This document shows positions 1-64,000 of a stretch of 64,000 nucleotides of DNA, in pieces; the first letter of the stretch is position 1, and each line of letters opens with the position of its first letter. The position numbers and the translations under genes were made by a program. The notes beneath the pieces are model-generated. The model did no database searches, had not been told where the DNA came from, and worked only from the letters and a program-made list of their open reading frames with translations. The DNA is taken from the NCBI GenBank assembly GCA_001769385.1, contig MEPB01000006.1:24182-88181 (forward strand), in the 5' to 3' direction. Source of the stretch: Bacteroidetes bacterium RIFCSPLOWO2_12_FULL_35_15 (GTDB lineage: Bacteria > Bacteroidota > Bacteroidia > 2-12-FULL-35-15).

Positions 1-289
1 GGCCGCCATGGCAACGAACTCCGCTAAACCGTTTTCCATGACTAAGAATACTAAAGTCAGGCTGGTTATAAATAAGCGGCATAACGCGTTTAAAATGTGG
101 TGAAAACGTAAGTATCACATCATATATGTCAGCAGGAATACACGTCATTCCATCAACCTTAACGCCATCACCTCTTATTTCATCTTCCAATTGATAACAC
201 AACCATTTGCTATCAGCAAACACATCACTGATGATGTTTCTGTGAGCTCCGGTATTGTAAATTTTACGTTGCGAAATAAATGTTAGCAT
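1..289 (-). CDS. Partial ORF: N-terminus at 289, runs off the window start. Last gene of the tail/lysis operon, possibly an endolysin-like hydrolase.
   Basis: My translation of the minus strand from the ATG at 287-289 is MLTFISQRKIYNTGAHRNIISDVFADSKWLCYQLEDEIRGDG...HGKRFSGVRCHGG, with no stop before position 1. It sits immediately after a holin-like gene. The function is a guess. Confidence 0.3.
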   Translation of the reverse strand, partial: MLTFISQRKIYNTGAHRNIISDVFADSKWLCYQLEDEIRGDGVKVDGMTCIPADIYDVILTFSPHFKRVMPLIYNQPDFSILSHGKRFSGVRCHGG

Positions 290-291
290 GA

Positions 292-498
292 TCAGATCTC
301 CTCGCTTTTTTTATTTGATTTGTTTTTATAATGTGCATGAATTTTAATTCCGTAATATAATAAAATAATAGCTGATACAGCGCATTTCAGAACAATATCT
401 AAACTTGTAAATAATGCAGTTAAACCACCTGCACCAACTACGGCAGCTTTTATTTCTTCGGAATGTTTATCCGCTAATTGAATGAATATTTGTTTCAT
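292..498 (-). CDS. Small membrane protein, holin-like (two predicted TM helices and a charged C-tail).
   Basis: The 68-aa product has hydrophobic stretches AAVVGAGGLTALFTSLDIVL and CAVSAIILLYYGI followed by KIHAHYKNKSNKKSEEI. It lies at the distal end of the tail operon. Confidence 0.4.
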   Translation of the reverse strand: MKQIFIQLADKHSEEIKAAVVGAGGLTALFTSLDIVLKCAVSAIILLYYGIKIHAHYKNKSNKKSEEI

Positions 499-510
499 AA
501 ATATATATTT

Positions 511-891
511 TTAAATATCAAATTTCTTTCTGCTGTCACCAGTTGCAATGGATACTTCCAATAATGATCTAATACTTACACCGTTATCAGTTGCCCAAAT
601 TAAAAACTCTTCTTGACCAATAGCAGTGTCATAACCCTCCTGATCTTTATCAACAATCACTCCTGTTTGCGCATTTACTTTTGTTTCGTTATCTGCTGTT
701 AATGTAACCGGATAAGGATTAAATCGTGATGTTCCTACAACAGGAGTTCCATCAGCATTGAAGTAACGCACTTGTATTTTATGTTCAACAGAAAAACTTT
801 CGTCATCTTGTTTGAATGATAAATGTTTTGCTTTTCTTTTCAATCCGCTAACAGGGCAGTTTGAAATATTTTTTTCGATGTTTAAAGGCAT
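511..891 (-). CDS. Hypothetical phage protein.
   Basis: 126-aa ORF in the tail/lysis operon with no recognisable motif. Confidence 0.4.
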   Translation of the reverse strand: MPLNIEKNISNCPVSGLKRKAKHLSFKQDDESFSVEHKIQVRYFNADGTPVVGTSRFNPYPVTLTADNETKVNAQTGVIVDKDQEGYDTAIGQEEFLIWATDNGVSIRSLLEVSIATGDSRKKFDI

Positions 892-912
892 GATAAATAT
901 TTTAGTTTTAAA

Positions 913-1665
913 TTAAACGCCCCATTTATTAAAAAGATATTGACGAATTGCATTGTAATTGGCATCTGATAAAAAAGTATTGGCATGAATCACTTCACAT
1001 AAATTAAAACTTGATAAAGCAAGTCCACTAGCTTTTCCACCAATTGTAAAATAATTAGAAGATGTGCAATCTGTCATAGCTGCCGATGCAAGGGCGCTAT
1101 TAACTCCATCGCAAGCAACTTTCATTTTAGATGTGTCTTTTCTTACGACAAAACAAATCATCTTTACAGTTGCTGGTGTTGTAATAGGGAAGTATGACCA
1201 TGAAGGCGAAACAGAATTATTGCTGCCCATACATCTCCAACCAGCCCCATTTGCCCAATTAGCAATAGTAAAATTCGGAACAACTGTGGATGCCCATGCC
1301 GAATTAACTATGTTTAGATCATATCCAACAGGCGTCAGTGTTAAGTTTTTAATTACCAAAAAAACTGTTTTTGTTGTCCCTGTCACTCCTGCTACATTTG
1401 CTGCCTCAATATAATCGGACGTGCCATTAAGTAAAATCGTATTCTTCCCACTAACAACCGTATCTTTTTTGAAAGTTCCTGTTCCTGTGAAAACAACTCC
1501 ACCTATCTTATCTTTAATTGTTGTTACCGCTGTTCCATCTGCAATAATTCCTCCCGAATTGATAGTGCTCATATCGTTTCCATCCAACCACAGATTTACA
1601 CCTGCAATTTTATTCGGCAGCTTTGATGCGATAATTATTTTATTTGTTGCTCTATAAACTGGCAT
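913..1665 (-). CDS. LamG/concanavalin-like tail fibre or receptor-binding protein (paralogue 1).
   Basis: N-terminal motif KIAGVNLWLDGNDMS and C-terminus ...YLFNKWGV, both typical of LamG_3-type phage RBPs. It is a paralogue of the upstream ORF, and the stop of one abuts the start of the other. Confidence 0.45.
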   Translation of the reverse strand: MPVYRATNKIIIASKLPNKIAGVNLWLDGNDMSTINSGGIIADGTAVTTIKDKIGGVVFTGTGTFKKDTVVSGKNTILLNGTSDYIEAANVAGVTGTTKTVFLVIKNLTLTPVGYDLNIVNSAWASTVVPNFTIANWANGAGWRCMGSNNSVSPSWSYFPITTPATVKMICFVVRKDTSKMKVACDGVNSALASAAMTDCTSSNYFTIGGKASGLALSSFNLCEVIHANTFLSDANYNAIRQYLFNKWGV

Positions 1666-2391
1666 TTATGCTATCCCCCATTTAGTTTTCAAATAGTATT
1701 CTACTTCTAATATTTCAGGAATACTCAATCTTCTATTAAAAATTATTACCTCATATACTCTATTTGGAGTTGTAACGGACGAAAATCCACCATTACCCAT
1801 GTAAATTCTTGCAGCACTGTAAGAAGGGTTTGATGACTGAGATACTAATAATGGAACCTTTCTGTTACTCCTAAAAACAAGTGGGTAACCAGCGATACCT
1901 GTTTGATTCATCATATACAACCTCTTATTAGTAACCATCGTATTGTCACGCAAATTCCCAACAGCGCCACCGGATGAATCATAAGTAAGAACTTGCGTAC
2001 CAGTATTTGAATCGCCACGTACCTGATGCAACAATGCCGTTAATGTAGCGGTGTAGTTCATTCCGAAAATCAACTCATTAGCTGAACCTCCCGAAACATA
2101 ATTACAATGCGCACCTACTGAGAATGCTGTTAATTCGGATACACCGACTAAACTTGTTATTCCTGTTTTTGAATAGGAACTGTAAGTGCCTTTTATAGTC
2201 AGGAAAGGATAACCGGATGCATCAACTCCTGTTTTCCCCTCTGTTCCTGTCAATGTCAAATCATTATTTCCGGTTTTATCTTTGAAGGTACTAACAACAG
2301 TATTCACAGCTAATGATTTGTAGTCAGAAGCATCCCACCATCCGGCAAGTCCACTTATCTTATTTGGAAATTGTGCGCCTATCGTTCCCAT
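1666..2391 (-). CDS. LamG/concanavalin-like tail fibre or receptor-binding protein (paralogue 2).
   Basis: N-terminal KISGLAGWWDASDYKS and C-terminus ...YLKTKWGIA. It overlaps the 856-aa tail gene by 1 nt. Confidence 0.45.
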   Translation of the reverse strand: MGTIGAQFPNKISGLAGWWDASDYKSLAVNTVVSTFKDKTGNNDLTLTGTEGKTGVDASGYPFLTIKGTYSSYSKTGITSLVGVSELTAFSVGAHCNYVSGGSANELIFGMNYTATLTALLHQVRGDSNTGTQVLTYDSSGGAVGNLRDNTMVTNKRLYMMNQTGIAGYPLVFRSNRKVPLLVSQSSNPSYSAARIYMGNGGFSSVTTPNRVYEVIIFNRRLSIPEILEVEYYLKTKWGIA

Positions 2392-4961
2392 TATGCAAGT
2401 CTTTCAAATGTGGTGGAACAATTTGTTATGCTACCTGATGCGTCACTATGCTGAGCATTAACTACTATATCATTATCAATTGTTGTGTCTAGTGTTTGCG
2501 CTGCGAAAGAACTTACCAATTGGTAAGGCGCTAACGCTCCTAATTGAACAATGTTAAACGTTCCTAACCCCAAAACACTTCCAGAAGCTCCGGTATCAAC
2601 AATTTGAATTTCATAATCTATCTCAAAATAATCATCTGTGTATATTGAATTAACAGCTAATGGCGTAGCAGATGTTAATGTAACTCCTCCTATTTTTATT
2701 TCAATTAATAAAGTGTCAACACTACTGATGGACGTATATTTACCACGTATTTTTAAACGCAATACTTTTCCGCTTGTCATGCTATTTGCGAATACTCTTA
2801 ACGGTGTAGCTGTTGCACCGATATAATCACCTGCTGTTGTAGAAAGTATGGATGTCTTCGTAACTCCTGTAACTGTTTTCGCTCTGTATTGTCGAAAGAA
2901 AACACCACTTAACCAATCGAAAGTAAAACCGTTTTGAGCGTAATTAAATGCTTTCTGATTAACGTCATGAATATCAACAGTACTTATCTCTTGCGCATAA
3001 TCAGTAACACCACTCATGTTACCCATTACTGAATCAGTAGGAATTAATCCTTCATCCACAATAGTTGCATCCCATGTAGAACCATTATATGCGAACTGAG
3101 CCACTTGATATTGGCGAGTCATTGTAATAGATGCTACCGATGTTATAATTACACCTGCACCAGTATCAACTTTTCTTATGTAAAACACAAACCCTGCAAC
3201 ACCTGTTGGATAGGTACAAGTTAATGCACTTGCACCTGTTGTTACATTATATGTTACTCCATTCTCTGTGGCTGCAACTGTCCAACCTGCTGACTTAGCA
3301 ATACCTCTGGAATCGTAATCAAAAACAAAAGTTTTAGTAATGGAGGCATCTCTGAATTTCTTTGCCGAACCGTTATACCATTCCATTCCGTTTAGTAATC
3401 CCGATGTTACATCAACTCCTGCGATATACCGTTGATGTGCTACGGATGCTGTGGAAGCAGGCATCGCTATAAAAGCATTAGTAGGTGCGCCAGCTCCTCC
3501 AACCCCTAAATTTCCAAGGAATGACCAGTTACCGGAAGTGTCCAATGTTGCTTTTATAACATTATATACTTTAATAAGAAAACTCTTATTATCATTTGTA
3601 CCGATAATTGCATTGCCTCCAAAACTATTACCACCTTGAGTAAATGCATTAACAACACTTGATGCAGTCCAAGCCCCTGTGTTGTATGCCCCGGTATAGG
3701 TAAATTGATTATTAGGTGCAGATAAAGAATTTACAACTACGACATTACCTGCTACAGGTGTAGTATAAACCCATGCGGCACTTACCGATTGTGCAATTTT
3801 ATTTTCGCTTCCAACCCAAGCACCTGATAAACCGGCTGCCGGCAATAAGTATCTTTCGCCTTCAACAAATGCCGGAGGCGCTGTAATTGAATTACTTATT
3901 ACAGGATCTAACCAGGAGGATGTGCCATCAGGGACAATGTCGCTTAACATAGCAACCATCCCATCCTTATCAGGATAGGTGTAAGTACGAGCAGCCGTAT
4001 TAGCATTTACAAAGAATGAAGTAAATGTACCGGCTGTATTAACAAATTTTATTTTGAAAGCATCCCAAACAGCAGCCAAAACACGGGCAACGGTAAAATA
4101 CAGATTGGTTAACCCTTCTGGCACATCATCCGTTGTTCCAGGGCTTGCAGTAATGGCAGTATAAACCGTTCCAGTCCATCGATATTGCAAATTATCATCA
4201 ATGGTAATATATATTTTCCCTGTTTCTCCGGCACCTGGCAATGCTGCGTAATTAGCATATTCCAGTACATCATCCACATAACTTGGCAAATAAGCTGCAT
4301 CTATTTTTGATGAAGAATTTAACGGAGCATAGCCACTCGCTGCGCCTTTATTTGTTATTAATTCAAAATCTGATTCAGCGTGAGCTCCAGCAACCATATT
4401 GCTCGATGCGTCAATTACTGCCATTTTAGAAGGCGCTAACTGTGGTAAGTTGATAATCGGAGCATTTAGGGATATCATGCCGGTATGCCGCAAAGCGGCA
4501 ACAGCATCATTTATTTCAAGCCATCCATAATTCGTATCTGCAAAATATTTAAGTAAAATTCCGGTGTCGTAAGCACTAAGTTGTGAGAATCCCAGCAAAA
4601 AAGTTCTGACAATATTGGCTTGATTATATAGGTCAATATATGATTTGCCATCCAAAGAAGAAAAAGTTTTGCTATTCGCTATATAAATTTTATTTGCGTC
4701 CTGGCTTAAATGACTATCACCCAACGACCCTGCATTATTATAAGGAAGAACTCCGGATGTAGGATTAATTGAACCTGCAGGAACATAATTCAATGCGCTC
4801 CATGCAAGAACCCCATCAGCAAATTTAAATCTTCGTTGATTTGTTCCGGAATATAAAAGATCAGAAGTTATTAAAATTCTTTTTTCAGAATAAACAGTTG
4901 TATCAGCTGCCCATGCCGCTGCTGTTTGAACTACTATCTGACTTTGTATATAAAAATCCAT
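2391..4961 (-). CDS. Large tail fibre/tail protein.
   Basis: 856 aa, Gly/Thr/Ser/Asn-rich and beta-rich, upstream of the two LamG-like genes in the same operon. Confidence 0.5.
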   Translation of the reverse strand: MDFYIQSQIVVQTAAAWAADTTVYSEKRILITSDLLYSGTNQRRFKFADGVLAWSALNYVPAGSINPTSGVLPYNNAGSLGDSHLSQDANKIYIANSKTFSSLDGKSYIDLYNQANIVRTFLLGFSQLSAYDTGILLKYFADTNYGWLEINDAVAALRHTGMISLNAPIINLPQLAPSKMAVIDASSNMVAGAHAESDFELITNKGAASGYAPLNSSSKIDAAYLPSYVDDVLEYANYAALPGAGETGKIYITIDDNLQYRWTGTVYTAITASPGTTDDVPEGLTNLYFTVARVLAAVWDAFKIKFVNTAGTFTSFFVNANTAARTYTYPDKDGMVAMLSDIVPDGTSSWLDPVISNSITAPPAFVEGERYLLPAAGLSGAWVGSENKIAQSVSAAWVYTTPVAGNVVVVNSLSAPNNQFTYTGAYNTGAWTASSVVNAFTQGGNSFGGNAIIGTNDNKSFLIKVYNVIKATLDTSGNWSFLGNLGVGGAGAPTNAFIAMPASTASVAHQRYIAGVDVTSGLLNGMEWYNGSAKKFRDASITKTFVFDYDSRGIAKSAGWTVAATENGVTYNVTTGASALTCTYPTGVAGFVFYIRKVDTGAGVIITSVASITMTRQYQVAQFAYNGSTWDATIVDEGLIPTDSVMGNMSGVTDYAQEISTVDIHDVNQKAFNYAQNGFTFDWLSGVFFRQYRAKTVTGVTKTSILSTTAGDYIGATATPLRVFANSMTSGKVLRLKIRGKYTSISSVDTLLIEIKIGGVTLTSATPLAVNSIYTDDYFEIDYEIQIVDTGASGSVLGLGTFNIVQLGALAPYQLVSSFAAQTLDTTIDNDIVVNAQHSDASGSITNCSTTFERLA

Positions 4962-5144
4962 TTTCTTACCAATTTATATTTACAACTTCCGCATCTAATG
5001 CGCTTGAAATAACTGAGCCTTGCAATACACCATTCAAAAAAACATTAACGGTTCCTCCACCGGTAGCAACCAAAGCTTTTTCCATAACTAAGTCAACAGC
5101 TATTTCAATGTTATTTACAATTTCTATGTCAACTGTATCAGCCA

Positions 5145-5540
5145 TTATGGAAGTGTTAGTGTAGAAGTAATTGAATCTTTCAGCGTGAATAAATATTTTT
5201 TTGTAATGCTGTCGTATTTTGAATCATCTGTTACGCCTGCGTCTGTCTTCCTAACTAATACCTCAATGTTTTTTTTACTCAAACTTCCGGTTTTTGTATC
5301 GGTACTATCGATGGCAATTATTAAAATACCGGTAGCCTGATCTGTAACGTCAATGCTCTTCCATCCGGCTGAAACGGTACGCGAATATTTTTGAAAAACA
5401 GAGTTGTCCTGATTATAAATTACAATCACAATATTATTATATCCGATGGAAAAATCAAGAGGAGCTCCAAGGGCATTTTTTACAGTCAACCTAAAGGTTT
5501 TATCCTCGTTCCGATAAACTATTTCTTCACGCTCGTTCAT
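5145..5540 (-). CDS. Hypothetical phage structural protein.
   Basis: 131-aa ORF in the tail module. Confidence 0.4.
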   Translation of the reverse strand: MNEREEIVYRNEDKTFRLTVKNALGAPLDFSIGYNNIVIVIYNQDNSVFQKYSRTVSAGWKSIDVTDQATGILIIAIDSTDTKTGSLSKKNIEVLVRKTDAGVTDDSKYDSITKKYLFTLKDSITSTLTLP

Positions 5541-5594
5541 TGTAAAATTTTTATTTAAAATTAATTTTCAAACATCCGAATAAAAAGGACAGCC

Positions 5595-6125
5595 CTAAAA
5601 CGTCCACTTGGTTTCATCTTCCCATTTACTTTCATCCAACTGATCCGATTTGTTCGTGCTGATCACATGATTTACAATCCATCCGAACCATCCATCGAAC
5701 ACGGGTCCTACAGGCGTTAACCGGATGCTATTTAATTGCAAATGTTTGATCAGGTTTTCAGGAGAAGGTTGTGCTGAGTCAAATGCTTTTCTCCGATCAT
5801 TTTTCAGTTTCGTAACCATGTCCCAGGCTATTTCAAACATTTCATTTCCGGCCGCTTCAATTTGAGTCCAGTCAGCTGAATTGCATTTTTTTAAAATAAG
5901 TGCTCCGCCATTTAATTGAAGCATCACATTGTCCGAATCATTGTCAATTGGACTATATTCAGGCTCTTGCAATGCAATCATCGGAGAATTAATATTTTTT
6001 AATTCAGTCAACACAGCTTCAGGACCAAACGTGCAAAAATGAATACTCGTTTCATCAACATGCGCTATCGACTTATGCCTGATGGCAGCGTTTTTCCAAT
6101 AAGTTTTGTGTTCTGATGGATTCAT
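5595..6125 (-). CDS. Hypothetical phage protein.
   Basis: 176-aa ORF; start/stop overlaps with the neighbouring ORF (ATGA). Confidence 0.4.
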   Translation of the reverse strand: MNPSEHKTYWKNAAIRHKSIAHVDETSIHFCTFGPEAVLTELKNINSPMIALQEPEYSPIDNDSDNVMLQLNGGALILKKCNSADWTQIEAAGNEMFEIAWDMVTKLKNDRRKAFDSAQPSPENLIKHLQLNSIRLTPVGPVFDGWFGWIVNHVISTNKSDQLDESKWEDETKWTF

Positions 6126-6931
6126 TTTTTAGGGTTTTTCAGATTAACTATTTCTTTAAATATTAATGATAGATCGGTAGTACTTGTTTCGCTGAAGTTT
6201 CCAAATTTCCCGCCACTCATGGCAACAATCACATCTATCCAGGTTGATTTTGAAGCGGCCGCTTCTGTCTCTTTGGTAAATATTTCGGGATAACGGCTTA
6301 CAATTAAAGTCCTGCAACCGATATAGAACAATAGTATTGCATGCTTTTCAGTATGCTTTAAGCGGCTAACATAGTTGGCCGTTTGTTCAATTCTATTTTT
6401 ATCGAATGCATCACGTTTATCATCGCCATTTTTTTCACTTCCTTGTCGGTAAAGCACTGCAATCAGTTGATCTAAAAACAAAGTGTCTTTTGTGGTGTTG
6501 TAATGCAGATACATGCTATCCGCAAAACTAAATTCATCAGCGCGGATTCCGGAAAGTTTATCAGGCGGACCGTAAAAAGTCCGGAAGTGTATTTTTACTT
6601 CCGGGAAAGGATTTTTAGTTAAGGCATTTGCATCGAAAATAAAATTAGTAAGCGATGCCAGATCATACAACGATTCATTGGAGAGTTGTTTGATGTAATA
6701 CAATCTTCGTGCATAATCCCATATTTTATTTCCATCCATCAACTTAAGGAATAGCAATGACTTTGCTTTTATCAGCGTCATATTATTTTGTGCTAACAGT
6801 TGCCAGGCTTCCCAGTATTCGGCAACATAAAGCAATTGTTTTTTGCTCAATTCATTCCAGGAAGACGGGAGCGAAATAGTTTCGCTCACCGGTTTTCCTT
6901 TTCTGAAATATTTTAATTCGAATGATATCAT
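6122..6931 (-). CDS. Hypothetical phage protein.
   Basis: 269-aa ORF, translationally coupled to its neighbours. Confidence 0.4.
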   Translation of the reverse strand: MISFELKYFRKGKPVSETISLPSSWNELSKKQLLYVAEYWEAWQLLAQNNMTLIKAKSLLFLKLMDGNKIWDYARRLYYIKQLSNESLYDLASLTNFIFDANALTKNPFPEVKIHFRTFYGPPDKLSGIRADEFSFADSMYLHYNTTKDTLFLDQLIAVLYRQGSEKNGDDKRDAFDKNRIEQTANYVSRLKHTEKHAILLFYIGCRTLIVSRYPEIFTKETEAAASKSTWIDVIVAMSGGKFGNFSETSTTDLSLIFKEIVNLKNPKK

Positions 6932-7260
6932 ATTTCTGGTAATTCAATTGTTAGATTTTTTAATTCATGAGAGCAATCTCCGCAGAACTTTATTTTACCA
7001 TTAGTTATTATGAAGTGGCAGTGATATGAGTTCTCTGGATTTGACAACCACTCTTCGTTACCTTTAACATTTACATCGACAAACCTTCCGGCTTTTTCAT
7101 TTATAGAAGGCGTAAATGTTGGATTATTTACGTCTCCATTAAATCCCCATTGTGCATTTTGCTGATTTGGAACTATTGTATTGATATAATGATCATGCCC
7201 AGCTGGGCAACGGAAGTAATATGTTCCATGATCCTTGTCGTATAGCTTTACCTTTGCCAT
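6928..7260 (-). CDS. Hypothetical Cys/His-rich small protein (possible metal-binding).
   Basis: 110 aa containing FRCPAGHDHY, HCHF and CGDCSHE. Confidence 0.35.
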   Translation of the reverse strand: MAKVKLYDKDHGTYYFRCPAGHDHYINTIVPNQQNAQWGFNGDVNNPTFTPSINEKAGRFVDVNVKGNEEWLSNPENSYHCHFIITNGKIKFCGDCSHELKNLTIELPEI

Positions 7261-7854
7261 TTATTTCTTAAATTTTAATTTAAAATATGCCCCAAGTTCT
7301 ATTCGCTTTTGGATAAGATCATAGCGAACATCATACAACGTATTTTTTTTCGTCTGAAGTAAAATAGATACCCCACAACCTGCATTATTACCTATTGTAT
7401 TAGCGCCTGCAAATATTCCCGGATACAAAGCCATCCGTTTTTTAGGCACTTCAACAGGCTTGTTGATAATTGTTGTACTCGTTATTGGCTTAAGCCACTG
7501 ATAAGTGAATGTGCGGTTGATGATACTATTTTGCGAAACCGAATCGCAGATGACGGCTCGTAAATTTGTATCTGCAATAACTTGTTTGTAATAGTTGATG
7601 TTGAAATACTTTTGCAGTATTGCAGCGGTATCAACGTGTGCAGGAAGTTCTACAATTACAGTTGCGCCCGGTACCGGAAATGGTTTTGGTACGGGAATAT
7701 TTTTCGGGATGGTATCGTAAGTAGTAATGCTAATAGTATCCGATGTGTTTTTTACTTCCGGACAATTCCCTGTTCCGCAGCGCTGCAAAAACAATACAAG
7801 CATGATCGCAAATCCTGCCCATCCAATGATTGTTATTTTAGTTTGATTGCTCAT
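7261..7854 (-). CDS. Secreted/membrane-anchored phage protein.
   Basis: N-terminal hydrophobic segment ITIIGWAGFAIMLVLFL. Confidence 0.4.
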   Translation of the reverse strand: MSNQTKITIIGWAGFAIMLVLFLQRCGTGNCPEVKNTSDTISITTYDTIPKNIPVPKPFPVPGATVIVELPAHVDTAAILQKYFNINYYKQVIADTNLRAVICDSVSQNSIINRTFTYQWLKPITSTTIINKPVEVPKKRMALYPGIFAGANTIGNNAGCGVSILLQTKKNTLYDVRYDLIQKRIELGAYFKLKFKK

Positions 7855-7869
7855 GTTTTATTATTTTAT

Positions 7870-8865
7870 TTATCCCATAAAAAAGTTACCACTCTCACTA
7901 TCATTTGTAAACGAATGATCCGTTGTATCACTATCATATACATCACTGGCGGCATAAGTCGCATAGTCAGCAATGTTAGTCGCTAAAAATTCTTTCAGTT
8001 TTTTACTATATGTTTTTGCGTCATTTTCGGCAGCCATTTCAAGTTTAAAGATCATGGCATCTTTAGCCGGTTGTTTTTGCGAAACAACCTGGGCGTTCCC
8101 GGTATTGTTAAAATTCAAAATGCCTCGTTCATCAATACTTACCGATAATTCGGTAAATGCGCGTTTCATCGTGAATGGCACTAAAGCCTTTTGAATTAAT
8201 GCAACCACTTTCAGGTTATTTGCAGATAAATTATTAGCAATGTGCTGAGTCATCAGCTCATTGTAAAAACTTTCACCGATTATCGCTGTAATATCAAATT
8301 CCTGTGCCTTTTTCATAGCACTTCGCAAGGCAATAAAATTCAAACGTGAATTTCCGATGGGCGAAAACAAGTCCGAAAACTGTTTTGTAGTAGTAATAAA
8401 ACACTCTTTAAATACTGTATAAGCGGATGATGCAGCCCATAAAGCAAATGTTGCCTTGTTTTCTTCCAGGTAATCCAGCAACGCATCCATTGCACTACCC
8501 GAAGAGCGTAAAACGCTGCGGGATAGATCATCAATTTGCCACTGAAAAGCCGTCTTTAAAGTTTCAGTGGTGTTAATCCGGATACCATTATCACCCATGG
8601 AAACTTGTCCGGTTGGGATCCACAGGAAAAGCATGTAATGCACAATTACTTCCTGGCATTTCTCCAGCAATTCAGTTTGTTTGGCTGATAAGGTTGGAGT
8701 AGTAACATTGTAAGCCGCACTCAATGCATCGTATTCTGTCTTACTCATGTTCGGAATAAGGAAATCACGCTCCGCTTGCTTGATGTATGGCGTAAATGAT
8801 GTGAAGGAGGATGAACCAATAATTGGCACCACTTTTTTAATATCAGCTATCGATTTTAGTAACAT
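7870..8865 (-). CDS. Hypothetical phage structural/morphogenesis protein.
   Basis: 331-aa ORF between the portal-like and tail genes. Confidence 0.4.
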   Translation of the reverse strand: MLLKSIADIKKVVPIIGSSSFTSFTPYIKQAERDFLIPNMSKTEYDALSAAYNVTTPTLSAKQTELLEKCQEVIVHYMLFLWIPTGQVSMGDNGIRINTTETLKTAFQWQIDDLSRSVLRSSGSAMDALLDYLEENKATFALWAASSAYTVFKECFITTTKQFSDLFSPIGNSRLNFIALRSAMKKAQEFDITAIIGESFYNELMTQHIANNLSANNLKVVALIQKALVPFTMKRAFTELSVSIDERGILNFNNTGNAQVVSQKQPAKDAMIFKLEMAAENDAKTYSKKLKEFLATNIADYATYAASDVYDSDTTDHSFTNDSESGNFFMG

Positions 8866-8869
8866 GGTT

Positions 8870-9124
8870 TTAAGTATTTTTTATTTTAGTTGCTGTGCCT
8901 GTTATTACATGATTCTTTTTATCCGTAGCGTTTATTGCAACATTACCATCCATTAGAAATACTACCGTACCTCCATGTTTTCCTAATTCTCGTTTTTGTA
9001 GGTAATCCATTAAATTAGAGTAAGAAGTCAAAGAGTTTATTTTGCTTTGATTACGCGTATCAGTCAGGCTTAGATTGAACATGGTTTTTATAGGTATTAG
9101 GTTATGCAATTTTTTTAGTTTCAC
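8870..9124 (-). CDS. Hypothetical small protein.
   Basis: 84-aa ORF. Confidence 0.3.
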   Translation of the reverse strand: MKLKKLHNLIPIKTMFNLSLTDTRNQSKINSLTSYSNLMDYLQKRELGKHGGTVVFLMDGNVAINATDKKNHVITGTATKIKNT

Positions 9125-10436
9125 TTCCTTTATCCAGCGTAGTCATAAATTGATTTCTGAAACGAAATTCTATTTCCGGATCCCAACCGTTGAATTCAAT
9201 AATTAAATTGTTCAGCGGCTCTAAAATCAAATCCTGACGGGATTTATTAGTCATCACATGCAAGTTGTAAGCTTCGCGGATGTTTGAACCTGCACCGCCC
9301 ATTCCATTGTTTGGCATGGTCCCAACTAATGCCGGATGTAGTCCGATGGCTGACATCGTTCTAAGCGAAGCATCTTTACCATCTTCCAGATACTTTCCAT
9401 CTTTAATTTTATCGTCAATGGCTTCGATCTGAATCAAATTAAATTCTTTTCCACCATTACCGCCATTAAACTCATGATGCACAACACTGATAAGTGATCG
9501 CCCTGCTTTTTCAGCTCCCATCAATGTATCTTGCATCGACTCTATTTCTTTTTTCTTAATGTTTGTCTTATCCTTGTCCGGCATTTTCGCCCAGCCGTCA
9601 AACTTCTTTTCCCAATACATGTTGCTGATCCGGATGTGATATTTGATAGTCATTTGATTCGCCAACAAAGCTTTTTTAAATTTCGGAATAGCTTCCGCAA
9701 CCGCTAACCATCCGCTTTCACGCAGCGAGTTCCAACTGGCAAGCTGATAAAATTTATTTCCAGGCTGCGCATAATTCAGCGGATAGATATAGTTGGTCCC
9801 TTTTAAATTTTCTTTTAGTTGTTGTGCAGGATTGTAGTATGCATCCAGTACCGGAAGTTTTTTTGTAAACGGATCGTTCGCTTTTCCATCAGGCCATTGC
9901 GCATTGATGTAGCAATTATCAATCATTCCCGATTTGCTGTTCTGAACGCCCCACCTGCATTCTTCAGCAGCTTGCGAACAGATCTGAAGTATTTCCGTTC
10001 CTCCGATATTCAAAACTATTTCAGGGAAAACATTATAAAACCAATACACATCGGTTGCCGATTCCTGCAGGTAGCGATTGATATTAGAATGCTTCAACCA
10101 TGCTTTGATTTCCACATTGTTTGCTTTATCAACCGGTACCAATTTGCTGTCATCTTCCGGATCAGGAGTTCCCCAGATCAAACCACCGGCATAAAGTAAA
10201 CCAGCTTGTTTCTCCAGTAACATTCCAAGCTCCGTGTTTTTGCGTACATCAGCAATTACCAGTTGTGGAAAATCATTGTCTTCGCCCCAAAATAATATTT
10301 CATTTTTTGCAGCAAGTTTATTTATTGAGGAAGATGGCCGTGTGGTATTGATTACATCGGTAGATATCGATGCACTAACGCCAGGCATGTAACTAAAACG
10401 ATAATCCTCACTGAATAATACTTCTTTATTTTCCAT
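9102..10436 (-). CDS. Putative portal protein.
   Basis: 444 aa, a plausible portal size, sitting between the terminase and tail genes. No diagnostic motif was seen. Confidence 0.35.
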   Translation of the reverse strand: MENKEVLFSEDYRFSYMPGVSASISTDVINTTRPSSSINKLAAKNEILFWGEDNDFPQLVIADVRKNTELGMLLEKQAGLLYAGGLIWGTPDPEDDSKLVPVDKANNVEIKAWLKHSNINRYLQESATDVYWFYNVFPEIVLNIGGTEILQICSQAAEECRWGVQNSKSGMIDNCYINAQWPDGKANDPFTKKLPVLDAYYNPAQQLKENLKGTNYIYPLNYAQPGNKFYQLASWNSLRESGWLAVAEAIPKFKKALLANQMTIKYHIRISNMYWEKKFDGWAKMPDKDKTNIKKKEIESMQDTLMGAEKAGRSLISVVHHEFNGGNGGKEFNLIQIEAIDDKIKDGKYLEDGKDASLRTMSAIGLHPALVGTMPNNGMGGAGSNIREAYNLHVMTNKSRQDLILEPLNNLIIEFNGWDPEIEFRFRNQFMTTLDKGSETKKIA

Positions 10437-10693
10437 TAGATAATTACTTTTTTGTGATTGAGTTCGGTTATAAGGTGAATGTGTACAGGATAAGGGTGGT
10501 CAGCGCTATTCTCCTGGCGAACAGTGATCAGGTCATTACGCTTCATGTTGTATTTCGCACCGGTTTTAAAAGCAGCTGTTAACTCAATGAGTTCACCGCC
10601 TGTGTTTTTCGATAAATTGCAGGTAACAAATTTGAGTTGAAAAGCTTTTTTTGAAGCTTCCATTTGTCTTAGTGCATCGCCCAGTGTTATCAT
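10436..10693 (-). CDS. Hypothetical small protein.
   Basis: 85-aa ORF whose stop overlaps the start of the downstream gene. Confidence 0.35.
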   Translation of the reverse strand: MITLGDALRQMEASKKAFQLKFVTCNLSKNTGGELIELTAAFKTGAKYNMKRNDLITVRQENSADHPYPVHIHLITELNHKKVII

Positions 10694-10779
10694 ATTACGA
10701 ATTTGCGAACACAGCGCAAATAAATAAAGGACAGGTTATGAAAACAAAAAGCATCCCGGTTAGAGATGCTTTTTATTTC

Positions 10780-11106
10780 TTATGAATTTGTCACAATGGA
10801 ATTCCACCATACCCATTTCCGGTCAACATCAGGATCCACATACAACGGTTTTAGAATACTCAGATAGATGATCGTTCCCTTCGGTACAAACGTATTATCT
10901 GAAAGCGTACCCATAAATAATGGAACAGTTCCATTATGAAGCTGAACTGGCGCTTCGTAAACAATCAGGTAACTAACATCAACCATCGGTAACTCATACG
11001 AACTTTCAATTTTCGGGACCTTCTTTGCGCCCGTATCTGCGCTGATCACGCTAAAACATCCAAACAATAGTAAGAATGAGATAGAAATTAATACTTGTTT
11101 TTTCAT
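10780..11106 (-). CDS. Putative lipoprotein.
   Basis: Signal peptide with a lipobox-like LLFGCFSV. Confidence 0.4.
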   Translation of the reverse strand: MKKQVLISISFLLLFGCFSVISADTGAKKVPKIESSYELPMVDVSYLIVYEAPVQLHNGTVPLFMGTLSDNTFVPKGTIIYLSILKPLYVDPDVDRKWVWWNSIVTNS

Positions 11107-11258
11107 AAACCAAAACTATTAAGAGGGCAGGCATATTTAAAGGACAGGTATTTATCCGGATGTGTACCGTTTACACTTGATTTTTTTGCTACTTTTTGTA
11201 TCAAGACAAAAAGTAGGGCGGGCGCCCTTTCTCCGCTTGTTGGTAAGCAGATAATGTA

Positions 11259-11720
11259 CTACTTTAAAAACTCGTTACACATAGCCATCTGTAAGGATTT
11301 AAGCACTTTTATTTTGTCGTTGCAATTGCGTATCACTTCGTCAATCAGTGCCGTATTTTTTAAATACTTATCCTTTTCAGGCTTGTGTTTTTCTATCCCT
11401 TCAAAAATTACGGTTTGAATATCTCCAATCCTAATGAATGGAACAACAGAACCGCCAATATGAATATCAAACTTTCTACCCTTGTACAACAAATGCACAA
11501 TATCAAACAGGTGAGGAGCATCAGAATAAACGGCCACGCAATTTTTTATTGGTTGCCGTAATGGTCGCCCACTATGTAAGCCTTTAGATTGAATATAGAA
11601 ACATGGTGTTAAACTCATTTTGTTTGGGAAGGTCTGCAAGGAAAATTTAAATTTTCCCATTCGTAATAAACATATCAAAAATAGAAAGTGCAACATAGTA
11701 GTTATTTGCTCCTGGTGCAT
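11259..11720 (-). CDS. Hypothetical protein with an HsdS-like target-recognition-domain signature.
   Basis: PFIRIGDIQ plus a C-terminal helix IDEVIRNCNDKIKVLKSLQ resemble type I R-M S-subunit TRDs. The match is weak. Confidence 0.25.
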   Translation of the reverse strand: MHQEQITTMLHFLFLICLLRMGKFKFSLQTFPNKMSLTPCFYIQSKGLHSGRPLRQPIKNCVAVYSDAPHLFDIVHLLYKGRKFDIHIGGSVVPFIRIGDIQTVIFEGIEKHKPEKDKYLKNTALIDEVIRNCNDKIKVLKSLQMAMCNEFLK

Positions 11721-11904
11721 TTCTTCTTATTTTTCTTAGGTAGGTTAAAAAATCTTTTTCATTAAAAATATTATTTAAGCCACGCTGGCTCAATTGTTCA
11801 ATAACAATAGATTTCATATATTTGTACTCCGATTAGTTTGAATTTGCGTTTGAGGTAATTTGGAAAAAACGCCCCGATGGTTACAGCCAAAGGGGCGTTT
11901 GCTT

Positions 11905-12297
11905 TTAGATAACGAAACTTAATACTTCCGCTTCTGAAACATCAATTAAAGAATCAAGCTTCACTTTTGCATACGTCAAAAGTTCTTTAATCACTCCATT
12001 GTTAGCAATTTCAAAGGATTTCATACCACTTTTAAAAACAATAGTGCAACCCTGAGTGCCATCATCCGCAATGATGAATTTTGCTAACTGGCTTTTTTTG
12101 TCCGTCAAAACCTCATGACGTTTCGCCAAGATTTCAAACTGTTCAGCCTTTTTAATTCGGTCAATCGCTGAAACCTTTTTTTCTTCCGCTATTACTTCGT
12201 TTAAAGGTTTTGTAATTACAGTTACTAAACCATTTTTTCCATTTGTAGATGCTTCCATTTTAGGCGCACTTGCATTTTTTTCTTTTGTTACAATCAT
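11905..12297 (-). CDS. Hypothetical protein.
   Basis: 130-aa ORF preceded by the conserved upstream motif. Confidence 0.35.
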   Translation of the reverse strand: MIVTKEKNASAPKMEASTNGKNGLVTVITKPLNEVIAEEKKVSAIDRIKKAEQFEILAKRHEVLTDKKSQLAKFIIADDGTQGCTIVFKSGMKSFEIANNGVIKELLTYAKVKLDSLIDVSEAEVLSFVI

Positions 12298-12325
12298 TTT
12301 TTTTTGCGTTTAAGTATTTGATTAT
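12298..12325 (-). promoter_or_regulatory. Conserved upstream motif copy (variant).
   Basis: Plus-strand tttttttttgcgtttaagtatttgatt immediately 5' of the 12297 start codon. Confidence 0.4.
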
Positions 12326-12694
12326 TAATTATTTAACACCATAAAGATACAAAACAACAAAACGTTTTCCAAATTTTTACAAACTTTAATAACCTGATAC
12401 ACAGACGCTTACAACTATTTTAACATGATTTATATCACCTTTTACGCAAATAAATTGCATAACTTTTTGATTTTTAGAGCCTTAAATAATTTTTTCTTTT
12501 CAAAAACACAAAAATATCTCGATAGAGCCCGTCACGCGCTATGGAAGAAATGGAAGTTTCCAAAATTTAAAAACGTTATATGAGCCGTATCTATTGATAG
12601 TAGAGGGGTTTAAAGCCTTTGAACGCCTTATTTGATAGGTGTTACAGGGTTGCACATAAAAAAACAGTCCTTAGGGTAGTGATGCTGTGAAAGT

Positions 12695-14200
12695 TTATTG
12701 TGGTAAGTTGTAGTCTCCGGATGATGTACTTAAACTTCCTGCATACTTAGCGAATCCAAGTGTATCATGTGCATCACTAAAGTGTGTAGTCTCGGACTGA
12801 TCTAATTTCTTTACGCGCTCAGGGCGCTTATCTTTCTCAAATCCATTCTTACCTTCAACTATACCGGCATTGTTCATGGATAGTATCAGGTGCTTACAGT
12901 TAGACTCGTTATACCTGAACACAGGCAACCTACTGTCATTCTCCTGATGTGCCAGGTACCAGAAGTTATATCTATCCTTATGATCAGGAATAGGCCCTAT
13001 ATCATGCTCATTGATAGTCCACTTATTAGCCGTAAGCACTCTAACTACCATATCCCTGAATGTCTCAGTATGTCCTCTGCCTTTAGCAGATTGATCATAG
13101 TAGTAGTTAACTACCTTGCAACCGTGCTCCTTATAATAGTCGCACCAATCCTGTATAGTAGTGTCAATGTTGAATGGCGAAAGTCTGTGCAATGCACTGA
13201 GGTATCTGAACTCACGGCCTACCTCCTGGCATGTAACCACGCCATTGAATGACGCACCATAATCACATGCGATATCCAGTGGCTCTGAATGAACACGGTC
13301 GCCATCGGCTAAGCAATTAGCTGCTTTCGCTTTTGCAAAGTTATAATCAAGCGATATCAGGAATGAGTTATTGAAAGCATCACGACAATGTTTATCCTCT
13401 TTAAATTGCGGATAAAAGCCTCCTTCGATTCTTCCCGGGCGAATGTTTAGAATTTCCGCATCATAAATCATTTTAGTAAGTACGCGCTTATTTTCCTTAA
13501 ACCATTTAGCACCAAGATTTTTAAAGTTGTGGAACGCATCAGCACGCAGATACATGATACTTGCCGGATCCTTGATCGCTTCCTCTTCCATTTTAAACAA
13601 CCACTTTCCTTTTGCAGTCATTGGAACAGATGTTGCGTACAGCGTATTTTCATGAAGCGGTGACTTTCCGAATATATCTTTATTCCCCCTTATGGTCGCA
13701 CCAACATTGTTGAATAACCGATCGTAATCAAACAATGCGGCCTCATCACCTATGGCGCCATCCACATTATTACCACGACCACCATCAACCATGTCTAAAG
13801 AAACCATCACAAACGTTGTCCCATTAAACCAGTGGATCGCATTGGTATAATCTAAAATAGGCTCATAAGCTTCTTTCCATTTCCATTTTGCCGGTGCTCT
13901 TCGCCCAACAAAATAATGCTTGTCTTTATAATATCCTAAGCGCGCGAATCCCTGAATGGTAGATGGTAGTGTTCGCGTAAGCATTTGGGAATAAGTTGCA
14001 CCAACCAGGGCAATTTTAGAACGCGGAAGCTCTGTAACAAAGTCAACTGCCTTCTTAGCAATTACGGTACTCTTACCTGTTCCGCGCGCCCACTCCAGAA
14101 ATATATGAGGCTGTGGAGCCATGATTGCCAATACCTGTGGAATATTGTATTCAATTGGATCCTGTTCGCCAATAATATATTTTGAGTAGTGTACTGCCAT
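12695..14200 (-). CDS. terL: Terminase large subunit.
   Basis: Walker A LEWARGTGKST and Walker B IGDEAAL; 501 aa. Confidence 0.8.
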   Translation of the reverse strand: MAVHYSKYIIGEQDPIEYNIPQVLAIMAPQPHIFLEWARGTGKSTVIAKKAVDFVTELPRSKIALVGATYSQMLTRTLPSTIQGFARLGYYKDKHYFVGRRAPAKWKWKEAYEPILDYTNAIHWFNGTTFVMVSLDMVDGGRGNNVDGAIGDEAALFDYDRLFNNVGATIRGNKDIFGKSPLHENTLYATSVPMTAKGKWLFKMEEEAIKDPASIMYLRADAFHNFKNLGAKWFKENKRVLTKMIYDAEILNIRPGRIEGGFYPQFKEDKHCRDAFNNSFLISLDYNFAKAKAANCLADGDRVHSEPLDIACDYGASFNGVVTCQEVGREFRYLSALHRLSPFNIDTTIQDWCDYYKEHGCKVVNYYYDQSAKGRGHTETFRDMVVRVLTANKWTINEHDIGPIPDHKDRYNFWYLAHQENDSRLPVFRYNESNCKHLILSMNNAGIVEGKNGFEKDKRPERVKKLDQSETTHFSDAHDTLGFAKYAGSLSTSSGDYNLPQ

Positions 14201-14802
14201 TATTTAACCTCCTCCGACTCTACATCTTCAACATCCTTGAAATTCAACATCTTTGATGGCATTTTTGCAGATAGATTAATTGCTCCATCTTTCAGTAATG
14301 AAACCAGTTGTTTTTGTAGGTCGGAAGGTAAAACAATGCTGTATTTGTGTGGCTCAAAGTCGCTGAAATCAGGCATGTCGTTCATGTCTAATTCAGGACC
14401 AACAATTTCAAGATGACATTTCAATGCCATACTTATTTTTTTGTTATCCCTTGAATTAAGTGCTATCTCAAGGTTTTTACGACTTAACTCCAACAGATAT
14501 GCAATTTCATACGGTCGATTAACCTTAATCATCTGACCAAAAATATATTGCGTTTCAGCAATGCAATACCTGGCCTTACGTTCGGACATTTCGTATTTAT
14601 CTTTCAGGAATCCAATCACCGCTGAATGCTGATTATAGCGCATCAGCATGTTATTGATAATAATATACCGTTCGTAATTCTCGCGCGTTTTTGCAGGCAA
14701 TTTGCTATCATCCGGATTCTCCAGGAATGCAATGATCAGATCTGCTTCCCGGAAGCCTTTTAAATTTTTAGCTGAAGGAATTAATTTTCTGTTTTTTTTC
14801 AT
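14200..14802 (-). CDS. Putative terminase small subunit.
   Basis: 200 aa, directly upstream of TerL and overlapping it (ATGA), with an acidic C-tail. Confidence 0.4.
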   Translation of the reverse strand: MKKNRKLIPSAKNLKGFREADLIIAFLENPDDSKLPAKTRENYERYIIINNMLMRYNQHSAVIGFLKDKYEMSERKARYCIAETQYIFGQMIKVNRPYEIAYLLELSRKNLEIALNSRDNKKISMALKCHLEIVGPELDMNDMPDFSDFEPHKYSIVLPSDLQKQLVSLLKDGAINLSAKMPSKMLNFKDVEDVESEEVK

Positions 14803-15059
14803 ACGCTGATACCATGAAGTTTTGTGTTTTCAATTATCTGCAGGGCTGAAATTTGTGCCGGTGACGAACCATTAATTGCCAGCTCAAATACACTTCTTCT
14901 TACCAAAGCTTCTTGCTTTAATCTTCCGCGCTGATAATGAATCTTGAAGTCTTTATTATCAATAGATTTCTCTTCTAATTCAAGGATAATCGCAATTTCT
15001 TTTGGAGAAAAGAAAAGTCCGGCATACTGCTCAACTTGGTTTTGAACTTCTGTATTCAT
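14799..15059 (-). CDS. Hypothetical small protein (possible HTH).
   Basis: 86-aa ORF coupled to the TerS-like gene. Confidence 0.3.
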   Translation of the reverse strand: MNTEVQNQVEQYAGLFFSPKEIAIILELEEKSIDNKDFKIHYQRGRLKQEALVRRSVFELAINGSSPAQISALQIIENTKLHGISV

Positions 15060-15071
15060 GTTTTTAAACTT

Positions 15072-15665
15072 TTAGTAAACTTTTTTACCATTAATTACAT
15101 CCATAATCCATTGCTTGTGAAAATTCATGCTATGCTCATTTCCCATAATGTAACCGCATTCAATGCGCGGATTGTTGCTCATGTTGGCTGAGCTAACAAC
15201 AGAAGCCTTTAACCGCTCACCATCAATTACCATCACCTTTGCATGACACTTGGTAAGCACATAGCCGGTTGCAAACTTTTCAATAAAATCAAAGTGTTTG
15301 GCATCCAGTGTCCGGATCCGATAATCGAAAACAAAATATAAATTGCGGATAGCGCCTGATTGCTTGAGCGCATACAGGATGCGCGCAGGCTCTTCTTTCA
15401 GTGTCCAGGTACTAATATAAACATCTGCTGGTCCCGATTGTTCAAGCAAATAAGTAAGTAACTCGTGCATGCTAAATTCACCTGCAGTACAAAATTCAAC
15501 AAACCGATTGGACAAATTTCGTCCAATTAGTTTTGTCAGCAATTCCGATGCTTTGCAACGTATTTGATAGGACAATTCAAATGAATTATCCGAAGCAGAA
15601 GCTTCCAGCTTCGTAGCTTTTTCAGAAAGTTTTTTATCAATATCACTTATCTCAAACAGCGCCAT
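15072..15665 (-). CDS. Phospholipase D-family (single HKD) nuclease-like protein.
   Basis: HKD motif CHAKVMVIDGERLKASVVSSAN. Confidence 0.55.
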   Translation of the reverse strand: MALFEISDIDKKLSEKATKLEASASDNSFELSYQIRCKASELLTKLIGRNLSNRFVEFCTAGEFSMHELLTYLLEQSGPADVYISTWTLKEEPARILYALKQSGAIRNLYFVFDYRIRTLDAKHFDFIEKFATGYVLTKCHAKVMVIDGERLKASVVSSANMSNNPRIECGYIMGNEHSMNFHKQWIMDVINGKKVY

Positions 15666-16275
15666 TTGTAAGTTTTATTAGTTCCATATCTATTTCCGCT
15701 ATTCTGGTAACGGTATAATTATAATCAGCTACCCGCTTTTTATTTGATTTCAGTTTACTTCTTTGCACGCGAAGCCTTCGTGCTTCATCTTTCAATTGAA
15801 GCGCTTTAAGCGCAACATTTTCAGTGTTGTATTCGGGAATTTCTTTTTTGATTTCAATCGGAAGAAGATCTTTCCCGGTTGTTTTAAATTCGTCCAGGCG
15901 GTTAAAAATATTCCTACGCTGTTCCACAAGCTTCAATACATCCTTCGCAATTTTAAAGCGATCAGAATTTGTTCGTACAATAGCTAATTGTGCATGTAGA
16001 TAACCGATCTTACGAATCAGCTCACCAAGTTTATCAAATTCGGTTTGCAGCTGCAGAGGAAAATCATCACGATTGTATTTTGAAATTTTCCGCTCCGGGA
16101 CCAGGACGGAAATTGCGCGAAGCTCAGAGTCTAATTTTTCTTTTGTGTAAATATTAGCACCTGATTGAAACAAAGCTTTCAGTGTATTGTTTGAACCGTA
16201 TTTCAGGTAAAAATCAACACCCTGCTTGTATTCTCTTCCGGATGCAACCCATTTGGTATAAAAAGAAATTTCCAT
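15652..16275 (-). CDS. Hypothetical protein.
   Basis: 207-aa ORF with a charged C-terminal region. Confidence 0.4.
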   Translation of the reverse strand: MEISFYTKWVASGREYKQGVDFYLKYGSNNTLKALFQSGANIYTKEKLDSELRAISVLVPERKISKYNRDDFPLQLQTEFDKLGELIRKIGYLHAQLAIVRTNSDRFKIAKDVLKLVEQRRNIFNRLDEFKTTGKDLLPIEIKKEIPEYNTENVALKALQLKDEARRLRVQRSKLKSNKKRVADYNYTVTRIAEIDMELIKLTNGAV

Positions 16276-16318
16276 ACCGTAAACTTACAGTATGGAAATT
16301 TCCAATCAGAGGACAACC

Positions 16319-16603
16319 TTAAGCCAACTTAACTAACCATTGTAATTTTGCATCATCACCAATGGCCGAATAACTATATCCGTTATCTTTTAATAATTTA
16401 TACATTTCACTGCTATCCAGCATAGCGGCAAGCGGATAATGTTGTGTAATGCGTTCAATGAAATCAACTGTTGACAAACATAAATCAGCTTCTCTTATAC
16501 TTGCAACAGGAATATACTTTTCCTTTATCGCAAACATGATATCTTCTAATTCGGCTCTGAAATTTATTTCTTCAGGGGATTGTTTTTCTTCGTTTATAGA
16601 CAT
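16319..16603 (-). CDS. Hypothetical protein.
   Basis: 94-aa ORF. Confidence 0.35.
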   Translation of the reverse strand: MSINEEKQSPEEINFRAELEDIMFAIKEKYIPVASIREADLCLSTVDFIERITQHYPLAAMLDSSEMYKLLKDNGYSYSAIGDDAKLQWLVKLA

Positions 16604-16743
16604 GGTTGCGGAAGTATGGTGCCAGGATGTGTCTATAATTAATACCGAAGTAATAAATATCGAAGAGTGTTACCACATCTTCCATCCTGGCATTTTTAAT
16701 TATCAATTTTAAGCGGTAAAATTATAGACAGGACAAAACTAAT

Positions 16744-16777
16744 AAAAAAAGCCACGCATTACTGCATGGCCTTTTTT
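16744..16777 (-). terminator. Rho-independent terminator-like hairpin flanked by an A-run and a T-run (bidirectional).
   Basis: aaaaaaaGCCACGCAttacTGCATGGCCtttttt, immediately after the 16800..16997 gene. Confidence 0.5.
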
Positions 16778-16799
16778 AAAAATAATTTAAAACCCTAAA

Positions 16800-16997
16800 C
16801 TAAACCCTTTTTGTTACAGGGGGTTCAACCCTGCTAATCACTTCCGCTCCGGCTTTAATAAAAGCATCTGCCTGCGCTACGCTGCATGTGCTTAAATCAA
16901 TGCTCACGTTTCCGTGAACATATTTTCCGGGTCCGTAGCCTGGCGACATCTTGAATTTCCCTTCAAGCTTTGTCGATAATTTTAATGGTTCTGCCAT
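16800..16997 (-). CDS. Hypothetical small protein.
   Basis: 65-aa ORF at the end of the head operon, followed by the terminator. Confidence 0.3.
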   Translation of the reverse strand: MAEPLKLSTKLEGKFKMSPGYGPGKYVHGNVSIDLSTCSVAQADAFIKAGAEVISRVEPPVTKRV

Positions 16998-17033
16998 TTT
17001 AAATAGATATTAAATGAATACTTGATTGAATTA

Positions 17034-17573
17034 CTAAACTGCAGGAACCAACGAAACAGTGCTTGTGTAAACATAGTTTACAGGAGCCATGCTGCTGATC
17101 TCAAACTCGTGTCCGCGAACTCCGCCACTGTTTGTACCGGAATTAAATTTCGGCTTGAACTGTGCGTAAAAATCAGCGCTTCCGATTTGAATCATTGTTC
17201 CATCTGCTAAGGGAACAAGAACGAGCATTTGGTCATTTTTTACTAAGCTTGCAAAACCGATCGCTTCTTTTTTCGCTCCCGGATGGAAAATTTTTGCAAG
17301 TTGGCCAAAACTGTGACCATCGCGCTCTCCTTGAACGTTGAATTCAACACTTCCTTTGTCAAGTGTGCAATACAATTGGTTCCAGCATTTGCCGACAACA
17401 AAAGTATGTGCAGTTGCAATTTCGACTTTTGCACCCGGAGTTACCGCTGCAGGATTTGGAACCTGAATGGCCAAAAAATCCCTGATTGGCGCAAAAAATA
17501 TTTTTTGTTTGGTACCACCCATGTTGTCTTCTTGACCATCCGGTGTTCCTAAATCTTCATATGCTATTACCAT
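17034..17573 (-). CDS. Hypothetical phage structural protein (head-associated).
   Basis: 179-aa ORF downstream of the capsid gene. Confidence 0.4.
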   Translation of the reverse strand: MVIAYEDLGTPDGQEDNMGGTKQKIFFAPIRDFLAIQVPNPAAVTPGAKVEIATAHTFVVGKCWNQLYCTLDKGSVEFNVQGERDGHSFGQLAKIFHPGAKKEAIGFASLVKNDQMLVLVPLADGTMIQIGSADFYAQFKPKFNSGTNSGGVRGHEFEISSMAPVNYVYTSTVSLVPAV

Positions 17574-17626
17574 GATTAAAAATTTTTTATGTTTAAATAC
17601 TTTATTGAATTGTCAAAAAAATTTCC

Positions 17627-17914
17627 TTAAATCTCTTTAAGAAAACTGCTGCCGGACTCAACCAACTCAGCCACTAATTTTTTATTGGCAGACAGGTCTT
17701 CGGCTTTTACTTCTTTTTTATTGTGGAAAAAAGATTTCGGAACTACTTCGTATTTCTTTTCGTCATGTTCTACCACATGCTTTAATTTAGCAGAGCTTGA
17801 AAGGCTGCCTAGCTTCTTGCTTAATTCAGCAATTACAGCGTCTTTTTCGTCACACTGTTTTTGTAATTCTTCAACCTCAGTTAATTCAGTTGGAGCGTTT
17901 TTTGTTTTTGCCAT
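17627..17914 (-). CDS. Hypothetical charged/coiled-coil protein.
   Basis: 95 aa, Lys/Glu-rich. Confidence 0.35.
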   Translation of the reverse strand: MAKTKNAPTELTEVEELQKQCDEKDAVIAELSKKLGSLSSSAKLKHVVEHDEKKYEVVPKSFFHNKKEVKAEDLSANKKLVAELVESGSSFLKEI

Positions 17915-17997
17915 TTTTATAAAAATAAAATTGTTTTAATTCCGTGAACTGCAATAAAACTAAGCGAAGCAATATGCTTCGCTTAGAATTTTTTTTC

Positions 17998-19068
17998 TTA
18001 CGCCTGATCGTTAACGTAAAGTGTTTCAAGGTCAGATATTTCGCAACCTTGTCTCCACTTAACAATAGCTTTGTAGCCATGCAAGGTATCAACCACTTTA
18101 CCAATCTTGTTAAAGTCGCCTTCCATGTTGGTACCGAAAGCAAGGTTCTCGCGTTGTGTTACAATAACACGTCCGCTGTCTCCCATCCAGGTGCATTCTT
18201 CAATACCCCATTTTTTACCGCTTCCGTAGATGTACTTTTTACCATCACCCATATCGGATGTAGCAACTGTACCATAAGTAGTACGCTCATGTTCAACATA
18301 CGCGCGGAATACATCAGGTGCAACACGGAATGTACCACCCAAATTACGGTGAGTAACAGTCATTCCATTGTACATCAACTCCAGTTTTGTTAATGCGTTT
18401 GCATTGGTGATTGCACCGGTAGCAATCAGGTTTGCACCTGCAATTCCACCTCCGGTAATTTCATCAGCAATGATGGTTCCCCATCCTGAAGAAATCACAA
18501 CATCATCCGCATCAACCCATTTTGCAGGGTGAGTAGCAGGAGATTCACCAGCAGCAGTGATCACTGCACATTTGTAAACTACTTCTCCATAATTTACATA
18601 ATCACCTACAGCATACGCTAACAAAGCGTCAAACGCAGCAGCATTTCCGTTGTAGTCACTCAAATAAATGTTGTCATTTATTTCCTGAGCAATTTTTTTC
18701 ATTTCCTGTTCCCAGATCCATTGAGAAAACGGAATGTCTTTCGCGTTTGGGTCCAACTGATCTCCTGCAAAAGTTCCGCGGGCCTCTTCCGGGATGATGG
18801 TAATGATTTTCATTCCTTCATACACCAATAATTTTCTGCCTGAAAAATCACGATTAGTTCCTTTCGGAGTTTCCACGTTCAGGTTCAAAGGACGGATTCC
18901 TTTGTTTACAGTCATTTTTGGTAATAACATACCAAATGATGATACGTTACGTAATACACGAACTTGTGGAATGAAATCCATTCCGTTCAATGCTTGTGCA
19001 ATCAATTGCTTGTCGAACTGACCAGCGTATTTTAGGATTGCATCAAATGTTGTTGCTTTTGTTGCCAT
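17998..19068 (-). CDS. Putative major capsid protein.
   Basis: 356 aa, immediately downstream of the prohead protease-scaffold gene; its position and size fit an HK97-like MCP. Confidence 0.5.
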   Translation of the reverse strand: MATKATTFDAILKYAGQFDKQLIAQALNGMDFIPQVRVLRNVSSFGMLLPKMTVNKGIRPLNLNVETPKGTNRDFSGRKLLVYEGMKIITIIPEEARGTFAGDQLDPNAKDIPFSQWIWEQEMKKIAQEINDNIYLSDYNGNAAAFDALLAYAVGDYVNYGEVVYKCAVITAAGESPATHPAKWVDADDVVISSGWGTIIADEITGGGIAGANLIATGAITNANALTKLELMYNGMTVTHRNLGGTFRVAPDVFRAYVEHERTTYGTVATSDMGDGKKYIYGSGKKWGIEECTWMGDSGRVIVTQRENLAFGTNMEGDFNKIGKVVDTLHGYKAIVKWRQGCEISDLETLYVNDQA

Positions 19069-19132
19069 TATTTTTTTAATTAATTGTGAATACTATTTTT
19101 TTACTTTTTTACTGATTGCGTTTAAGGCTATT

Positions 19133-20452
19133 TTATTTGCGTGGACCGTAAAGCTTTTCGCGTGAAGCGCGTACTTCATCATCCACATCACAGGAGAAAT
19201 CGGATTCTTTTTCTTCTGCAGTCGTGGTGTCGGTAACTTTTTTTATAGGAGCTGTTGCACCCGGATGTTTCGCTTTCAAATCAGCTAACTCAGTATCGGC
19301 ACTTGTTTTTGCTGTAGTTAGTGTTTGAATAGAAGTGTTGGCGGTTGCCAATTCTCCTTCAGCTTTTTCAGCGCGTGCAATAGCTGCCGTTAAATCTGTT
19401 TTTGCTTGAGCAAGCGTTGCAAGCTCCGCGTTCATCTGACTTAAATGATCTTCAGTCAAAACCGTTTCATCGGCTTTAAAAGTGGAATCTTTACCAGAAA
19501 AAAAGGCCGTAATTGCAGCCCAACTTAATTTTGATTTCATGTTTGATTGATTTTGGTTTGTATTACTTGATTGATTGAACTCTTGTGAATTGGCAAGCTC
19601 CTGAGCGCGCGCAATAGCTTCATCGAATGTTTTAAATCCATCTATAAGCCCGACACTGATTGCGTCCTGAGCCATAAACATTTTCCCTGATAAAGTTTCT
19701 TTTTGATTTAGTCTATCGCCCCTGTTTGATTTTACAGCTCCTACAAATACATCATTGATAGAATTCAGCGTTGCTTTAAGCGCATCGTATTTACCCTGCC
19801 TGGCTTGTATAAACTCTTGATTTTTTTGAGTACTTGCATCAGCATATATTTCATGAAAAACGACACCTTGCTTTTCATACATCGCTTGGAGATCTGCAAA
19901 ACTTACCATTGTACCAATGCTTCCTATACGGTCCGTTTTGTTGGATGCGTAAATTTCAGTTGATGCAGAAGCAAACCAATAGCCTGCGCTTGCGAGCAAT
20001 CCATCGACAAGAGTAAGTACAGGTTTTTGAGTTTTCGCTGCGAGAACAGCCTCGTGAAGCCCTTCTGTTCCATTTACTGTCCCTCCGGGAGTATCATCTA
20101 CCATCAGGATAGAACCAATATTAGGATTAGCAGCAGCAGACTGAACTAATGAAATATATGTTTGTGTTCCAGGAGCTCCGCAATTATCGTGTTTCATGAT
20201 CGGACCAGAAACATATATTACAGCTGTTGAACGGGAAGAAGAGTTGCTAAATGGTTTTGTGTCTTTTGAAGAAAAAGAAACGGCTCCAACGTTATCTATT
20301 GAAAAGTATTTTGCAACGACATTTTCTTTATCTAATACATTGAAGTTTCCTTTTAGAATACTATCTATTAAAAGAAACTGAGAATCTGCGTATGACTTTT
20401 CAATCAACCAGATACCATTTGTAATTTCTAAAAAAATATTATGTTTTGACAT
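19133..20452 (-). CDS. S49 (SppA/ClpP-fold) prohead protease fused to a coiled-coil scaffold-like C-terminus.
   Basis: SppA-like core (TLVDGLLASAGYWFASAS...IGSIGTM) and a C-terminal Ala/Glu/Leu/Thr-rich heptad region. Confidence 0.7.
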   Translation of the reverse strand: MSKHNIFLEITNGIWLIEKSYADSQFLLIDSILKGNFNVLDKENVVAKYFSIDNVGAVSFSSKDTKPFSNSSSRSTAVIYVSGPIMKHDNCGAPGTQTYISLVQSAAANPNIGSILMVDDTPGGTVNGTEGLHEAVLAAKTQKPVLTLVDGLLASAGYWFASASTEIYASNKTDRIGSIGTMVSFADLQAMYEKQGVVFHEIYADASTQKNQEFIQARQGKYDALKATLNSINDVFVGAVKSNRGDRLNQKETLSGKMFMAQDAISVGLIDGFKTFDEAIARAQELANSQEFNQSSNTNQNQSNMKSKLSWAAITAFFSGKDSTFKADETVLTEDHLSQMNAELATLAQAKTDLTAAIARAEKAEGELATANTSIQTLTTAKTSADTELADLKAKHPGATAPIKKVTDTTTAEEKESDFSCDVDDEVRASREKLYGPRK

Positions 20453-20518
20453 AGCTTCATTATTGAACTATGCCAAAATTCTAACAACCGGAAGGTTTAT
20501 TAAAGGACAGAAAAACGA

Positions 20519-21028
20519 CTATATATCATACACATAAGCCGGATGTGTTCCATCACCGAAGAAGCTGATGTTATAACCTGCAAGCTCCGGAATGTTTGAT
20601 TTTGTATTTAACGAATATTTGAAACGGACAGGCTCTTCAATAGAACCAATTATTTTGCGCAACTTATTGCTATCAGTATAGTCAACAATGAATTTACCAT
20701 TGCGCATTTCATTAAATATTTTTGTTTTTTCAATGGTATCTTTTGGCGAAAATGCTGAAATGTTTCTTTTGTAAACAGTACCACTATTGGTATCTTCAGT
20801 AGGCTCCGCATAACCGATGGTACCTAAAGTTGCATACACTTCGTACCATCTGCAATTTGCTTTTAATGTTATTTCGGTAGTAATAGCGCCATCAATAGCG
20901 TCATCTATACTTTCAACATCATCAGCTTTAGCAATTTTAAAGCGGATTATTCCGCCTAAATTATCATCTTCAAATAGGGTTATATCGTCCATTTTTATTG
21001 AGTTTTTGTACTGTTTTTCGGGACACAT
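20519..21028 (-). CDS. Hypothetical protein.
   Basis: 169-aa ORF. Confidence 0.4.
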   Translation of the reverse strand: MCPEKQYKNSIKMDDITLFEDDNLGGIIRFKIAKADDVESIDDAIDGAITTEITLKANCRWYEVYATLGTIGYAEPTEDTNSGTVYKRNISAFSPKDTIEKTKIFNEMRNGKFIVDYTDSNKLRKIIGSIEEPVRFKYSLNTKSNIPELAGYNISFFGDGTHPAYVYDI

Positions 21029-21042
21029 GTCCCATAAATTAA

Positions 21043-21507
21043 TTATATCAATGATACCAAAGGCTCTAAGCCTTTCTCGTGTCGGTAGTAATCTTTTTTG
21101 ATAGTTTCGTACGGCAGAACGGTCTCATCCATGTTAAATTTGTCGTATGCAAACAGGATCGCTTCTTTCTTTTTTATCTTTTTTATTTCCATCAATGTAT
21201 CGATCATAATTCGCATTTGCATTTTTAAATGACACTCCACAAAACGGTTGAACTCAACAATATTTGTTTTTGTGAGCACACAACCCTTCCTCAGAAAAAC
21301 TTCTTCCACAATTTTAACCGTGATCAGATCCGAGTAATACGCATTGCAATCAGCAATGCGTTTATCCTTTGTAGTTTTCGGATCACCCACAAGTTGGTAA
21401 AAATACTTTCCTATTGCGCTGTCTCTCCTCATCAATGCAGGAGTTCCAAAACAATTTTCAATATGTTTTCTTACGTATGGTTTTGCCGGAATAGATGCTG
21501 TAAACAT
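21043..21507 (-). CDS. Hypothetical protein.
   Basis: 154-aa ORF just downstream of the iteron-like region. Confidence 0.4.
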   Translation of the reverse strand: MFTASIPAKPYVRKHIENCFGTPALMRRDSAIGKYFYQLVGDPKTTKDKRIADCNAYYSDLITVKIVEEVFLRKGCVLTKTNIVEFNRFVECHLKMQMRIMIDTLMEIKKIKKKEAILFAYDKFNMDETVLPYETIKKDYYRHEKGLEPLVSLI

Positions 21508-21539
21508 AAATAGCGAGTTAGGTTAGTATCTGTTTTTTT

Positions 21540-21930
21540 TCTGGACTACTGGACTGAATACATTTATACATAGTAATTTACCAATAAACACTGGACTTTG
21601 CAATAGTCCAGACGATTTTTTTTGAAAAGCACTGTTAAACAGTCCAATTGACGATATTCAATTAAATATATTGATGCTCTAAGTATTCCGATCATAAAAA
21701 AAGTGGACTATTTTCGCTTAGTCCACAATAGGACTAATTAGTACTATTTTAAAAACCACTTAAAAGCACTGCCATTATTGCAGCACATAAACATTCAGTC
21801 CAAAAGTCCACTTTTTTACATCTTTTATAGGTGACTATTAAACAAAGAAATAAGGAATAAAAAAGAATATATATACTGTATGCGCTGATCTAAAAATTTA
21901 CATCAGAAAACATCACAAGTGGACTTATTG
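21540..21930. repeat. Iteron-like cluster of about 11 TGGACT/AGTCCA hexamers (many as GTGGACT/AGTCCAC) in a 610-bp non-coding gap.
   Basis: ctggactactggactg, cactggactt, atagtccagac, acagtccaatt, agtggactat, ttagtccacaatAGGACTaat, ttcagtccaaaagtccactt, agtggacttatt. Confidence 0.6.
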
Positions 21931-22016
21931 CATTGGCGGGCTTCTTTTGACACCCCTGCGCTAAAAACAACCTTTCAGGGGAGAGGGGTAAAGGGGAGAG
22001 GAAGGTAAATTAAAGG

Positions 22017-22049
22017 CATAAAAAAGGCTCAACAATGTACTGTTGAGCC
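22017..22049 (-). terminator. Rho-independent terminator for the 22120..22608 gene.
   Basis: Perfect hairpin GGCTCAACAatgtacTGTTGAGCC, with a T-run on the minus strand (A-run 22017-22025 on plus). Confidence 0.6.
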
Positions 22050-22119
22050 AAATTAATAAGATACATCCCATTGTGTGAGATACGCGCTAAGAAGTTACAT
22101 TACTGTGTTTGATTCAAGT

Positions 22120-22608
22120 TTAAATCTTGTTTCCATTTGTTAGTTTTCCAGTCCCGCCACAACTTTTGCAGGCTCCCGGGTATGGTTCTATGCTTGTTGA
22201 TCTTGTTTGTTCAAAACCTCTGTCTTTTCCATTGCCACGGCAATCCGGACATTGGAAAGGAAGCTCTTCAATGAGCTGCCCCTTATCAAAATTTAATTGC
22301 AACTCGAATATAAGATCCTTTCTTTTTAGCCTGGTACAATATTCATGGGCAATCACTAATTTATCTTCATAGCCGGGCACAACTGTAATTCCTCTGTATT
22401 GTAATCCTTTTTTAATTTCAACAGTTTCAGGTTCTCTGTAAAATTTTCGCAAGTAATCAATGTGCATTCCGATAAAATACTCAGGCGCAAATATTTTCAC
22501 TCTTTCCATGTCGCAGAAATTACGCAAAGTGATGTGCGCTGAATGGTATAGTTTGTGCAAAAGCTGTTCGGTAATGCCTTCTGTATAAATAATACTTCTT
22601 GTTTCCAT
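22120..22608 (-). CDS. Hypothetical protein with a C-terminal CxxC...CxxC zinc ribbon.
   Basis: FQCPDCRGNG...CKSCGGTG. Confidence 0.4.
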   Translation of the reverse strand: METRSIIYTEGITEQLLHKLYHSAHITLRNFCDMERVKIFAPEYFIGMHIDYLRKFYREPETVEIKKGLQYRGITVVPGYEDKLVIAHEYCTRLKRKDLIFELQLNFDKGQLIEELPFQCPDCRGNGKDRGFEQTRSTSIEPYPGACKSCGGTGKLTNGNKI

Positions 22609-22760
22609 ATTTCAAATTTATTAATTATTTACCAATTTCAATACATGTAAAATCAATTTGCTCTACTCCCGGGTGTTCTGCAAACTGCCAGATGCCTACA
22701 ATTTCATAAGTGCCTAGTTTCGAAATATAAATCAGTTTCCCTGATTCCGATATAAACAAG

Positions 22761-23078
22761 TTAGATTCCATCTTTTATTTTTTTATAGATCAACAGCATT
22801 AAATATTCGCTATTAGACCCCGATTTAAACTCAGTTAAAAACTCGCTGGCGGAAACTCCATTTGATGCATAAGTCACAATGCTTCCCAGATCAAAAATAT
22901 GGATCCTGGCCACATCAATTAATTTTGCGTAAAACTTATTATTCGTATCCGGATCACAAATGATCACATCCATTGGTAAATCTTTTTGAGGAATTAAATG
23001 TTCCGGAGCCAAATTGAGGCTGTAAATAATATCTGCCTGCAGCTTATTATTTATGTTTTGTATGTTGATTGTTTTCAT
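22761..23078 (-). CDS. Hypothetical protein.
   Basis: 105-aa ORF overlapping its neighbour by 4 nt. Confidence 0.3.
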   Translation of the reverse strand: MKTINIQNINNKLQADIIYSLNLAPEHLIPQKDLPMDVIICDPDTNNKFYAKLIDVARIHIFDLGSIVTYASNGVSASEFLTEFKSGSNSEYLMLLIYKKIKDGI

Positions 23079-23767
23079 CGCGTAATTTTTTTGAATTCAA
23101 TTACCCATACCCAGGGATTTGCAAACCATGACGCTACTCCATTTGTTTCATACCACAATGATTCAAACGAATCCCTTGCAGTATAGCATTCGCTAACTGA
23201 GTTTTTAAGGTAATTTTTATATGTATTAATAGTTTTTGTATTCCCCCATTTATTTCCATCCCAAACCTGAATATCTTTCAGGTCGTCATCCTGTGGAAAT
23301 AATAATACTCCTTCAGCTTTCGCATCTTCTTCTGTAATATCATGTAATCGTTCAACTCTGATATTAGTGATTTCAAGCCATATACGGGCATATGATTTAG
23401 GCATATGAATAGATGGCTTCCATTTAGACAGTCCGGATGGAACTTCTCTGTTTACATAGTTGGCTTTAAAAAAATGAAACCCTGATGTCAATCCTATTGC
23501 GAAAGTTTCTCGCACCCAAAGCAAATCACCAATTTTGCCGTAAGGGCATTTGATTACATCAGTTACTTCATATCTTTCCACTTCTCCAGGAACTACAAAC
23601 CTTGCAACAAAGTCTCCTTGTTTTTGCCAGTTATTGCTTTTTACAATTTCAGTTGCTTTTATATTTATTTTTTCTAATCCTCTTGTTCTCCTGGTCTTTG
23701 ATTTTGTTTCGTTATCAACAGCAATCACCATTGGTGTGCTGAATAATATTGGAATTTCTTTTTTCAT
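23075..23767 (-). CDS. Hypothetical protein (possibly ASCH-like).
   Basis: 230 aa with a weak ASCH-like N-terminus (PMVIAVDNETKSKTRRTRG). Confidence 0.3.
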   Translation of the reverse strand: MKKEIPILFSTPMVIAVDNETKSKTRRTRGLEKINIKATEIVKSNNWQKQGDFVARFVVPGEVERYEVTDVIKCPYGKIGDLLWVRETFAIGLTSGFHFFKANYVNREVPSGLSKWKPSIHMPKSYARIWLEITNIRVERLHDITEEDAKAEGVLLFPQDDDLKDIQVWDGNKWGNTKTINTYKNYLKNSVSECYTARDSFESLWYETNGVASWFANPWVWVIEFKKITR

Positions 23768-23790
23768 TGCTTTGCGTTTAAGGGTTATTA
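23768..23790 (-). promoter_or_regulatory. Conserved upstream motif (minus-strand sense ...TAATAACCCTTAAACGCAAAGC-aATG).
   Basis: One of at least 9 copies of the motif (TT)GCGTTTAAGG(G)TT found 1-12 nt upstream of minus-strand start codons. Confidence 0.45.
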
Positions 23791-23791
23791 A

Positions 23792-24121
23792 TTAGTTAAC
23801 TTTTTCAAAAATTAATCTCCAGTATTCAGTTCGTTTTACTTTCGAACATTCTATTCCTATGATATTCATTCTTTCTGTTGCGCCATCAGGATGAAGCAAT
23901 AATATTTCTTTTGCTTCACTGATTACTTTTCCGAAAAATTCTTTTATGTCAATCCAGTTTCTATTCCCATCGGAATATTCTACCTCTATCAACTTTTCAT
24001 TTTTATCGTAATCACATGGTGTAATTCCTTTTGGAATTTTCCTTGTAAATCCCGGGTGAGAAAACCTTGAATCCATCGATTCTTTTATTAAATGGTGAAT
24101 GGGTATTTTAATGAAGTCCAT
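23792..24121 (-). CDS. Hypothetical protein.
   Basis: 109-aa ORF preceded by the conserved motif. Confidence 0.35.
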   Translation of the reverse strand: MDFIKIPIHHLIKESMDSRFSHPGFTRKIPKGITPCDYDKNEKLIEVEYSDGNRNWIDIKEFFGKVISEAKEILLLHPDGATERMNIIGIECSKVKRTEYWRLIFEKVN

Positions 24122-24145
24122 TTTGTTTTGCGTTTAAGGGTTTAT
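24122..24145 (-). promoter_or_regulatory. Conserved upstream motif copy.
   Basis: Plus-strand tttgttttgcgtttaagggtttat immediately 5' of the 24121 start codon. Confidence 0.45.
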
Positions 24146-24153
24146 ATTGATTA

Positions 24154-24426
24154 TTATTTATAGTGGTATTTCTTGAATTTCTCATAAAGTACATCAGCAG
24201 CTGCTCTCACTTCATCAATTGTTTTTCCTTTTAATTTTTCCAGCTCATCATAAAGCTTATCGGCTTGTTTTCTGTTTTTAAAGACAATTGGAAATTTAAA
24301 CTCTCCGGATTTCTTTTTTCCAAATCTTAGCACTGGACAGTATAAGTCGATATACGGTTTTTTTATAGTCATCATGGGCTGCAAGTGAACAAATCTTAGT
24401 GCTTCTGTTTGATTTAAATTTTTCAT
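24154..24426 (-). CDS. Hypothetical protein.
   Basis: 90-aa ORF preceded by a motif variant (cgtttaaggttagtatc). Confidence 0.35.
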   Translation of the reverse strand: MKNLNQTEALRFVHLQPMMTIKKPYIDLYCPVLRFGKKKSGEFKFPIVFKNRKQADKLYDELEKLKGKTIDEVRAAADVLYEKFKKYHYK

Positions 24427-24621
24427 TTTTTTTCGTTTAAGGTTAGTATCTCAATTTTCTCTTTTAACTCAATTATTTTTTGAATATATTCAGCTTGCTC
24501 AGCAGCAATTTTCTTATTCAGATTATTGCCAATTGTAATTAACTCAGTTGAGTTTTTATCTGTTATTAATGCTGCTGTTAGAATAGCTGCGTGTATTTCG
24601 TTTTTTGAAGTTTTTCATGGT

Positions 24622-25047
24622 TTATAATTTAGTACGCATTTCAATTTCTATTTTGGCCAGGTTAATTATTTGTCCGATTGAACTGGATATTTCTTTTGCC
24701 TGAGGCACGTATTCTTTATCGGCTTTCACTTTTTCGATATTATCTAATAGAGTATCCCTGAGCTTCGACATTATGCTTAATGGAATAGTTTGTGATTTGA
24801 GAATTACTGCCGTGTTTTTATTTAGTTCAGTAACATCACCGGAGATCGCCACTTCAACTTCAATGTGATTCTGAAATAAAATATTTAAATCAAATAATGT
24901 TGTCATGATCCACTCTGAATCTGTGGCAATATGAATCACGTCATTATCCTGCCTGAAGGATTGAAATAATAATATCTGATCGTTTTTTTTGTTTTTAAAG
25001 TGCTTCCCCATCATGGATTGCAGCTTTTTAATTTTGTCGTTGCTCAT
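24622..25047 (-). CDS. Hypothetical protein.
   Basis: 141-aa ORF. Confidence 0.35.
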   Translation of the reverse strand: MSNDKIKKLQSMMGKHFKNKKNDQILLFQSFRQDNDVIHIATDSEWIMTTLFDLNILFQNHIEVEVAISGDVTELNKNTAVILKSQTIPLSIMSKLRDTLLDNIEKVKADKEYVPQAKEISSSIGQIINLAKIEIEMRTKL

Positions 25048-25852
25048 GTTTTTTAATTTGTCGGTTTAACATTAATTCATTTCTTTTTAGTTCAATTAAT
25101 TCGGGATATTTTAATAATTCTTTTTTCAATTCCGGTTTTTTAAATGCCAGCAATCCGGCTACGTATCTATCACTTAAGGCCATATTTGATGATGCTGCAT
25201 TTAGCATTGCGTTTTCCGCCCTGGTAATTAATGATAAATTTTCAAGTGTAACATTGGTTGTGTCTTCATCTAAAAATCTCAAAACAAATCCTTCAGGTAC
25301 CGGTCCGAAATGTTGTTCAAATAACCATGGTCCATAATGAACAAATCCGGATCCTGTTTTTATTACTTTAAATGGCCTGTTATAATCGCGATCGTACCAG
25401 GTGCGAATATCACCAACTTTCAAAACTCTTCCTTCCCAGCATTTCCAATGACTATCAGCATATCTGCGCATATCAACATTTCGTACTTTAATTTCAGATT
25501 TTTCAATTTCTGTTCGTTTCAGTTGCAGATACCTTCTTTTCTTCTCAACATGTTTTTGCCTCCATCCTTTATTTTTATTGTAGAAAACATTGAATAGTTC
25601 AGCGATTTCCGTGTCACCCAAAACTTTATAAAACTTCTTCAGGAAATAAATCTGATCATCATTCCAGTATTCCAGATCCATTCTTTTCAATCCAAGTTCA
25701 TAAAGTTTTGTCCGGGTTGTAGTAAGTCTTAAATTCAAAGCATTAGCCAACTCGCTATTTGTCATCGATTGATAATTTGCTTTTAAAAAGCAAAGCATAT
25801 CATCTGTCCAGACAGTTTCATTGTACACGTATTTCCCGTTTTTATATGGCAT
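25028..25852 (-). CDS. HNH homing-endonuclease-like protein.
   Basis: C-terminal WLFEQHFGPVPEGFVLRFLDEDTTNVTLENLSLITRAENA is HNH_3-like. Confidence 0.5.
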   Translation of the reverse strand: MPYKNGKYVYNETVWTDDMLCFLKANYQSMTNSELANALNLRLTTTRTKLYELGLKRMDLEYWNDDQIYFLKKFYKVLGDTEIAELFNVFYNKNKGWRQKHVEKKRRYLQLKRTEIEKSEIKVRNVDMRRYADSHWKCWEGRVLKVGDIRTWYDRDYNRPFKVIKTGSGFVHYGPWLFEQHFGPVPEGFVLRFLDEDTTNVTLENLSLITRAENAMLNAASSNMALSDRYVAGLLAFKKPELKKELLKYPELIELKRNELMLNRQIKKHEQRQN

Positions 25853-25853
25853 A

Positions 25854-26159
25854 CTATGTAAATATTAATCGTTTATTTTCTTTGATAATTTTTGATTCAA
25901 AAGGAAATCCATTTTCAGGGACCTGCTGGATCTGATCCATCAAGGCGCCCGAACCGGTAAATACAACATGATATGCTGCACCAATCATAATTTGTAAATG
26001 CAAACACTTTCCATTGCTTTTATCCTTTGCGTATTTTGATTCTACAATCCGGAAAGCGTGCACCATTATTTTATTATTCAGGATGTTATCCATTTCTATT
26101 TTGGTTCCGATAAAAGATTTTGAAGCAGTTTCGATACCGAATTCGCTAAACTTTTTCAT
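25854..26159 (-). CDS. Hypothetical protein.
   Basis: 101-aa ORF directly downstream of the RT. Confidence 0.35.
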   Translation of the reverse strand: MKKFSEFGIETASKSFIGTKIEMDNILNNKIMVHAFRIVESKYAKDKSNGKCLHLQIMIGAAYHVVFTGSGALMDQIQQVPENGFPFESKIIKENKRLIFT

Positions 26160-27105
26160 TTGCTATTTTCTTTTTTAGATTAATACAATTGGCGTGATTT
26201 AACCATCCATTATAGGATGCTAATGATTGCCGGTTTTTGTTTTTGGATATCATCCGGAAACAGTTTTGTTTTATTCGCTTCCTTAATCGAACATGTGTGT
26301 GGTAAAATACATAACCAACAAAATCAACTCCGCGATATTCAACCGGAAATACCTGGTAGTTTTTTTTAACTGTTAATTTTAAATGTTCCTGCATGTATTT
26401 TTTTATATCAGCAAGGATGGCGTGTAAATAGGGTTTATTATCAGAAAGGATCACAATATCATCAGCATACCGGAAATAATACTTCACTGCTTTATCTTCT
26501 TTTATCCAGTGATCGAGATAGGTGAGATAGAAATTTGCAAAATATTGACTTAAATAATTTCCAATTGGTAGTCCCGGTGCGCTATCAATAATTTCATCAA
26601 GCAAAATCAATAAATCAACATCCTTTATTTTTTTTCGAAGCATGTATTTTAAAATATCATGATTCACATTCGGATAAAACTTCGTTACGTCAAGTTTTAA
26701 GCAATATTTTGTTCCCTGCTTATCAACTAATGCTTTTTTGAATGAACGTACGGCTGCATGTATTCCTTTCCCTTTTATACAGCTATATGTATCCGCAGTA
26801 AATGTTGAAACAAAAATCTTTTCCATTACATTCATAATCGCATGATGAACAATTCGATCAGGAAAGTATGGCAAACAAAATATTTCGCGTGGCTTAGGAT
26901 CTGTAATCATAAAAGTTTTATACTCGGATGTTTTATAGGTTTTGTTTTTCAGCGATTCATGAAGCTGTAGTATTTTTTCTTCACGATTCTTATCAAATAG
27001 CTGAACACCGTATTGATGTTTTTTGCCTTTTCTGGCATTTGCATCAGCAGCATATAAATTTTCAATGCTGATGATCTTATCGTATATGTTTCCTGTTCTT
27101 TTCAT
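26146..27105 (-). CDS. Diversity-generating-retroelement-type reverse transcriptase. The likely true start is Met at 27105; the ORF track extends it to 27309 across the TR-like repeat.
   Basis: N-terminal MKRTGNIYDKIISIENLYAADANARKGK, the catalytic FRYADDIVIL, and the DGR-diagnostic LPIGNYLSQYF (I/LGxxxSQ in place of the group II QG motif). About 320 aa and no maturase or endonuclease domain. Confidence 0.75.
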   Translation of the reverse strand: MKRTGNIYDKIISIENLYAADANARKGKKHQYGVQLFDKNREEKILQLHESLKNKTYKTSEYKTFMITDPKPREIFCLPYFPDRIVHHAIMNVMEKIFVSTFTADTYSCIKGKGIHAAVRSFKKALVDKQGTKYCLKLDVTKFYPNVNHDILKYMLRKKIKDVDLLILLDEIIDSAPGLPIGNYLSQYFANFYLTYLDHWIKEDKAVKYYFRYADDIVILSDNKPYLHAILADIKKYMQEHLKLTVKKNYQVFPVEYRGVDFVGYVFYHTHVRLRKRIKQNCFRMISKNKNRQSLASYNGWLNHANCINLKKKIANEKV

Positions 27106-27215
27106 TCCTTTGCTTTCACGGTCGTTTTCGTTTTCACTACCAACGCCCAATCTTTTAAACTTTATTTTTTGCCCTGTTGGCAAGGTTTGCATTGTTATTA
27201 AATTATTCCCAGCAT

Positions 27216-27284
27216 AGGTGGGAGCCGCAATCCGTACCCGTGTGCCAACCATCGTAATTCGAGTACGAGAAGCCGAAGCCCGAC
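27216..27284 (-). repeat. Copy A of a 69-bp repeat, the DGR template-repeat (TR) candidate. It lies in a non-coding context 5' of the RT.
   Basis: aggtgggagccgcaatccgtacccgtgtgccaaccatcgtaattcgagtacgagaagccgaagcccga. Its flanks are unique and its 3' (sense) end differs from copies B and C. Confidence 0.55.
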
Positions 27285-27321
27285 ACATCAAACAGCTCAT
27301 CCAATGCACAACCCAATTTCA

Positions 27322-27696
27322 TTACATTAAATAATAATCAATGTATAGTTGTTTAAATTGCTCTACCGCATATAAGCATAAATCACTTGATTTAAAGCAA
27401 AGGCGGGAGCCGCAATACGTAAGCGTGCTCCAACCAGCGTAAGCCGAGTCCGAGACGCCGAAGCCCGATGGCTTTTCGTTAGAGGCATCTACTTCAAACC
27501 ATGGGAAGTATTTCCATTCATTTTTATTATTCCAGTTTGGTTCCCATCCTTCATTCAATGCCTGAGTGATGATGATAAGTTTATAATGGGATAACAAAGC
27601 TTTCTGATGCTTTTCAGGAAGCGCACTTACATCAGGTAATGTTTCAGAAGTGTTTAATGCTTTGCACGCATCTTCAAATGTTTTGATTTTGTTCAT
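27322..27696 (-). CDS. DGR variable target protein 2 (small; C-terminal variable region).
   Basis: Paralogue of 27704..28189 (IKTFEDAC, NEGWEPNWNN..EWKYFPWFE). Its C-terminal ...PSGFGVSDSAYAGWSTLTYCGSRLCF is encoded by repeat copy B. Confidence 0.6.
   Translation of the reverse strand: MNKIKTFEDACKALNTSETLPDVSALPEKHQKALLSHYKLIIITQALNEGWEPNWNNKNEWKYFPWFEVDASNEKPSGFGVSDSAYAGWSTLTYCGSRLCFKSSDLCLYAVEQFKQLYIDYYLM
27401..27469 (-). repeat. Repeat copy B, the variable-repeat (VR) candidate at the 3' end of target 2.
   Basis: aggcgggagccgcaatacgtaagcgtgctccaaccagcgtaagccgagtccgagacgccgaagcccga. Confidence 0.6.
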
Positions 27697-27703
27697 TTGT
27701 TTA

Positions 27704-28189
27704 TTATTTGATTGTTAAAAATTGATTGTATAAGTCGATGAATTGTGTCCCGGCATAAATGGCTAACTCTTTATTTTTAAAGCAAAGGCGGGAGCCGCAA
27801 GTCGAATGCGTGAACCAAATACCGTAATCCGAGTACGAGAAGCCGAAGCCCGACTTGTTTGCTTCAAACCAAGGGTAATATTTATATTCACTGGAGTTGT
27901 TCCAATCCGGCTTCCACCCTTCGTTCAATGATCTATTGATGATTGAAATTTTCAGAAATGCTTGCGCAGCCAATAATTCTTCATCAACTCCACTATAATT
28001 CAATAATATTGACTGGCTTTCTGTAGTTCCAACTTCATCACATGCATCTTCAAATGTTTTTATTCGATCCATAATGTTTTGTGAAAGGATCTCTTTGCCG
28101 ATTAAATTTTCAAGCAAAGATTTTCCGCTTTTGTCAGCGGATCTGTATGCTTTTAAGGCATTTGATTTTTTAATGTTGATTGTTCCCAT
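27704..28189 (-). CDS. DGR variable target protein 1 (small; C-terminal variable region).
   Basis: Its C-terminal ...KSGFGFSYSDYGIWFTHSTCGSRLCF is encoded by repeat copy C. Confidence 0.6.
   Translation of the reverse strand: MGTINIKKSNALKAYRSADKSGKSLLENLIGKEILSQNIMDRIKTFEDACDEVGTTESQSILLNYSGVDEELLAAQAFLKISIINRSLNEGWKPDWNNSSEYKYYPWFEANKSGFGFSYSDYGIWFTHSTCGSRLCFKNKELAIYAGTQFIDLYNQFLTIK
27786..27854 (-). repeat. Repeat copy C, the VR candidate at the 3' end of target 1.
   Basis: aggcgggagccgcaagtcgaatgcgtgaaccaaataccgtaatccgagtacgagaagccgaagcccga. Confidence 0.6.
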
Positions 28190-28256
28190 TTTGGTTTTTT
28201 GTTTAAGGTTTATATTTATTTAATATTCATTTTTGAAAATTTGCTTTTCATAAAAC

Positions 28257-31200
28257 TCAAAACGGCATATCATCACTCTTCTTAGGCAATACACCAACTT
28301 TCGAATCAAACACCGTAAAGTATTCTACATTATTTCGTTTATCGCGGCCGCCATCTTTATCACCGGTATCGTTATTTGCAATGGTTGGATTAAATACATA
28401 TCCTTTGTATAAGCAATATCTTTTTATCGAACGCTTGAATACACGCGTATCCATGTATTTATTTTGTTTTTGTTCTGGGAATGCTGCATAGAAATCTTCG
28501 AGCATTATTTTTCTATCGAACGGTTTATTTAAGTGGTAATTAATTTTTCCTGTTTGTGCATCATCCTCGTTATCGTGATCATAATACGATTCTGCCCACT
28601 CAAGAAAGATCTCACCAATTTGCTGACGTAACCTGCGTTTTTCCAAACGTTCCATTGGAGCTTCAACCAAACCGTGTTCAAAATAAATTTGTACACAGTT
28701 GGCAGCGAAATTGTAAAATCGATTCCACTGGTCATCGCTCCACTCGCTAAAAAACATGCAGCCGTGTTCATCAACCGGTTGATATTTTGCACTGTAATAA
28801 TCACTGAAAGCCATTTTAAACTGACGCGCTTCAAAACTTCCACCTTCGCCATTCAGCGCATGGTTAGTCGTTATTAAAATCTTTGGTGATTCTTCAGGTG
28901 TTAATCTGAAGGAAGGCTTACCTTTTGGATTTATTTTCCAGTTTCCGCCAATGTGACTAAACCAGTTTTCGAAATCGAAATTCACTCGCACGTCATCAAT
29001 ATTCACAACGCGTGTTCGCTCGTTTACTTCTTCCAGGATAAATTTATCTTCAGCGATATCCTTTTGTTTTCCCGGGATAATAACAGTCGGAATAAGTTTT
29101 TCAAGAGCTGTACCGTTTAATGATTTTCCGCTGCGTCCATTACTATCTCCAACTTCCGATTGAACGCCATCCATGGCAATTACTGCTTTTGCTCTGTTTG
29201 CATCAAAATAATCATGAAGTAAAAAACCGAAGCCACAGCATTTATTTATAAAGTGCATCATCAGATCTTCTTTTTTCAGATCCGACAATTCTGTTTTTGG
29301 AGTATTCGGTTTTTTGATTTTAAAAATGCCTTCATGCGTATCGCGCCAGTGGAAATTACTGGTGTTCATGTAATATTGATAAAACATACATTTCTCAGCT
29401 TCTTCTTTTCCTTGCGGGTATTCAATGCTGAATTTTTTATCTGCATCCTGTTTTACTCTTATGTTTAAAGGTTTTATTGTTGCGCTGAAATCTTTTATCT
29501 TATCTTTCCATACATGGCCATCCAGTTCGGTTATTTGTTTTTCTTCAACTCCTTCAGATGTAATTTTCCAGTACACTTTGTTAAAATACATAAACTGGAT
29601 TCCTTTATCCGATTTGTGAAATTTTAGTGTAATAAAATCGAGGTTGTTAAAATTGTCCAGGTACATGCGATATCCTCTGAAAAACATTTCCTGAACATTC
29701 TTTTTCTGCAAAGCAAACTTTACAAAATCACTTAAATAATCTTTGATTTGCGAAGGCTTTACAACTCGCACAACGTTATCTTCAACGCGGATAAAATTAA
29801 ATTCACCATCTCCCTGTAATGCGTACCGGCCAAACTTTTTATTTTGAAGGAACATGCAGCACTCTACATATTTAAAAGTGGTTACAGTTTCGGTACCATC
29901 GCCTTTTTTCTTGGTGTATTCTTCCCAGAACTGTTCTTCATGCGAAATTGGTTGCGCAAGCTCCAGTTCGTTTTCTTCATTAAAATGAAATTTTTCACGG
30001 CCAATCAAAAACACTTTTCGTTCCTTCAATAAGTCCATGTGATGTTTGGCAAACTCCACATTACTATCCAGGTGAAAGAATTCTTTGCGTAATTTAAATT
30101 CGTTATACGCTGTAATATTGTGGCAATTCACGTAATGTCCAATTCCTTGCGGATGCAATTTTGCATCTTCAAAATCTTTCAGGAACAGATCTTCCTGGCC
30201 CTCTAGTGTGTATTTCAATAAATCATCAACGCCCTTTTGTTTATGTTCTTTGCGCACATACGCAAAATAAATTTGCAAGTGGATCCCGGAACTGTTTAAC
30301 GCATGAAAATATTTACGGAAATTCATAATAGCAGCAACGAAGCTTCTTGGCCGCTGATCTACCGGAGCATCAATACTTGATCCGATATCGCAAAAGTCAG
30401 CATCAACAAAAAATACCACTTCTTCTACTTCGCATTGCTTTACAATCAGTTGGTATTCGTGTGCTAACTGTCCGCTGTTAGCGATATTGTGAATACCCAT
30501 GATGCCAACACTATCTAAACCGTGTTTCGTGCTTTTGTCGGCTTTTTTTTCGCCTTCCTGAGTAGCCAGGCATTTTATTTTAATTCTGTTTTTATATTTA
30601 GTGCGGATGGTTTTATTAATCCAAATTCGGGATCCCGAATTGTAGGGGCTTTTATATTTAGTGGGCCGTCCGTTTTTATCAGGCCATAACTCAGGATGTT
30701 GGTAGCGGATTCGAATAAGCGGAAAATCTTTAGATGTTCCTTTTCGATTATACAACATCGGATTGTTATTCAAATCCATGTAATGCAAAATCATATCATC
30801 ACCACTGGGATCAATTTCCCAACGCTCGTTCAGTGTTCCTTTTTGATATCGGTCAATTTCAATGGTAGTTTCATCGTTATTCCCTTTTTTCTCATCACGC
30901 TGATCAGCATCATTTAATCCGGAAGCCGCTAATTGTTGATCGCGGAAACTACTTTGTTTCTCAGCTTTCTTTTCTTTTTTAGCTGGCTGCTTTGGTTGTA
31001 TTAATGGTAATTCTGCTTGTTCGTATTCCAGATTTATATTTAGTCTGTCTGCTAAAAACTTCATGGTTTGCAACCAATCCAAGTTTTTAACTTTCGTTAC
31101 AAAACCAACATAACCAACACCGGCAGTATCACAGCTCCAACACTTCCATATTCCTTTTTGCTTACTTACATTAAATTTCTTTTTTGAATTGCAAAACGGA

Positions 31201-31307
31201 CAATCCCCAACTCCTTTATTTGACAGGGTAACATAATCACCAATCACATCCAGGATAGCTCCTTTGGTTTCAATTTCTATTTTACAATTTTCGGTTATAT
31301 AGGTCAT
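28257..31307 (-). CDS. DNA primase-helicase (zinc-finger primase N-terminus plus P-loop helicase C-terminus).
   Basis: CPFCNSKKKF...KCWSC zinc motif, and Walker A GDSNGRSGKS in the C-terminal half; 1016 aa. Confidence 0.7.
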   Translation of the reverse strand: MTYITENCKIEIETKGAILDVIGDYVTLSNKGVGDCPFCNSKKKFNVSKQKGIWKCWSCDTAGVGYVGFVTKVKNLDWLQTMKFLADRLNINLEYEQAELPLIQPKQPAKKEKKAEKQSSFRDQQLAASGLNDADQRDEKKGNNDETTIEIDRYQKGTLNERWEIDPSGDDMILHYMDLNNNPMLYNRKGTSKDFPLIRIRYQHPELWPDKNGRPTKYKSPYNSGSRIWINKTIRTKYKNRIKIKCLATQEGEKKADKSTKHGLDSVGIMGIHNIANSGQLAHEYQLIVKQCEVEEVVFFVDADFCDIGSSIDAPVDQRPRSFVAAIMNFRKYFHALNSSGIHLQIYFAYVRKEHKQKGVDDLLKYTLEGQEDLFLKDFEDAKLHPQGIGHYVNCHNITAYNEFKLRKEFFHLDSNVEFAKHHMDLLKERKVFLIGREKFHFNEENELELAQPISHEEQFWEEYTKKKGDGTETVTTFKYVECCMFLQNKKFGRYALQGDGEFNFIRVEDNVVRVVKPSQIKDYLSDFVKFALQKKNVQEMFFRGYRMYLDNFNNLDFITLKFHKSDKGIQFMYFNKVYWKITSEGVEEKQITELDGHVWKDKIKDFSATIKPLNIRVKQDADKKFSIEYPQGKEEAEKCMFYQYYMNTSNFHWRDTHEGIFKIKKPNTPKTELSDLKKEDLMMHFINKCCGFGFLLHDYFDANRAKAVIAMDGVQSEVGDSNGRSGKSLNGTALEKLIPTVIIPGKQKDIAEDKFILEEVNERTRVVNIDDVRVNFDFENWFSHIGGNWKINPKGKPSFRLTPEESPKILITTNHALNGEGGSFEARQFKMAFSDYYSAKYQPVDEHGCMFFSEWSDDQWNRFYNFAANCVQIYFEHGLVEAPMERLEKRRLRQQIGEIFLEWAESYYDHDNEDDAQTGKINYHLNKPFDRKIMLEDFYAAFPEQKQNKYMDTRVFKRSIKRYCLYKGYVFNPTIANNDTGDKDGGRDKRNNVEYFTVFDSKVGVLPKKSDDMPF

Positions 31308-31320
31308 AAATAATTTATAA

Positions 31321-31632
31321 TTAGGTTAGTCCATCACAAAAGTTTGACAAGGCATGATCTATTTGATCTAATAAGTCTTCATGTTTTTCAATTGTCATTG
31401 AACTTTTTATTGTTTCCGAAGGAAAATTTTTAGCACGCAAAACAATTGCTTTGCTTTTTATTCTTAATGCCTCAAGTCCTTCAATAATCAATTTTTCATC
31501 TGTAGCAGTTAATCTTAAATTAATTGAGCGGTCATTTTCTCTTTCAATTGGCGAACTATAAATACCCGAACTATATTCTTTTTGGCGGGCAAGCTCCATT
31601 GCTTTTTTTGTAAAATCGGATATCTCAGTCAT
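31321..31632 (-). CDS. Hypothetical protein.
   Basis: 103-aa ORF. Confidence 0.35.
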   Translation of the reverse strand: MTEISDFTKKAMELARQKEYSSGIYSSPIERENDRSINLRLTATDEKLIIEGLEALRIKSKAIVLRAKNFPSETIKSSMTIEKHEDLLDQIDHALSNFCDGLT

Positions 31633-31635
31633 GGT

Positions 31636-31824
31636 TTAATAAATTTTTAATATTCCGTTATGTGATTTTCCTTCTAAATCTTCAATTGCACTTTCTACGC
31701 CTGCTTTCAAGTAACCATAAGCTACCGCAGCATTATATTCGCGGCTATTTTCCTCTGCTCTGTTTAAATTATGTTTTAAATAATTTATAAGGCTTTGTTT
31801 TTCTTTTGCTGATAATCCTGCCAT
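31636..31824 (-). CDS. Hypothetical small protein.
   Basis: 62-aa ORF. Confidence 0.3.
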   Translation of the reverse strand: MAGLSAKEKQSLINYLKHNLNRAEENSREYNAAVAYGYLKAGVESAIEDLEGKSHNGILKIY

Positions 31825-32078
31825 TGTTATAATTTTTAGTTATATAATTCTATTAGTTGAAGCATTACATTAGCGCGCTTTTCAATCACTTTTAATTTCT
31901 GATGAACATGCTGCAGTAATCTTTTTTGTTTAATTTTCTTTTGCTGATGCCAGCGCTGTTTGTTGGTGAATACTGTCATGGGCTATAAATGGTTTATAAT
32001 GCGGACGGCTTAAAGTCAGGTAGCACTGCCATTGAAATATAATTTCGTCTAATGCTTTTTCGATGTCAGATTTCTTTT

Positions 32079-32393
32079 TCATCGTTTATAAGATCTGGCA
32101 ACATCAATGATCATATTTAATTTTTCCAACTCACCGGCATAAGATCTATTAGTCATCACCGGAAGAATATTTTTCAGATCCTCTTCATGAAAATTAACCA
32201 GCCAGCATATTTGAAACATAGTATATTTCGAACAATCCTTTCCAACCGATTTATACAAATCATACACCTTAGCCATCGATCTTGCAACCTGTGGTTTTTT
32301 ATAGTGATCGCTTAATTTTTCCAATACACGCTTATGGTTTATCCACAATTGTATTTTAAAAGCAAATTGCTGTTTAGTTAGTGGCTGATTCAT
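32079..32393 (-). CDS. Hypothetical protein.
   Basis: 104-aa ORF. Confidence 0.35.
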   Translation of the reverse strand: MNQPLTKQQFAFKIQLWINHKRVLEKLSDHYKKPQVARSMAKVYDLYKSVGKDCSKYTMFQICWLVNFHEEDLKNILPVMTNRSYAGELEKLNMIIDVARSYKR

Positions 32394-32664
32394 TTTCGAT
32401 AGAATTAGTAAGGTTTACAACTAATTGAATAAGGTCGTTTACGGTTTTTAATTTATTTACATCATCGTATGCCAATGCTATTTCAAATGCGCTTTCTACT
32501 TCATAACCTATGGTCATCATATCTAATGAATCAGCTCCAATGTCTTCTGCAAAGCGTGATGTTTCGGTAATTTGTGAAACCGGTGTTCCGGTCACATCAA
32601 AAATTATTTCAATAATTTTCTTTTCCGGTTGTAGTCTGTTTATTTCTGTCATGGTAGGTATCAT
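32374..32664 (-). CDS. Acyl-carrier-protein-like (phosphopantetheine-attachment) protein.
   Basis: FAEDIGADSLDMMTIGYEVESAFEI matches the ACP DSLD Ser motif and helix II. Confidence 0.45.
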   Translation of the reverse strand: MIPTMTEINRLQPEKKIIEIIFDVTGTPVSQITETSRFAEDIGADSLDMMTIGYEVESAFEIALAYDDVNKLKTVNDLIQLVVNLTNSIENESATN

Positions 32665-33020
32665 TAGAAGTTTAGGTGTAAATGTTTTTCAATAAATATG
32701 GAGTAGGGGTGAACGGCAATAAAGCCCCATCTGCGTGCAGTATCAACTTCCATTTTTGCACCTTCTGATTGATCCCAATCATTTAGAGTTACCAATACAT
32801 CAGCAACAGGTAATACTTGAAAACAAGCACGCATACAAGCTAACCAGTGTTCGTGATCGCTTGTGTAAAATTCCCGTGGAATCGATTGGCAGATCTCATG
32901 TGGATTTAACACAATGTATCCCAGCGTTTCGAGGTTTTTTTGTGCTTCTTCAAATGTTACGAAGTTTCCGCCTATCACTTTGGAAATCGGGCCAGAGATG
33001 TAAATTGTTTTTTTACTCAT
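32664..33020 (-). CDS. DUF4406/nucleoside-2-deoxyribosyltransferase-like protein.
   Basis: N-terminal MSKKTIYISGPIS... Confidence 0.4.
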   Translation of the reverse strand: MSKKTIYISGPISKVIGGNFVTFEEAQKNLETLGYIVLNPHEICQSIPREFYTSDHEHWLACMRACFQVLPVADVLVTLNDWDQSEGAKMEVDTARRWGFIAVHPYSIFIEKHLHLNF

Positions 33021-33045
33021 AATTGTTTTGCGTTTAAGGGTTAGT
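33021..33045 (-). promoter_or_regulatory. Conserved upstream motif copy.
   Basis: Plus-strand aattgttttgcgtttaagggttagtatt immediately 5' of the 33020 start codon. Confidence 0.45.
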
Positions 33046-33071
33046 ATTAAAGTTTGCTCCGGGGGGAGTGA

Positions 33072-33329
33072 TTATTTTTTCTTTTCTAACTGTTCTTTAA
33101 ACAGGATATACTCAGGCTCAGCAAAAATTTCACAAAGCACTGCACGGCATAATTTCGGAACAGGAGTTATGCCCTGGCACCAATTGAAAAATACTGTTGA
33201 ATTAACACCGCATTCATCCATCACCTTTTTTTTAATGATGGGTGCGTCAATTCGTGAAAGCAACATATATTTTTCCTTCAGTTTAGTTTCAAAATGTGGC
33301 TTTTCAATTATTTCCTTGATTTTCGTCAT
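33072..33329 (-). CDS. Putative Cro-like/early regulator.
   Basis: 85-aa ORF divergent from the XRE repressor gene. Confidence 0.3.
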   Translation of the reverse strand: MTKIKEIIEKPHFETKLKEKYMLLSRIDAPIIKKKVMDECGVNSTVFFNWCQGITPVPKLCRAVLCEIFAEPEYILFKEQLEKKK

Positions 33330-33394
33330 TGTTGTATTGTGATTTTATAATTATGTCATATATTTATAATGCAAACTAAACGAAATTATAGTTA

Positions 33395-33416
33395 CGACTA
33401 AAATATATTTTAGTCG
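33395..33416. promoter_or_regulatory. Perfect palindromic operator candidate in the divergent regulatory gap.
   Basis: CGACTAAAATatATTTTAGTCG, 10-bp arms, between 33329 and 33445. Confidence 0.5.
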
Positions 33417-33444
33417 AGTTGTTAACACGATTTCAACAACCGCC

Positions 33445-33801
33445 ATGAAAGAAGCAATAGATTTATATCTAAAGAAGCGTGGAAAGACAATAAAGGATAT
33501 ACTTCCAGAGATTGGAATGACAGAGGCCGGTTATTATGCTGCTATCAGAAATGATAGTATGAAAGTAATTACACTGCAGAAAATTGCAAAAGCTCTTTCA
33601 GTCTCCATTTGCCAATTTTTTACCGAAAATGACAATAATCTGACGGAGCCGAAAGCTGATTCTGGGAATGACACCGAAATTGTAAAAACATTGAAACGAA
33701 CAATAAAGGCGCAAGAAATTGCAATGGAGGCAATGCAGGTAACAATTAACATGCTTCAAAAGGAAGAAGCACGCCAAATAACTTATAGTAAAAAGAAATA
33801 A
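33445..33801 (+). CDS. XRE-family helix-turn-helix repressor (phage CI-like).
   Basis: HTH_XRE signature KTIKDILPEIGMTEAGYYAAIRNDS..ITLQKIAKALSVSICQFF. It is the only plus-strand gene in the phage region and is divergently arranged from the lytic genes. Confidence 0.6.
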   Translation: MKEAIDLYLKKRGKTIKDILPEIGMTEAGYYAAIRNDSMKVITLQKIAKALSVSICQFFTENDNNLTEPKADSGNDTEIVKTLKRTIKAQEIAMEAMQVTINMLQKEEARQITYSKKK

Positions 33802-34269
33802 TAAAAAGATTGAATTCATACAGCGTTAGCTGATCTTGTCCGTTAAAAACCGCGAACTTTTAAAATCACACAAGAACAAGCCCAAACGTTCACGCAAAGC
33901 GTGGGCAGGCTTATTTGTGTGTGATGCGTGCTTCGCGGTACGTTAACGGCATGGGTATAGTTCTAGCTCACGCTGATTTTTTAAAAGCTTATGAGTGCGT
34001 GTAAAGGTTGCGAACTATTCGATTTATTGATAGAACTAAATAAAGCTCTGGAGAAAACAATAAAGAACCAGAAAAAAGCAATAAAACTGCTTACCAAGAA
34101 TCAACAATTAAAAATGGATTTTAACCCGAATTAACGCACTAAATAAAATGCGCCAAGTGAGTCAAGTGCGCCACGAGTGCGCCAAAAATGAAAACACAAA
34201 ATATAGCAATATCAGTATGTACAGGAAATTATACGGAAGATTTGAATCCCTTCGCGGTCACAAAAATTA

Positions 34270-34297
34270 AAGCCCTTGATTTCAAGGGCTTTTTTTA
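34270..34297. terminator. Bidirectional terminator hairpin.
   Basis: AAAGCCCTTGAtttCAAGGGCTTTTTTT, between the phage region and the end of the T9SS gene. Confidence 0.55.
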
Positions 34298-34381
34298 TGA
34301 TATTTTTGATTTTTATCTATTATGATTTTTCATATGTAAAGTCTAATGAATATTAAATTTATTCTGAAGACTACTAAAGAA

Positions 34382-37300
34382 TTATTTTACTACTAATCGT
34401 TTATGTATTATTTCGTTTTTACTTGTTGCTGTTACCATATAAACACCTGAAGACAGTCTTGTTAAAGGATCTATTGCGGTAATAGTTTGGTCAGTGGTTT
34501 TTGTAATAATTTTAGAATAAACCTCTTGCCCTGTTGCATCATAAAGAACAACCAAAATTTCTTCATTTTCATTTCCTGTTAACAAAATATTAAATCCATT
34601 TCCATCGTTTGGATTTGGAAATATATTTACAGAAGTTCCTGCTTTCTTATAATCTATTGAAACTATATTGGAGTAATTCCTATTCCCATCATAATCTGTT
34701 TGTTTTAATCTGTAATAAGAAGTCCCGGCATAAGGATTTAAATCCACCTCTGAATAATACAATGTGTTTGTACTTGTTCCTGCTCCATCAATGGTTATGA
34801 CAGATTCAAAATTGGCTGCGTCAATACTTTTTTCTATTGTGAAGTAATCATTGTTTTTTTCAGAAGCTGTACTCCAGGCTAAATCAACTGTTTTTGATGA
34901 ATTTAATTTTGCATCAAAAGTTAATAATTTTATTGGCAAAGGGTTTAATCCAATACGTGATCCAAATGTAAACGGACTGAATGAGTTCATAACATCAGAT
35001 GTTATATTTCCAGGACTTGCTGCAGTAATAGATGATTGCCCTGCATTTTCCCATGCACTACCATTCCAGTGGGCAACATTCAAATCGGAAGAGTAATTAT
35101 TTATAAAGCTTCTGGCAGCATCTTCCCAAAATAATTGTACCGGCACATCTGAAGTTCCTGTGTTTCTATCACATGTCCAATATTCAACTATACTTACATT
35201 ATTTAATACCGGTGCCGGAATGGTTGCCATAGATAAAAAGTCAACATAGGGTGTGTCAAAATATTGAGCAGTAAATGCGTCTGTTGCATCTGAAGGGGTC
35301 CCTATTCCCAATCGAGCCCAGGTACTGCCTTTCCCAATTGGAAATACAAAGGCTTGGTTTCCAATTTTTTTCATTGGCCCATTTACAAAACTTGTGTTTG
35401 TTCCCGCTGTAGAGGTGGCGTTGTCTGTTAGTGTTAAAATATTTGTTGATGTTGTGTTTATTATTCCATCGGTCATTGTCAAGCTTCCGGTAACCGTAAG
35501 AGGAATTAAAAGTGTTGTTGTTGATCCAGGTTTGTTTTGTTCAAGATGATCAAAAGTTATGGAACCTAATGTACTGTTAATTGTAGCTGGTGTACTACTA
35601 AAAAAAGTAACTACTTGTCCTGTGGTTGTTAAATTCCCATTCAAAATAAGATTACCTCCAATAGTTAGTGGTTTATTATAAGTTAAATCAGCTCCTGTTG
35701 CAATAGTTAGGTTATAATAATTACCTATACCGGTTCCATCAACAACAACAGGATTCCCTGTAAATGTTACCGTAGAAGTATTTCCGTTAAATACACCATT
35801 GTTTGTAAAGTTCCCTGCAATTGTATGACTAAGACTTGTTCCTGCATTAAAAGTTGAACCTGTTCCTATTAATACATCCTGAAGATTCCAGGAGTTAGGT
35901 GGAGTGATGCCGGTTGTATTGGTATTTGATATTTCTAAAAAATTGAAAACAGGGGCATTATCCAAAATGGTAATGGGCTCTGTTCCTCCAAATTCAACTT
36001 CTCCTGTACTTAAAAAACTTCCTCCAACGTCATCAAGCCGGATAGTGGCTTCAGCAGAAAACGGGGGCTGAGGCATAAAATAGATTTTGTAATTACTTAT
36101 TACATTTCCATTATTAGTAAAATTCCCATAAAATGTATGTTTTAAAGAACCACCATTAAAAGTAGCTCCTGCTCCTACTGTGAAAGAACCGTAAACAGAC
36201 CAAGGTTCTGATGCTGTTATTCCTGCTGTGTTATTAATGTTTACAGTAGCAAATATAGGAGGAGTATTACTGTTTAGAATGGGAGCAACAGTTCCATTAA
36301 AATTAATTACTCCGGTTGAAGTGGATGTCATTGCGTTTATTAACTGCAATGTTTGGACTCTTGTTCCAGTAAATGTTACCGCACCACTGCTAAACAAAGT
36401 TCCCTTATTTGTGCAATCACCATTAAAACTAACAGTAGATGATCCCCAATTAACTGAGCTTAAAGTATCCACAAAAAAATCACCTGAAATGGATATGTTA
36501 GAATTTAAAAAAGTATATGAACCGCCTGAAGCTACCAGGTTATCCAGAGTAGCATTTCCCGAAAATGTTTTAGATATGCCACTTAATATAAGTGTGCTTT
36601 TATAAGTAGAATAAGTACCATTATTTGTTAAATTTCCATATACAGTGACAATGTTTGAATCACAATAAATTGTTGCACCTGAGTTTATTGTAAGATCCCC
36701 TTTAATCAGTACAGTTCGCAAATGAAAATGTTTTTTGTTACTTCCACCATTGGATATGAGTAGATTTCCAAATTCAGTTGCTAAAATATGCTGGTGCATT
36801 GTACCGTTAAATTCGACCGTACTTGATGCATGCATAACATTGGTTATAAAGTTGGTTGGAAAATTAGTTGCTCCTCCCACTTTCAGGTAGGAAGCAGAAT
36901 CAAGCATAAATGTACCACCGGGATTGCTTCTGTTTGCATTATACATTGCCAGGTCCATTGTTCCTTTACTGATCAGCAGGTCGCTGTTTATTATTAAATT
37001 TCCACTAAGAGATAAGGAACCTGAGGGTTTGTTTACAATTAGAATATTAAATGTATTCGCATTTACAAATTGATCGGTTGTTCCATTAAAATTTACAGAT
37101 CCGGAGTTGGTTGTAAATGTTCCGTTGTTCGTCCAGCTTCCCATTAAATTAATCCTGGCTCCGAATTCAATGAAATTGGTATTGGAACCAATTGAAATAT
37201 TTCCGGCAACTGTCAGTGTATCAGAAATTGCCAGTTCACCTCCTATGCCGGTGCTTAAATTTCCATTAATAACTGTCGGGAAATTAATTTTTGCCCGTTC

Positions 37301-40300
37301 AGTAGACTTTTCGATTGATAAATTATTATAGATAACAGGTGCTACAATTTGCCTTTCTGTTCCCGAATAAATAACAGTACCCGACCCTGCCGTAAAGCTT
37401 CCTGAAGTATAGTTGTAAGCTCCATTTATTGTAAGTGTCCCGTTTCCTGTAAAATTAATCGAACCGGTCGCACTTTGGTTTAGATCATTATTAATCATAA
37501 CAGAGCCGTTTCCAATTTTCAATTGAATATCATGGCCATTCGTTCCATCACTTAAATTAATGTTTGTTCCTATTATTAATGCATTTGAGGAGACATCAAT
37601 CACATGCGATGCAGGATCAATCCAATTTCCATTCACAGCTCCAAGAATGCTCAGTGAACCACTGATTAAGGTAAGTGTGCTTGCCTGTATACTTCCATAT
37701 TGCAAAACACTAACTGTTCTGGTTGAGCTAATTGTCGGATTATAGATAAAGCCCGTTTGCCCTATTTGTGCCTCATCCGTTGACGTTGGAATTCTGTTTG
37801 CCATTGATTCTCCTGAAATGGTAGTCCAGTTTGCGGCATTTTCCCATGCTGAACTTACAGAACCATTCCAACGGACAACATTTTTTATCCCGGCCAATGT
37901 CCACCTTCCTTCAAGAGCTGAAATTCCGGTTTTTTCTACAAAATTTAAGGCTGTATCTTTTGTAGTATAACCAATACTATCCCAAACATTACTATCCGAA
38001 TTGTAATTAAATTCGTTTAAGTTAGGTTCGTTCACAGCATTCAATTCGTTGTGGTCGTAATGCAGACGCAATGTGGAGGAGCTGAAAGTCCCTGCAGGTA
38101 TTGTAATGTTATATTCCCGGTTAAGACATTCTTGTCCGACATTAAAGTCGGGTACATTTGCAAGAGTTACAACCTCTGTAACAGAAGTCAGAGATACTGA
38201 TGGGTTGATGAATGTAATTGCATTTTGTGCACTTTCAAAATAATAAGCAGTGCCGTCAATAAAAGTATGATTGTGAGTGATTGTACCAATAATAATACCT
38301 GCACCAATGCGTGTGTCTGTAATTGTTACCGCATTAGTTCCTGTCTGTATGGTGCCATTCGTTACTGTTAAATTTGTAACTGTAATATTATTTGACAGTG
38401 TCAAATTAATGAATAAGCTATTTTTATTTACGATAAGATTATTAAATTCGGTTGCTCCCGCTATCGTTGCCGAATTGCCTCCTAACAATTGAATGGTTGA
38501 TGTTCCATCAGTAAAAGTTCCGCTGTTTGTAAAATGGCGATATATGGTATGTGTGAAAGAGGAAGCATCGAATGTCACACCGAAATTAATTGTAAAGTCA
38601 TTGTTAATTATAAGCTCATCAATAGGAGTTTTTATGCCTCCGTTGGAAAGTATAAGGTTGTGATAAGTAGTATTAACAAGTGACTGAGCTGTAGGTGAAT
38701 TATACACCACTGTGTTAGGAATATTTGTAGTTACATTTAATGTCCCGGTTTTAGTGAATACATTAGCAATACATAAAGTTGCATTACTTCCAAGAAGTAC
38801 TGTTTTGGTTGCGTTAATCGTAACATTAAATAAATTTGCTGTTCCCGAAAGAGCTGTAGTTCCATTCATTGTTGTTGTTCCTGCCGTTGCAGTAAAGCTT
38901 CCTGAACTTGCTACAGAAAGATTCGACAATAAAGTATAATTACTTGCTGTTGAAATTGTTCCCAAAATACTTAAAGCAAAAAAAGTAATTGCGCCATTTC
39001 CTGAAATTGTTTTTGTAACACCATTAAAAGTGATTGTTCCTGCACTTGCAGCAAATGAATTATTTACACTAAGGTTCCCGGAAATAGTAATGTTTGATGC
39101 TGTCGTTATGCTGCCTGTAATGATGCAATTATATAATAAAAGACCAGGGCCTGATATTGTTTTTCCTGTTCCCGACATTGTAAGTGAGCCTCCTGTTGAA
39201 TGAATGAAATTTGCGGTAAGGGAGGTACTTATATTCCCGGAGACATTTATGGAAGTATTTCCGGAAGCATTTATTCCTGTGGCTGTGAAAGCAAGATTAT
39301 AGAAATTATTCGTTCCTGTACCACTCAGTACAACATTTGTTCCTGAAAATGTAACTGTGGAAGTGTTTCCATTAAAAGTTCCGGAATTGTTCCAATTGCT
39401 GATGAATTTATGAGTAAATGTCCCTCCATCAAATGTGGATGCAGCATCCAGAACCACGTTCCCGTTTACAGTAATGTTTTGTGCAGCAAAAAATGTAACA
39501 CTTGTACCTGTCCCGACAGTGCTTGTTAAATTTCCTGATATTGTGATTGCCGTGGCAGGCATGGTTTTTACAACAGCTCCTGTAGTGCCGCTAAATGATA
39601 GGTTTCCATAAGCTGCTGCTAAAACAATTTGATTGTTTCCGTAATACTCTACCGTACTGGTAGTGGAAAGGGAAATGGTTGAATAATTGCTTGGGAAAGT
39701 AGTTGTTCCTCCGATTCTAAGTTTAGCGCCAGCAGCAACAATAACTGAACCTCCTGTATTAGTATTGCCTCTGTTAGCAGTGAAAGTTAGTAAATCAAGT
39801 GTCCCGGCATCAATATATATCTTTCCTGAAGAGGAGGAGGAAGAATTTAAAGCAGGTAAATTTCCTGTTAAAGTTTTTGTCATACCCCCGCTAACGTGCA
39901 GATAGCCATATGTTAGGATATTTGTAATGTTTTGGTTTATAACAGAGGATGCGTAGTTTACAGTACTTGTAGCATTTAATGTGATTGTACCTGACAATGA
40001 ATAGTTATTTGTGAAATTTAGTGTTTTGACGAATATGACTCCAGCTGAATTCACCGTTAATGTTGCGTTACCGGACACTAAACAGGAAGCTGTTGGGTCG
40101 AGTGAACCATTGACAGTTAGCATAGTATTGATTGAAATATTGTTTGCTAATGTTACTAAACTTCCCGCATTAATAGCTAATCGTTGAAAAGCCGTTACTC
40201 CGGTAAGGGTTTGTGTTGTTCCCAAAAAAGTCACAACCGCAGTTGCATTGCTTGCAGAGTAGGTGCCTGCATTGTTCCAATTCCCTTTAATTGAAATGGA

Positions 40301-40633
40301 TGTTCCTGCACCTGTATGCAAAATTGTTCCATTGCCACCAATAGTAACATTACCCGAAATAGTAATGTTTTTTGTAACCGTCAATGTGGATACTTTCGTA
40401 CTACTTCCAATAATTAAGGACTTACAATTAACAGGGGTAGTTAATGAAGGTTGAAAAGATCCTGTGAAATTGGCATCCCCAATTATAGCATCAACAGTAG
40501 AATTAGGTATTCCTGCTGTCCAGTTAGAAGGAGAGCTCCAGTTTGTGCTGACAGTACCTTTCCAGGAAGTTTGAGCGGTGATATTACTCATTATCATGAG
40601 TAAAAGCGATATACTATAAATGAACTTTTTCAT
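34382..40633 (-). CDS. Giant secreted repetitive beta-rich surface protein with a T9SS C-terminal sorting domain.
   Basis: N-terminal signal peptide MKKFIYSISLLLMIMSNITAQ, a 2083-aa body made of Gly/Asn/Thr/Ser repeats, and a C-terminal ~80-aa Por/T9SS CTD-like segment (...SGVYMVTATSKNEIIHKRLVVK). Confidence 0.75.
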   Translation of the reverse strand: MKKFIYSISLLLMIMSNITAQTSWKGTVSTNWSSPSNWTAGIPNSTVDAIIGDANFTGSFQPSLTTPVNCKSLIIGSSTKVSTLTVTKNITISGNVTIGGNGTILHTGAGTSISIKGNWNNAGTYSASNATAVVTFLGTTQTLTGVTAFQRLAINAGSLVTLANNISINTMLTVNGSLDPTASCLVSGNATLTVNSAGVIFVKTLNFTNNYSLSGTITLNATSTVNYASSVINQNITNILTYGYLHVSGGMTKTLTGNLPALNSSSSSSGKIYIDAGTLDLLTFTANRGNTNTGGSVIVAAGAKLRIGGTTTFPSNYSTISLSTTSTVEYYGNNQIVLAAAYGNLSFSGTTGAVVKTMPATAITISGNLTSTVGTGTSVTFFAAQNITVNGNVVLDAASTFDGGTFTHKFISNWNNSGTFNGNTSTVTFSGTNVVLSGTGTNNFYNLAFTATGINASGNTSINVSGNISTSLTANFIHSTGGSLTMSGTGKTISGPGLLLYNCIITGSITTASNITISGNLSVNNSFAASAGTITFNGVTKTISGNGAITFFALSILGTISTASNYTLLSNLSVASSGSFTATAGTTTMNGTTALSGTANLFNVTINATKTVLLGSNATLCIANVFTKTGTLNVTTNIPNTVVYNSPTAQSLVNTTYHNLILSNGGIKTPIDELIINNDFTINFGVTFDASSFTHTIYRHFTNSGTFTDGTSTIQLLGGNSATIAGATEFNNLIVNKNSLFINLTLSNNITVTNLTVTNGTIQTGTNAVTITDTRIGAGIIIGTITHNHTFIDGTAYYFESAQNAITFINPSVSLTSVTEVVTLANVPDFNVGQECLNREYNITIPAGTFSSSTLRLHYDHNELNAVNEPNLNEFNYNSDSNVWDSIGYTTKDTALNFVEKTGISALEGRWTLAGIKNVVRWNGSVSSAWENAANWTTISGESMANRIPTSTDEAQIGQTGFIYNPTISSTRTVSVLQYGSIQASTLTLISGSLSILGAVNGNWIDPASHVIDVSSNALIIGTNINLSDGTNGHDIQLKIGNGSVMINNDLNQSATGSINFTGNGTLTINGAYNYTSGSFTAGSGTVIYSGTERQIVAPVIYNNLSIEKSTERAKINFPTVINGNLSTGIGGELAISDTLTVAGNISIGSNTNFIEFGARINLMGSWTNNGTFTTNSGSVNFNGTTDQFVNANTFNILIVNKPSGSLSLSGNLIINSDLLISKGTMDLAMYNANRSNPGGTFMLDSASYLKVGGATNFPTNFITNVMHASSTVEFNGTMHQHILATEFGNLLISNGGSNKKHFHLRTVLIKGDLTINSGATIYCDSNIVTVYGNLTNNGTYSTYKSTLILSGISKTFSGNATLDNLVASGGSYTFLNSNISISGDFFVDTLSSVNWGSSTVSFNGDCTNKGTLFSSGAVTFTGTRVQTLQLINAMTSTSTGVINFNGTVAPILNSNTPPIFATVNINNTAGITASEPWSVYGSFTVGAGATFNGGSLKHTFYGNFTNNGNVISNYKIYFMPQPPFSAEATIRLDDVGGSFLSTGEVEFGGTEPITILDNAPVFNFLEISNTNTTGITPPNSWNLQDVLIGTGSTFNAGTSLSHTIAGNFTNNGVFNGNTSTVTFTGNPVVVDGTGIGNYYNLTIATGADLTYNKPLTIGGNLILNGNLTTTGQVVTFFSSTPATINSTLGSITFDHLEQNKPGSTTTLLIPLTVTGSLTMTDGIINTTSTNILTLTDNATSTAGTNTSFVNGPMKKIGNQAFVFPIGKGSTWARLGIGTPSDATDAFTAQYFDTPYVDFLSMATIPAPVLNNVSIVEYWTCDRNTGTSDVPVQLFWEDAARSFINNYSSDLNVAHWNGSAWENAGQSSITAASPGNITSDVMNSFSPFTFGSRIGLNPLPIKLLTFDAKLNSSKTVDLAWSTASEKNNDYFTIEKSIDAANFESVITIDGAGTSTNTLYYSEVDLNPYAGTSYYRLKQTDYDGNRNYSNIVSIDYKKAGTSVNIFPNPNDGNGFNILLTGNENEEILVVLYDATGQEVYSKIITKTTDQTITAIDPLTRLSSGVYMVTATSKNEIIHKRLVVK

Positions 40634-40979
40634 AGAAAATCAGGTTTAAAGTTTGTTCCTTTTTTCAAAAAACGTTGTAGGATTTTTTGTGATCAGAGTT
40701 ATATTTTCGGTGTAAAATCCTATGTAAAATTGATAAGGATTGCACTGAAATTATTTACGAAAAAACTCTTTTTCTTACATCTGTAACTATTAAATGATTG
40801 TTTTTGTTAGAATTTATGACGAGGGTTATGATTTGATATAAAACGATTTGAGATTGACATTTTAGTGTGCATTCATGAGTTCTTGATTTTAGTATTTAAT
40901 GGTTAAAAGAATCTGGTAAATTATTTTAAAATCTTCTTGTCATATATTTTCAGTAATTTGTACAACCAAACTAAAACCA

Positions 40980-41924
40980 ATGAACCCATACGCAATAGCA
41001 ATACATGGTGGTGCAGGCACCATTCTTCGCTCAACGATGACCCCTGAAAAAGAAGCCAATTATAAAAATGGATTAGAAGAAGCGATTAATTCTGCTGAGA
41101 CAATATTAAAAAAAGGTGGAACTTCTATTGATGCTGTGGAGGCTGCAATTAAAACATTAGAGGACAATCCTCTTTTCAATGCCGGCAAGGGCGCTGTATT
41201 TACGAATGAAGGGAAAAACGAGATGGATGCTTCCATCATGAATGGAAAAGATCTGATGGCTGGTGCTGTTTCCGGAGTAAGTAATATAAAAAACCCAATT
41301 AGCTTATCGAGGGTGGTAATGGAAAGATCGGAGCATGTTTTCTTATCCGGAAAGGGAGCTATGGATTTCGCAAAAAAAAATAATTTTGAATTTTTGCCTG
41401 ATGAGTACTTTTTTGTTCAGATGCGTTACGATCAGCTACAACAAGCTAAAGAAACCGATAGCATTGTTTTAGATCATTCTGAAAATAAATTTGAAAATGG
41501 TGAAAAAAAATTCGGAACAGTTGGTGCTGTTGCTTTAGATATTCATGGAAACATTGCCGCAGGAACAAGCACCGGAGGTATGACAAATAAAAAGAATGGA
41601 CGTGTTGGCGATACTCCTGTCATTGGTGCCGGTACCTATGCAAATAATAAAACCTGTGCTGTTTCTTGCACCGGGCACGGTGAGTTTTTTATCCGTTCCG
41701 TTGTAGCGTATGATATATCCTGCTTAATGGAATATAAAGGTTTAACATTAAAACAAGCCTGCGATTATGTGGTGAATGACAAATTAGTTAAAATTGGTGG
41801 CGAAGGTGGACTTATCGCGCTTGATGCAAAAGGGAATATTGAATTGCCATTTAATTCAGAAGGAATGTACCGCGCCATGAAAAGATCAGATGGGGATATT
41901 TATATTGGAATTTACAGGGAGTAA
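40980..41924 (+). CDS. iaaA: Isoaspartyl peptidase/L-asparaginase (Ntn hydrolase, plant type).
   Basis: IAIHGGAGTI and the autoproteolytic site GTVGAVALD. Confidence 0.85.
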   Translation: MNPYAIAIHGGAGTILRSTMTPEKEANYKNGLEEAINSAETILKKGGTSIDAVEAAIKTLEDNPLFNAGKGAVFTNEGKNEMDASIMNGKDLMAGAVSGVSNIKNPISLSRVVMERSEHVFLSGKGAMDFAKKNNFEFLPDEYFFVQMRYDQLQQAKETDSIVLDHSENKFENGEKKFGTVGAVALDIHGNIAAGTSTGGMTNKKNGRVGDTPVIGAGTYANNKTCAVSCTGHGEFFIRSVVAYDISCLMEYKGLTLKQACDYVVNDKLVKIGGEGGLIALDAKGNIELPFNSEGMYRAMKRSDGDIYIGIYRE

Positions 41925-41960
41925 TCTATATTTAAGTAAAACCGGCAGTGTTAATGAAGG

Positions 41961-41984
41961 CAGGATGTATTTCCTGTTTTTTTA
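41961..41984 (+). terminator. Rho-independent terminator after the asparaginase gene.
   Basis: CAGGAtgtattTCCTG followed by TTTTTTT. Confidence 0.55.
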
Positions 41985-42383
41985 TTATTTATAGGAACTA
42001 TCTGATTTATTATAAAAAATGGTTTTAAAAAGTTTTCTTCCTAAACCTGTTTTATAAAAGATTGTATTTATATATTTTGTTATTTTTATTGCAGAACAAA
42101 TTTTTTTAAATGCCTTTATTCTATTGAGGTATTTCCCTTCATTTACATCACTTCACAATCTATTTTATACCTCGCCTTTTTAGGTTTTTTAATCCGGTAA
42201 AAATACTTTGCCCGGAATTTCAAAAGCATGATTTTGCGCATGTTTTTAAAAAAAAGAATTATTGATATTTGAACAATTCGAGTTTTATTAAAAAGTGTAG
42301 TTTCAATAATTTTGTTTATCTTTTTTGAATAGATTTAATAAACAAATTATTAGTATTCAATTATTCTGAATTTTTAAATATAA

Positions 42384-44075
42384 ATGGAAAAACTTTTACA
42401 TAAATCGGAAATAGAACTCGGAAATTTTGCTGTTTCAATTTTAAATAAACCATTCACAGGTCCTGATGGAGTTATCCATTCGAATACTGCCCAAGTGGAT
42501 TTCTTTGATAGTAGAGGAAAAAAAATTAATGTAGTCGAATATGGTTATAAAACCAGGGAAGAGATTTTCAAGTTAATTGATTCTCAAAATCTCAATCTTA
42601 ATTATTGTTATGTAAATAATTTTTCCCTGCCGGAATATCGTAAAATCAGTCACCTTCCGGCCAATGAGCCGATTCCCTTTTTAACATTTTCAGCAAAAAA
42701 TAGTTTTTTTGATTGTGATCACACAACAGATTTTTCTTTTGCTGTATTTCAAGCCGCTAAAATAAGTTTTGAATCAACAATTTTTGGCGATGGATTTGTA
42801 AATTTTACCGGAGTAAAGTTTGCTGATTCAACTGTAAGTTTCAGACGTACCCGTTTTGGGGATGGGACCATTGATTTCCGTTTTGCGGAGTTTGGTGAAG
42901 GAAATCTTAGCTTTCATTATTCACATTTTGGTCTTGGTGATGTTTCATTCGTAAATACAAATTTTGGCGACAGCAATGTCGATTTTCAATCTACCACGTT
43001 TGGCGATGGCAATATTGATTTTAAGTACGCGAAGTTTGGGAAAGGTGATATTTCTTTTGAAAAAACAATTTTCGGGAATGGAAAAAAAGATTTTAAAGCT
43101 GTTGAATTTGGCGAGGGAAAAGTGGACTTTAAAAGAGTTCAATTTGGCAATGGTGATATTTCATTCGAAGGCGCAGAGTTTGGTGCAGGCAAAATTAGTT
43201 TTAGGCTTTCAACTTTCGGCAAAGGTCATATTAGTTTTGAAATGGCTGACTTTAGAAAGACGGAGGTGTCTTTTGAAAAAGTGGAGTTTGCTTCTGGCCG
43301 GGTAACTTTTCGGGATGCTAAAGTAGATCAGATCACATTTAAGGCAAGTCAACTGGATGCCTATTTTGATTTTAAATTTTCTCAATGTAACTATCTCGAT
43401 CTTACCGAAACTATTATAAGAGATGTTATCGATTTTCTTTCTGATGATGTGAAAACAAACATTAAACTCCTGAATTTTTCGGGAATGAAAAATTTCGGGA
43501 GAATAATTATTGACTGGAAAGATAACGATGTTAAGGCAATTATCTATAATCAAAAAGAAACTTCTTTTCGTCAAAAAGCTAACCAGTTTAGAGTTTTGAA
43601 AGAAGAGTTCCATAGTGCAGGAAAATACAATGATGAGGATAGAGCGTATGTCGAATTTAAACGTTGTGAACAAAAAGCTCATTTAGAAGTGGACTTGAAG
43701 GAACACCCTTTGAATTTTCTTTGGGCCTACCCATCCTATTTTTTTAAGTGGTTAATATTTGATAAAATGGGCAAATATGCAACAAACCCGATGCGTGTGA
43801 TTCTTAGTGTGCTAATTGTTTACTCTGTTTATGGTCTTTTATATTTTGTTATGCCTATGTTTTGTGACGCTTCTCTTGAATCGTCATACCAATTAAAAGA
43901 TGCACATTCTATTGGTGTGGCATTCTACTATAGTGCCGTTACCTTTTTTACCATTGGATTTGGGGATTATTATCCGATGGGATATTTAAGAGTTTTAGCT
44001 GCTACCGAAGGTTTTTCCGGAGTCTTTTTGATGTCCTATTTTACGGTTGCCTTTGTTAGGAAAATTTTAAGATAA
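42384..44075 (+). CDS. Pentapeptide-repeat protein fused to a K+-channel-like pore domain.
   Basis: Many A(D/N)FxG-type repeats (e.g. TIFGDGFVNF, TRFGDGTIDF, TNFGDSNVDF), then C-terminal TM helices containing TIGFGDYYP. Confidence 0.55.
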   Translation: MEKLLHKSEIELGNFAVSILNKPFTGPDGVIHSNTAQVDFFDSRGKKINVVEYGYKTREEIFKLIDSQNLNLNYCYVNNFSLPEYRKISHLPANEPIPFLTFSAKNSFFDCDHTTDFSFAVFQAAKISFESTIFGDGFVNFTGVKFADSTVSFRRTRFGDGTIDFRFAEFGEGNLSFHYSHFGLGDVSFVNTNFGDSNVDFQSTTFGDGNIDFKYAKFGKGDISFEKTIFGNGKKDFKAVEFGEGKVDFKRVQFGNGDISFEGAEFGAGKISFRLSTFGKGHISFEMADFRKTEVSFEKVEFASGRVTFRDAKVDQITFKASQLDAYFDFKFSQCNYLDLTETIIRDVIDFLSDDVKTNIKLLNFSGMKNFGRIIIDWKDNDVKAIIYNQKETSFRQKANQFRVLKEEFHSAGKYNDEDRAYVEFKRCEQKAHLEVDLKEHPLNFLWAYPSYFFKWLIFDKMGKYATNPMRVILSVLIVYSVYGLLYFVMPMFCDASLESSYQLKDAHSIGVAFYYSAVTFFTIGFGDYYPMGYLRVLAATEGFSGVFLMSYFTVAFVRKILR

Positions 44076-44111
44076 ATTTTAATAAATAAAATAATTTGAT
44101 AAATTAATTAA

Positions 44112-46259
44112 ATGCGCTACAAACTAGGAATTGATATTGGCGGTACGTTCACAGATCTAATTTTAGTCTCTGATGAAGGAACAACCACCATCCACAAAAC
44201 ACTTTCTACCCCTCTTGATCCCTCTATTGGATTTATTAATGGTATCAGCGAACTGGCTGAAATGATAAAGTTGCCTTTCGGGAAATTTATTAATTCCATT
44301 GATACCATTGTTCATGGAACCACAGTAGCAACTAATGCTTTGCTTACTTTAAGAGGAGCAAAAACAGCACTTGTTACCACCAAAGGTTTTCGTGATGCAT
44401 TGGAAATGAGAAGAGGAATTCGTGAAGAACAATATAATAATCATTATAAAAATGTAACACCGCTTGCGCCTCGCTATTTACGATTTACTATTGATGAACG
44501 TATTGATGCCGAAGGAAAAGTGTTGAATAAATTTGATGAAAAAGAACTTCTCTCCATCATTAAAAAAATAAAAGAAGAAAAGGTAGAGTCTGTTGCCATT
44601 TGTTTTTTGAATTCATTTAAAAATGATATCCATGAACGTAAAGCAGTCAGGTTTTTAAGAAAAGCATTGCCAGGAATCTTTGTAACTGCTTCATTCGAAG
44701 TATTGCCATCCATTCGTTTTTATGAGCGTGTGAGTACAACTGTTGTTAGCGCATTTGTTGGACCGATCGTTGCAAATTATTTTGATAAACTTACACAAAA
44801 GTTAAAAGGCATTGATTTCAAAGGACAATTACTGATCATGCAATCAAACGGTGGAGTGGTAACACCGGATGTTGTGAAGAAAACACCAGCAGTTACTGTT
44901 CTTTCAGGACCTGCAGCAGCACCAACCGCAGGAGCATTTTATTCTGCTTTGTTAGGATATAAAAATTGCATCACGGTGGATATGGGTGGGACGAGCTTTG
45001 ATGCTGCTCTGGTAATTGAAAACCAAAGTGTAACCAGTACCGAAGGAAGTATTAATCGCTATCGCATTGCATTGCCATCATTGGATATTATTACAATTGG
45101 TGCCGGTGGAGGAAGTATTGGCTGGATAGATAGTGGAGGTCTTTTACAAATGGGACCTCAAAGTGCTGGCGCATTGCCTGGTCCGGCTTGTTACGATAGA
45201 GGAGGGGAACTTCCTTCCTGTACAGATGCTGATCTGGTTCTTGGATACCTGAATCCTGATTTTTTTGCGGGAGGGAAATTAAAATTAGATAAAGCAAAAG
45301 CTGTAAAAGCGATCAAAGAGGAACTTGCTGCTAAACTTGGTTTAACGGTTGAAGAAGCTGCCGCAGGAATGTATCGTATCATCAATAGCAACATGGCGCA
45401 AGGTGTTCGTCAGGTTTCAGTAGAGAGAGGTTATGATCCACGCGAATTCTTGTTTATTGTTGCCGGTGGTGCAGGATCCATACATTCTTCTGAAATATGT
45501 AAAGAATTAGAAATCTCCATGTTCCTTGTTCCGAATGTGTCTTCTATTTTTTGTGCAGCAGGGATGTTGCTGGGTGATCTGAAACATGATTATATCCGTT
45601 CGTATTTCACTTCTTTCAATAATATTAATAAAAATAAATTCCTTACACTATTTAATGAAATGAAAGAAGAGGGTATGAAAACATTGATTGAAGAAGGAAT
45701 TAAAAAGAATAAGATCGAGTTTTATCCTGTGTTGGATATGCGTTATCTGGGGCAATATCACGAAGTGCAATTACAAGCTGATTGGAAAGATGTTACCAAC
45801 TTTAAATTGGATAATATTTTTGAAACGTTCCATAAAGAACATAACCGGCAGTTTGGTTATTCCTTGAAAGAGGAAGGAACTGAAATGGAACTTATCAATG
45901 TGAGATTGAGAGTGATCGGACAAAATGAAAAACCAAAATTTTTATCGGGAAATAATAATTCTGTTTCTGCAGAATCTGCGATCAAAGAAAATCGTGATGT
46001 GTATATTCCTGAGTTGAATAAATACAAAAAAATTCCTGTTTATGATGGTGATAAAGCTATATATGGTGCACAAATAAAAGGTCCTTGCATCATTGAAAAA
46101 ATTACCACTTCAATTTTTGTTAGTGAGAATTACGATTGTATTGTAGATAATTTTGGATCGATCATCGTGTATGAAAAGGGAATGATTACAGAGATTTCTA
46201 AGAAGATTTCAACGATTAAATTGAATAAAACAGAAAAAGAATCAGCAATTAAAAATTAA
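44112..46259 (+). CDS. hyuA: Hydantoinase/oxoprolinase family protein, A subunit.
   Basis: N-terminal MRYKLGIDIGGTFTDL; 715 aa. Confidence 0.85.
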   Translation: MRYKLGIDIGGTFTDLILVSDEGTTTIHKTLSTPLDPSIGFINGISELAEMIKLPFGKFINSIDTIVHGTTVATNALLTLRGAKTALVTTKGFRDALEMRRGIREEQYNNHYKNVTPLAPRYLRFTIDERIDAEGKVLNKFDEKELLSIIKKIKEEKVESVAICFLNSFKNDIHERKAVRFLRKALPGIFVTASFEVLPSIRFYERVSTTVVSAFVGPIVANYFDKLTQKLKGIDFKGQLLIMQSNGGVVTPDVVKKTPAVTVLSGPAAAPTAGAFYSALLGYKNCITVDMGGTSFDAALVIENQSVTSTEGSINRYRIALPSLDIITIGAGGGSIGWIDSGGLLQMGPQSAGALPGPACYDRGGELPSCTDADLVLGYLNPDFFAGGKLKLDKAKAVKAIKEELAAKLGLTVEEAAAGMYRIINSNMAQGVRQVSVERGYDPREFLFIVAGGAGSIHSSEICKELEISMFLVPNVSSIFCAAGMLLGDLKHDYIRSYFTSFNNINKNKFLTLFNEMKEEGMKTLIEEGIKKNKIEFYPVLDMRYLGQYHEVQLQADWKDVTNFKLDNIFETFHKEHNRQFGYSLKEEGTEMELINVRLRVIGQNEKPKFLSGNNNSVSAESAIKENRDVYIPELNKYKKIPVYDGDKAIYGAQIKGPCIIEKITTSIFVSENYDCIVDNFGSIIVYEKGMITEISKKISTIKLNKTEKESAIKN

Positions 46260-46649
46260 TGAATAAGGAAGATAGAGATCCATTGACAGAAAAAATTATT
46301 GCTTGTGCCTTTCAAGTGCATAATGAGATTGGCCCAGGCTTTCTTGAAAAAATATATCATAAGGCCATGATTCTTTTTTTTAAAATTGATGGATTAGATG
46401 TTGAAACAGAAAAGTAATTTAATGTGATATTTTAAAATGAAAATGTTGGAAAATTTCGTTGTGATTTGGTTGTGGAAAATAAAGTAAATAGTGGAGTTCA
46501 AAGCAGTATCAGGATATCTTCCTGTTTTGTTTGAGCATCAGGTTCTTTCTTATCTAAAAGCATCAGGAAAAAGTACAGGCTTAATTATAAATTTTGGAAA
46601 TAAAAGTTGTGAAATAAGAAGATTAATATCAAACCAAAAATCGATGTAA
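46259..46649 (+). pseudogene. Frameshifted GxxExxY-family gene remnant.
   Basis: Frame 1 gives MNKEDRDPLTEKIIACAFQVHNEIGPGFLEKIYHKAMI...ETEK*. Other frames downstream encode GKFRCDLVVENKV... and ...SYLKASGKSTGLIINFGNKSCEIRRLISNQ. It is collinear with the intact paralogue at 49026 but is broken by stops and frameshifts. Confidence 0.55.
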
Positions 46650-46679
46650 TCTTTCTTTAATCTTGTAATCTTATTTAAT

Positions 46680-48350
46680 ATGAAAGTAGATAAAATATTA
46701 ATTTCCATTTTCCAGCGTTCCTTCAAATCCATTACAGATGAGATGAGTATTTCGCTGACTAAAACTACACGATCTCCAATTCTTTGTGAAGCGAAGGATT
46801 TTGTAACGGGTCTGTATGATGCAAAAGGACAGATGTTAGAGCAAACAGAGAATCTTCCGATCCTGTCTTTTTCTTTGGGGCCTGTTTGTAAACATCTTTT
46901 AGAAGTATATGGAAAAGAAATTTATCCCGGTGATGTGATTATTCACAATGATGTATTCACCATGGGAAATCAGAATAATGATGTGGCCATTTTCAAACCA
47001 ATATTTTTGGGAGAAACATTAATTGGTTGGTCTGCTGCAAAAGGGCATCAGGCCGATATTGGGGGGGCAGTTCAAGGTGGTTATAATCCAAATGCAACTG
47101 AAGTTTGGCAGGAAGCAATTCGTATTCCGGCAACCAAATTGTACGACAGAGGCAAACTTCGTAAAGATGTTTGGAATCTGATCTTTGCAAACATTCGTTT
47201 GAATATTGTGGAACAGGATATCAAAGCACAGATCGGTGCTTGTACGCTTGGAGAAAGGCGTTTTCAGGCTTTTGTGGAGAAATACGGATTAGAATGTTTT
47301 GAACTGCACAAGCAAGAGTTGTTCAATGCAACTGAAAAAATGATGCGTCAGGAAATAAAAGAAATTCCAAATGGAGTTTATTTTGGCGAAAGTATGGTGT
47401 ATTACGATGGAAAACATCCCGGAAGTAAATTCCCTATTAAGGCAAAAATAACGGTGAAGAATGAGGACATTGAATTTGATTTTTCAAAATCATCACCTCA
47501 AACAACAGGCTTTGTAAATGGAATTTATACATCAACCTGTTCTGCAATAACACTTACTTTCCTTCAAATGGTGAATCCAAATATTCCGCACAACGAAGGA
47601 ATGATCAAGCCTTTAAAATATATTGTACCGGAAGGTACAATTTTGAATGCCCGATATCCGGCCGCAACAACTTTTGGAAATCATTTATGTCCGCAAGTGG
47701 CTGATAGTATTTTTAAAGCATTGTCAAAAGCGGTTCCTACACGTATCACAGCGGGTTGGAATCATTTGCTTTGTTCATTGTTCACAGGAAATCATCCGCG
47801 AACAAATCGCAAATACGTGGACATCTGTTTCCTGGGAATGAAAGGTGGATCAGGTGCAATGTTAGGGGATGACGGGTATGATCACATTGGAATGATAGAT
47901 GCATCGGGTGGTGTGCTTGATCAGGATTATGAAATGTATGAGCAGCAAACTCCGCATTTAATAATGAAACATGAATATCTCTGCGATTCGGCAGGAGCAG
48001 GCAAATGGCGAGGTGGATTGGGAACAGAAACTATAATTAAAGTGGGAGCTAACAATACGAAAATGGTAGTGTTTGGTGATGGTGATGTGGTTCCTGCTTA
48101 TGGATTAAAAGGTGGTAAAGAAAGTATCTTGAATATTCTTGAATTGCGTTACCCGAATGGAAAAAAGAAAAGACCATACAGCAAAGATATTGTGGACGAT
48201 ATTCCTTCCGGAACTATTTATTATCAAGTTGCCGGTGGTGGCGGAGGTTACGGAAATCCAAAAGAAAGAGGAAAAGAGCAAGTGAAGATGGATGTGAAAA
48301 ATGGAATTGTTTCTAAGAAAGTTGCTGAGAAAGTTTATGGAGTAAAATGA
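46680..48350 (+). CDS. hyuB: Hydantoinase B/oxoprolinase family protein.
   Basis: 556 aa, paired with hyuA, with conserved Gly-rich segments (DGYDHIGMIDASGG...). Confidence 0.8.
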   Translation: MKVDKILISIFQRSFKSITDEMSISLTKTTRSPILCEAKDFVTGLYDAKGQMLEQTENLPILSFSLGPVCKHLLEVYGKEIYPGDVIIHNDVFTMGNQNNDVAIFKPIFLGETLIGWSAAKGHQADIGGAVQGGYNPNATEVWQEAIRIPATKLYDRGKLRKDVWNLIFANIRLNIVEQDIKAQIGACTLGERRFQAFVEKYGLECFELHKQELFNATEKMMRQEIKEIPNGVYFGESMVYYDGKHPGSKFPIKAKITVKNEDIEFDFSKSSPQTTGFVNGIYTSTCSAITLTFLQMVNPNIPHNEGMIKPLKYIVPEGTILNARYPAATTFGNHLCPQVADSIFKALSKAVPTRITAGWNHLLCSLFTGNHPRTNRKYVDICFLGMKGGSGAMLGDDGYDHIGMIDASGGVLDQDYEMYEQQTPHLIMKHEYLCDSAGAGKWRGGLGTETIIKVGANNTKMVVFGDGDVVPAYGLKGGKESILNILELRYPNGKKKRPYSKDIVDDIPSGTIYYQVAGGGGGYGNPKERGKEQVKMDVKNGIVSKKVAEKVYGVK

Positions 48351-48351
48351 A

Positions 48352-48453
48352 ATCTACGAAATACGAATGGGTACGAATATACGAAAACGATAAAATGATG
48401 ATCTACGAAATACGCCCTTCGACAAACTCAGGGTGACTACGAATATACGAATG
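48352..48453. repeat. TACGAAT heptamer repeat array (intergenic).
   Basis: ctacgaaatacgaatgggtacgaatatacgaaaacg...atctacgaaatacg...gactacgaatatacgaatg. Confidence 0.7.
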
Positions 48454-48603
48454 AAAAAAAATAATTTAAATATTGAATGATTTGCGTTAGGGATAGCAGC
48501 GGAAATCCTTTTGAGAGGAACGAGCAAAAGATTGAAGCGAATAGCCCGACCCGCAGGGTAACGCCCAAAATAGAATAATAAGATTATTTAAAAAATTATA
48601 AAT

Positions 48604-49014
48604 ATGCAGCATACCACAATTTTACCGGATGGTTGGCCAACACCAAAAGGATATTCCAATGGAATACTTGCAGCAAAAGGCAGAGTACTTTTTTTAGCTG
48701 GTCAGGTAGGTTGGACCCCTGAAGAAAAATTCGCAAGCGATAAACTGATCCCACAGTTTGAACAAGCATTAAAAAATATTGTTGCTATTGTAAAACAAGC
48801 AGGTGGAAAACCGGAAGATATTTGCAAGATGACTTGTTTCTGCAAAGACAGAGCACAATATTTAGAAAGCAGAAGAGAGTTAGGAGCTATCTGGAAAAAT
48901 ATCATGGGAAAACATTATCCCTGCATGAGTATGATTTTCGTGGTGGATTTGTTGGATCATCCTGCATTAATCGAGATTGAAGCTACAGCAGTTATTCCTA
49001 CTAATAACGAATAA
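48604..49014 (+). CDS. RidA/YjgF/TdcF-family protein.
   Basis: 136 aa, YjgF-like. Its stop codon lies within a TACGAAT-type repeat (aacgaaTAAacgaattacgaATG). Confidence 0.7.
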   Translation: MQHTTILPDGWPTPKGYSNGILAAKGRVLFLAGQVGWTPEEKFASDKLIPQFEQALKNIVAIVKQAGGKPEDICKMTCFCKDRAQYLESRRELGAIWKNIMGKHYPCMSMIFVVDLLDHPALIEIEATAVIPTNNE

Positions 49015-49025
49015 ACGAATTACGA

Positions 49026-49439
49026 ATGAGAGTTGTGTTAAAAAAAGAAAATTTGTTATATCCTGAACTATCTTTTCAGGTTGTAGGAGTTTTATTTGAA
49101 GTAAGTAATACATTAGGATATGGCTATCTGGAAAAATATTATCAAAAAGCAATTGCAGCATTACTTAAAAAATCAAATATAAATTTTAAGGAACAGGTTA
49201 AAGTTGAAGTAATAATTGGAGATGAAATTATAGCAGAAGGTCGTGCGGATTTCATAATTGATGAAAAAATTATTTTGGAAATTAAAAAAGGTGATTCATT
49301 CCGGAAAGATAATATTGATCAATTGCACAGTTATTTAAAAATGACCGGAATGGAGCTTGGCATCCTTGCGAATTTTACATCAAAAGGATTACTTTATAAA
49401 AGAATCGTAAATATTCGTAATTCACAAATTCGTAATTAG
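49026..49439 (+). CDS. GxxExxY-family protein.
   Basis: GYGYLEKYY motif; its C-terminal residues and stop are encoded by the ATTCGTAA repeat. Confidence 0.7.
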   Translation: MRVVLKKENLLYPELSFQVVGVLFEVSNTLGYGYLEKYYQKAIAALLKKSNINFKEQVKVEVIIGDEIIAEGRADFIIDEKIILEIKKGDSFRKDNIDQLHSYLKMTGMELGILANFTSKGLLYKRIVNIRNSQIRN

Positions 49440-49546
49440 TAGAACGATGGACTTAAATATTCGTAATTAGTAAATTCGTAATTAGTAGAACGATGGACTT
49501 AAATATTCGTAATTAGTAAATTCGTAATTAGTAGAACGATGGACTT
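49409..49546 (+). repeat. 3 x 46-bp tandem repeat built from ATTCGTAATTAGTA units. Each copy ends in ...agaacgATGGACTT, and the third copy supplies the start codon of the acyl-CoA dehydrogenase.
   Basis: Copies at 49409-49454, 49455-49500 and 49501-49546. Copies 2 and 3 are identical and copy 1 differs at 3 positions. Copies 1 and 2 encode only the mini-ORF MDLNIRN*. Confidence 0.8.
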
Positions 49547-50669
49547 TGAATTAAACGAAATACAAAAACAAATTCAACAAACTTTTCGAGACTTTACCGA
49601 TAGGAGAGTAAAACCTGTTGCTGGTAAATTAGATGAAGAAAAAAAGTTTCCTCACCAGCTTTTTAAAGAAGCCGGGGATCTGGGATTTTTTGGGATGCGT
49701 TATCCTGAAAGTGCAGGAGGAAGCGGATTGGATATTGTTTCCTACTCATTAGCTGTAATTGAAATGGCAAGAGGATCCTTGTCGCTGGCTGCTGTTTGTA
49801 CCATGCAATCATTAATGGGAACCTACTTTCTTTATCGTTTTGGTAATAAAGAGATCATTGAAAATTATTTTGATGAAGCCCTGAAAGGTAATAAAATTGG
49901 TGGTATTTGCATGACGGAGCCTAATGCAGGTTCCGATTTAATGGCAATTAAAACACTTGCAAAAGTTACTGATGATGGCTTTATTCTTAGCGGACAAAAG
50001 ACCTGGATCACATCAGCTCCGGTTGCTGATTTTTTTACGGTGCTTGCACGAACCGATAATCATGAAAAACTCTCCATATTTTTTGTGCCTGCTGATTTGA
50101 AAGGAGTGATTGTTGGAAAAAGTATTGAGAAAATGGGTGTGCGAGCTTCCGTAACCAGTGAAGTAGCTTTTGTTGATGTTCAGCTCCCGAAAAAATATTT
50201 GCTTGGCGAAATTGGTGGAGGAACAAAATGCCTTATTGAAATTCTTGCCGAGATCCGGATCATGACCGCTGCTCTTGCTATCGGAGTTGCAACAGCAGCT
50301 TATGAAGATGCTTTGAAATATGCCAATGAGCGTTCACAATTTGGAAAACCAATTGGGAAATTTCAGGCTGTACAAATGAAATTTGCGGACATGGCAGTGA
50401 AACTGGAAACATCCAAACATTATGTGATGTATGCAGCAAGCTTAAGTGATAAAAATCTCCCGCGTCAGAAAGAAGCAATGATAGCAAAGCTCTATGCTTC
50501 GGAATGTGCAGTAAATATATGTGATGAAGCATCCCGTGTACTTGCTTCTTATGGTTACGCAGTTGAATATAATGTAGAAAGGTATTTACGGGATTCTCGT
50601 TTTACGTTGATTGGTGGGGGAACCTCAGAAATATTAAAAATAAATATTGCAAAAGAATTAGGACTATGA
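49539..50669 (+). CDS. Acyl-CoA dehydrogenase.
   Basis: ACAD fold motifs: CMTEPNAGSDL, a C-terminal RYLRDSRFTLIGGGTSEI, and catalytic Glu context. Confidence 0.85.
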   Translation: MDFELNEIQKQIQQTFRDFTDRRVKPVAGKLDEEKKFPHQLFKEAGDLGFFGMRYPESAGGSGLDIVSYSLAVIEMARGSLSLAAVCTMQSLMGTYFLYRFGNKEIIENYFDEALKGNKIGGICMTEPNAGSDLMAIKTLAKVTDDGFILSGQKTWITSAPVADFFTVLARTDNHEKLSIFFVPADLKGVIVGKSIEKMGVRASVTSEVAFVDVQLPKKYLLGEIGGGTKCLIEILAEIRIMTAALAIGVATAAYEDALKYANERSQFGKPIGKFQAVQMKFADMAVKLETSKHYVMYAASLSDKNLPRQKEAMIAKLYASECAVNICDEASRVLASYGYAVEYNVERYLRDSRFTLIGGGTSEILKINIAKELGL

Positions 50670-50675
50670 GAAGTT

Positions 50676-50826
50676 CTACGAATTACGAATTAAACGAATT
50701 ACGAATGAGATTTTCCAATTTATCAGATGTTTACGTTAGTATTTCATCTTTATTCGTAATTCGGCCATTCGTAATTAGTAGTGTAATATATTCACTTTTA
50801 TTTGCAGTTTGTTCATTCGTAATAAA
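50676..50826. repeat. TACGAAT/ATTCGTA inverted heptamer array (intergenic).
   Basis: ctacgaattacgaattaaacgaattacgaatgag ... ttattcgtaattcggccattcgtaattagt ... cattcgtaata. Confidence 0.7.
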
Positions 50827-50837
50827 TAGGTAAAAAT

Positions 50838-52238
50838 ATGAGTAATATAAAATCATACGGAATCGCATTACCTCATTTCAGAATCGAGGATACTATTCTT
50901 CACCCCAAAGGAAAGAAAGGCATAACAAAGTCAGTTTGTTTTTCTGATGAAGATTTGATCACACTTGCTTTTCAGGCAGCATCAAACTGTTTGGATGTCA
51001 GTTCGAGCGGAGTCGAGAACTCAAATCTCAAATCTAATATTGATGCAATTCTCTTTGCCTCATCAACTCCGGTTTTTAAAAATCGGTATCATGCTTCTTT
51101 TCTTGCTGATCAATTAGGTTTACTTCATGGCATTTTAGCGCTTGATCTTATAAATTCAGCCCGAAGTGGAACGGATGCCCTGTTATTGGCAAATACATTA
51201 ATTGATTTCGGTAAATACAAAAATATTTTGGTGCTTGCTTCTGATGTTCATTTTCCTTCAATCGGAAAAGAGCTTTCAACTCCCTTCGGTCATGCTGCCT
51301 GTGCAATTTTGATAGGTAATGAAAAAGGTATTGCAGAATTTACTTCAGCCAAATCATACAGTTCTTCACTGGCTGAAGAATTTTCTTACAAAGGAAATAC
51401 TATTCAGTATGATCCTCGATTTAGCCGTGATGCAGGATTTAAAGCAAACCTGACTTCTGCACTTAAAAGTTTTGCGTCTAACCCAAAATCGATTGATGCT
51501 GTAATTTTAAATTCTCTTTATGCTCGAATGGCAGGAGGGATTTTTGCGAAAGCTGGTTTTGAAGAAACACAATTTGCAATGGACACCCTTTCTTCCAAAC
51601 TAGGAAATACAGGTGCTGTTCATGCGTTACTGCTGTTAGTGAATGAAATTGAAAACGAAAAGAAAACCATCTTACTTGCAGATTACACAAACGGAACAAA
51701 CTTTTTTGAAATAAAAAATCAAGGTTCCAATTCTGAAAAAGTACTGCAAGAGCAATTGAAAAATTTCGAATTAATTAATTCTTATCAGGATTATTTATTG
51801 TTGCGCAAAACAGGAAATTTCAATTCAGCAAAATACGAAACCAAAGAAATGTTTTCTTCTGAAATGATGCAGGAACGTGAGAAAGACACCTTGCAATATC
51901 TGAAAGGTTTGAAATGCGATAAGTGCGGAACCATTTATTATCTGAAATCTACTCGATGTAAAAATTGTAAAGAAGAAAATTTTTCAGATGTTCAATTATC
52001 AAAAACTGGAATTGTTTATACCTTAACAAGCGAACATTATTTTCCAAGTTCATTCCCTCCAATTCATATGTTGGTAATTGATCTGGATGGTGGGGGAAGG
52101 GTTACAGTTCAACAAACTGATACCATGTATCCTGAAAAAAATAAAATAAAGATCGGTTCGAAAGTGAAATTGGTTTTACGAAAAATGATTGAGAATGATA
52201 TGAAACCAAATTATTTCTGGAAGGCTGTAAATCTATGA
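50838..52238 (+). CDS. HMG-CoA-synthase-like (thiolase-fold) protein fused to a C-terminal DUF35-type Zn-ribbon/OB-fold domain.
   Basis: N-terminal SYGIALPHFRIEDT and a C-terminal zinc ribbon CDKCGTIYYLKSTRCKNCKEE. Confidence 0.5.
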   Translation: MSNIKSYGIALPHFRIEDTILHPKGKKGITKSVCFSDEDLITLAFQAASNCLDVSSSGVENSNLKSNIDAILFASSTPVFKNRYHASFLADQLGLLHGILALDLINSARSGTDALLLANTLIDFGKYKNILVLASDVHFPSIGKELSTPFGHAACAILIGNEKGIAEFTSAKSYSSSLAEEFSYKGNTIQYDPRFSRDAGFKANLTSALKSFASNPKSIDAVILNSLYARMAGGIFAKAGFEETQFAMDTLSSKLGNTGAVHALLLLVNEIENEKKTILLADYTNGTNFFEIKNQGSNSEKVLQEQLKNFELINSYQDYLLLRKTGNFNSAKYETKEMFSSEMMQEREKDTLQYLKGLKCDKCGTIYYLKSTRCKNCKEENFSDVQLSKTGIVYTLTSEHYFPSSFPPIHMLVIDLDGGGRVTVQQTDTMYPEKNKIKIGSKVKLVLRKMIENDMKPNYFWKAVNL

Positions 52239-52240
52239 AA

Positions 52241-52297
52241 TACGAATTGATACGAATAGAATCTACGAATACGAATTAGTACGAATATACGAATAGA
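52241..52297. repeat. TACGAAT heptamer array (intergenic).
   Basis: aaatacgaattgatacgaatagaatctacgaatacgaattagtacgaatatacgaatag. Confidence 0.7.
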
Positions 52298-52333
52298 TGA
52301 AATTAAGAATGTAAAATTCACAATTAAGAATTA

Positions 52334-53506
52334 ATGAAAGATATAGCAATAATAGGCATTGGAGTAACAAAGTTCGGTGAATTGTTTCATCAGAGTTATG
52401 ACGACTTGGTGCGTGATGCCGCGATGCAAGCTGTGAACGATGCTCAGATCAATATGGATGAAATTGGGGCTGCATGGCTTTCAACTGCATTCCCTGAAAT
52501 AGGTGTTTTTAAAGGTAGAAGCGGAATGGATCTGTCTGAGCCACTTTCTTTGTATAATATTCCTGTAACAAGGGTTTCAAATTTTTGTGCCTCAGGCGCA
52601 GATGCTATACGCAATGCCGTGAATGCATTACGTGCAGGAGAATGTGATGTAGCGATGGCATTGGGAGTGGAGAAGCTTCGTGATCGCCAACCGCAGGATA
52701 GTATTGTAAAAATGATGGTTGAATACGGACATCCGTTTTTACAAAAAGGATTTACAGCTGCCGGTACATTTGCTGTATATGCAAACCGGATGATGAAAGA
52801 ATTTGGTGTAACCCGTGAAGATATTTCAAACGTTTCGGTGAAAAATCATTTTCATGGTTCATTAAATGAAAAAGCATTCTATCGTAAACCATGCACACTT
52901 GAAGAAGTAATGAGATCACAAATGGTTGCTGATCCTCTTACCGTTTTGGATAGCTGCCCGACCACTGATGGTGCAGCTTGTGTGATAATTGTGCGTGCGG
53001 AAGATGTGAATAAAAATAAACACAAGCCTGTTTTTATTAAAGGTGTTGGACTTTCTGTTTCAACAGGATGGGATCTTCCTTTCTTCGATCCCAATCATGA
53101 TTTTCTTTCTTTTGAAGCCACACGCAATGCAGCAAAAATGGCTTATAAACAAGCAGGTATTACAAATCCAATTGAAGAACTGGATTTGGTGGAAGTACAT
53201 GATTGTTTTTCAATAGTCGAATTATTAACTTATGAAGATCTCGGATTATGCAAACAAGGGGAAGCAAAAGATCTGATACGAGGAAAAGAAACACAACTCG
53301 GAGGGAAAATTCCTGTGAATGTGAGTGGTGGACTTTTATCTTGTGGACATCCGGTTGGTGCAACAGGAATAAGAATGGTGGTTGAAGTTTCCAATCACTT
53401 GCGCAATTCTGCAGGTGAACGACAAGTGAAAAAAGCAAAAAGAGGATTAACACATAATATTGGAGGTCCAGGTGCTATTGCATCGGTGATCATTCTGGAA
53501 AATTAA
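52334..53506 (+). CDS. Thiolase, SCP-x/non-specific lipid-transfer type.
   Basis: Active-site region NFCASGADAIRNAV and C-terminal GGLLSCGHPVGATG. Confidence 0.75.
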   Translation: MKDIAIIGIGVTKFGELFHQSYDDLVRDAAMQAVNDAQINMDEIGAAWLSTAFPEIGVFKGRSGMDLSEPLSLYNIPVTRVSNFCASGADAIRNAVNALRAGECDVAMALGVEKLRDRQPQDSIVKMMVEYGHPFLQKGFTAAGTFAVYANRMMKEFGVTREDISNVSVKNHFHGSLNEKAFYRKPCTLEEVMRSQMVADPLTVLDSCPTTDGAACVIIVRAEDVNKNKHKPVFIKGVGLSVSTGWDLPFFDPNHDFLSFEATRNAAKMAYKQAGITNPIEELDLVEVHDCFSIVELLTYEDLGLCKQGEAKDLIRGKETQLGGKIPVNVSGGLLSCGHPVGATGIRMVVEVSNHLRNSAGERQVKKAKRGLTHNIGGPGAIASVIILEN

Positions 53507-53509
53507 ATT

Positions 53510-53630
53510 TTACGAAAATACGAATGAATACTAATCTCCGAATAAAGTAAAATGCAAAATCCGAAATTAAAAATTGGATTAATTCGATTCATAAATTCGT
53601 ACAATTGGTATTTCGTAAAGCAAACTAAAT
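53510..53630. repeat. TACGAAA/TACGAAT and ATTCGTA/TTTCGTA heptamer array (intergenic).
   Basis: ttacgaaaatacgaatgaatac...aattcgattcataaattcgtacaattggtatttcgtaaag. Confidence 0.65.
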
Positions 53631-53640
53631 TATATAAAAG

Positions 53641-54024
53641 ATGAAAGTACTACTTAGCAAACCCGGACTTGATGGTCATGATGTAGGAGTGAAAGTATTG
53701 GCTCACGGATTAATTGATGCAGGATTTCAGGTTGTTTATACCGGACTCCGGAAAACAATTGAAGAGATCGTTGATATAGCTGTAAAAAACAAAGTGGACA
53801 TTATAGGTATGTCGATACTCTCCGGGACACATTTAGTTCTTGCGCAAAGAATGAAAGAAGTTCTTGCGGAAAGAAAACTTAATATTCCATGGTTTGTCGG
53901 AGGAAATATTCCTGCAAAAGATATTGAAAAATTGAAAAAGCTGGGAGCACACAATGCATTCGCTACCGGGAGTAAAGTGGCAGATGTGGTTAATTATTTT
54001 AATTCGATAAAAGTAAAAGCATGA
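53641..54024 (+). CDS. Cobalamin-binding small subunit of an acyl-CoA (methylmalonyl-CoA-type) mutase.
   Basis: DxHxxG B12-binding motif (LDGHDVG); 127 aa. Its stop overlaps the start of the large subunit. Confidence 0.85.
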   Translation: MKVLLSKPGLDGHDVGVKVLAHGLIDAGFQVVYTGLRKTIEEIVDIAVKNKVDIIGMSILSGTHLVLAQRMKEVLAERKLNIPWFVGGNIPAKDIEKLKKLGAHNAFATGSKVADVVNYFNSIKVKA

Positions 54025-55643
54025 GCACAACAAAAACAAAAAAAACGGCTGAAGATCTGGGTGTAAAAAGAGTATATTTAGAATCAGGTCTTGAAGTTGA
54101 CCCTGTTTATACTGCAAGCGATACCGAAAATTCAAATAGTAAGAATGAAATGCCTGGAGTATATCCTTTTACCCGTGGTATTCATCCTACCATGTATCGT
54201 AATAAACCCTTTACGATTCGTCAGTATGCGGGTTTTGCTTCTCCTGAGGAAACTAATGAACGGTTTCAGTTTTTGATAAAAAATGGTCAGTCAGGATTAA
54301 ATGTGGCCTTTGATCTTCCAACTCAATGTGGTCTGGATTCAGACGACCTAAGAGCATTTGGTGAAGTAGGGAGAGTGGGTATGTCAATTGATACACTTCA
54401 TGATTTCGAAATTGCTTTTAAAAATATCGATCTTGATAAAATTACAGTTTCCATGACTATCAATGGTACTGCAATTATTTTGATTGCTATGTATATCGCC
54501 ATGGCAGAAAAAGCCGGATATGATATTTCAACGTTGAGAGGTACCGCACAAAATGATATTTTAAAAGAATTTATCGGTAGAGGAACATGGATCTTTCCGG
54601 TAGATAAATCGGTGAAATTGGTGGTAGATACCATTGAGTATTGTGCTAAACACGTACCTAAATATAGTCCTGTTAGCGTTTGTGGTTATCATATCCGGGA
54701 AAGTGGTGCTAATCCGATCCAGGAAATGGCTTATGCTTTCTGTATTGCAAAAGCTTATACGGATGGCGCCTTGAGTAGGGGAATTACCATTGATGATTTT
54801 GCATCACGATTGTCTTTCAATTTTGATATTTATGGAAATCTTTTTGAGCAGGTTGCAAAGTTCCGTGGTGGAAGAAGATTATGGGCAAAAATAATACGTG
54901 AAGAGTATGGTGCTAAAAAAGACAGCTCCTGCTGGTTACGGATGATCGCTGGTGGTGGCGGTGGCGGATTGACGAAAGAACAACCTGAAAATAATATTGT
55001 GAGAAGCGCATATTATGCATTGATCAGTGCTTTATCAGGAACCCAAACCATGGCGCTTTGCAGTTATGATGAAGCCTATACCATTCCTACAGAACACTCA
55101 GCTGAAATTTCATTACGTACCATGCAGATCATGATCCATGAAATGGGTATTTGCGATACTGTTGATCCATTGGGTGGTTCATACTATGTGGAAGCATTGA
55201 CCGATAAGTTTGAAGAAGAAATTAAGAAAGAAATGAAGACCGTTGAAAAATGGGATGGGATCGTGAATGCTGTTGCCACAGGGAAAATCCAAGAGTCGGT
55301 TTCTAAACAGGCTTATGTTAGAGAAATGGGAATGCAAACAGGAAAAGTCCCTAAAGTGGGAGTAAATATTTATACGAGAGAAGAAGAAGCGAAAGAGGTT
55401 GAATTTCATCCATACAATTTAGATGCAGCAAATGCTCAAATTGGAAAATTGAAAACAACAAAAGCTGCAAGAAATGCTGAAAAAGTAAAAGCTTGTCTGG
55501 CATTGGTAAAACAAGATGCAATCGATGATAAAAATTTGATGCCGGCAATTATTGCAGCTGTAAAAGAATATTGTACTGTTGGCGAAATTGTAACAGCCAT
55601 GAAAGAAGTATATGGAGAATTTAAAGAACCAATTTTCTTTTAA
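54021..55643 (+). CDS. Acyl-CoA mutase large (substrate-binding TIM-barrel) subunit. Substrate specificity unknown.
   Basis: 540 aa with methylmalonyl-CoA-mutase-like segments (YPFTRGIHPTMYRNKPFTIRQYAGF...). Confidence 0.8.
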   Translation: MSTTKTKKTAEDLGVKRVYLESGLEVDPVYTASDTENSNSKNEMPGVYPFTRGIHPTMYRNKPFTIRQYAGFASPEETNERFQFLIKNGQSGLNVAFDLPTQCGLDSDDLRAFGEVGRVGMSIDTLHDFEIAFKNIDLDKITVSMTINGTAIILIAMYIAMAEKAGYDISTLRGTAQNDILKEFIGRGTWIFPVDKSVKLVVDTIEYCAKHVPKYSPVSVCGYHIRESGANPIQEMAYAFCIAKAYTDGALSRGITIDDFASRLSFNFDIYGNLFEQVAKFRGGRRLWAKIIREEYGAKKDSSCWLRMIAGGGGGGLTKEQPENNIVRSAYYALISALSGTQTMALCSYDEAYTIPTEHSAEISLRTMQIMIHEMGICDTVDPLGGSYYVEALTDKFEEEIKKEMKTVEKWDGIVNAVATGKIQESVSKQAYVREMGMQTGKVPKVGVNIYTREEEAKEVEFHPYNLDAANAQIGKLKTTKAARNAEKVKACLALVKQDAIDDKNLMPAIIAAVKEYCTVGEIVTAMKEVYGEFKEPIFF

Positions 55644-55714
55644 ACTGTTGCGGAATATGAATAAAGAAAAAAAAACATTTTGCGTCTTTGCGCCTTAGTG
55701 GCAAAAAATAATAA

Positions 55715-56947
55715 ATGAAAAATAGAAATCAAATTACCGTATTATCTTTAGAACAAGCATTGGCTTTGCCTTTCGCTACCGAACGAATGGTGCAGCAAGG
55801 TTGGCGGGTAATTCGTATTGAGACTCCTTCCGAAGATGGTGGTGGAAATGCTGGTGATCCGAATCGTTATATAGGTTCTGATCTGGGTTATCATGATCTT
55901 CATTCCTATTACATTGCTCCGAATATAGGCAAAGAAGCAATTACGATAAATCTGAAAAAGAAAGAAGGACAAGATCTTCTTCTGAAAATAATTAAAGAAT
56001 TGAATGTGGATGTGTTTATGTGTAACACCTTACCAAAACGTTACAAACAACTTGGAATAGATTTTAATACACTTTCACAAGCTAATCCAAAATTAATTTG
56101 GTGTGGTATTTCTGCCATGGGGCCTGATTATCCGGAGCGCGCTGGTTACGATCCTGCATTGCAGGCATTGATGGGTTATACGTTTATGACGGGGGAACCG
56201 GATGGAAAACCTGTTCCTTGCGGAATCCCTATCATCGATCTGAAAGCAGGTGATGAAGCATTTACCCAAGTGATCTTGGCGATGCTGGAACAAAAAAACT
56301 CTCCTGTGGGAAGGGTTGGGGTGGGGGCAGGAAAAGAAATTCATATTTCCATGGCGCAATGTGCTGCCAGTTGGCTCATTACCGCTTTACCTCAATTGGC
56401 ATTTGTAAAAAACGAAAGCGAACTTTTTACGCGTAGTGGAAACGAACATCGCAGTTTTATTCCTTGCAATGCTTATCCGACAACAGATGGGTTTGTATAT
56501 CTCGCTATCGGGAATGATTTGCAATGGAACAAATTCACTTCACTAAAAGGATTCGAGAAATTGTTTTCTGAGAGTAGAAAAACAAATGAAGGCCGCATGA
56601 AGGATAAAGAGAATATTTATCATGAGATCGGTGAGATAACAAAGAATTATACAACAAAAGAATTTTCAGATCTGTGTTTGTCGATTAATTTATCTGTTGC
56701 TCCTGTTAACTCTATCAAAGAAGTGGCGGCATTAGAGTTTGTGAATAAGAACATGCTGAAAACGAGTCTTCCAGATGGAAGAGAAGCAAAACTTTCACCC
56801 GCATCATACAATACTGAATATTTAGAAAAAAATAATTTTTTATTAAAGTGTTCACCACGATTGGGAGAACAAAATGAGATCGTTTATAAAGAAATTGGAT
56901 ATAGTGAAAGTGAAATTAAGCAGCTTGAAGAGGAAAGAATCATTTAA
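55715..56947 (+). CDS. Family III CoA-transferase (CaiB/BaiF-like).
   Basis: 410 aa, CaiB-like fold. Confidence 0.75.
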   Translation: MKNRNQITVLSLEQALALPFATERMVQQGWRVIRIETPSEDGGGNAGDPNRYIGSDLGYHDLHSYYIAPNIGKEAITINLKKKEGQDLLLKIIKELNVDVFMCNTLPKRYKQLGIDFNTLSQANPKLIWCGISAMGPDYPERAGYDPALQALMGYTFMTGEPDGKPVPCGIPIIDLKAGDEAFTQVILAMLEQKNSPVGRVGVGAGKEIHISMAQCAASWLITALPQLAFVKNESELFTRSGNEHRSFIPCNAYPTTDGFVYLAIGNDLQWNKFTSLKGFEKLFSESRKTNEGRMKDKENIYHEIGEITKNYTTKEFSDLCLSINLSVAPVNSIKEVAALEFVNKNMLKTSLPDGREAKLSPASYNTEYLEKNNFLLKCSPRLGEQNEIVYKEIGYSESEIKQLEEERII

Positions 56948-57052
56948 TAAAATTTGATATGTAAACCCCTGTCAGGGTTTCAAACCCTGACAGGGGTATT
57001 ATTGCTTGGTTTAAGATGTATGTGATAATCAACAATTCTAATTTCCCAATAA

Positions 57053-60000
57053 ATGCAAAAACAGACCATTGACATATTAACTTCTTTCAGTAAAGCACAA
57101 AAACGTTGTGTTATGGGAAATGTTGCTGTTGCTCGTGGAGCGATTGAAGCAGGAGTGAATGGTGTATTCTCCTATCCGGGAACACCTTCCACAGAAATTT
57201 CAGAAGTATTTAATTTTGTCAATGATTTTCAAAGTAAAAAAGATTTTCAAAAAAAATATCCTAAACAAACCGAACATAAAATTTATTTTGAATACAGCAT
57301 CAATGAAAAAATTGCATTAGAAAAAGCAATTGCTTATTCCATAGGAAATAAAAGTGCCATGTGTGTGATGAAAAATGTGGGGATGAATGTGGCCTCGGAT
57401 GCTTTGATGAGCGTTACCTATCAAACAATTATTGCTCCTTTGGTTATTGTTCTTTGCGATGATCCGGGCTGTTTTTCTAGTTCAAACGAACAGGATTCTC
57501 GCTATTGGGGAAAATTTGCTTCTGTCCCAATGTTTAATCCGGCATCTCCGGAAGATGCATTATTAATGACAAAAACAGCTTTCTCGCTTTCTGCTCAATT
57601 ACGATTACCGGTTATTGTTCGTATGACTACTCGTGTAGATCATTCTCGCGGAGTGATTTCGTATGGTAATTTTGATCCGAAAGAAACAATTGCTCATTTT
57701 GATAGATTACCTCAACATATTAATATTCCTGCACGTACAGCAACCGCTCATAAAACATTACTAGATAAACTAGATTCGGAACTTTTTGTTATACTGAATA
57801 AAAAGTTCAATACTGTTTTTCCATCTGTTAAAACCGGGAAGGAGCAAATGGGAATTATTGCGAGTGGTGTTTCTTTGGTGTATGCTCAGGAATTGTTATC
57901 AAGAAACAGCGAAACAAAAAATATTTCTGTTCTAAAAGTTGGTGTGATTCATCCTTTCCCTGAAAAAGATATTTTAACGTTTTTAAAGAAAGGAATTAAA
58001 AGAGTTTTAATTCTTGAAGAACTGGATCCACTCCTTGAAAATGATGTTCGAGTGATCATTCAAAAAAATAAAATTGATTGCGAAGTTATTGGGAAAGGAT
58101 ATTCAGGATTAAATGTTACGGGTGAATATACGTTGGATATTATTAGAAATGTTCTTGAAAAATTTACATCTTATTCTTTATGCAAAAAAGAAAATCAACC
58201 ATTACCTGATGTCGATAAACTCCTTGCCAGTTTACCGCCTCGTCCGCCAACACTTTGTGCAGGATGTCCTCATCGGGCAACATTCTATGCACTTAAATTA
58301 GCTGTCCCTCGGGAGAATGGAAATATTATTTTGTGTGGAGACATCGGCTGTTCAGGATTGGGAGCATTACCTCCAATTCAAATGATCGATACGATCAACC
58401 ACATGGGAATGAGTGTATCGATGGCACAAGGACTTTCGGAGGCAATGCATTTGAAACCAGAACAAGGGAAAGTTATAGCGATGCTGGGTGATGGAACATT
58501 TTTTCATTCCGGTGTGGCATCTTTGATCAATGCAATTTATACACGTGCAAATATTACGGTTATTATTTTTGATAACAGAACTATTGGAATGACGGGCCAT
58601 CAGGATCATCCCGGTGCCACTCAACATTCAAAATATCAACAGATTGATATTTATTCGTTGGTAAAAGGATTGGGAGTGGAATGTGTTGAAACCATGATGC
58701 CTTTTAATTTGAAGGATACTTATGAGAAAGTAAAAAATGCAATTAACCATATAGGGGTTTCTGTTTTAATTGCAAGGGCTCCTTGTATTTTCCTTCCTGA
58801 ATTTAAAGATGGGGCACTCGTTAGAAAGAGTTTGCATGTTGACCAAAGCAAATGCAATACCTGTTTTAATCATTGCGATGTAAGTATTTCATGTTCAAAA
58901 GAATATTCGGGGAAAGAAAGTCTTGATCGCGCAAGAGCAAAAGTTGTTGCAAAAGTACAGGTGTATGCCCAGGAACAATTATGCCCGGCAAACATTTGTA
59001 ATCACGGATTTTTTAATTCTATCCTAAGTAAAAATTATAAATCAGCTTTAGAAATTGTTAGGGATAAAATGTTGTTTGCCGCTGTATGTGGGGATGTTTG
59101 CCATAAACCGTGTGAATCGTTGTTCAGAACTGAGAATGGGAAATCTGTTCCGATAAAAAAATTAAAAAACTTTGTTAGCAACATTGAAGATAATTTCAAT
59201 GATTTTTCGAAACAAATTTCACGAGCAAAAGTTTCAAATAAGAAGAATAAAAAGATTGCTGTTATCGGTTCAGGTCCTGCAGGGTTAAGTTCCGCATATG
59301 ATCTTGTTCAGGCAGGATATGATGTAACTGTTTTTGAGAAGAACGCTTCCGCTGGGGGAATGATCCGTTTTGTTATTCCTGATTTCAGGATGAACAAAAA
59401 TAATATGGACAAGGAAATGAATGTGCTGAAGGAAATGGGTGTTCGTTTTAAATTTAATTCAATTCTTGGAAAAAATATTACGATAGAAAAACTTTCAAGC
59501 GATTACGATGCGGTTATTCTGGCAATAGGAATGTGGGATTCAGCGACATTAGAGATTGTTGAAAAAAATGTTTCTATTGGCAAAAAGTTTGACGCGATCA
59601 ATTTCTTACGTTCCTACAATGAAAAGAATCTTAAAATAAAATCAGGTTCAACAATATTTATTGTTGGTGGTGGAAATAGTGCCATGGATGCTGCAAGAGC
59701 TGCAAAAAAATTCAACAAAAAAAATAATGTAATAGTTTCTTGCATTGAAAAGACAGATTCAATGCCGGCATTTGTGCAGGAAGTAGAAGAAGCAAAAAGG
59801 GAAGGCATCCGCATTATTGATGGTTGTTTTGCAGATTTGATCGTTGAAAAAAAGAATAAAATATCGATCTCATTAAAATCGTTTGATAAGAAGAAATATC
59901 TTGAAACTATAAAAGCTGATTATATAATTACAGCAATTGGCCAACGTGGCGATGCATCTGCATTAAATGAAAAATTAAGCCTGGATACAAATTTCAGAGT

Positions 60001-60415
60001 TAAGTCTGCAAGCAAGTACAAAAATGTTTTTTTTGCTGGTGATATTGCTTCAGGTAATCATATTTCTTTGATTGGTGCTATTGGCAGTGGAAAGAAAGCT
60101 GCAGTGAATGCAAGAAAGTTATTGGAAGGATATAAGTTTGAATACGAAGGAGAGTTTGCTTTAGATAAGTTGTCGAATTCTGAGAATGGAAATAAAAATA
60201 TACTTAAGAAATTTGAAACCATAGATTTTGAAATTGAAAATGTTCATGACTTTAATTTATATCAACCTTGCGCCAAGTGTGATCATTGTATCGAAAATTT
60301 TGGTTGTCCGGCTATGGTAAAAGTGAATGGAAAAATAATAATTGATGATAAACGCTGTACCCGTTGTGGTTTGTGTATAGATGTTTGTCCGAATGGAGCT
60401 ATTGATTGGGTTTAA
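57053..60415 (+). CDS. iorA: Indolepyruvate/2-oxoacid:ferredoxin oxidoreductase alpha subunit fused to a GltD-like FAD/NAD(P)-binding domain and a C-terminal 4Fe-4S ferredoxin.
   Basis: IorA motifs (CAGCPHRATFYALK and a TPP-binding region) within residues ~1-650. Then KKIAVIGSGPAGLSSAYDL...VGGGNSAMDAARAA (glutamate synthase small-chain-like), ending in CTRCGLCIDVCPNGAI. Confidence 0.7.
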   Translation: MQKQTIDILTSFSKAQKRCVMGNVAVARGAIEAGVNGVFSYPGTPSTEISEVFNFVNDFQSKKDFQKKYPKQTEHKIYFEYSINEKIALEKAIAYSIGNKSAMCVMKNVGMNVASDALMSVTYQTIIAPLVIVLCDDPGCFSSSNEQDSRYWGKFASVPMFNPASPEDALLMTKTAFSLSAQLRLPVIVRMTTRVDHSRGVISYGNFDPKETIAHFDRLPQHINIPARTATAHKTLLDKLDSELFVILNKKFNTVFPSVKTGKEQMGIIASGVSLVYAQELLSRNSETKNISVLKVGVIHPFPEKDILTFLKKGIKRVLILEELDPLLENDVRVIIQKNKIDCEVIGKGYSGLNVTGEYTLDIIRNVLEKFTSYSLCKKENQPLPDVDKLLASLPPRPPTLCAGCPHRATFYALKLAVPRENGNIILCGDIGCSGLGALPPIQMIDTINHMGMSVSMAQGLSEAMHLKPEQGKVIAMLGDGTFFHSGVASLINAIYTRANITVIIFDNRTIGMTGHQDHPGATQHSKYQQIDIYSLVKGLGVECVETMMPFNLKDTYEKVKNAINHIGVSVLIARAPCIFLPEFKDGALVRKSLHVDQSKCNTCFNHCDVSISCSKEYSGKESLDRARAKVVAKVQVYAQEQLCPANICNHGFFNSILSKNYKSALEIVRDKMLFAAVCGDVCHKPCESLFRTENGKSVPIKKLKNFVSNIEDNFNDFSKQISRAKVSNKKNKKIAVIGSGPAGLSSAYDLVQAGYDVTVFEKNASAGGMIRFVIPDFRMNKNNMDKEMNVLKEMGVRFKFNSILGKNITIEKLSSDYDAVILAIGMWDSATLEIVEKNVSIGKKFDAINFLRSYNEKNLKIKSGSTIFIVGGGNSAMDAARAAKKFNKKNNVIVSCIEKTDSMPAFVQEVEEAKREGIRIIDGCFADLIVEKKNKISISLKSFDKKKYLETIKADYIITAIGQRGDASALNEKLSLDTNFRVKSASKYKNVFFAGDIASGNHISLIGAIGSGKKAAVNARKLLEGYKFEYEGEFALDKLSNSENGNKNILKKFETIDFEIENVHDFNLYQPCAKCDHCIENFGCPAMVKVNGKIIIDDKRCTRCGLCIDVCPNGAIDWV

Positions 60416-60459
60416 AATATGATTCGGTGAAATGAATAAAATTATTTATGTTTAGTAGG

Positions 60460-60545
60460 GCTTTGCGTTTTCTTTGCGATTTTTTTTCTTTGCGAACTTT
60501 GCGAGAAATAGGTCACGCAAAGAACACAAAGATTTTCGCAAAGTA
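60460..60545. repeat. CTTTGCG/CGCAAAG heptamer array forming a nested palindrome.
   Basis: gctttgcgttttctttgcgattttttttctttgcgaactttgcgagaaataggtcacgcaaagaacacaaagattttcgcaaag. Confidence 0.6.
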
Positions 60546-60595
60546 TTAAGAACGCATGAACTGGAATAAAGGTTTTAATATTTAGATAACAGTGG

Positions 60596-61189
60596 ATGAC
60601 AAAAAAAAGTAAAATTATTATTGCCGGTGTAGGAGGACAAGGAGTTGTTTTTCTTACCGAAATTCTTGTAGATGCAGCTATTCGTGCCGGAATAAATGCT
60701 GCAACAAGTGAAATTCACGGACTTTCACAACGTGGTGGTTCTGTAGTAGCAGGAGTGACATTCGGAGAAAATACATTTGGATTTGTTGAAAATGCTGCAG
60801 CGGATTTTTTACTTGGATTGGAATTGTTGGAAGCACAACGTGCATTAAATTATTTACATTGCAATAGCATTGCAATTGTTGACAATACAAAGATACTTCC
60901 TCATTCTGTAAATGCCAAAAAAGGAGTTTATCCTGATACTGAAAAGTTTATCAGTTATTTGAAAAAAAATATCAAAGGAACTATTTTTATTGAGGAAGAA
61001 TTTTTAGGTTTGACACCTGTGATGCGTAATTTAGTTGTCTTGGGAAAAGCGGCATCAGTAAAAAGTTTTCCGGTAAAATCGAAATTTATTGAAGAAGCAA
61101 TTAAAAATAATACCAGAGGTGATGCTGAAAAATCACTTAAGGTTTTTAGGGAAGCATTGAATAGTGTAAACAAAATTAAAGCAGTTTAA
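60596..61189 (+). CDS. iorB: Indolepyruvate oxidoreductase beta subunit (2-oxoacid:ferredoxin oxidoreductase gamma-type).
   Basis: 197 aa, N-terminal IIIAGVGGQGVVFLTEIL. Confidence 0.75.
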   Translation: MTKKSKIIIAGVGGQGVVFLTEILVDAAIRAGINAATSEIHGLSQRGGSVVAGVTFGENTFGFVENAAADFLLGLELLEAQRALNYLHCNSIAIVDNTKILPHSVNAKKGVYPDTEKFISYLKKNIKGTIFIEEEFLGLTPVMRNLVVLGKAASVKSFPVKSKFIEEAIKNNTRGDAEKSLKVFREALNSVNKIKAV

Positions 61190-61226
61190 AATAGGTCATA
61201 CAATATTACATTGTCATTAAGTGAAA

Positions 61227-61307
61227 AATATTCGACCCCGAAGGGGGCGCATGTTAATAGCAAAATAAGATATTTCTATAAATATTAGACCCCGAAGGGG
61301 TCGAATA
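61227..61307 (+). terminator. Pair of related GC-core hairpins (REP-like; probable terminator after iorB).
   Basis: aatattCGACCCCgaaGGGGGCG and aatattaGACCCCgaaGGGGTCgaata. The 5' half of the first is complementary to the 3' half of the second. Confidence 0.45.
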
Positions 61308-61347
61308 AAATATGTTTAAAAATAATATTTAATAATGTTTTTATAAA

Positions 61348-61854
61348 ATGAGTAAAAAGAAAAAATTAGTTGTTCAGAATGTGGAAGTAACTTTTATTTT
61401 GAATGGAAAAAAGGTTACAAAACAAATTCGCCCTTCTCTGTTATTGATTGATTTTATTCGGGACGAATTATCTCTGGCTGGTACTAAACCTGGCTGTTTA
61501 GAAGGTGAATGTGGTGCTTGTTCTGTATTGATTGATGGTGCAGCAGTAAATTCATGTATGTATCTGGCAATAAATATTCATGGTAAAAATCTAACGACTA
61601 TTGAAGGATTATCTGATGTTAATGGCTTGGATCCGGTTCAGGATTCTATGATAAAACATGGCGCTGTGCAGTGTGGATTCTGTTCTTCCGGTATGACAAT
61701 GAGCATTAAATCGATGCAGATCAAATATAAAAAAGATAAAAAGAAGCCATCAAAAGAGGAGATAAAAAAAGGTTTGGAAGGGAACTTATGCAGATGTACC
61801 GGATATGTGAAAATTATTGAAGCAGCAGAAGCAGTGATAAATAAGGTTAAATAG
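61348..61854 (+). CDS. (2Fe-2S)-binding small subunit of a xanthine dehydrogenase/CO dehydrogenase-family molybdoenzyme.
   Basis: GCLEGECGACSV, CGFCSSGM and LCRCTGY motifs. Confidence 0.85.
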   Translation: MSKKKKLVVQNVEVTFILNGKKVTKQIRPSLLLIDFIRDELSLAGTKPGCLEGECGACSVLIDGAAVNSCMYLAINIHGKNLTTIEGLSDVNGLDPVQDSMIKHGAVQCGFCSSGMTMSIKSMQIKYKKDKKKPSKEEIKKGLEGNLCRCTGYVKIIEAAEAVINKVK

Positions 61855-61898
61855 GATAAAATTTTCGATTCAAAATAAATAAATATTATTTTATTAAT

Positions 61899-64000
61899 AT
61901 GAGTAAAAAATTAAATGTAATTGGAACACCAATACCGAAGATAGATGCAGGTATTCGTATCACGGGAAAAGCGGTTTATGGTCAGGATGTAAAACTACCG
62001 GGAATGCTTCATGGTGCTATTCTTCGTGCTGAGTATCCATGCGCGGAATTTACAATTGATGTTTCTGCTGCAAGAAAATTGCCCGGAGTTATTGCTGTTA
62101 TTACAGCGGATGATATTGATTGCAATAACATTAGCTATAAAAAGGATCATCCGATATTAAAAAAAGGAGAAGTAAATTGTATTCGTGATGAAATAGCAGC
62201 TGTTGCCGCTGAAAGTAAAGAGATCGCTGAAAGAGCCATTAAACTTATCAAAGTAAAGTACAAAGAAAAGAAAGGGATTTATGATCCTTTCGATGCATTA
62301 AAGCCTAATGCTCCTCTTGTAAATAAATATTTGAAGGATAGTAAATTCGCGAAAAACATTTCTGATATTTTCTTCTACGAACATGGAAATCTGGAAGAAC
62401 AAAAAAAGAAAAGCGCTGTTATTATCAGCAAACGTTTCGTATTACCTCGCGTAACACATTGTTGTATGGCAACAAGCAACATCACCGCTGATTATTCCTC
62501 TGTCACCAAACGCTTAACATTATATAGTTCAACACAAGTTCCGTTTTTATATCAACGCGACATGGCACATGCTTTGAAAATGAATGCCTCCGATATTCGT
62601 GTTATTCAAGTGGTGATCGGTGGCGGATTTGGAAGTAAATTAGATATGTATCCTTTTGAACCAATTGCTGCTATTCTTTCTATAAAAACAGGAAAGCCTG
62701 TTCAGATAATTTTTGACCGTGAAGAGGAATTTATTGCTTCACCTACGAGGCAGAATATGGTGATTGACTTAATAGCAGGGGCTGATAAAAATGGGAAATT
62801 CACTTTTCGTGATGTTACTATTGTAAAAGATAATGGTGCATTCACTTCCTGGGGCGCAACCACTCCTTTTGTAATGATGCAGACTTTTTCATCACTCTAT
62901 CAAATGCCTGCTTGTCGGTTTGAATCAAAAGCCGTTTATACAAATAATATTTCAGCAGGTTCTTTCCGTGGTTATGGGAATCCACAAGCTGCTTTCGCTA
63001 TCGAAAGTTGTATTGATCTGATGGCCGATAAATTAGGAATGGATAAAGCAGAAATTCGTTTGCTTAATGCAAATTATGCAGGTGAAATAACAGGACAAGG
63101 AATGCACTACGACACTTGCGGACATATAGAAGCCTTGAAAACCGTTATTGAAAAATCGGATTTACGAAATACAAATAAAGAAACTTTACGAAATACTAAT
63201 AAATACGAATCTACGAATAAAGAAAAAGAAACAGTCAACACAGATTCGTATATTCGAAAAAATCCGTATTTCGTAGATAATGTAGATAGATATAAGCGGG
63301 GAGTGGGAATTGCTTCGATGATGCATGTTGGGGGTGGTGCTAAAATTTATCGATCAGATGGTTGCGGAACTACCTTAAAATTGGATGATTACGGACATCT
63401 GACTTTAATTACAGGCTCGAGCGAGATCGGTCAGGGCTCCGAAACTGTTTTGGCAATGATGGCTTCAGAGGAACTTACAATTCCAATGAATAAAATAAAA
63501 GTTATTAATACGGATACGGATGTAAAGCCTTGGGATGTTGGGGTGCATGCATCCCGTACCAGTTTTGTAGCAGGGAATTCGGTGTTAGGTGCTGTTAAAA
63601 AATTAAAAGAAAAATTAAATCAAAAAGCTGCTGTACTTTTAAAATGTACGATTGAGAATTTGATCTATGAAAATGAAGAAATAAAAAATAGTGACGGAAG
63701 TAATTCTGTTCGAATAGAAAAAGTGGTTCGTGAAATGCATTTTGGAGGACAAAATGAGCTGTGTACGGTAAACCATTTTTATGAACCAACAAGTGATTTT
63801 CAGGATAAACAGTTCAAAGGAAATGTTTCAGGTACTTATGCATTTGCTGCGCAGTCAGCTGAAGTGGAAGTGGATACCTATACCGGAAATATTAAGGTAT
63901 TAAATATTCATGTTGCACAAGATGTGGGTAAAGTATTGAATCCACTAAACATCATGGGACAAATTGAAGGAGGTGTTTTGACTGGAGTGGGTTATGGAAT
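61899..64000 (+). CDS. Molybdopterin-binding large subunit of a xanthine dehydrogenase/aldehyde oxidase-family enzyme (3' end beyond the window). It contains an in-frame TACGAAT-repeat insertion.
   Basis: The product begins MSKKLNVIGTPIPKIDAGIRITGKAVYGQDVKLPGMLHGAILRAEYP. Typical MoCo-enzyme segments: RGYGNPQA, GSSEIGQG and VHASRTSFVAG. There is no stop through 64000. Confidence 0.85.
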   Translation, partial: MSKKLNVIGTPIPKIDAGIRITGKAVYGQDVKLPGMLHGAILRAEYPCAEFTIDVSAARKLPGVIAVITADDIDCNNISYKKDHPILKKGEVNCIRDEIAAVAAESKEIAERAIKLIKVKYKEKKGIYDPFDALKPNAPLVNKYLKDSKFAKNISDIFFYEHGNLEEQKKKSAVIISKRFVLPRVTHCCMATSNITADYSSVTKRLTLYSSTQVPFLYQRDMAHALKMNASDIRVIQVVIGGGFGSKLDMYPFEPIAAILSIKTGKPVQIIFDREEEFIASPTRQNMVIDLIAGADKNGKFTFRDVTIVKDNGAFTSWGATTPFVMMQTFSSLYQMPACRFESKAVYTNNISAGSFRGYGNPQAAFAIESCIDLMADKLGMDKAEIRLLNANYAGEITGQGMHYDTCGHIEALKTVIEKSDLRNTNKETLRNTNKYESTNKEKETVNTDSYIRKNPYFVDNVDRYKRGVGIASMMHVGGGAKIYRSDGCGTTLKLDDYGHLTLITGSSEIGQGSETVLAMMASEELTIPMNKIKVINTDTDVKPWDVGVHASRTSFVAGNSVLGAVKKLKEKLNQKAAVLLKCTIENLIYENEEIKNSDGSNSVRIEKVVREMHFGGQNELCTVNHFYEPTSDFQDKQFKGNVSGTYAFAAQSAEVEVDTYTGNIKVLNIHVAQDVGKVLNPLNIMGQIEGGVLTGVGYG
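63162..63275 (+). repeat. Intragenic TACGAAT/ATTCGTA heptamer array, in frame.
   Basis: gatttacgaaatacaaataaagaaactttacgaaatactaataaatacgaatctacgaataaag...cagattcgtatattcgaaaaaatccgtatttcgtag. It translates in the gene frame as ...SDLRNTNKETLRNTNKYESTNKEKETVNTDSYIRKNPYFVDNV... Confidence 0.7.

What the first reader, a model, noticed from the sequence alone, without database searches (positions are those of the whole stretch)
48352..53630. TACGAAT/ATTCGTA heptamer arrays fill nearly every intergenic gap of the catabolic operon
Six consecutive intergenic regions contain 4-10 direct and/or inverted copies of TACGAAT (occasionally TACGAAA): 48352-48453, 49007-49030, 49409-49546, 50676-50826, 52241-52297 and 53510-53630. 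They are spaced irregularly by 1-6 nt, for example tacgaattacgaattaaacgaattacgaatg. Several arrays switch orientation midway, forming large imperfect palindromes. The phage region and the T9SS locus have none. Possible explanations are binding-site arrays for one regulator coordinating the operon, a proliferating miniature repeat or satellite, or RNA-level elements in a polycistronic transcript.
Basis: seen in the sequence. Interest (0 to 1): 0.65.

Follow-up and report, generated by a model that had tools for sequence, protein, structure and literature searches.

The report
Mobile nuclease-cassette repeats colonising an operon
The TACGAAT arrays are the inverted end-repeats, shrunken copies and leftovers of a small selfish DNA cassette carrying a GxxExxY nuclease gene; the cassette has wedged itself between the genes of this operon, and the arrays are not binding sites for an operon regulator.

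Summary
TACGAAT occurs 38 times against about 9 expected. Of 30 relaxed units lying at gene junctions, 28 fall in six consecutive junctions out of 63.

The arrays are insertions. Orthologous operons at about 80% protein identity have overlapping or abutting stop/start junctions and no arrays.

The gene at 49026-49439 encodes a GxxExxY (TIGR04256, PDDEXK_3) nuclease with a RecB/Cas4-like fold. It lies between 30-nt inverted arms, each made of four units of about 7 nt (CTACGAATTACGAAT-N4-CGAATTACGAAT). Cassettes with the same arms and 65-86% identical proteins sit in unrelated places in other metagenomes. One lies between atpG and atpD of a 54%-GC Planctomycetota genome, where the cassette itself is 35% GC.

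More distant GxxExxY genes carry arms built from other units, such as TACTAAT, TACAAAT and ACGCAGA. The hairpin at 50676-50781 is an internally deleted copy of the cassette. Another hairpin, 63185-63277, is a 93-nt in-frame insert in a molybdenum hydroxylase gene.

The best reading is a mobile element resembling MITEs or REPIN elements that rides inside operons. That the nuclease itself moves the element is inferred, not shown. I found no published description of it.

The parts
48354..48452 (+). Solo direct array of 7 TACGAA[AT] units with no inverted partner. It contains a nested 23-nt insert, cccttcgacaaactcagggtgac, at 48415-48437.
   Evidence: It is unstructured as RNA (z +0.9). The same composite occurs again about 7 kb past the window end, on the other strand.
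48998..49027 (+). Left 30-nt inverted arm of the cassette (CTACTAATAACGAATAAACGAATTACGAAT). It supplies the last codons and the stop of the RidA-like gene, and its final T begins the ATG of the nuclease gene (49026-49028).
   Evidence: Inverted repeats I1-I3. Orthologs end ..IPE*, whereas the window ends ..IPTNNE*.
49026..49439 (+). GxxExxY nuclease gene (137 aa), the cargo of the cassette. Its last codons and its stop lie in the right arm.
   Evidence: Pfam PDDEXK_3, 4e-28. NCBIfam TIGR04256, 1e-28. Model pLDDT 92, with Cas4 SSO0001 and lambda exonuclease as top folds. D75, K87, Q99 and Y103 are invariant and E85 nearly so.
49408..49546 (+). Right inverted arm, present as three tandem 46-nt units (arms at 49413-49442, 49459-49488 and 49505-49534). 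Each unit also contains aacgATGGACT, which is the host flank and the start of the acyl-CoA dehydrogenase gene.
   Evidence: TRF period 46, 3.0 copies, 96% matches. A second assembly of the same sequence has 2 copies.
50676..50781 (+). Gene-less hairpin E1, an internally deleted copy of the cassette. It has a left arm (50676-50706), then ATGAGA (the first codons of the nuclease gene), then a right arm (50752-50781).
   Evidence: The left end matches the cassette at 34/38 and the right end at 27/31. RNA fold z -5.0.
50791..50838 (+). Degenerate second copy of the E1 right-arm region, ending at the start codon of the next gene.
   Evidence: Direct-repeat family D1, 71% to 50743-50790.
52241..52294 (+). 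Solo direct array of 6 exact TACGAAT. It includes a left-arm-like stretch, CTACGAATACGAATTAGTACGAATATACGAAT.
   Evidence: It is unstructured (z +0.75).
52300..52334 (+). Older, decayed array of TAAGAAT-type units, shared with the 86% ortholog L005.
53508..53620 (+). Hairpin E2, with termini TTTACGAAAATACGAAT ... ATTCGTACAATTGGTATTTCGTAAAG.
   Evidence: The fold is weak (z -1.5). L005 has an element with the same termini at another junction.
63185..63277 (+). Hairpin E3, 93 nt (31 codons), inserted in frame in the linker between the two molybdopterin-binding domains of the Mo-hydroxylase large subunit. The left terminus is partly duplicated at 63162-63184.
   Evidence: The ORF is continuous. 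A Pfam domain gap spans aa 391-464. There is a 31-residue insert relative to 10 homologs and relative to 1rm6_A. Fold z -3.4.
46259..46672 (+). Degraded second GxxExxY cassette of another lineage. It has a 52-aa N-terminal remnant (46259-46417), frame-broken remains, and then three TAATCTT-like units at 46647-46672.
   Evidence: TIGR04256, 2e-11. Sequence. Orthologs have a 4-28-nt gap at this junction.

Best explanation
**What it is.** The arrays belong to a family of very small mobile cassettes of about 0.47 kb. A full copy consists of:
- a left arm of about 30 nt made of four units of about 7 nt (CTACGAATTACGAAT-N4-CGAATTACGAAT);
- a 130-140-aa GxxExxY nuclease gene, whose start abuts the left arm and whose last codons and stop lie in the right arm;
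- the same arm inverted.

In this lineage one such cassette entered the RidA/acyl-CoA-dehydrogenase junction of a formerly tightly packed operon. Related material then filled five neighbouring junctions and one protein linker. That material comprises an internally deleted hairpin copy, two further hairpins with a variant terminus, and solo arms.

**How it lives in the host.** The cassette is co-oriented with the host genes, so it is probably transcribed as part of the operon. The left arm read in the sense direction has no stop codon in any frame. A perfect right arm has TAA in all three frames and ends 4-9 nt before the next gene's ATG, so host reading frames stay separate and downstream translation can restart.

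**What is shown.** The architecture, the insertional origin, presence in unrelated loci and phyla, the deletion derivative, the in-frame insert, and the change of arm unit across nuclease lineages.

**What is inferred.** That the GxxExxY nuclease recognises or cuts its own arms (or the empty sites) and so drives spread, and that the gene-less hairpins move using a nuclease supplied by another copy, as REPIN elements (pairs of inverted REP repeats) use their RAYT transposase. My confidence in this nuclease-driver step alone is about 0.4.
For: **Enrichment and clustering.**

**Insertional origin.**
- Orthologous operons (L002, L003, L004, L007; about 80% protein identity) have ATGA overlaps or zero-nt gaps and no arrays.
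- The 86% ortholog L005 has a hairpin at one junction.

**Arms.**
- The window gene is flanked by 30-nt inverted arms.
- I compared 35 non-redundant metagenome loci encoding relatives, pairing each upstream flank with every downstream flank. The locus's own downstream flank was the best inverted match in 17 loci and among the top four in 27 (median score 29, against 17 for other pairings).
- Arms match at 30/30 in L129 and L543, 34/35 in L137 and 28/30 in L134. The short central spacer differs between cassettes but matches between the two arms of each one.

**Same cassette, different neighbours.** Relatives at 65-86% identity carry the same arms in different gene contexts: L129, L134, L137 and atpG/atpD in L543. 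In L543 the cassette is 35% GC against 54% for the host.

**The unit changes with the protein lineage.** Examples are TACAAAT, TACTAAT, ACGCAGA and GCGAAT. The window's second, degraded paralog has TAATCTT.

**Deletion derivative.** E1 matches the cassette ends, including ATGAGA.

**In-frame insertions.** A 93-nt hairpin in the Mo-hydroxylase gene and a whole cassette in frame inside recG.

**Polarity and orientation.**
- In 120 genome loci, pairs reading '+ then -' outnumber '- then +' by 23 to 4 (p = 3e-4).
- Cassettes share the strand of their neighbours: 28 to 2 upstream and 25 to 5 downstream.

**Nuclease.** The model is confident and the RecB-family motifs are intact.

**Published note on the family.** PDDEXK_3 is listed as of unknown function with multiple transfers between divisions (PMC3424549).
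Against: - No target-site duplication borders the arms in six independent insertions. The ATGAG and ATGAA kept on both sides of two inserts could simply reflect selection for a stop and a start codon.
- In 120 genome loci found through the array itself, 126 of 180 arrays are solo, and none has a recognisable relative of the window nuclease within 8 kb.
- The only recurrent neighbouring gene family is a different protein: the four-helix-bundle 23S_rRNA_IVP protein, flanked by perfect TACGAAT arms. The arms are therefore not exclusive to the nuclease, and it may be cargo.
- The window's own arms match at only 26/30, so this copy may be decaying.
- Nothing explains why six neighbouring junctions of one operon were hit while 46 junctions upstream were not.
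- No activity, excision or presence/absence polymorphism was observed. The only variation seen was 2 versus 3 copies of the 46-nt unit between assemblies, which could be an assembly artefact.
Confidence: 0.7

Rival explanations
1. The arms are the ends of an element moved by an enzyme encoded elsewhere, or by a host process. The GxxExxY nuclease and the four-helix-bundle protein are only passengers that benefit from being carried.
For: - Two unrelated cargo families share TACGAAT arms of four units.
- Most arrays in genomes are gene-less.
- No GxxExxY relative lies within 8 kb of 120 arrays.
Against: - No transposase, integrase or reverse transcriptase recurs among 127 neighbours of arrays.
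- The nuclease ORF is physically interwoven with both arms, and the arm-encoded C-terminus (..NIxN) is conserved in the protein alignment.
- The arm unit changes along with the nuclease lineage, even between two paralogs in one genome.
Confidence: 0.2
2. The arrays are heptamer satellites that arise and grow in place by replication slippage, like cyanobacterial STRR (short tandemly repeated repetitive) sequences. Small genes merely land in them or are retained there.
For: - Perfect tandem runs of up to 12 units exist in Nostocales (L098).
- The 46-nt unit varies between 2 and 3 copies.
- Orthologs carry another heptamer hairpin, GTTTAGG/CCTAAAC, at one junction.
- Heptamer repeats are reported in Beggiatoaceae, Cyanobacteria, Bacteroidetes and Geobacter (PMC4679880, PMC2700814).
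Against: - Slippage does not produce matched inverted arms, with identical spacers, on both sides of a gene.
- It does not give the 23:4 polarity of pairs.
- It does not explain the same AT-rich unit in hosts of 60-68% GC, or a 35%-GC cassette in a 54%-GC genome.
- The window arrays are irregularly spaced rather than perfect tandems.
Confidence: 0.07
3. The arrays are functional RNA elements of the polycistronic transcript, kept for the operon's benefit. They could be processing sites for a double-strand RNase, stabilisers, or spacers that uncouple translation.
For: - Three elements fold into long hairpins far beyond shuffled controls (z -5.0, -4.5, -3.4).
- Matched changes in the two arms keep them complementary.
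- Known relatives of the idea: 23S rRNA intervening sequences and Neisseria Correia elements are cut by RNase III (my own knowledge, not checked here).
Against: - Absent from orthologous operons, which work with overlapping genes.
- Two of the six arrays have no structure.
- Solo arrays show no strand bias relative to genes.
- No terminator-like or promoter-like excess.
- The same elements occur in unrelated operons and inside proteins.
Confidence: 0.08
4. The arrays are binding sites for one transcription factor that coordinates the catabolic operon.
For: The only support is the clustering of arrays in one operon.
Against: - Not conserved in four orthologous operons.
- Positioned after stop codons and inside a coding gene, not at promoters.
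- The same arrays occur outside the operon and in unrelated operons of other phyla.
Confidence: 0.03

Closest known systems
REP / REPIN elements and their RAYT transposases (Bertels and Rainey 2011, PMC3116915)
   Same: - Short extragenic repeats occur as singlets and as inverted doublets that form hairpins.
- The protein gene is itself flanked by its own repeats in inverted orientation.
- Different protein lineages go with different repeat sequences.
- There is no target-site duplication.
- The outer end of the arm is CTAC/GTAG, which resembles the conserved GTAG of REPs (the REP feature is from my own knowledge).
   Different: - The enzyme here has a PD-(D/E)XK RecB/Cas4-like fold, not an IS200/IS605-type HUH tyrosine transposase.
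- Each arm is a direct array of four heptamer-like units, not itself a palindrome.
- The gene is tiny, and its coding sequence runs into the arm.
- Elements sit inside operons, co-oriented with them, and sometimes in frame inside genes.
MITEs (miniature inverted-repeat transposable elements) of bacteria, for example Neisseria Correia elements and cyanobacterial Nezha (my own knowledge)
   Same: - Gene-less copies of 90-110 nt with terminal inverted repeats.
- They are co-transcribed with neighbouring genes.
- One copy (E1) is demonstrably an internal deletion of a longer gene-carrying element with the same ends.
   Different: - No target-site duplication was found.
- The longer partner encodes a 137-aa nuclease, not a recognised transposase.
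- The central parts of the hairpins are unrelated to each other, so they are not copies of one master.
Intervening-sequence elements of 23S rRNA genes carrying a four-helix-bundle ORF (PF05635/TIGR02436; Leptospira and others; my own knowledge)
   Same: A small ORF lies between inverted repeats, inserted into a highly conserved, highly expressed gene without destroying it. In L114, L034 and L044 a member of exactly this protein family lies between perfect TACGAAT arms.
   Different: The window cassette carries a nuclease, not this protein, and it lies between protein genes rather than in rRNA. Heptamer arms have not, to my knowledge, been described for these elements.
TAACTGA heptamer direct repeats of Beggiatoaceae, Cyanobacteria and Bacteroidetes (MacGregor 2015, PMC4679880)
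   Same: - Intergenic heptamer arrays of 2-6 units, some 'split' by a related 7-mer.
- They abut gene ends, including in ribosomal protein operons.
- The distribution across phyla is patchy, suggesting horizontal transfer by an unknown mechanism.
   Different: - The unit is different.
- TAACTGA sets are almost all direct and in one orientation just upstream of start codons, and a translational role was proposed for them.
- TACGAAT arrays show no strand bias, favour the 3' side of genes, form inverted pairs and flank genes.
STRR (short tandemly repeated repetitive) heptanucleotide sequences of heterocystous cyanobacteria (Mazel et al. 1990; my own knowledge), and the 'four tandem heptanucleotide repeats' of Geobacter metallireducens (PMC2700814)
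   Same: The 7-nt unit, the intergenic and occasional intragenic location, and the block size of four to five units. Many TACGAAT hits are in Nostocales.
   Different: The units differ. Association with inverted pairing around a nuclease gene has not been reported for them.
Rickettsia palindromic elements (Ogata et al. 2000; my own knowledge)
   Same: A palindromic repeat inserted in frame into protein-coding genes, adding a peptide segment in a tolerant region. Here that is E3 in the Mo-hydroxylase linker.
   Different: The sequence and hosts are unrelated. RPEs have no known gene-carrying partner.
Free-standing homing endonuclease genes (reviewed for T4-like phages in PMC2988022)
   Same: A small nuclease gene is wedged between conserved genes, absent from the same site in relatives, and compositionally foreign.
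   Different: Homing genes lack inverted arms and do not spawn gene-less copies. Homing also returns the gene to the same locus, whereas this cassette is found at many different loci.

Membership tests
MITE (miniature inverted-repeat transposable element) | Terminal inverted repeats on a short non-coding element | tested here: met
   E1 50676-50781, E2 53508-53620 and E3 63185-63277.
MITE (miniature inverted-repeat transposable element) | Target-site duplication flanking the element | tested here: not met
   No direct repeat borders the arms in the window cassette, E1, L129, L134, L137 or L543. ATGAG and ATGAA occur on both sides of two inserts, but at a distance from the arms.
MITE (miniature inverted-repeat transposable element) | Derivation from a longer element with the same ends that encodes the mobilising enzyme | tested here: inconclusive
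   E1 is an internal deletion of the GxxExxY cassette. Whether the nuclease mobilises anything cannot be tested here.
REP/REPIN-RAYT system | Protein gene flanked by its own repeats in inverted orientation, with repeat type matched to protein lineage | tested here: met
REP/REPIN-RAYT system | The protein is an IS200/IS605-like HUH (Y1) transposase | tested here: not met
   Pfam PDDEXK_3, TIGR04256 and a RecB/Cas4-like fold.
REP/REPIN-RAYT system | Each repeat unit is itself an imperfect palindrome | tested here: not met
   The arms are direct arrays of heptamer-like units. Solo arrays do not fold (z +0.9 and +0.75).
Transcription-factor binding-site array of the operon | Conservation of the sites in orthologous operons | tested here: not met
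   Absent from L002, L003, L004 and L007.
Cyanobacterial STRR / simple heptamer satellite | Perfect head-to-tail tandem heptamers | tested here: not met
   Window arrays are spaced irregularly, at 7-16 nt start to start. In other genomes, 98 of 120 loci do show strict period 7.
TAACTGA-type heptamer repeats (MacGregor 2015) | One orientation, ending just upstream of start codons | tested here: not met
   Next to stop codons, 33 arrays are sense and 29 antisense; next to starts, 13 and 17. Arrays are twice as often beside stops.
23S rRNA intervening-sequence element | Four-helix-bundle ORF (PF05635) between inverted repeats, inserted in an rRNA gene | tested here: not met
   The window ORF is PDDEXK_3, and the window has no rRNA. 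Related loci L114, L034 and L044 do have a PF05635 gene between TACGAAT arms, but between protein genes.
Homing endonuclease gene | Nuclease cleaves the intact (empty) version of its own insertion site | not testable with these tools
   Empty sites are known from orthologs. A cleavage assay is needed.
GxxExxY protein family (TIGR04256 / PF13366) | Score above the curated cut-offs, with the GxxExxY motif and the D..ExK catalytic motif | tested here: met
   100.1 bits against a cut-off of 35, and 98.5 bits against 22. The sequence shows GYLEKYY and D75/E85/K87.

The most novel reading that the evidence does not exclude
GxxExxY proteins (PF13366/TIGR04256, function so far unknown) are the enzymes of an undescribed class of minimal mobile elements. 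Each is a cassette of about 0.47 kb whose 28-35-nt inverted arms are built from about four heptamer-like units specific to each nuclease lineage. The cassettes insert precisely between genes, or in frame within them, in housekeeping operons across Bacteroidota, candidate-phyla-radiation (CPR) bacteria, Planctomycetota and others. They ride on host transcription and shed hairpin and solo-arm derivatives. On this reading they would be a PD-(D/E)XK counterpart of the RAYT/REPIN system, and a source of the unexplained intergenic heptamer arrays reported in several phyla.
Probability: 0.35. Interest if true: 0.8.

Novelty: new variant of a known kind. Interest (0 to 1): 0.6.

Why it matters
- **A role for two orphan families.** It gives a concrete, testable role to a large protein family with no known function (GxxExxY/PDDEXK_3), and possibly to the related puzzle of four-helix-bundle 'intervening sequence' genes.
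- **A source for heptamer arrays.** It offers a source for intergenic heptamer arrays that have been reported repeatedly (STRR, TAACTGA, Geobacter) without a mechanism.
- **Operons can absorb selfish DNA.** It shows that translationally coupled operons can take in selfish DNA at almost every junction, and even inside proteins, without losing reading frames.
- **Annotation.** The arms extend or replace gene ends (the RidA C-terminus here) and add peptide inserts (31 aa in the Mo-hydroxylase; a whole nuclease domain inside RecG in other organisms). These could be misread as functional domains or as regulatory sites.

Tried and rejected
- **Control heptamers in viral contigs.** I scanned for TACGAAT x3 against the same-composition controls TAGCAAT and TGACAAT, to ask whether TACGAAT is special. 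Most viral matches were tandem repeats of period 9, 12 or 15, multiples of three that are most likely coding. The comparison is uninformative. Whether TACGAAT is more common than other heptamers across collections therefore remains untested.
- **Strand bias.** My first impression was that arrays are sense-oriented after stop codons. A count over 120 loci rejected this.
- **Search for a linked enzyme.** I scanned neighbours of arrays for a linked transposase, reverse transcriptase or integrase. Nothing recurred among 59 small and 68 larger neighbours except three four-helix-bundle genes.
- **Relatives of the window nuclease near arrays.** A tblastn of the window nuclease against the 120 array loci found none.
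- **Flavo-1 RNA as a regular partner.** The window has a Flavo-1 match, but none appears in 20 related loci.
- **Promoter and terminator scan.** No excess, and none in the arrays.
- **Link to reverse transcriptases.** One paper mentions GxxExxY near a reverse transcriptase, but the mention is incidental.
- **Literature.** No held paper contains the tandem TACGAATTACGAAT. Elhai et al. 2008, on small dispersed repeats in Nostoc, could not be read.
- **Two look-ups gave no DNA.** These were the closest ortholog P0002, and P0243 from the Rifle aquifer genome.

Full report
**1. The observation**

TACGAAT or its complement occurs 38 times in the 64-kb window. Shuffles give 9.0 +/- 3.0, and none of 100 shuffles reached 38. 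On a rough gene map of 64 ORFs and 63 junctions, 28 of the 30 relaxed units (TACGAA[AT]) at junctions lie in six consecutive junctions between 48351 and 53640. No other junction has more than one.

Three things were missed:
- Two of the 'intergenic arrays' (49007-49030 and 49409-49546) are the two sides of one gene.
- A further array lies inside a coding gene at 63160-63290.
- A composite array identical to 48403-48452 lies about 7 kb past the window end, between unrelated genes.

**2. Surroundings**

The operon encodes hydantoinase A and B, a RidA-like protein, an acyl-CoA dehydrogenase, a thiolase-like/OB-fold protein, a thiolase, a B12-dependent mutase, a CoA transferase, a 2-oxoacid:ferredoxin oxidoreductase and a molybdenum hydroxylase. 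The closest solved relative of the hydroxylase is 4-hydroxybenzoyl-CoA reductase alpha.

The window matches a groundwater-type metagenome contig of an uncultured Bacteroidota organism. A 99% identical copy of the nuclease comes from 'Bacteroidetes bacterium RIFCSPLOWO2_12_FULL_35_15'.

**3. The arrays are insertions**

Orthologs of the 466-aa protein were traced to their contigs. In four operons at about 80% protein identity (L002, L003, L004, L007) the same genes follow each other with ATGA overlaps or zero-nt gaps. There is no TACGAAT array and no extra gene. The window has gaps of 95-524 nt at those junctions.

| Junction | Orthologs | Window |
|---|---|---|
| acyl-CoA dehydrogenase > 466-aa gene | ggactATGAgtt | ggactATGAG-[insert]-ATGAGtaat |
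| 466-aa gene > thiolase | ATGAA overlap, single | ATGAA on both sides of the insert |

The RidA-like protein ends ..IPE* in orthologs and ..IPTNNE* here, because the left arm now supplies its last codons and its stop. An 86% ortholog (L005) has a hairpin of the same kind at one junction, so the invasion began after the split from the 80% group.

**4. The gene between two arrays**

The gene at 49026-49439 encodes a 137-aa GxxExxY protein: Pfam PDDEXK_3 at 4e-28 and TIGR04256 at 1e-28. A model built on 49 homologs has pLDDT 92. Its best structural matches are the Cas4 protein SSO0001 and lambda exonuclease. D75, K87, Q99 and Y103 are invariant and E85 nearly so, which are the RecB-family nuclease motifs.

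The gene lies between 30-nt inverted arms at 48998-49027 and 49413-49442, 87% complementary. The right arm, together with 12 nt of host flank that includes the dehydrogenase start codon, is repeated three times as a 46-nt unit. Another assembly of the same sequence has two copies.

**5. The cassette is a unit found elsewhere**

A metagenome scan with this protein gave 53 loci, and nearly all are flanked by inverted arrays.
- Relatives at 65-86% identity have TACGAAT arms of the form CTACGAATTACGAAT-N3-5-CGAATTACGAAT.
- L130-L133 sit at the same RidA/dehydrogenase site as the window.
- L129, L134 and L137 sit next to other genes.
- In a Planctomycetota genome (L543) a 75% identical copy with perfect 30/30 arms lies between atpG and atpD. 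It ends 4 nt before the atpD start and has 35% GC in a 54% GC context.

In 35 non-redundant loci I paired each upstream flank with every downstream flank. A locus's own downstream flank is the best inverted partner in 17 loci and in the top four in 27. The short spacer inside the arm differs between cassettes (TTTC, AGG, CAG, AAAAA) but is the same in both arms of each one.

More distant relatives have arms made of other units: TACAAAT, TACTAAT, TACGAAC, ACGCAGA, ACACAGAT and GCGAAT. The window's second, degraded GxxExxY gene (46259-46417) is followed by TAATCTT units.

Cassettes are co-oriented with their neighbours, 28 to 2 upstream and 25 to 5 downstream. No target-site duplication borders the arms.

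**6. Derivatives in the window**

- **E1 (50676-50781).** It matches the cassette's left end at 34/38, including the first codons ATGAGA, and its right end at 27/31. It is therefore an internal deletion. It folds at -37 kcal/mol, z -5.0.
- **E2 (53508-53620), E3 (63185-63277) and the L005 element.** They share a variant terminus, TTTACGAAATAC...GTATTTCGTAAA, close to the arm of the 65% relative L137.
- **E3.** It is exactly 93 nt, lies in frame, and adds 31 residues to a variable linker of the Mo-hydroxylase relative to ten homologs.
- **The arrays at 48354-48452 and 52241-52294.** They are direct only and unstructured. I read them as solo arms.

In tandem form, (TACGAAT)n has no stop codon in any frame, while its complement has TAA in all three. 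This follows directly from the sequence.

**7. The same unit in other organisms**

The hits span Cyanobacteria, Bacteroidota, Ignavibacteria, Acidobacteriota, Chloroflexota, CPR bacteria, Planctomycetota and others, with host GC from 25 to 68%.
- 98 loci show strict 7-nt periodicity.
- Of 180 arrays, 126 are solo.
- Inverted pairs read '+ then -' 23 times and '- then +' 4 times (p = 3e-4).
- Interiors are mostly 11-140 nt. Two of about 390-470 nt hold a four-helix-bundle gene (PF05635/TIGR02436) between perfect arms.
- Other neighbours are unrelated housekeeping genes. No transposase-like family recurs.
- Solo arrays show no strand bias relative to genes. They lie twice as often beside stop codons as beside start codons, typically 1-8 nt away.

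**8. Interpretation**

The evidence fits a small mobile cassette whose inverted arms are the arrays, together with its deleted and solo derivatives. It does not fit regulator sites. An RNA role can be at most secondary.

Whether the nuclease drives movement is inferred from three things: the flanking by matched arms, the change of arm unit with nuclease lineage, and the analogy with RAYT/REPIN. Three things weigh against it: a non-nuclease gene shares the same arms, most arrays have no nuclease gene nearby, and there is no target-site duplication.

Why the arm is built of about four 7-nt units, why both arms stay identical at variable positions, and why one operon collected so many copies all remain unexplained.

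**9. Comparison with the literature**

| Source | What it reports |
|---|---|
| PMC3424549 | PDDEXK_3 listed as of unknown function with multiple inter-division transfers |
| Held library | Three papers mention GxxExxY; the one I read does so only in passing, and a second is a virus genome report |
| PMC4679880 (MacGregor 2015) | Intergenic heptamer arrays shared by Cyanobacteria and Bacteroidetes, unit TAACTGA, with no mechanism |
| PMC2700814 | 'Four tandem heptanucleotide repeats' at 49 sites in Geobacter metallireducens |

I found no description of nuclease cassettes with heptamer arms. My search covers only the held library, and one relevant paper (Elhai et al. 2008) could not be read.

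**10. Verdict**

It is a mobile-element phenomenon rather than operon regulation. It is a new variant of a known kind (MITE- or REPIN-like elements) with an unusual enzyme and arm design. Interest is moderate to high for people who work on mobile DNA and genome annotation.

Noticed in passing
window 48479-48555 (+): A match to the Rfam Flavo-1 RNA motif (RF01705, 51.8 bits against a gathering score of 42) lies directly after the first TACGAAT array. It is another lineage-specific filler of the hydB>ridA gap. It is absent from the orthologous gaps and from 20 related loci.
   Followed up: partly
window 60450-60550 and 55670-55700: A second heptamer family, CTTTGCG/CGCAAAG, builds the same kind of direct-then-inverted palindrome (RNA fold z -3.4) in another junction of the operon. 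A short copy lies in the mutase>CoA-transferase gap.
   Followed up: partly
window 56960-56995 and 61240-61305: GC-rich perfect hairpins (acccctgtcagggtttcaaaccctgacaggggt, and paired gaccccgaagggg motifs) fill two further junctions. These are different small repeats from the heptamer arrays.
   Followed up: no
L002 8402-8471, L004 8402-8472, L007 785-854: The orthologous operons that lack TACGAAT carry a different heptamer hairpin, (GTTTAGG)n ... (CCTAAAC)n, in the hydB>ridA gap. Its unit is the same as the plant telomere repeat.
   Followed up: no
L164 1615-4248 (also L158, L169, L170, L171, L175): In probable CPR bacteria, a GxxExxY domain together with its ACGCAGA-type arms is inserted in frame inside recG, between the DEQHRFGV and MTATPIPRT helicase motifs. 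In L164 the result is one continuous 877-aa ORF.
   Followed up: partly
window 49408-49546 versus L001 9916-10008: The 46-nt unit (right arm plus host flank with the dehydrogenase start codon) is present three times in the window and twice in another assembly that otherwise shows 4 mismatches in about 21 kb, in the stretch that starts inside the repeat. This is either real copy-number variation or collapse during assembly.
   Followed up: partly
window 48403-48452 (+) and L541 19826-19875 (-), which corresponds to window 71173-71222: The same composite, TACGAAA-tacgcccttcgacaaactcagggtgac-(T/A)ACGAAT, occurs twice. A 23-nt element therefore seems to be nested in TACGAAT arrays.
   Followed up: partly
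L543 3926-4391: A cassette with perfect 30/30 arms lies between atpG and atpD of a Planctomycetota genome (GCA_040753835.1). It has 35% GC in a 54% GC context.
   Followed up: yes
L446 5120-5267, L478, L438, L454 (viral contigs): The heptamer TGACAAT, chosen as a control, also occurs as period-7 arrays and as inverted pairs in some viral contigs. It may be another natural arm unit.
   Followed up: no
L541 13876-13945 and 14883-15026, which correspond to window 65223-65292 and 66230-66373: Just past the window end, two further junctions hold a CTGTGT/CCGTGT array and a degenerate TACTAAT/TACGAAT hairpin.
   Followed up: no

What the first reader, a model, noticed from the sequence alone, without database searches (positions are those of the whole stretch)
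49409..49546. 46-bp unit triplicated in tandem duplicates the stop of one gene and the RBS plus start codon of the next
The unit aaatattcgtaattagtaaattcgtaattagtagaacgATGGACTT occurs three times head-to-tail. Copy 1 supplies the last codons and TAG stop of the GxxExxY gene (…IRNSQIRN*). Copies 1 and 2 each carry an ATG that opens only a 7-codon mini-ORF (MDLNIRN*). Copy 3 carries the genuine acyl-CoA dehydrogenase start, ATGGACTTTGAA. This is a recent slipped or recombinational expansion. It could act as a translational-coupling or attenuation device via upstream mini-ORFs, or as a phase-variable spacer.
Basis: seen in the sequence. Interest (0 to 1): 0.55.

Follow-up and report, generated by a model that had tools for sequence, protein, structure and literature searches.

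The report
Duplicated end of a nuclease-gene cassette
The 46-base triple repeat is real and varies between two and three copies in near-identical genomes; it is a tandem duplication of the right-hand inverted-repeat arm of a small nuclease-gene cassette plus the start of the next gene, and such arms turn out to be widespread hot spots for this kind of duplication.

Summary
The repeat is confirmed: 46 bp x 3.0 at 49408-49546. Copies 2 and 3 are identical; copy 1 differs by CAC/AGT. The unit is not arbitrary. It holds a 30-nt arm, ATTCGTAATT-N5-ATTCGTAATTAGTAG, which is the right terminal inverted repeat of a cassette carrying the GxxExxY (PD-(D/E)XK) gene. The left arm lies at 48998-49027. The rest of the unit is a 4-nt spacer and the first 8 nt of the acyl-CoA dehydrogenase gene. 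Four related species keep the same RidA-GxxExxY-ACAD order with one arm, so one copy is ancestral. A sister lineage (~93% nt) already has two copies. Public assemblies almost identical to the window have two copies (3) or three (2, plus the window). The third copy is therefore recent and apparently polymorphic. The same arms occur as gene-less hairpins in Bacteroidota, Planctomycetota and many metagenomes. They often sit a few bases before a start codon, and tandem duplications are about 23-fold enriched next to them. The best reading is a slippage or recombination by-product at a hairpin-prone element. It creates two decoy 7-codon ORFs and an unstructured leader. A regulatory role is possible but untested. 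Attenuation and frame-switch phase variation are not supported. No description of the cassette family was found in the literature searched.

The parts
48998..49027 (+). Left inverted-repeat arm, CTACTAATAACGAATAAACGAATTACGAAT. It supplies the last codons and the stop of the RidA-like gene (…PTNNE*) and abuts and overlaps the ATG of the GxxExxY gene.
   Evidence: Inverted repeats I1-I4, 83-87% complementary to the right arms. One mismatch to the arm pattern on the minus strand. Sequence.
49026..49439 (+). GxxExxY / PDDEXK_3 nuclease gene (137 aa). It fills the space between the arms, and its last 9 codons (NIRNSQIRN) are the translated right arm.
   Evidence: TIGR04256 100.1 bits against a cutoff of 35, and PF13366 98.5 bits. 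D75, E85 and K87 are invariant in 48 homologues. AlphaFold pLDDT 91 with a low-confidence tail at 130-137. Nearest folds are Cas4 SSO0001 and lambda exonuclease.
49408..49453 (+). Repeat unit copy 1. It holds right arm 49413-49442 (variant with CAC at 49423-49425), spacer AACG at 49443-49446, and the first bases of decoy start ATGGACTT at 49447.
49454..49499 (+). Repeat unit copy 2. It holds arm 49459-49488 (AGT variant), spacer AACG, and the second decoy ATG at 49493.
   Evidence: This copy is also present in the 2-copy alleles and in the sister lineage.
49500..49546 (+). Repeat unit copy 3. It holds arm 49505-49534, spacer AACG, and the genuine ACAD start at 49539. It is identical to copy 2 and is the copy missing from the 2-copy assemblies.
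49447..49470 (+). Decoy mini-ORF 1, MDLNIRN*.
49493..49516 (+). Decoy mini-ORF 2, MDLNIRN*.
49539..50669 (+). Acyl-CoA dehydrogenase gene. Its first 8 nt belong to the repeat unit.
   Evidence: ORF. Pfam Acyl-CoA_dh_N/M/1 on the identical product. NCBIfam hits to the ACAD family.
50673..50783 (+). Gene-less copy of the same element (hairpin), between the ACAD stop and the next gene. Left arm at 50673-50706, right arm at 50752-50781. It shares TAAACGAATTACGAATGAGA.TT with the left end of the gene-carrying cassette.
   Evidence: Repeats D12, I19 and I25. Zero mismatches to the arm pattern. RNA fold -35 kcal/mol, z -5.0.
48350..48452 (+). Direct (non-palindromic) array of TACGAAT-type heptamers after the hydantoinase B stop.
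   Evidence: (D4, D6). Unstructured, z +0.84.
52229..52295 (+). Direct TACGAAT-type heptamer array between the 466-aa gene and the thiolase-like gene.
   Evidence: Unstructured, z +0.60.
63160..63280 (+). Degenerate palindromic TACGAAT element lying in frame inside a molybdopterin-subunit gene.
   Evidence: The alignment to 1rm6_A shows about 33 extra residues here. Fold z -3.4.

Best explanation
The array is a tandem duplication, first to two copies and later to three, of a 46-bp segment. The segment consists of 5 nt of the GxxExxY gene, the 30-nt right terminal inverted repeat of the GxxExxY cassette, a 4-nt spacer, and the first bases of the acyl-CoA dehydrogenase gene.

What is shown:
- The ancestral state is one arm followed 3-8 nt later by the ACAD start.
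- The two-copy state predates the split from a sister lineage.
- The third copy is identical to the second and is present in only some near-identical assemblies.
- The arms belong to a dispersed family of hairpin-forming elements built from TACGAAT/ATTCGTA heptamers.
- Tandem duplications cluster next to such arms in unrelated genomes.

What is inferred:
- The duplications arise by replication slippage, template switching or unequal recombination, promoted by the hairpin-prone and internally periodic arms. The half-sites are 15 nt apart, and only 1 nt of junction homology is visible.
- The duplications are tolerated because the last copy always rebuilds an intact ACAD start, while each upstream copy opens only a 7-codon ORF.
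- The likely physical consequence is 46-92 nt of AU-rich, unstructured RNA, with decoy starts, between the base of the long cassette stem and the ACAD start. Whether this helps, hinders or does nothing to ACAD translation is not known.
For: - Repeat and its anatomy.
- Single copy at orthologous RidA-GxxExxY-ACAD loci in four other species (L019-22, L023, L025/26, L027-30).
- GxxExxY is 79-83% identical across these species, against 70-74% for ACAD, so it is an old vertically inherited resident.
- The sister lineage L151-153 has two copies with the same junction and the same CAC/AGT difference.
- Two versus three copies in contigs that otherwise differ by at most 1 SNP in 13 kb.
- Arm copy number also varies elsewhere. 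L027 and L028 encode the same protein, with 1 versus 3 copies of a 15-mer in the left arm.
- The same kind of event is seen at L009, where hairpin, upstream gene end and downstream ATG are duplicated as a 164-bp unit. It is also seen at L071 (162 bp x 3.4) and L101 (133 bp x 2).
- With one uniform detection method, 5 tandem duplications lie within 150 nt of arms (32 kb) and 4 lie in the remaining 589 kb.
- The array alone is unstructured (z +2.27). In the 616-nt fold the left arm pairs with a right arm and encloses the gene; which copy it pairs with I judged by eye (it looked like the last one) and did not map.
Against: - All comparisons use metagenome assemblies. A collapsed or expanded repeat could mimic 2 versus 3 copies, and no reads were available.
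- The junction shows only 1 nt of microhomology, so simple slipped mispairing is not obviously favoured.
- CAC versus AGT is a 3-nt block change that needs a second event, such as conversion of half-site 1 to the sequence of half-site 2.
- Both arms and the decoy ATGGACTTAAAT are perfectly conserved between the window lineage and its sister, while the two 4-nt spacers differ at 6 of 8 positions. This hints at selection or concerted evolution on the duplicated parts rather than neutral junk.
- The 23-fold enrichment rests on nine events.
Confidence: 0.68

Rival explanations
1. The duplicated arm plus decoy start is a selected translational device. One version: ribosomes leaving the GxxExxY stop are relayed through the 7-codon ORFs to the ACAD start. 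Another version: the extra arm keeps the ACAD start out of the long stem formed by the cassette arms and offers an unstructured AU-rich landing pad. Copy number would then tune ACAD output.
For: - The two-copy state is retained in two lineages. Both arms and the decoy ATG are perfectly conserved, while the adjacent 4-nt spacers have changed at 6 of 8 positions and the flanks diverge 10-19%.
- The array is less structured than every shuffle.
- Arms of this family sit within 25 nt upstream of a long-ORF ATG in 24% of cases, against 6.9% for random positions.
- Heptamer arrays just upstream of start codons have been proposed as sites for S1, Csp or CsrA-type factors (PMC4679880).
- Leader ORFs close to starts have been proposed to raise translation by reinitiation (PMC4833913).
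Against: - Four orthologous operons work with one arm and no decoy ORF.
- The 22-nt gap from the mini-ORF stop to the next ATG lies outside the 11-14 bp peak reported for Bacteroidetes (PMC4833913).
- Conservation of the arms could come from gene conversion among family members.
- No expression data exist for this uncultured organism.
Confidence: 0.2
2. The third copy, or the copy-number difference as a whole, is an assembly artefact of short-read de Bruijn assemblers going round a repeat loop.
For: - Every source is a metagenome assembly.
- Copies 2 and 3 are identical, so resolving them needs reads or k-mers that span about 126 nt.
- The split follows source and pipeline. The two k141 (MEGAHIT-style) contigs and one ANAN16 scaffold give 2 copies, and the two JGI assemblies give 3.
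Against: - At least two copies are certainly real. In the sister lineage the two copies have diverged spacers (TACT and TGAA), which no assembler would invent.
- Each state was recovered in three assemblies.
- A k of 141 spans the whole region that has to be resolved.
Confidence: 0.12
3. The extra arms are footprints of element mobility. On this view they are repeated insertions of solo arms, or long target-site duplications made when the cassette or a gene-less relative moved. They would not be duplications of resident DNA.
For: - The family is mobile on evolutionary time. A 75%-identical cassette with perfect 30-nt inverted repeats and 35.6% GC sits between atpG and atpD of a 52.7%-GC Planctomycetota MAG.
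- A gene-carrying and a gene-less form occupy the same MoxR/DUF58 junction in two genomes.
- Copies 2 and 3 carry a different 3-nt block from copy 1.
Against: - Each unit also contains 16 nt that are not arm, including the ACAD start, plus 5 nt of GxxExxY coding sequence.
- There is no left arm between the right arms.
- No target-site duplication is visible at clean insertions.
- The cassette has stayed at this site since before these species diverged.
Confidence: 0.06

Closest known systems
Variable-number tandem repeats in 5' leaders (for example the AGAT repeats before uspA2 of Moraxella, summarised in PMC4679880)
   Same: Head-to-tail copies lie between an upstream gene and a start codon. 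Copy number differs among close relatives.
   Different: The unit is 46 nt with 2-3 copies. It carries a start codon and a stop, so each extra copy adds a 7-codon ORF. No effect on expression has been shown.
Intergenic heptamer direct repeats near start codons (TAACTGA arrays of Beggiatoaceae, Cyanobacteria and some Bacteroidetes, PMC4679880; cyanobacterial STRR heptamers, from my own knowledge)
   Same: Arrays of a 7-nt unit lie in intergenic regions, often a few bases before a start codon. They are shared by distant phyla with no known transfer mechanism. Array lengths vary.
   Different: The unit here is TACGAAT. The arrays usually occur as inverted pairs forming hairpins with co-varying spacers, and one subfamily encloses a nuclease gene.
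REP/BIME elements with their RAYT gene (REPINs), from my own knowledge
   Same: Short palindromic repeats are dispersed in intergenic regions. A gene is flanked by two of them in inverted orientation. Repeats of this kind are known join points for tandem duplications.
   Different: The enclosed gene is a PD-(D/E)XK (Cas4 / lambda-exonuclease-like) protein, not an HUH Y1 transposase. The same arm sequence occurs in different phyla, whereas REPs are species-specific.
MITEs that act at the RNA level or insert in frame (Neisseria Correia elements, Rickettsia palindromic elements), from my own knowledge
   Same: They have terminal inverted repeats, gene-less dispersed copies and co-transcription within operons. 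Here one copy lies in frame inside a gene (63160-63280), and the arms are translated as protein tails (…NIRNSQIRN, …PTNNE).
   Different: No target-site duplication was seen. No transposase partner is known. No RNA-strand bias of G.U over A.C mismatches was found (6 vs 9).
23S rRNA intervening sequences carrying a small ORF between inverted repeats, from my own knowledge
   Same: A small ORF is bracketed by inverted repeats and inserted into a transcribed, essential unit. The arms can form a long stem that encloses the ORF.
   Different: The host is an mRNA operon, not rRNA. Excision by RNase III is not shown. The ORF family is different (GxxExxY rather than the four-helix-bundle protein).

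Membership tests
Variable-number tandem repeat (minisatellite) | Two or more head-to-tail copies of high identity | tested here: met
   Period 46, 3.0 copies, 96% matches, score 257.
Variable-number tandem repeat (minisatellite) | Copy number differs among otherwise near-identical genomes | tested here: met
   Two copies in L001/L002, L004 and L006. Three in L003, L005 and the window. L001 differs from the window by 1 SNP in 13 kb otherwise. Caveat: these are assemblies, not reads.
Phase-variable contingency locus (slipped-strand on/off switch) | A change in copy number shifts the reading frame or removes the start of the regulated gene | tested here: not met
   The array lies upstream of the ACAD ORF. 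Both alleles end in the identical spacer plus ATGGACTTTGAA start.
Phase-variable contingency locus (slipped-strand on/off switch) | A change in copy number alters promoter element spacing | not testable with these tools
   The sigma-70-type scan shows no excess of sites (8 found, 10.8 expected). Bacteroidota promoters are not covered by the tool.
Leader-peptide transcription attenuator | An upstream ORF followed by alternative terminator and antiterminator hairpins | tested here: not met
   No terminator-like site between 49400 and 49600. The array folds worse than all 200 shuffles. The gap from stop to next ATG is 22 nt, below the roughly 40 bp argued in PMC4833913.
GxxExxY protein (TIGR04256) / PDDEXK_3 (PF13366) | Profile score above the curated cutoff | tested here: met
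   100.1 bits against 35, and 98.5 bits against 22.
GxxExxY protein (TIGR04256) / PDDEXK_3 (PF13366) | PD-(D/E)XK catalytic residues and fold | tested here: met
   D75, E85 and K87 are invariant in 48 homologues. Model pLDDT 91. Best PDB folds are Cas4 SSO0001 (E 1e-6) and lambda exonuclease. No nuclease activity has been tested.
MITE / TIR transposable element | Terminal inverted repeats | tested here: met
   30-nt arms, 83-87% complementary in the window, and perfect in L024 and L098.
MITE / TIR transposable element | Several dispersed copies, including gene-less derivatives, at unrelated sites | tested here: met
   12 loci in 7 MAGs. More than 120 metagenome loci. Only 2 of 92 loci carry the gene next to an arm. 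Gene-carrying and gene-less forms occur at the same junction.
MITE / TIR transposable element | Target-site duplication flanking the element | tested here: inconclusive
   No direct repeat is visible outside the arms at L024, L098 or L011. No empty-site comparison precise to the base was made.
MITE / TIR transposable element | An autonomous copy encodes a transposase | tested here: not met
   The only gene between the arms matches PDDEXK_3/GxxExxY and no transposase family.
REP/RAYT (REPIN) system | The gene flanked by inverted palindromic repeats is an HUH Y1 (RAYT) transposase | tested here: not met
   The gene is a PD-(D/E)XK protein.
TAACTGA-type heptamer arrays (PMC4679880) | Tandem heptamer units placed within a few nucleotides of a start codon | tested here: met
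   TACGAAT x 4 at 50677-50706. 24% of arms have a long-ORF ATG within 25 nt, against 6.9% for random positions.
TAACTGA-type heptamer arrays (PMC4679880) | The unit sequence is TAACTGA, in direct orientation only | tested here: not met
   The unit is TACGAAT. 41 of 108 arms have an inverted partner upstream.

The most novel reading that the evidence does not exclude
The TACGAAT-armed GxxExxY cassette may be an undescribed kind of mobile or self-propagating element. It consists of a minimal Cas4 / lambda-exonuclease-like nuclease gene bracketed by 30-nt inverted repeats whose variable spacers co-vary. It gives rise to gene-less hairpin derivatives in Bacteroidota, Planctomycetota and probably Patescibacteria. 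It settles precisely between a stop codon and the next start codon of operons, and occasionally in frame inside genes. On this reading, processing at the outer boundary of its arms causes both the local tandem duplications (such as the 46-bp array) and the fast-changing 4-nt spacer next to the arm. The processing enzyme could be the nuclease itself or a host enzyme acting on the hairpin.
Probability: 0.3. Interest if true: 0.72.

Novelty: new variant of a known kind. Interest (0 to 1): 0.5.

Why it matters
GxxExxY/PDDEXK_3 proteins form a very large family with no known function. Full-text searches returned three papers holding 'GxxExxY' and two holding 'PDDEXK_3'/PF13366; the two I read or judged from their listing only mention or classify the family. 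This locus gives the family a concrete DNA or RNA partner: conserved arms that travel with the gene, outnumber it as gene-less hairpins, and mark sites of local duplication. That makes the question of what these nucleases act on directly testable. For the repeat itself, the result shows how a palindromic element can remodel a translation start region, creating decoy starts and a variable leader inside a metabolic operon. It also supplies a natural 1-, 2- and 3-copy series for testing start-site selection in Bacteroidota, which largely lack Shine-Dalgarno-guided initiation (my own knowledge).

Tried and rejected
- An exact 29-mer of the unit scanned against metagenome contigs gave 0 hits, although the JGI contigs that carry it exist in another index. 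It was therefore useless for counting alleles.
- A look-up of P0003, from the Rifle MAG that is probably the window's source, found nothing on record.
- A look-up with the RidA protein gave no new contigs.
- Rfam at gathering thresholds found only Flavo-1 at 48479-48555 and nothing for the arms.
- The sigma-70 promoter and intrinsic terminator scans showed no excess.
- I tested for RNA-level selection by comparing G.U with A.C mismatches in 10 hairpins of known transcription direction. The counts were 6 vs 9, so there was no signal, and the sample was too small to exclude it.
- I tested whether the 3' end of the GxxExxY gene is generally constrained at synonymous sites. It is not in the wider orthologues. 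The 181-nt identical tract shared with the sister lineage therefore remains unexplained.
- A PDB sequence search with the GxxExxY protein gave no hit.
- Literature searches for the arm sequences gave no paper.
- The scan of viral contigs found only 3 loci, so phages are not an obvious vehicle.
- Isolated single ATTCGTA heptamers elsewhere in the window (10.7, 11.7, 16.0, 41.2 and 42.9 kb) lie in ordinary sequence and were dismissed as chance.
- The second GxxExxY gene (46259-46649) has no such arms.
Full report
**1. The observation**

Tandem Repeats Finder gives one strong array at 49408-49546: period 46, 3.0 copies, 96% matches, score 257. In register the three units are TAAATATTCGTAATT[CAC/AGT]AAATTCGTAATTAGTAGAACGATGGACT. 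CAC occurs only in copy 1 (49423-49425), and copies 2 and 3 are identical.

- The 137-aa ORF 49026-49439 ends …RIVNIRNSQIRN inside copy 1.
- The ATGs at 49447 and 49493 each open MDLNIRN*.
- The ATG at 49539 opens a 376-aa acyl-CoA dehydrogenase, MDFELNEIQK…. Orthologues share this N-terminus.

Also, no Shine-Dalgarno-like motif is visible, so 'RBS' means only 'upstream context'.

**2. What the unit is made of**

The core of each unit is a 30-nt sequence, ATTCGTAATT-N5-ATTCGTAATTAGTAG. This pattern has 5 matches in the window and 0 expected by chance:

- the three units;
- one inverted copy at 48998-49027, immediately before and overlapping the ATG of the GxxExxY gene;
- one copy at 50752-50781.

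The GxxExxY gene is therefore bracketed by 30-nt inverted repeats that are 83-87% complementary (I1-I4). Its start codon abuts the left arm and its stop lies in the right arm. The left arm also supplies the last codons and the stop of the upstream RidA-like gene (…PTNNE*).

The intergenic region after the dehydrogenase (50673-50783) is a gene-less miniature of the same element. It shares 22 of 23 nt with the left end of the cassette (D12) and folds into a strong hairpin (-35 kcal/mol, z -5.0).

The heptamer ATTCGTA/TACGAAT occurs 38 times in the window against 8.8 expected. It clusters in the intergenic regions of this operon (48350-48452, 52229-52295, 53509-53620) and at 63160-63280.

**3. 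The gene between the arms**

- It scores 100.1 bits on TIGR04256 (GxxExxY; cutoff 35) and 98.5 bits on PF13366 (PDDEXK_3).
- D75, E85 and K87 are invariant in 48 homologues.
- An AlphaFold model has pLDDT 91. Only the first residues and the arm-encoded tail (130-137) have low confidence.
- The nearest solved folds are Cas4 SSO0001, lambda exonuclease and MGME1.
- The cassette is AT-richer than its neighbours: 27.9% GC against about 38%.

**4. History of the array**

The same gene order, hydantoinase B - RidA - GxxExxY - ACAD, occurs in four other species (L019-22, L023, L025/26, L027-30). Each has a single right arm. The ACAD ATG follows 3-8 nt after the stop, or overlaps it.

GxxExxY is 79-83% identical across these species, against 70-74% for ACAD and 77-80% for RidA. 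It is therefore an old, vertically inherited and conserved resident, and one copy of the arm is the ancestral state.

A sister lineage (L151-153; protein 98% identical; about 93% nt identity over the region) has two units. They show the same junction (ATGGACTT|AAAT) and the same CAC/AGT difference. The first duplication therefore predates that split.

Contigs that encode exactly the window's proteins carry either two or three units:

- two units: L001/L002 from ERZ27254759, L004 from ERZ4903125, L006 from ERZ28563625;
- three units: L003 from JGI 3300002223, L005 from JGI 3300025311, and the window.

Outside the array, L001 differs from the window by one SNP in 13 kb. The third copy is thus recent and apparently polymorphic in the population. 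The caveat is that these are assemblies, not reads.

The organism is probably the Rifle groundwater MAG 'Bacteroidetes bacterium RIFCSPLOWO2_12_FULL_35_15'. Its protein P0003 is 99% identical, and the window is 36% GC.

**5. The element family**

The exact arm pattern occurs in 12 loci of 7 MAGs from Bacteroidota and Planctomycetota.

- Most copies are short gene-less hairpins of the form (CA)CTACGAATTACGAAT…ATTCGTAATT.GTAG.
- 41 of 108 arms have an inverted partner upstream, with loops of 1-207 nt, or 389 nt when the gene is present. Only 2 have a partner in the opposite arrangement.
- The 5-nt spacers inside the arms vary between copies but co-vary between the two arms of a copy. In 7 of 22 hairpins they are fully complementary, using 6 different sequences. 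Mean complementarity is 3.05 of 5, against 1.25 expected.
- Only 2 of 92 loci carry a GxxExxY gene next to an arm.
- Conversely, homologues of the window's protein from about 57% identity upwards commonly end in …NIRNS(xIRNS), which is the translated right arm. Several begin MSELRM or MGELRM, the translated left arm.

Evidence that the family is mobile on evolutionary time:

- A 75%-identical copy with perfect 30-nt inverted repeats sits between atpG and atpD of a Planctomycetota MAG. The cassette is 35.6% GC in a 52.7%-GC locus.
- At one orthologous MoxR/DUF58 junction, one genome (L098) has the gene-carrying cassette with perfect arms, and another (L009) has a gene-less hairpin.

Arms lie within 25 nt upstream of a long-ORF ATG in 24% of cases, against 6.9% for random positions. 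The arrangement 'arm, a few bases, ATG' seen before ACAD is therefore typical of the family.

**6. Duplications at arms are recurrent**

- L009 carries a 164-bp tandem duplication. It comprises the last ~35 nt of the upstream gene, the hairpin, and the first ~55 nt (with the ATG) of the downstream gene. This creates a short decoy ORF, exactly as in the window.
- L071 has 3.4 copies of a 162-bp unit containing an arm. L101 has 2 x 133 bp, L097 has 2 x 195 bp, and L060 has 2.2 x 59 bp next to an arm.
- L027 and L028 encode the same protein, yet differ by two extra copies of a 15-mer in the left arm.
- With one uniform self-BLAST criterion (unit 40-300 nt), 5 tandem duplications lie within 150 nt of arms (32 kb) and 4 lie in the other 589 kb. 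That is about 23-fold enrichment, though based on only nine events.

**7. Mechanism**

Shown:

- a duplication of resident DNA, because each unit contains 16 nt that are not arm, plus 5 nt of GxxExxY coding sequence;
- stepwise growth from 1 to 2 to 3 copies;
- variability between near-identical assemblies;
- association of such duplications with arms.

Inferred:

- Hairpin-prone arms with internally periodic half-sites (15 nt apart) promote slippage, template switching or unequal exchange.
- The junction has only 1 nt of homology.
- The CAC-to-AGT block makes half-site 1 identical to half-site 2 (ATTCGTAATTAGTA). This suggests a templated conversion.

Consequences:

- In a 616-nt RNA fold the left arm pairs with a right arm and encloses the gene. 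By eye the partner looked like the last copy. I did not map the brackets to confirm which copy it is.
- The array on its own is less structured than all 200 shuffles (z +2.27).
- In the ancestral state the ACAD ATG sits 3-8 nt from the base of that potential stem. Extra units could free the start region and add decoy starts.

Whether this matters is unknown. Attenuation is not supported: there is no terminator, no structure, and a 22-nt gap that is too short (PMC4833913). Frame-switch phase variation is excluded by the geometry.

**8. An unexplained detail**

Between the window lineage and its sister, a 181-nt tract has 0-2 differences. The tract covers the 3' end of GxxExxY, arm 1, ATGGACTTAAAT and arm 2. 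Yet the two 4-nt spacers inside it differ at 2/4 and 4/4 positions (AACG/AACG versus TACT/TGAA), and the flanks diverge 10-19%.

Wider orthologues show no general synonymous constraint at the gene's 3' end. Two readings remain open:

- the arms and decoy start are held constant by selection or gene conversion while the spacers drift;
- the tract was recently exchanged and the spacers at the outer arm boundary mutate fast.

This keeps a functional reading alive, at about 0.2. It also keeps alive the more novel reading that something cuts or repairs at the arm boundary.

**9. Comparison with known systems, and verdict**

The array is a minisatellite/VNTR by both defining tests. It is not an attenuator or a frame-switch contingency locus.

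The element family resembles four known kinds but is not a member of any of them on the features tested:

- REP/RAYT systems: repeats flank a gene in inverted orientation and gene-less copies are dispersed. But the gene here is a PD-(D/E)XK protein, not a RAYT.
- MITEs such as Correia or Rickettsia palindromic elements: they share inverted repeats, co-transcription and in-frame insertion. But no target duplication and no transposase were found.
- The TAACTGA heptamer arrays near start codons shared by Beggiatoaceae, Cyanobacteria and Bacteroidetes (PMC4679880): the unit here is different, and the arrays are usually inverted pairs.
- ORF-bearing 23S rRNA intervening sequences.

No paper containing the arm sequences was found, and the few papers found for 'GxxExxY', 'PDDEXK_3' or PF13366 offered nothing on its function or genomic partners.

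I rate the repeat itself as modestly interesting. The cassette family it exposes is a new variant of a known kind, and I score it 0.5 overall.

Noticed in passing
window 63160-63280: A degenerate TACGAAT palindromic element lies in frame inside a molybdopterin-binding subunit gene (ORF from about 61860 to the window end). It encodes DLRNTNKETLRNTNKYESTNKEKETVNTDSYIRKNPYFV. The closest solved homologue (1rm6_A) has about 33 fewer residues at this point, and the RNA folds with z -3.4. It looks like an in-frame insertion of the Rickettsia-palindromic-element kind.
   Followed up: partly
window 48479-48555 (+): A Flavo-1 RNA (RF01705, 51.8 bits against gathering score 42) lies between hydantoinase B and the RidA-like gene. 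A direct TACGAAT array at 48350-48452 sits just upstream of it.
   Followed up: no
window 46259-46649 (+): A second GxxExxY gene is split into two 52-aa ORFs by a frameshift or stop. The identical contig L001 shows the same split. It has no TACGAAT arms and is absent from the hydantoinase A/B junction of the orthologous loci L019 and L023. It is probably a decaying, lineage-specific insertion of another subfamily.
   Followed up: partly
window about 500-34000 (minus strand): A prophage-like block. It includes terminase large subunit (12695-14200), head maturation protease (19133-20452), a minor tail/peptidase protein (2391-4961), a primase-like protein (28257-31307), and a reverse transcriptase (26146-27309, phrog_1423, E 1e-123) that may belong to a diversity-generating retroelement.
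   Followed up: no
window 50838-53506, compared with L019 and L023: In the window, and in L025 and L027, a DUF35/thiolase-like gene pair lies between ACAD and the B12-binding mutase subunit. In L019 and L023, ACAD abuts the mutase genes directly. In the window each junction of the extra pair carries TACGAAT-type repeats (50673-50838, 52229-52295, 53509-53620).
   Followed up: no
L001 5480-6090 versus L152 160-778 (window 49330-49546 region): A 181-nt tract is nearly identical between two lineages, yet the two 4-nt spacers between arm and ATG differ at 6 of 8 positions, and the flanks diverge 10-19%.
   Followed up: partly
L014 about 3740-3860 and L015 about 2900-3330 (as oriented): Some right arms have no left partner. 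Instead they are preceded by long arrays of other short units (CACTTAGA-like, GGCACTAA/GGCACATA-like). This suggests that several kinds of short tandem repeat combine in these intergenic elements.
   Followed up: no
L003 1488-1512 (window 49787-49811): The JGI contig has N at four third-codon positions of ACAD. This is consistent with strain heterogeneity in that sample.
   Followed up: no

What the first reader, a model, noticed from the sequence alone, without database searches (positions are those of the whole stretch)
57053..60415. Unusual three-module fusion: IorA, a GltD-like NAD(P)H flavoprotein, and a ferredoxin
Canonical indolepyruvate:ferredoxin oxidoreductase alpha subunits are about 600-650 aa. 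This 1120-aa ORF appends a glutamate-synthase-small-chain/PreT-like FAD/NAD(P)-binding domain (GSGPAGLSSAYDL, VGGGNSAMDAARAA) and a terminal 4Fe-4S motif (CTRCGLCIDVCPNGAI). This would couple 2-oxoacid oxidation directly to pyridine nucleotides, avoiding free ferredoxin, which suits a non-fermentative Bacteroidota host.
Basis: partly seen in the sequence, partly recalled or inferred. Interest (0 to 1): 0.5.

Follow-up and report, generated by a model that had tools for sequence, protein, structure and literature searches.

The report
Flavoprotein-carrying indolepyruvate oxidoreductase in tryptophan-breakdown cluster
This is a real and widespread, but apparently unstudied, version of a 2-oxoacid-oxidising enzyme that carries its own NAD(P)-reducing flavoprotein inside the chain, and it sits in a conserved gene cluster that most likely breaks down tryptophan through indoleacetyl-CoA.

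Summary
A ~470-aa GltD/NfnB-like flavoprotein module (two [4Fe-4S], FAD, NAD(P) site) is inserted into IorA, just before IorA's own C-terminal two-cluster ferredoxin domain, so the "terminal ferredoxin" is native IorA. IorB follows.

The fusion is common. More than 120 full-length protein clusters share 54-67% identity with it, and it was found in 53 species genomes, mostly Bacteroidota. About 36 further clusters at 25-53% identity reach Arenicellales and Deltaproteobacteria MAGs. I found no paper describing it.

In 51 of 53 genomes it lies in one conserved cluster: ATP-dependent lactamase, IaaF-type (GGG) acyl-CoA dehydrogenase, B12 mutase, CoA-transferase, fusion, IorB, Mo-hydroxylase, aminotransferase. 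This matches the "iaa" indoleacetate pathway of Aromatoleum but has no CoA ligase.

Best reading: a ferredoxin-independent indolepyruvate:NAD(P)+ oxidoreductase that makes indoleacetyl-CoA from tryptophan. The NADP-specifying YRR motif is CIE here, which predicts NAD+. All function is inferred; nothing was assayed. It is a new variant of a known kind, of moderate interest.

The parts
57053..60415 (+). Fused IorA gene (1120 aa): the IOR alpha subunit with an internal NAD(P)-flavoprotein insertion.
   Evidence: Continuous ORF. Domain hits. More than 120 full-length homologues.
57101..58837 (+). IorA catalytic core, aa 17-595. It holds the TPP site (G479-D480-G481 ... N508) and the four Cys of the TPP-proximal [4Fe-4S] cluster (C402, C405, C433, C578).
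   Evidence: TIGR03336 profile positions 2-565. 38% identity to canonical IorA P0161 residues 13-560. The residues are invariant in 118 close and 32 divergent sequences.
58838..60268 (+). Inserted GltD/NfnB-like module, aa 596-1072. The Fer4_20 domain has ligands for two [4Fe-4S] clusters (C601, C604, C614, C644, C649, C679, C683, C687; position 608 is Glu in most homologues). It also has the FAD GxGxxG (739-744), the NAD(P) site GGGNSAMD (872-879), C897-I898-E899 in place of YRR, and a poorly conserved linker at 1031-1068.
   Evidence: NF009410, 285 bits for this piece alone. PDB sequence hits to StnC, NfnABC and NfnB. Foldseek TM 0.71-0.75, normalised to target length, against NfnI-L, Xfn and NfnB. 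Conservation.
60269..60412 (+). Native IorA C-terminal ferredoxin domain, aa 1073-1120. It has 8 invariant Cys for two [4Fe-4S] clusters.
   Evidence: Best NCBIfam hit is IOR_alpha profile 551-595/595 at 45.5 bits; the next family scores 33. BLASTP 47% identity to P0161 residues 557-603, E 4e-11. Adding this domain does not raise the PRK12771 score.
60596..61189 (+). IorB (197 aa), the beta subunit of IOR.
   Evidence: PF01558 POR, E 2.5e-23. IOR_beta NCBIfam models at 120-130 bits. Found directly downstream of the fusion wherever the contig extends far enough.
55715..56947 (+). Family III CoA-transferase (IaaL-like position in the cluster).
   Evidence: PF02515, E 8e-59. Conserved immediately upstream of the fusion.
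53641..55643 (+). B12-binding small subunit (53641-54024) and methylmalonyl-CoA-mutase-like large subunit (54021-55643); IaaGH-like.
   Evidence: PF02310 and PF01642. Conserved in the related loci.
49539..50669 (+). IaaF-type acyl-CoA dehydrogenase. It has GGG where ordinary members have YEG (...LIGGGTSEI...).
   Evidence: Translation. The GGG motif is diagnostic of the benzylmalonyl-CoA dehydrogenase subclass according to PMC8360864.
50838..53506 (+). HMG-CoA-synthase-like/DUF35 (BbsA-like) fusion protein (50838-52238) and thiolase (52334-53506).
44112..48350 (+). ATP-dependent hydantoinase/caprolactamase-like A subunit (44112-46259) and B subunit (46680-48350).
   Evidence: Pfam Hydantoinase_A and Hydantoinase_B. 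Caprolactamase alpha at 699 bits and beta at 394 bits.
61348..61854 (+). [2Fe-2S] small subunit of a xanthine-dehydrogenase-family Mo-hydroxylase.
   Evidence: PF01799. XdhC-like at 167 bits.
61899..64000 (+). Mo-binding large subunit of the hydroxylase, cut by the window end. On the source contig it is 793 aa and is followed by a CysK-like PALP gene, the FAD subunit and a HisC-family aminotransferase.
   Evidence: L001 gene table. Closest model is 4-hydroxybenzoyl-CoA reductase alpha at 536 bits. hisC model at 296.5 bits for the aminotransferase.

Best explanation
The gene encodes the alpha subunit of an indolepyruvate (arylpyruvate) oxidoreductase whose electron acceptor is built into the polypeptide.

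Shown by sequence: a GltD/NfnB-type module (two [4Fe-4S] clusters, FAD and a pyridine-nucleotide site) is inserted at the start of IorA's own C-terminal two-cluster ferredoxin domain. IorB is encoded next to it.

Inferred mechanism: TPP-dependent oxidative decarboxylation of indolepyruvate with CoA gives indoleacetyl-CoA and CO2. The two electrons leave one at a time through the proximal cluster (C402/C405/C433/C578), then IorA's two ferredoxin-domain clusters, then the two Fer4_20 clusters, to FAD. FAD then reduces NAD(P)+ by hydride transfer. No free ferredoxin is needed.

Inferred coenzyme: this protein has C-I-E where NADP-specific relatives have Y-R-R, so NAD+ is the predicted acceptor.

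Inferred pathway role: the HisC-family aminotransferase at the end of the cluster would feed the enzyme, giving tryptophan -> indolepyruvate -> indoleacetyl-CoA. The product would enter an iaa-type pathway: Mo-hydroxylase, ATP-dependent lactam hydrolase, CoA-transferase, B12 mutase, then decarboxylating IaaF-type dehydrogenase. In this reading the enzyme replaces the indoleacetate-CoA ligase IaaB of Aromatoleum.
For: Architecture and cofactor sites:
- Domain hits.
- Split BLASTP match to a canonical IorA.
- All 21 Fe-S Cys ligands and the TPP, FAD and NAD motifs are invariant in 118 homologues; the ligands stay largely conserved, with exceptions at C649 and C679, in 32 sequences (the query plus 31 divergent representatives).
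- The AF2 model (pLDDT 79) matches NfnI-L, Xfn and NfnB with TM 0.71-0.75.

Partner and context:
- IorB is always adjacent.
- 51 of 53 species-level loci carry the same neighbours: CoA-transferase, mutase, IaaF-like dehydrogenase, hydantoinase, XDH subunits and aminotransferase.
- The link persists at 46% identity (Arenicellales) and at 32% (Deltaproteobacteria MAG).
- The acyl-CoA dehydrogenase carries the IaaF-specific GGG motif (PMC8360864).
- There is no AMP-forming CoA ligase in the window cluster or in the compact Krumholzibacteria operon. The Aromatoleum pathway starts with IaaB making indoleacetyl-CoA.
- In Panacibacter only fusion, IorB and aminotransferase are kept together, which supports these three as a functional unit.

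Chemistry:
- A two-subunit aromatic OFOR was shown to convert indolepyruvate to indoleacetyl-CoA (bioRxiv 10.64898/2026.01.29.702580).

Coenzyme:
- YRR binds the 2'-phosphate in NfnB, and its presence or absence tracks NADP versus NAD use in DsrL enzymes (PMC7596348).
- Here the motif is C[IVL]E in 106 of 118 (Glu at the third position in 109), YRR in 9 of 118, and YRR in 22 of 31 divergent fusions.
Against: - No biochemical data exist for any member that I could find.
- The IOR_alpha equivalog score (589.4) is below NCBI's cut-off (650.9).
- IORs are broad arylpyruvate enzymes, so the substrate is inferred from context only.
- The same architecture also occurs outside iaa-like clusters, so the module is not tied to this pathway.
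- Inter-cluster distances could not be measured, because no coordinates were available and pTM is only 0.61.
- The aminotransferase passes the hisC cut-off and could be a genuine HisC.
- The NAD-versus-NADP call rests on one motif. Its alignment to NfnB 310-312 was done by position arithmetic, good to within one residue.
Confidence: 0.55

Rival explanations
1. The enzyme is a generic NAD(P)-linked arylpyruvate or branched-chain 2-oxoacid oxidoreductase with no special tie to indolepyruvate. It would supply acyl-CoAs or reducing power in general, and its place in the cluster would reflect co-regulation of aromatic amino-acid catabolism rather than a dedicated first step.
For: The architecture occurs as a stand-alone fusion + IorB pair in several lineages and as fusion + IorB + aminotransferase in Panacibacter. 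One divergent member lies next to a class Ib (Tyr/Trp) tRNA synthetase gene. From general knowledge, characterised IORs accept phenylpyruvate and 4-hydroxyphenylpyruvate as well as indolepyruvate.
Against: The gene order is conserved in 51 of 53 genomes, and the link recurs at 32-46% identity in other phyla. The clusters lack any other route to indoleacetyl-CoA, since no CoA ligase is present.
Confidence: 0.2
2. The inserted flavoprotein is a shared redox hub for the cluster rather than the sink for IOR's own electrons. It would exchange electrons between NAD(P)(H) and other cluster enzymes (the Mo-hydroxylase, or the IaaF-type dehydrogenase), or it would reduce an external ferredoxin from NAD(P)H.
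For: The module plus the terminal ferredoxin domain reproduces the DsrL layout, and DsrL works as an NAD(P)H:acceptor oxidoreductase for a partner enzyme (PMC7596348). The physiological acceptor of IaaF is unknown (PMC8360864). The [2Fe-2S] subunit gene follows IorB.
Against: The Mo-hydroxylase has its own FAD subunit on the source contig. The fusion is also found without any of these partners. Covalent placement between the TPP core and IorA's own ferredoxin domain points to an intramolecular route.
Confidence: 0.12
3. The NfnB-like FAD performs flavin-based electron confurcation or bifurcation. Low-potential electrons from 2-oxoacid oxidation would be combined with higher-potential electrons from a second donor to reduce NAD(P)+. 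Alternatively, electrons from the flavin would be split between two acceptors.
For: The closest solved relatives are the bifurcating subunits NfnB/NfnI-L and the NfnABC and StnC complexes. The flavin is flanked by two separate pairs of [4Fe-4S] clusters.
Against: No NfnA-like [2Fe-2S]/FAD partner, and no second nucleotide site, is encoded in or next to the gene. GltD, DPD and DsrL use the same module without bifurcation (PMC8097209; PMC7596348). Simple downhill transfer (about -500 mV to -320 mV, textbook values) needs no coupling.
Confidence: 0.06
4. Artefact: two adjacent genes (iorA and a gltD-like gene) were merged by a sequencing or assembly frameshift.
For: None was found. Unfused DsrL-like genes next to OFOR subunit genes are mentioned in PMC7596348, so separate genes do exist elsewhere.
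Against: The same continuous architecture is present in more than 150 independent clusters and in a finished isolate genome. IorA's own C-terminal domain lies after the insert, and a simple read-through of two genes cannot produce that arrangement.
Confidence: 0.01

Closest known systems
Canonical two-subunit indolepyruvate:ferredoxin oxidoreductase (IorAB; TIGR03336 / TIGR03334)
   Same: The TPP core, the proximal-cluster cysteines, the C-terminal 8-Cys ferredoxin domain and an adjacent IorB are all shared. Identity to a 607-aa IorA is 38% over the core and 47% over the ferredoxin domain. The expected chemistry is the same: arylpyruvate + CoA -> arylacetyl-CoA + CO2.
   Different: A ~470-aa flavoprotein is inserted before the ferredoxin domain. 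The predicted acceptor is a pyridine nucleotide instead of free ferredoxin. The score is below the equivalog cut-off.
GltD / NfnB / SudA / DPD N-terminal (PreT) family of NAD(P)H:[4Fe-4S] flavoprotein modules
   Same: The Fer4_20 two-cluster domain, the FAD and NAD(P) Rossmann folds and the overall fold are shared. The module is recognised as a reusable unit in GltS, DPD, Nfn and AegA (PMC8097209).
   Different: The host enzyme here is an OFOR, which that review does not list. The YRR NADP motif is replaced by C-I-E. No NfnA- or GltB-type partner is present.
DsrL (NAD(P)H:acceptor oxidoreductase of dissimilatory sulfite reductase)
   Same: The order is the same: N-terminal two-cluster domain, FAD/NAD(P) domains, a linker, then a C-terminal two-cluster ferredoxin domain. 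Both families split into YRR and non-YRR types, which in DsrL tracks NADP versus NAD use (PMC7596348).
   Different: There are no dsrAB genes in the context. The C-terminal ferredoxin domain here is IorA-derived. The unit is covalently joined to a TPP enzyme.
Pyridine-nucleotide-linked 2-oxoacid oxidoreductases: pyruvate:NADP+ oxidoreductase of Euglena/Cryptosporidium, 2-oxoglutarate:NADP+ oxidoreductase KorABC and phenylglyoxylate:NAD+ oxidoreductase PadEFGHI of Azoarcus/Aromatoleum (from my own knowledge; the primary papers were not held)
   Same: The functional idea is the same: an OFOR whose low-potential electrons are passed to NAD(P)+ by an attached flavoprotein, which makes the enzyme independent of ferredoxin.
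   Different: PNO uses a C-terminal cytochrome-P450-reductase-type FMN/FAD domain appended to a PFOR. KorC and PadF are separate subunits. Here a GltD-type module is nested inside the IorA chain, and the substrate class is arylpyruvates.
iaa (anaerobic indoleacetate degradation) operon of Aromatoleum aromaticum / A. evansii
   Same: The enzyme set is the same: hydantoinase-like A and B subunits, a Mo-hydroxylase, a family III CoA-transferase, a two-subunit B12 mutase, an IaaF-type GGG acyl-CoA dehydrogenase and a thiolase.
   Different: There is no IaaB CoA ligase. Instead the cluster has an aminotransferase plus the flavoprotein-carrying IorAB. The hosts are Bacteroidota and allied phyla, not denitrifying Betaproteobacteria. 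No hydratase/dehydrogenase fusion was seen in the window.

Membership tests
IorA (IOR alpha subunit, TIGR03336) | TPP-binding motif (GDG ... N) in a TPP_enzyme_C domain | tested here: met
   PF02775 over aa 430-572, E 3.5e-21. G479, D480, G481 and N508 are invariant or nearly so in 118 sequences.
IorA (IOR alpha subunit, TIGR03336) | Four Cys for the TPP-proximal [4Fe-4S] cluster | tested here: met
   C402, C405, C433 and C578 are invariant in 118 close and 32 divergent sequences.
IorA (IOR alpha subunit, TIGR03336) | C-terminal 2x[4Fe-4S] ferredoxin domain | tested here: met
   aa 1073-1117 match profile positions 551-595/595 and canonical IorA residues 557-603 at 47% identity.
IorA (IOR alpha subunit, TIGR03336) | Adjacent IorB gene | tested here: met
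   60596..61189 carries PF01558 and matches IOR_beta models. The gene is conserved in the related loci.
IorA (IOR alpha subunit, TIGR03336) | Score above the curated equivalog cut-off, and an uninterrupted chain of ~600-650 aa | tested here: not met
   589.4 bits against a cut-off of 650.9. A ~470-aa insertion splits the match.
IorA (IOR alpha subunit, TIGR03336) | Indolepyruvate-dependent reduction of an acceptor, with formation of indoleacetyl-CoA | not testable with these tools
   This needs an enzyme assay. Context supports it.
GltD/NfnB-like NAD(P)H:Fe-S flavoprotein module | Fer4_20 domain with ligands for two [4Fe-4S] clusters | tested here: met
   PF14691. C601, C604, C614, C644, C649, C679, C683 and C687 are invariant in the 118 close homologues but not in the divergent set, where C649 is Cys in 23 of 32 and C679 in 16 of 32. 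Position 608 is mostly Glu, in line with the Glu ligand reported for NfnB.
GltD/NfnB-like NAD(P)H:Fe-S flavoprotein module | FAD GxGxxG, a second nucleotide site GGGxxAxD, and the family fold | tested here: met
   Motifs at 739-744 and 872-879 are invariant. Foldseek TM 0.71-0.75 to NfnI-L, Xfn and NfnB.
GltD/NfnB-like NAD(P)H:Fe-S flavoprotein module | YRR motif that binds the 2'-phosphate of NADP(H) | tested here: not met
   C897-I898-E899 here. C[IVL]E in 106 of 118 (Glu at position 899 in 109) and YRR in 9 of 118. Motif role from PMC7596348.
Nfn transhydrogenase / glutamate synthase holoenzymes | Partner subunit (NfnA with [2Fe-2S]/FAD, or GltB) encoded alongside | tested here: not met
   Neither is present in the window or on the source contig.
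DsrL | N-terminal Fd domain / FAD-NAD(P) / linker / C-terminal Fd domain layout | tested here: met
   The same order of elements is found at aa 596-1120. Layout as described in PMC7596348.
DsrL | Genomic association with dsrAB, and not linked to OFOR subunit genes | tested here: not met
   No dsr genes are present. The module is fused to IorA and next to IorB. PMC7596348 explicitly excludes OFOR-linked homologues.
iaa-type indoleacetate degradation cluster | IaaF-subclass acyl-CoA dehydrogenase with GGG in place of YEG | tested here: met
   ...RFTLIGGGTSEILK.... Criterion from PMC8360864.
iaa-type indoleacetate degradation cluster | Hydantoinase-like A/B subunits, Mo-hydroxylase, family III CoA-transferase and two-subunit B12 mutase in one cluster | tested here: met
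   Pfam and NCBIfam hits. Conserved synteny.
iaa-type indoleacetate degradation cluster | IaaB indoleacetate-CoA ligase | tested here: not met
   No AMP-binding gene lies between 44 kb and the end of the cluster on the source contig, or in L057. AMP-binding genes are present near the Arenicellales version.
Pyruvate:NADP+ oxidoreductase (PNO) | PFOR fused to a C-terminal flavodoxin/FNR-type (P450-reductase-like) domain | tested here: not met
   No flavodoxin or FNR-type Pfam hit. The module is Pyr_redox_2/Fer4_20 and it is internal. The definition of PNO is from my own knowledge.

The most novel reading that the evidence does not exclude
The NfnB-type flavin nested in IOR may be a confurcation site. 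It would pair the very low-potential electrons from indolepyruvate oxidation with higher-potential electrons from another dehydrogenase of the same cluster, either the IaaF-type benzylmalonyl-CoA dehydrogenase (whose physiological acceptor is still unknown) or the Mo-hydroxylase. All of these electrons would then leave as NADH. That would explain why this IOR variant in particular travels with the iaa-like cluster across phyla. It would also settle the open question of how IaaF is re-oxidised.
Probability: 0.05. Interest if true: 0.8.

Novelty: new variant of a known kind. Interest (0 to 1): 0.5.

Why it matters
If the inference holds, many Bacteroidota, including aerobic isolates such as Panacibacter, and several other phyla oxidise arylpyruvates with an OFOR that needs no ferredoxin. 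The GltD/NfnB adapter module would gain a host enzyme class (2-oxoacid oxidoreductases) that is absent from a 2021 review of that module.

It would also point to a widespread route from tryptophan to 2-aminobenzoyl-CoA that enters the "anaerobic" iaa pathway through indolepyruvate rather than through free indoleacetate. That matters for auxin and indole turnover in soils, sediments and waters.

The family contains natural YRR and CxE variants, which offers a ready-made test of NADP versus NAD specificity. Databases currently name these proteins only "FAD-dependent oxidoreductase" or "IorA".

Tried and rejected
- **Literature.** Ten full-text searches found no description of an IorA-GltD fusion or of this Bacteroidota cluster. 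The primary papers on Azoarcus KorABC and on the iaa cluster (2003, 2012) are not held, so those comparisons rest on memory or on secondary sources.
- **PDB by sequence.** No solved structure matches the IorA core at E <= 1e-5. Foldseek hits were dominated by the flavoprotein module, so the fold of the IorA part got no independent confirmation.
- **Single origin of the insertion.** In a crude neighbour-joining tree of the IorA core (37 fused and 96 canonical sequences), the close family plus the Arenicellales sequence form a clean clade of 9. The divergent fused proteins are scattered among canonical IorAs. I treat this as unresolved, not as evidence for several origins. A first attempt used too strict a motif filter and misclassified most of the fused proteins.
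- **The idea that the C-terminal ferredoxin domain came in with a DsrL/PRK12771-like protein.** Rejected. The PRK12771 score is the same with and without the domain (283.9 vs 285.2 bits), and the domain matches IorA best.
- **4-hydroxybenzoyl-CoA-reductase-like reverse electron flow from IOR to the Mo enzyme.** Considered and set aside. The FAD subunit is 288 aa and matches the HcrB model only over residues 2-117. It therefore seems to lack the extra cluster-bearing insertion that, from memory, characterises HcrB.
- **Intergenic repeats near the gene.** Checked; they are only local hairpins.
- **Alignment to NfnB.** HMMER alignments to NfnB did not print the target residues, so YRR was aligned by position arithmetic and by the family's own YRR members.

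Full report
**1. Observation**

The ORF at 57053..60415 on the + strand starts with ATG, encodes 1120 aa and has no internal stop.

Pfam finds TPP_enzyme_C (430-572), Fer4_20 (641-712), Pyr_redox_2 (734-1001) and Fer4 (1095-1118). NCBIfam finds IOR_alpha TIGR03336 over 17-615 (589 bits, two stretches) and NF009410 'NAD(P)-binding protein' over 598-1117. The next gene, 60596..61189, is IorB.

The identical protein is on five metagenome contigs. The longest is ENA ERZ27254759 k141_2748788, at 88.4 kb.

**2. Topology: an insertion, not an appendage**

BLASTP against a canonical 607-aa IorA (P0161) gives two collinear matches. P0161 residues 13-560 align with window residues 20-604 (38% identity). 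P0161 residues 557-603 align with window residues 1073-1117 (47% identity, E 4e-11).

Scanned alone, the last 70 aa hit IOR_alpha profile positions 551-595 of 595 at 45.5 bits. The next family scores 33 bits. The piece 596-1072 alone scores 285 bits for PRK12771, the same as with the C-terminus attached.

Hence a ~470-aa GltD/NfnB-like module sits inside IorA, exactly at the first Cys motif of IorA's own two-cluster ferredoxin domain.

**3. Cofactor sites**

I aligned the query with 117 full-length homologues (118 sequences in all). The following are invariant or nearly so:
- C402, C405, C433 and C578, the proximal cluster
- C601, C604, C614, C644, C649, C679, C683 and C687, the two Fer4_20 clusters
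- the eight Cys at 1073-1112
- the TPP motif, the FAD GxGxxG and GGGNSAxD

Position 608 is Glu in most homologues, in line with the Glu ligand described for NfnB. The same pattern largely holds in 32 sequences (the query plus 31 divergent fused representatives). C428 drops out there, and C649 (Cys in 23 of 32) and C679 (16 of 32) are less conserved.

Predicted content: TPP, five [4Fe-4S] clusters and FAD.

An AlphaFold2 model (pLDDT 79, pTM 0.61) matches NfnI-L, Xfn and NfnB with TM 0.71-0.75 normalised to target length, and also matches the NfnABC, StnC, DPD and GltD structures. By sequence, the best PDB relatives are 9bov_A, 8oh5_C, 9n5u_A and 4ylf_B.

**4. NAD or NADP**

In NfnB, Y310-R311-R312 hold the 2'-phosphate. 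In DsrL enzymes, YRR goes with strict NADP(H) use and its absence goes with NAD(H) use (PMC7596348).

The window protein has C897-I898-E899 at this place (position arithmetic on the HMMER alignment). In the family the motif is C[IVL]E in 106 of 118 sequences (Glu at the third position in 109) and literally YRR in 9 of 118. Among 31 divergent fused representatives, 22 have YRR and 7 have [CSA]xE.

I therefore predict NAD+ for this protein. This is an inference from one motif.

**5. Distribution**

- The 5.8-billion-protein search returned 120 listed clusters. Nearly all are full length at 53-67% identity. The named ones come from Bacteroidota (Panacibacter, Flavobacteriales, Crocinitomicaceae, Saprospiraceae, Cytophagales), Calditrichota, Krumholzibacteria, Hatepunaea and a 'Competibacteraceae' bin. 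The contig from that bin carries a T9SS-tail protein.
- A scan of one genome per species with only six exact peptide patterns found 53 loci. Most cover essentially the whole protein, and a few are cut at contig ends.
- The exhaustive search of 50%-identity representatives found 36 clusters with the order core -> GltD module (25-53% identity). In 33 of them a C-terminal ferredoxin-domain match follows the module. One, P0146, has the ferredoxin domain before the module. Members are annotated from Arenicellales and Deltaproteobacteria MAGs.

The fusion is therefore common. Source annotations call it 'FAD-dependent oxidoreductase' or 'indolepyruvate ferredoxin oxidoreductase alpha subunit'.

**6. 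Genomic context: the main new finding**

Around the gene, the window and its source contig encode, in order:
- hydantoinase/caprolactamase-like A and B subunits
- RidA
- a PD-(D/E)XK protein
- an acyl-CoA dehydrogenase
- an HMGCS-like/DUF35 protein
- a thiolase
- a B12-binding subunit and a mutase
- a family III CoA-transferase
- the fusion
- IorB
- the [2Fe-2S], Mo and FAD subunits of an XDH-family hydroxylase, with a CysK-like gene between the Mo and FAD subunits
- a HisC-family aminotransferase

I ran tblastn of these proteins against the 53 species loci. In 51 loci at least part of the same cluster flanks the fusion in the same order. The two exceptions are short contigs. A Krumholzibacteria contig shows the compact operon, with no CoA ligase.

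The link recurs in Arenicellales at 46% identity and in a Deltaproteobacteria MAG at 32%. Other divergent members stand alone with IorB or lie next to NuoEF-like genes. Panacibacter keeps only fusion, IorB and aminotransferase.

**7. What the cluster is**

The enzyme set matches the iaa operon for anaerobic indoleacetate degradation in Aromatoleum. There, indoleacetate is activated to indoleacetyl-CoA by IaaB, and the later steps use the CoA-transferase IaaL, the B12 mutase IaaGH and the decarboxylating benzylmalonyl-CoA dehydrogenase IaaF (PMC8360864; PMC9613470).

According to that paper, IaaF-subclass enzymes have GGG instead of the catalytic YEG and are always encoded in iaa-type operons. 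The window's dehydrogenase reads ...LIGGGTSEI....

The lactam-hydrolase-like A/B pair fits opening of a 2-oxindole ring. The Mo subunit is closest to 4-hydroxybenzoyl-CoA reductase alpha, an enzyme that acts on a CoA ester. There is no IaaB-type ligase in the cluster.

**8. Proposed mechanism**

Steps shown by sequence are the domain order, the ligands and the neighbours. The rest is inferred:
1. The aminotransferase converts tryptophan to indolepyruvate.
2. The fusion with IorB converts indolepyruvate plus CoA to indoleacetyl-CoA and CO2. This chemistry was demonstrated for a canonical aromatic OFOR in bioRxiv 10.64898/2026.01.29.702580.
3. Electrons pass from the proximal cluster to IorA's ferredoxin-domain clusters, then to the Fer4_20 clusters, then to FAD, then to NAD+.
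4. Indoleacetyl-CoA enters the iaa-type route.

The potential drop, from about -500 mV to -320 mV (textbook values), makes the step irreversible and independent of ferredoxin.

**9. Rivals**

- A generic arylpyruvate:NAD(P)+ oxidoreductase (0.2).
- A redox hub that serves the other cluster enzymes, as DsrL serves its partner (0.12).
- Flavin-based confurcation (0.06). This is attractive because the acceptor of IaaF is unknown, but no NfnA-like partner exists.
- An artefact (0.01).

**10. Comparison with known systems and novelty**

The closest relatives by membership are IorA (most features met, but the equivalog cut-off and the contiguous architecture are not) and the GltD/NfnB module family (met, except for YRR).

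By function it works like the pyridine-nucleotide-linked OFORs: PNO of Euglena, and KorABC and PadEFGHI of Azoarcus/Aromatoleum. These comparisons are from my own knowledge. It uses a different flavoprotein and a nested topology.

The 2021 review of the GltD-like module lists GltS, DPD, Nfn and AegA, and never mentions 2-oxoacid enzymes. The DsrL paper notes, and discards, DsrL-like genes next to OFOR subunit genes.

Ten literature searches found nothing on the fusion itself. I rate it a new variant of a known kind. It is common in databases, unnamed and uncharacterised, with a strongly conserved and informative context. Interest 0.5.

Noticed in passing
window 26146-28189 (- strand): A reverse-transcriptase gene (26146-27309) lies next to three related 74-nt repeats at 27211, 27396 and 27781 (82% identity). 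The repeats fall in or beside two small paralogous ORFs (27322-27696 and 27704-28189). This looks like a diversity-generating retroelement. I did not work out which copy is the template.
   Followed up: partly
window 1-32000: This region looks like a prophage or mobile element. It has a 1016-aa DnaG-type primase (28257-31307), an S49 peptidase (19133-20452), a DUF2793 protein (2391-4961) and many small ORFs on the minus strand with no family match.
   Followed up: no
window 34382-40633 (-): A 2083-aa protein whose only Pfam hit is a C-terminal T9SS sorting domain (Por_Secre_tail). This supports a Bacteroidota host.
   Followed up: no
L001 17295-18170 (source contig, just beyond the window end); also L003, L010, L013-L015, L027, L033: A CysK-like PLP enzyme (303 bits to cysK, below the cut-off) is inserted between the Mo subunit and the FAD subunit of the hydroxylase in a minority of clusters. 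PALP genes also lie near the Arenicellales and L062 versions. Its role in the pathway is unknown.
   Followed up: no
window 50838-53506: The thiolase is paired with a 466-aa protein that fuses an HMG-CoA-synthase-like domain to a BbsA/DUF35 OB-fold domain. No enoyl-CoA hydratase or 3-hydroxyacyl-CoA dehydrogenase was seen in the window cluster. About a quarter of the related loci lack this pair.
   Followed up: no
window 56965-56997, 61234-61249 and 61288-61303: A perfect 15-bp-stem hairpin lies between the CoA-transferase gene and the fusion gene. Two copies of GACCCCGAAGGGG(G/T)CG hairpins lie between IorB and the hydroxylase small subunit; 0.03 copies are expected by chance. The fusion-IorB gap is 180 bp here but 0-100 bp in most relatives.
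   Followed up: partly
L058 15278-18664: In a Deltaproteobacteria MAG, a 1128-aa sulfite/nitrite-reductase-like protein carries the same Fer4_20 + Pyr_redox_2 + Fer4 module, two genes away from the divergent IorA fusion. This is another example of the module being grafted onto an Fe-S enzyme.
   Followed up: no
P0146 (1005 aa): This is one divergent relative with the alternative order: IorA core, then the ferredoxin domain (544-590), then the GltD module (579-991). It is a truly appended version and may be an evolutionary intermediate.
   Followed up: no
L062 6254-9976: A divergent fusion (P0143, motif FSR) lies directly after NuoE/NuoF-like genes and a Fer2_4/Fer4/GCV_H protein gene. This hints at a different redox partnership in an anaerobe.
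   Followed up: no
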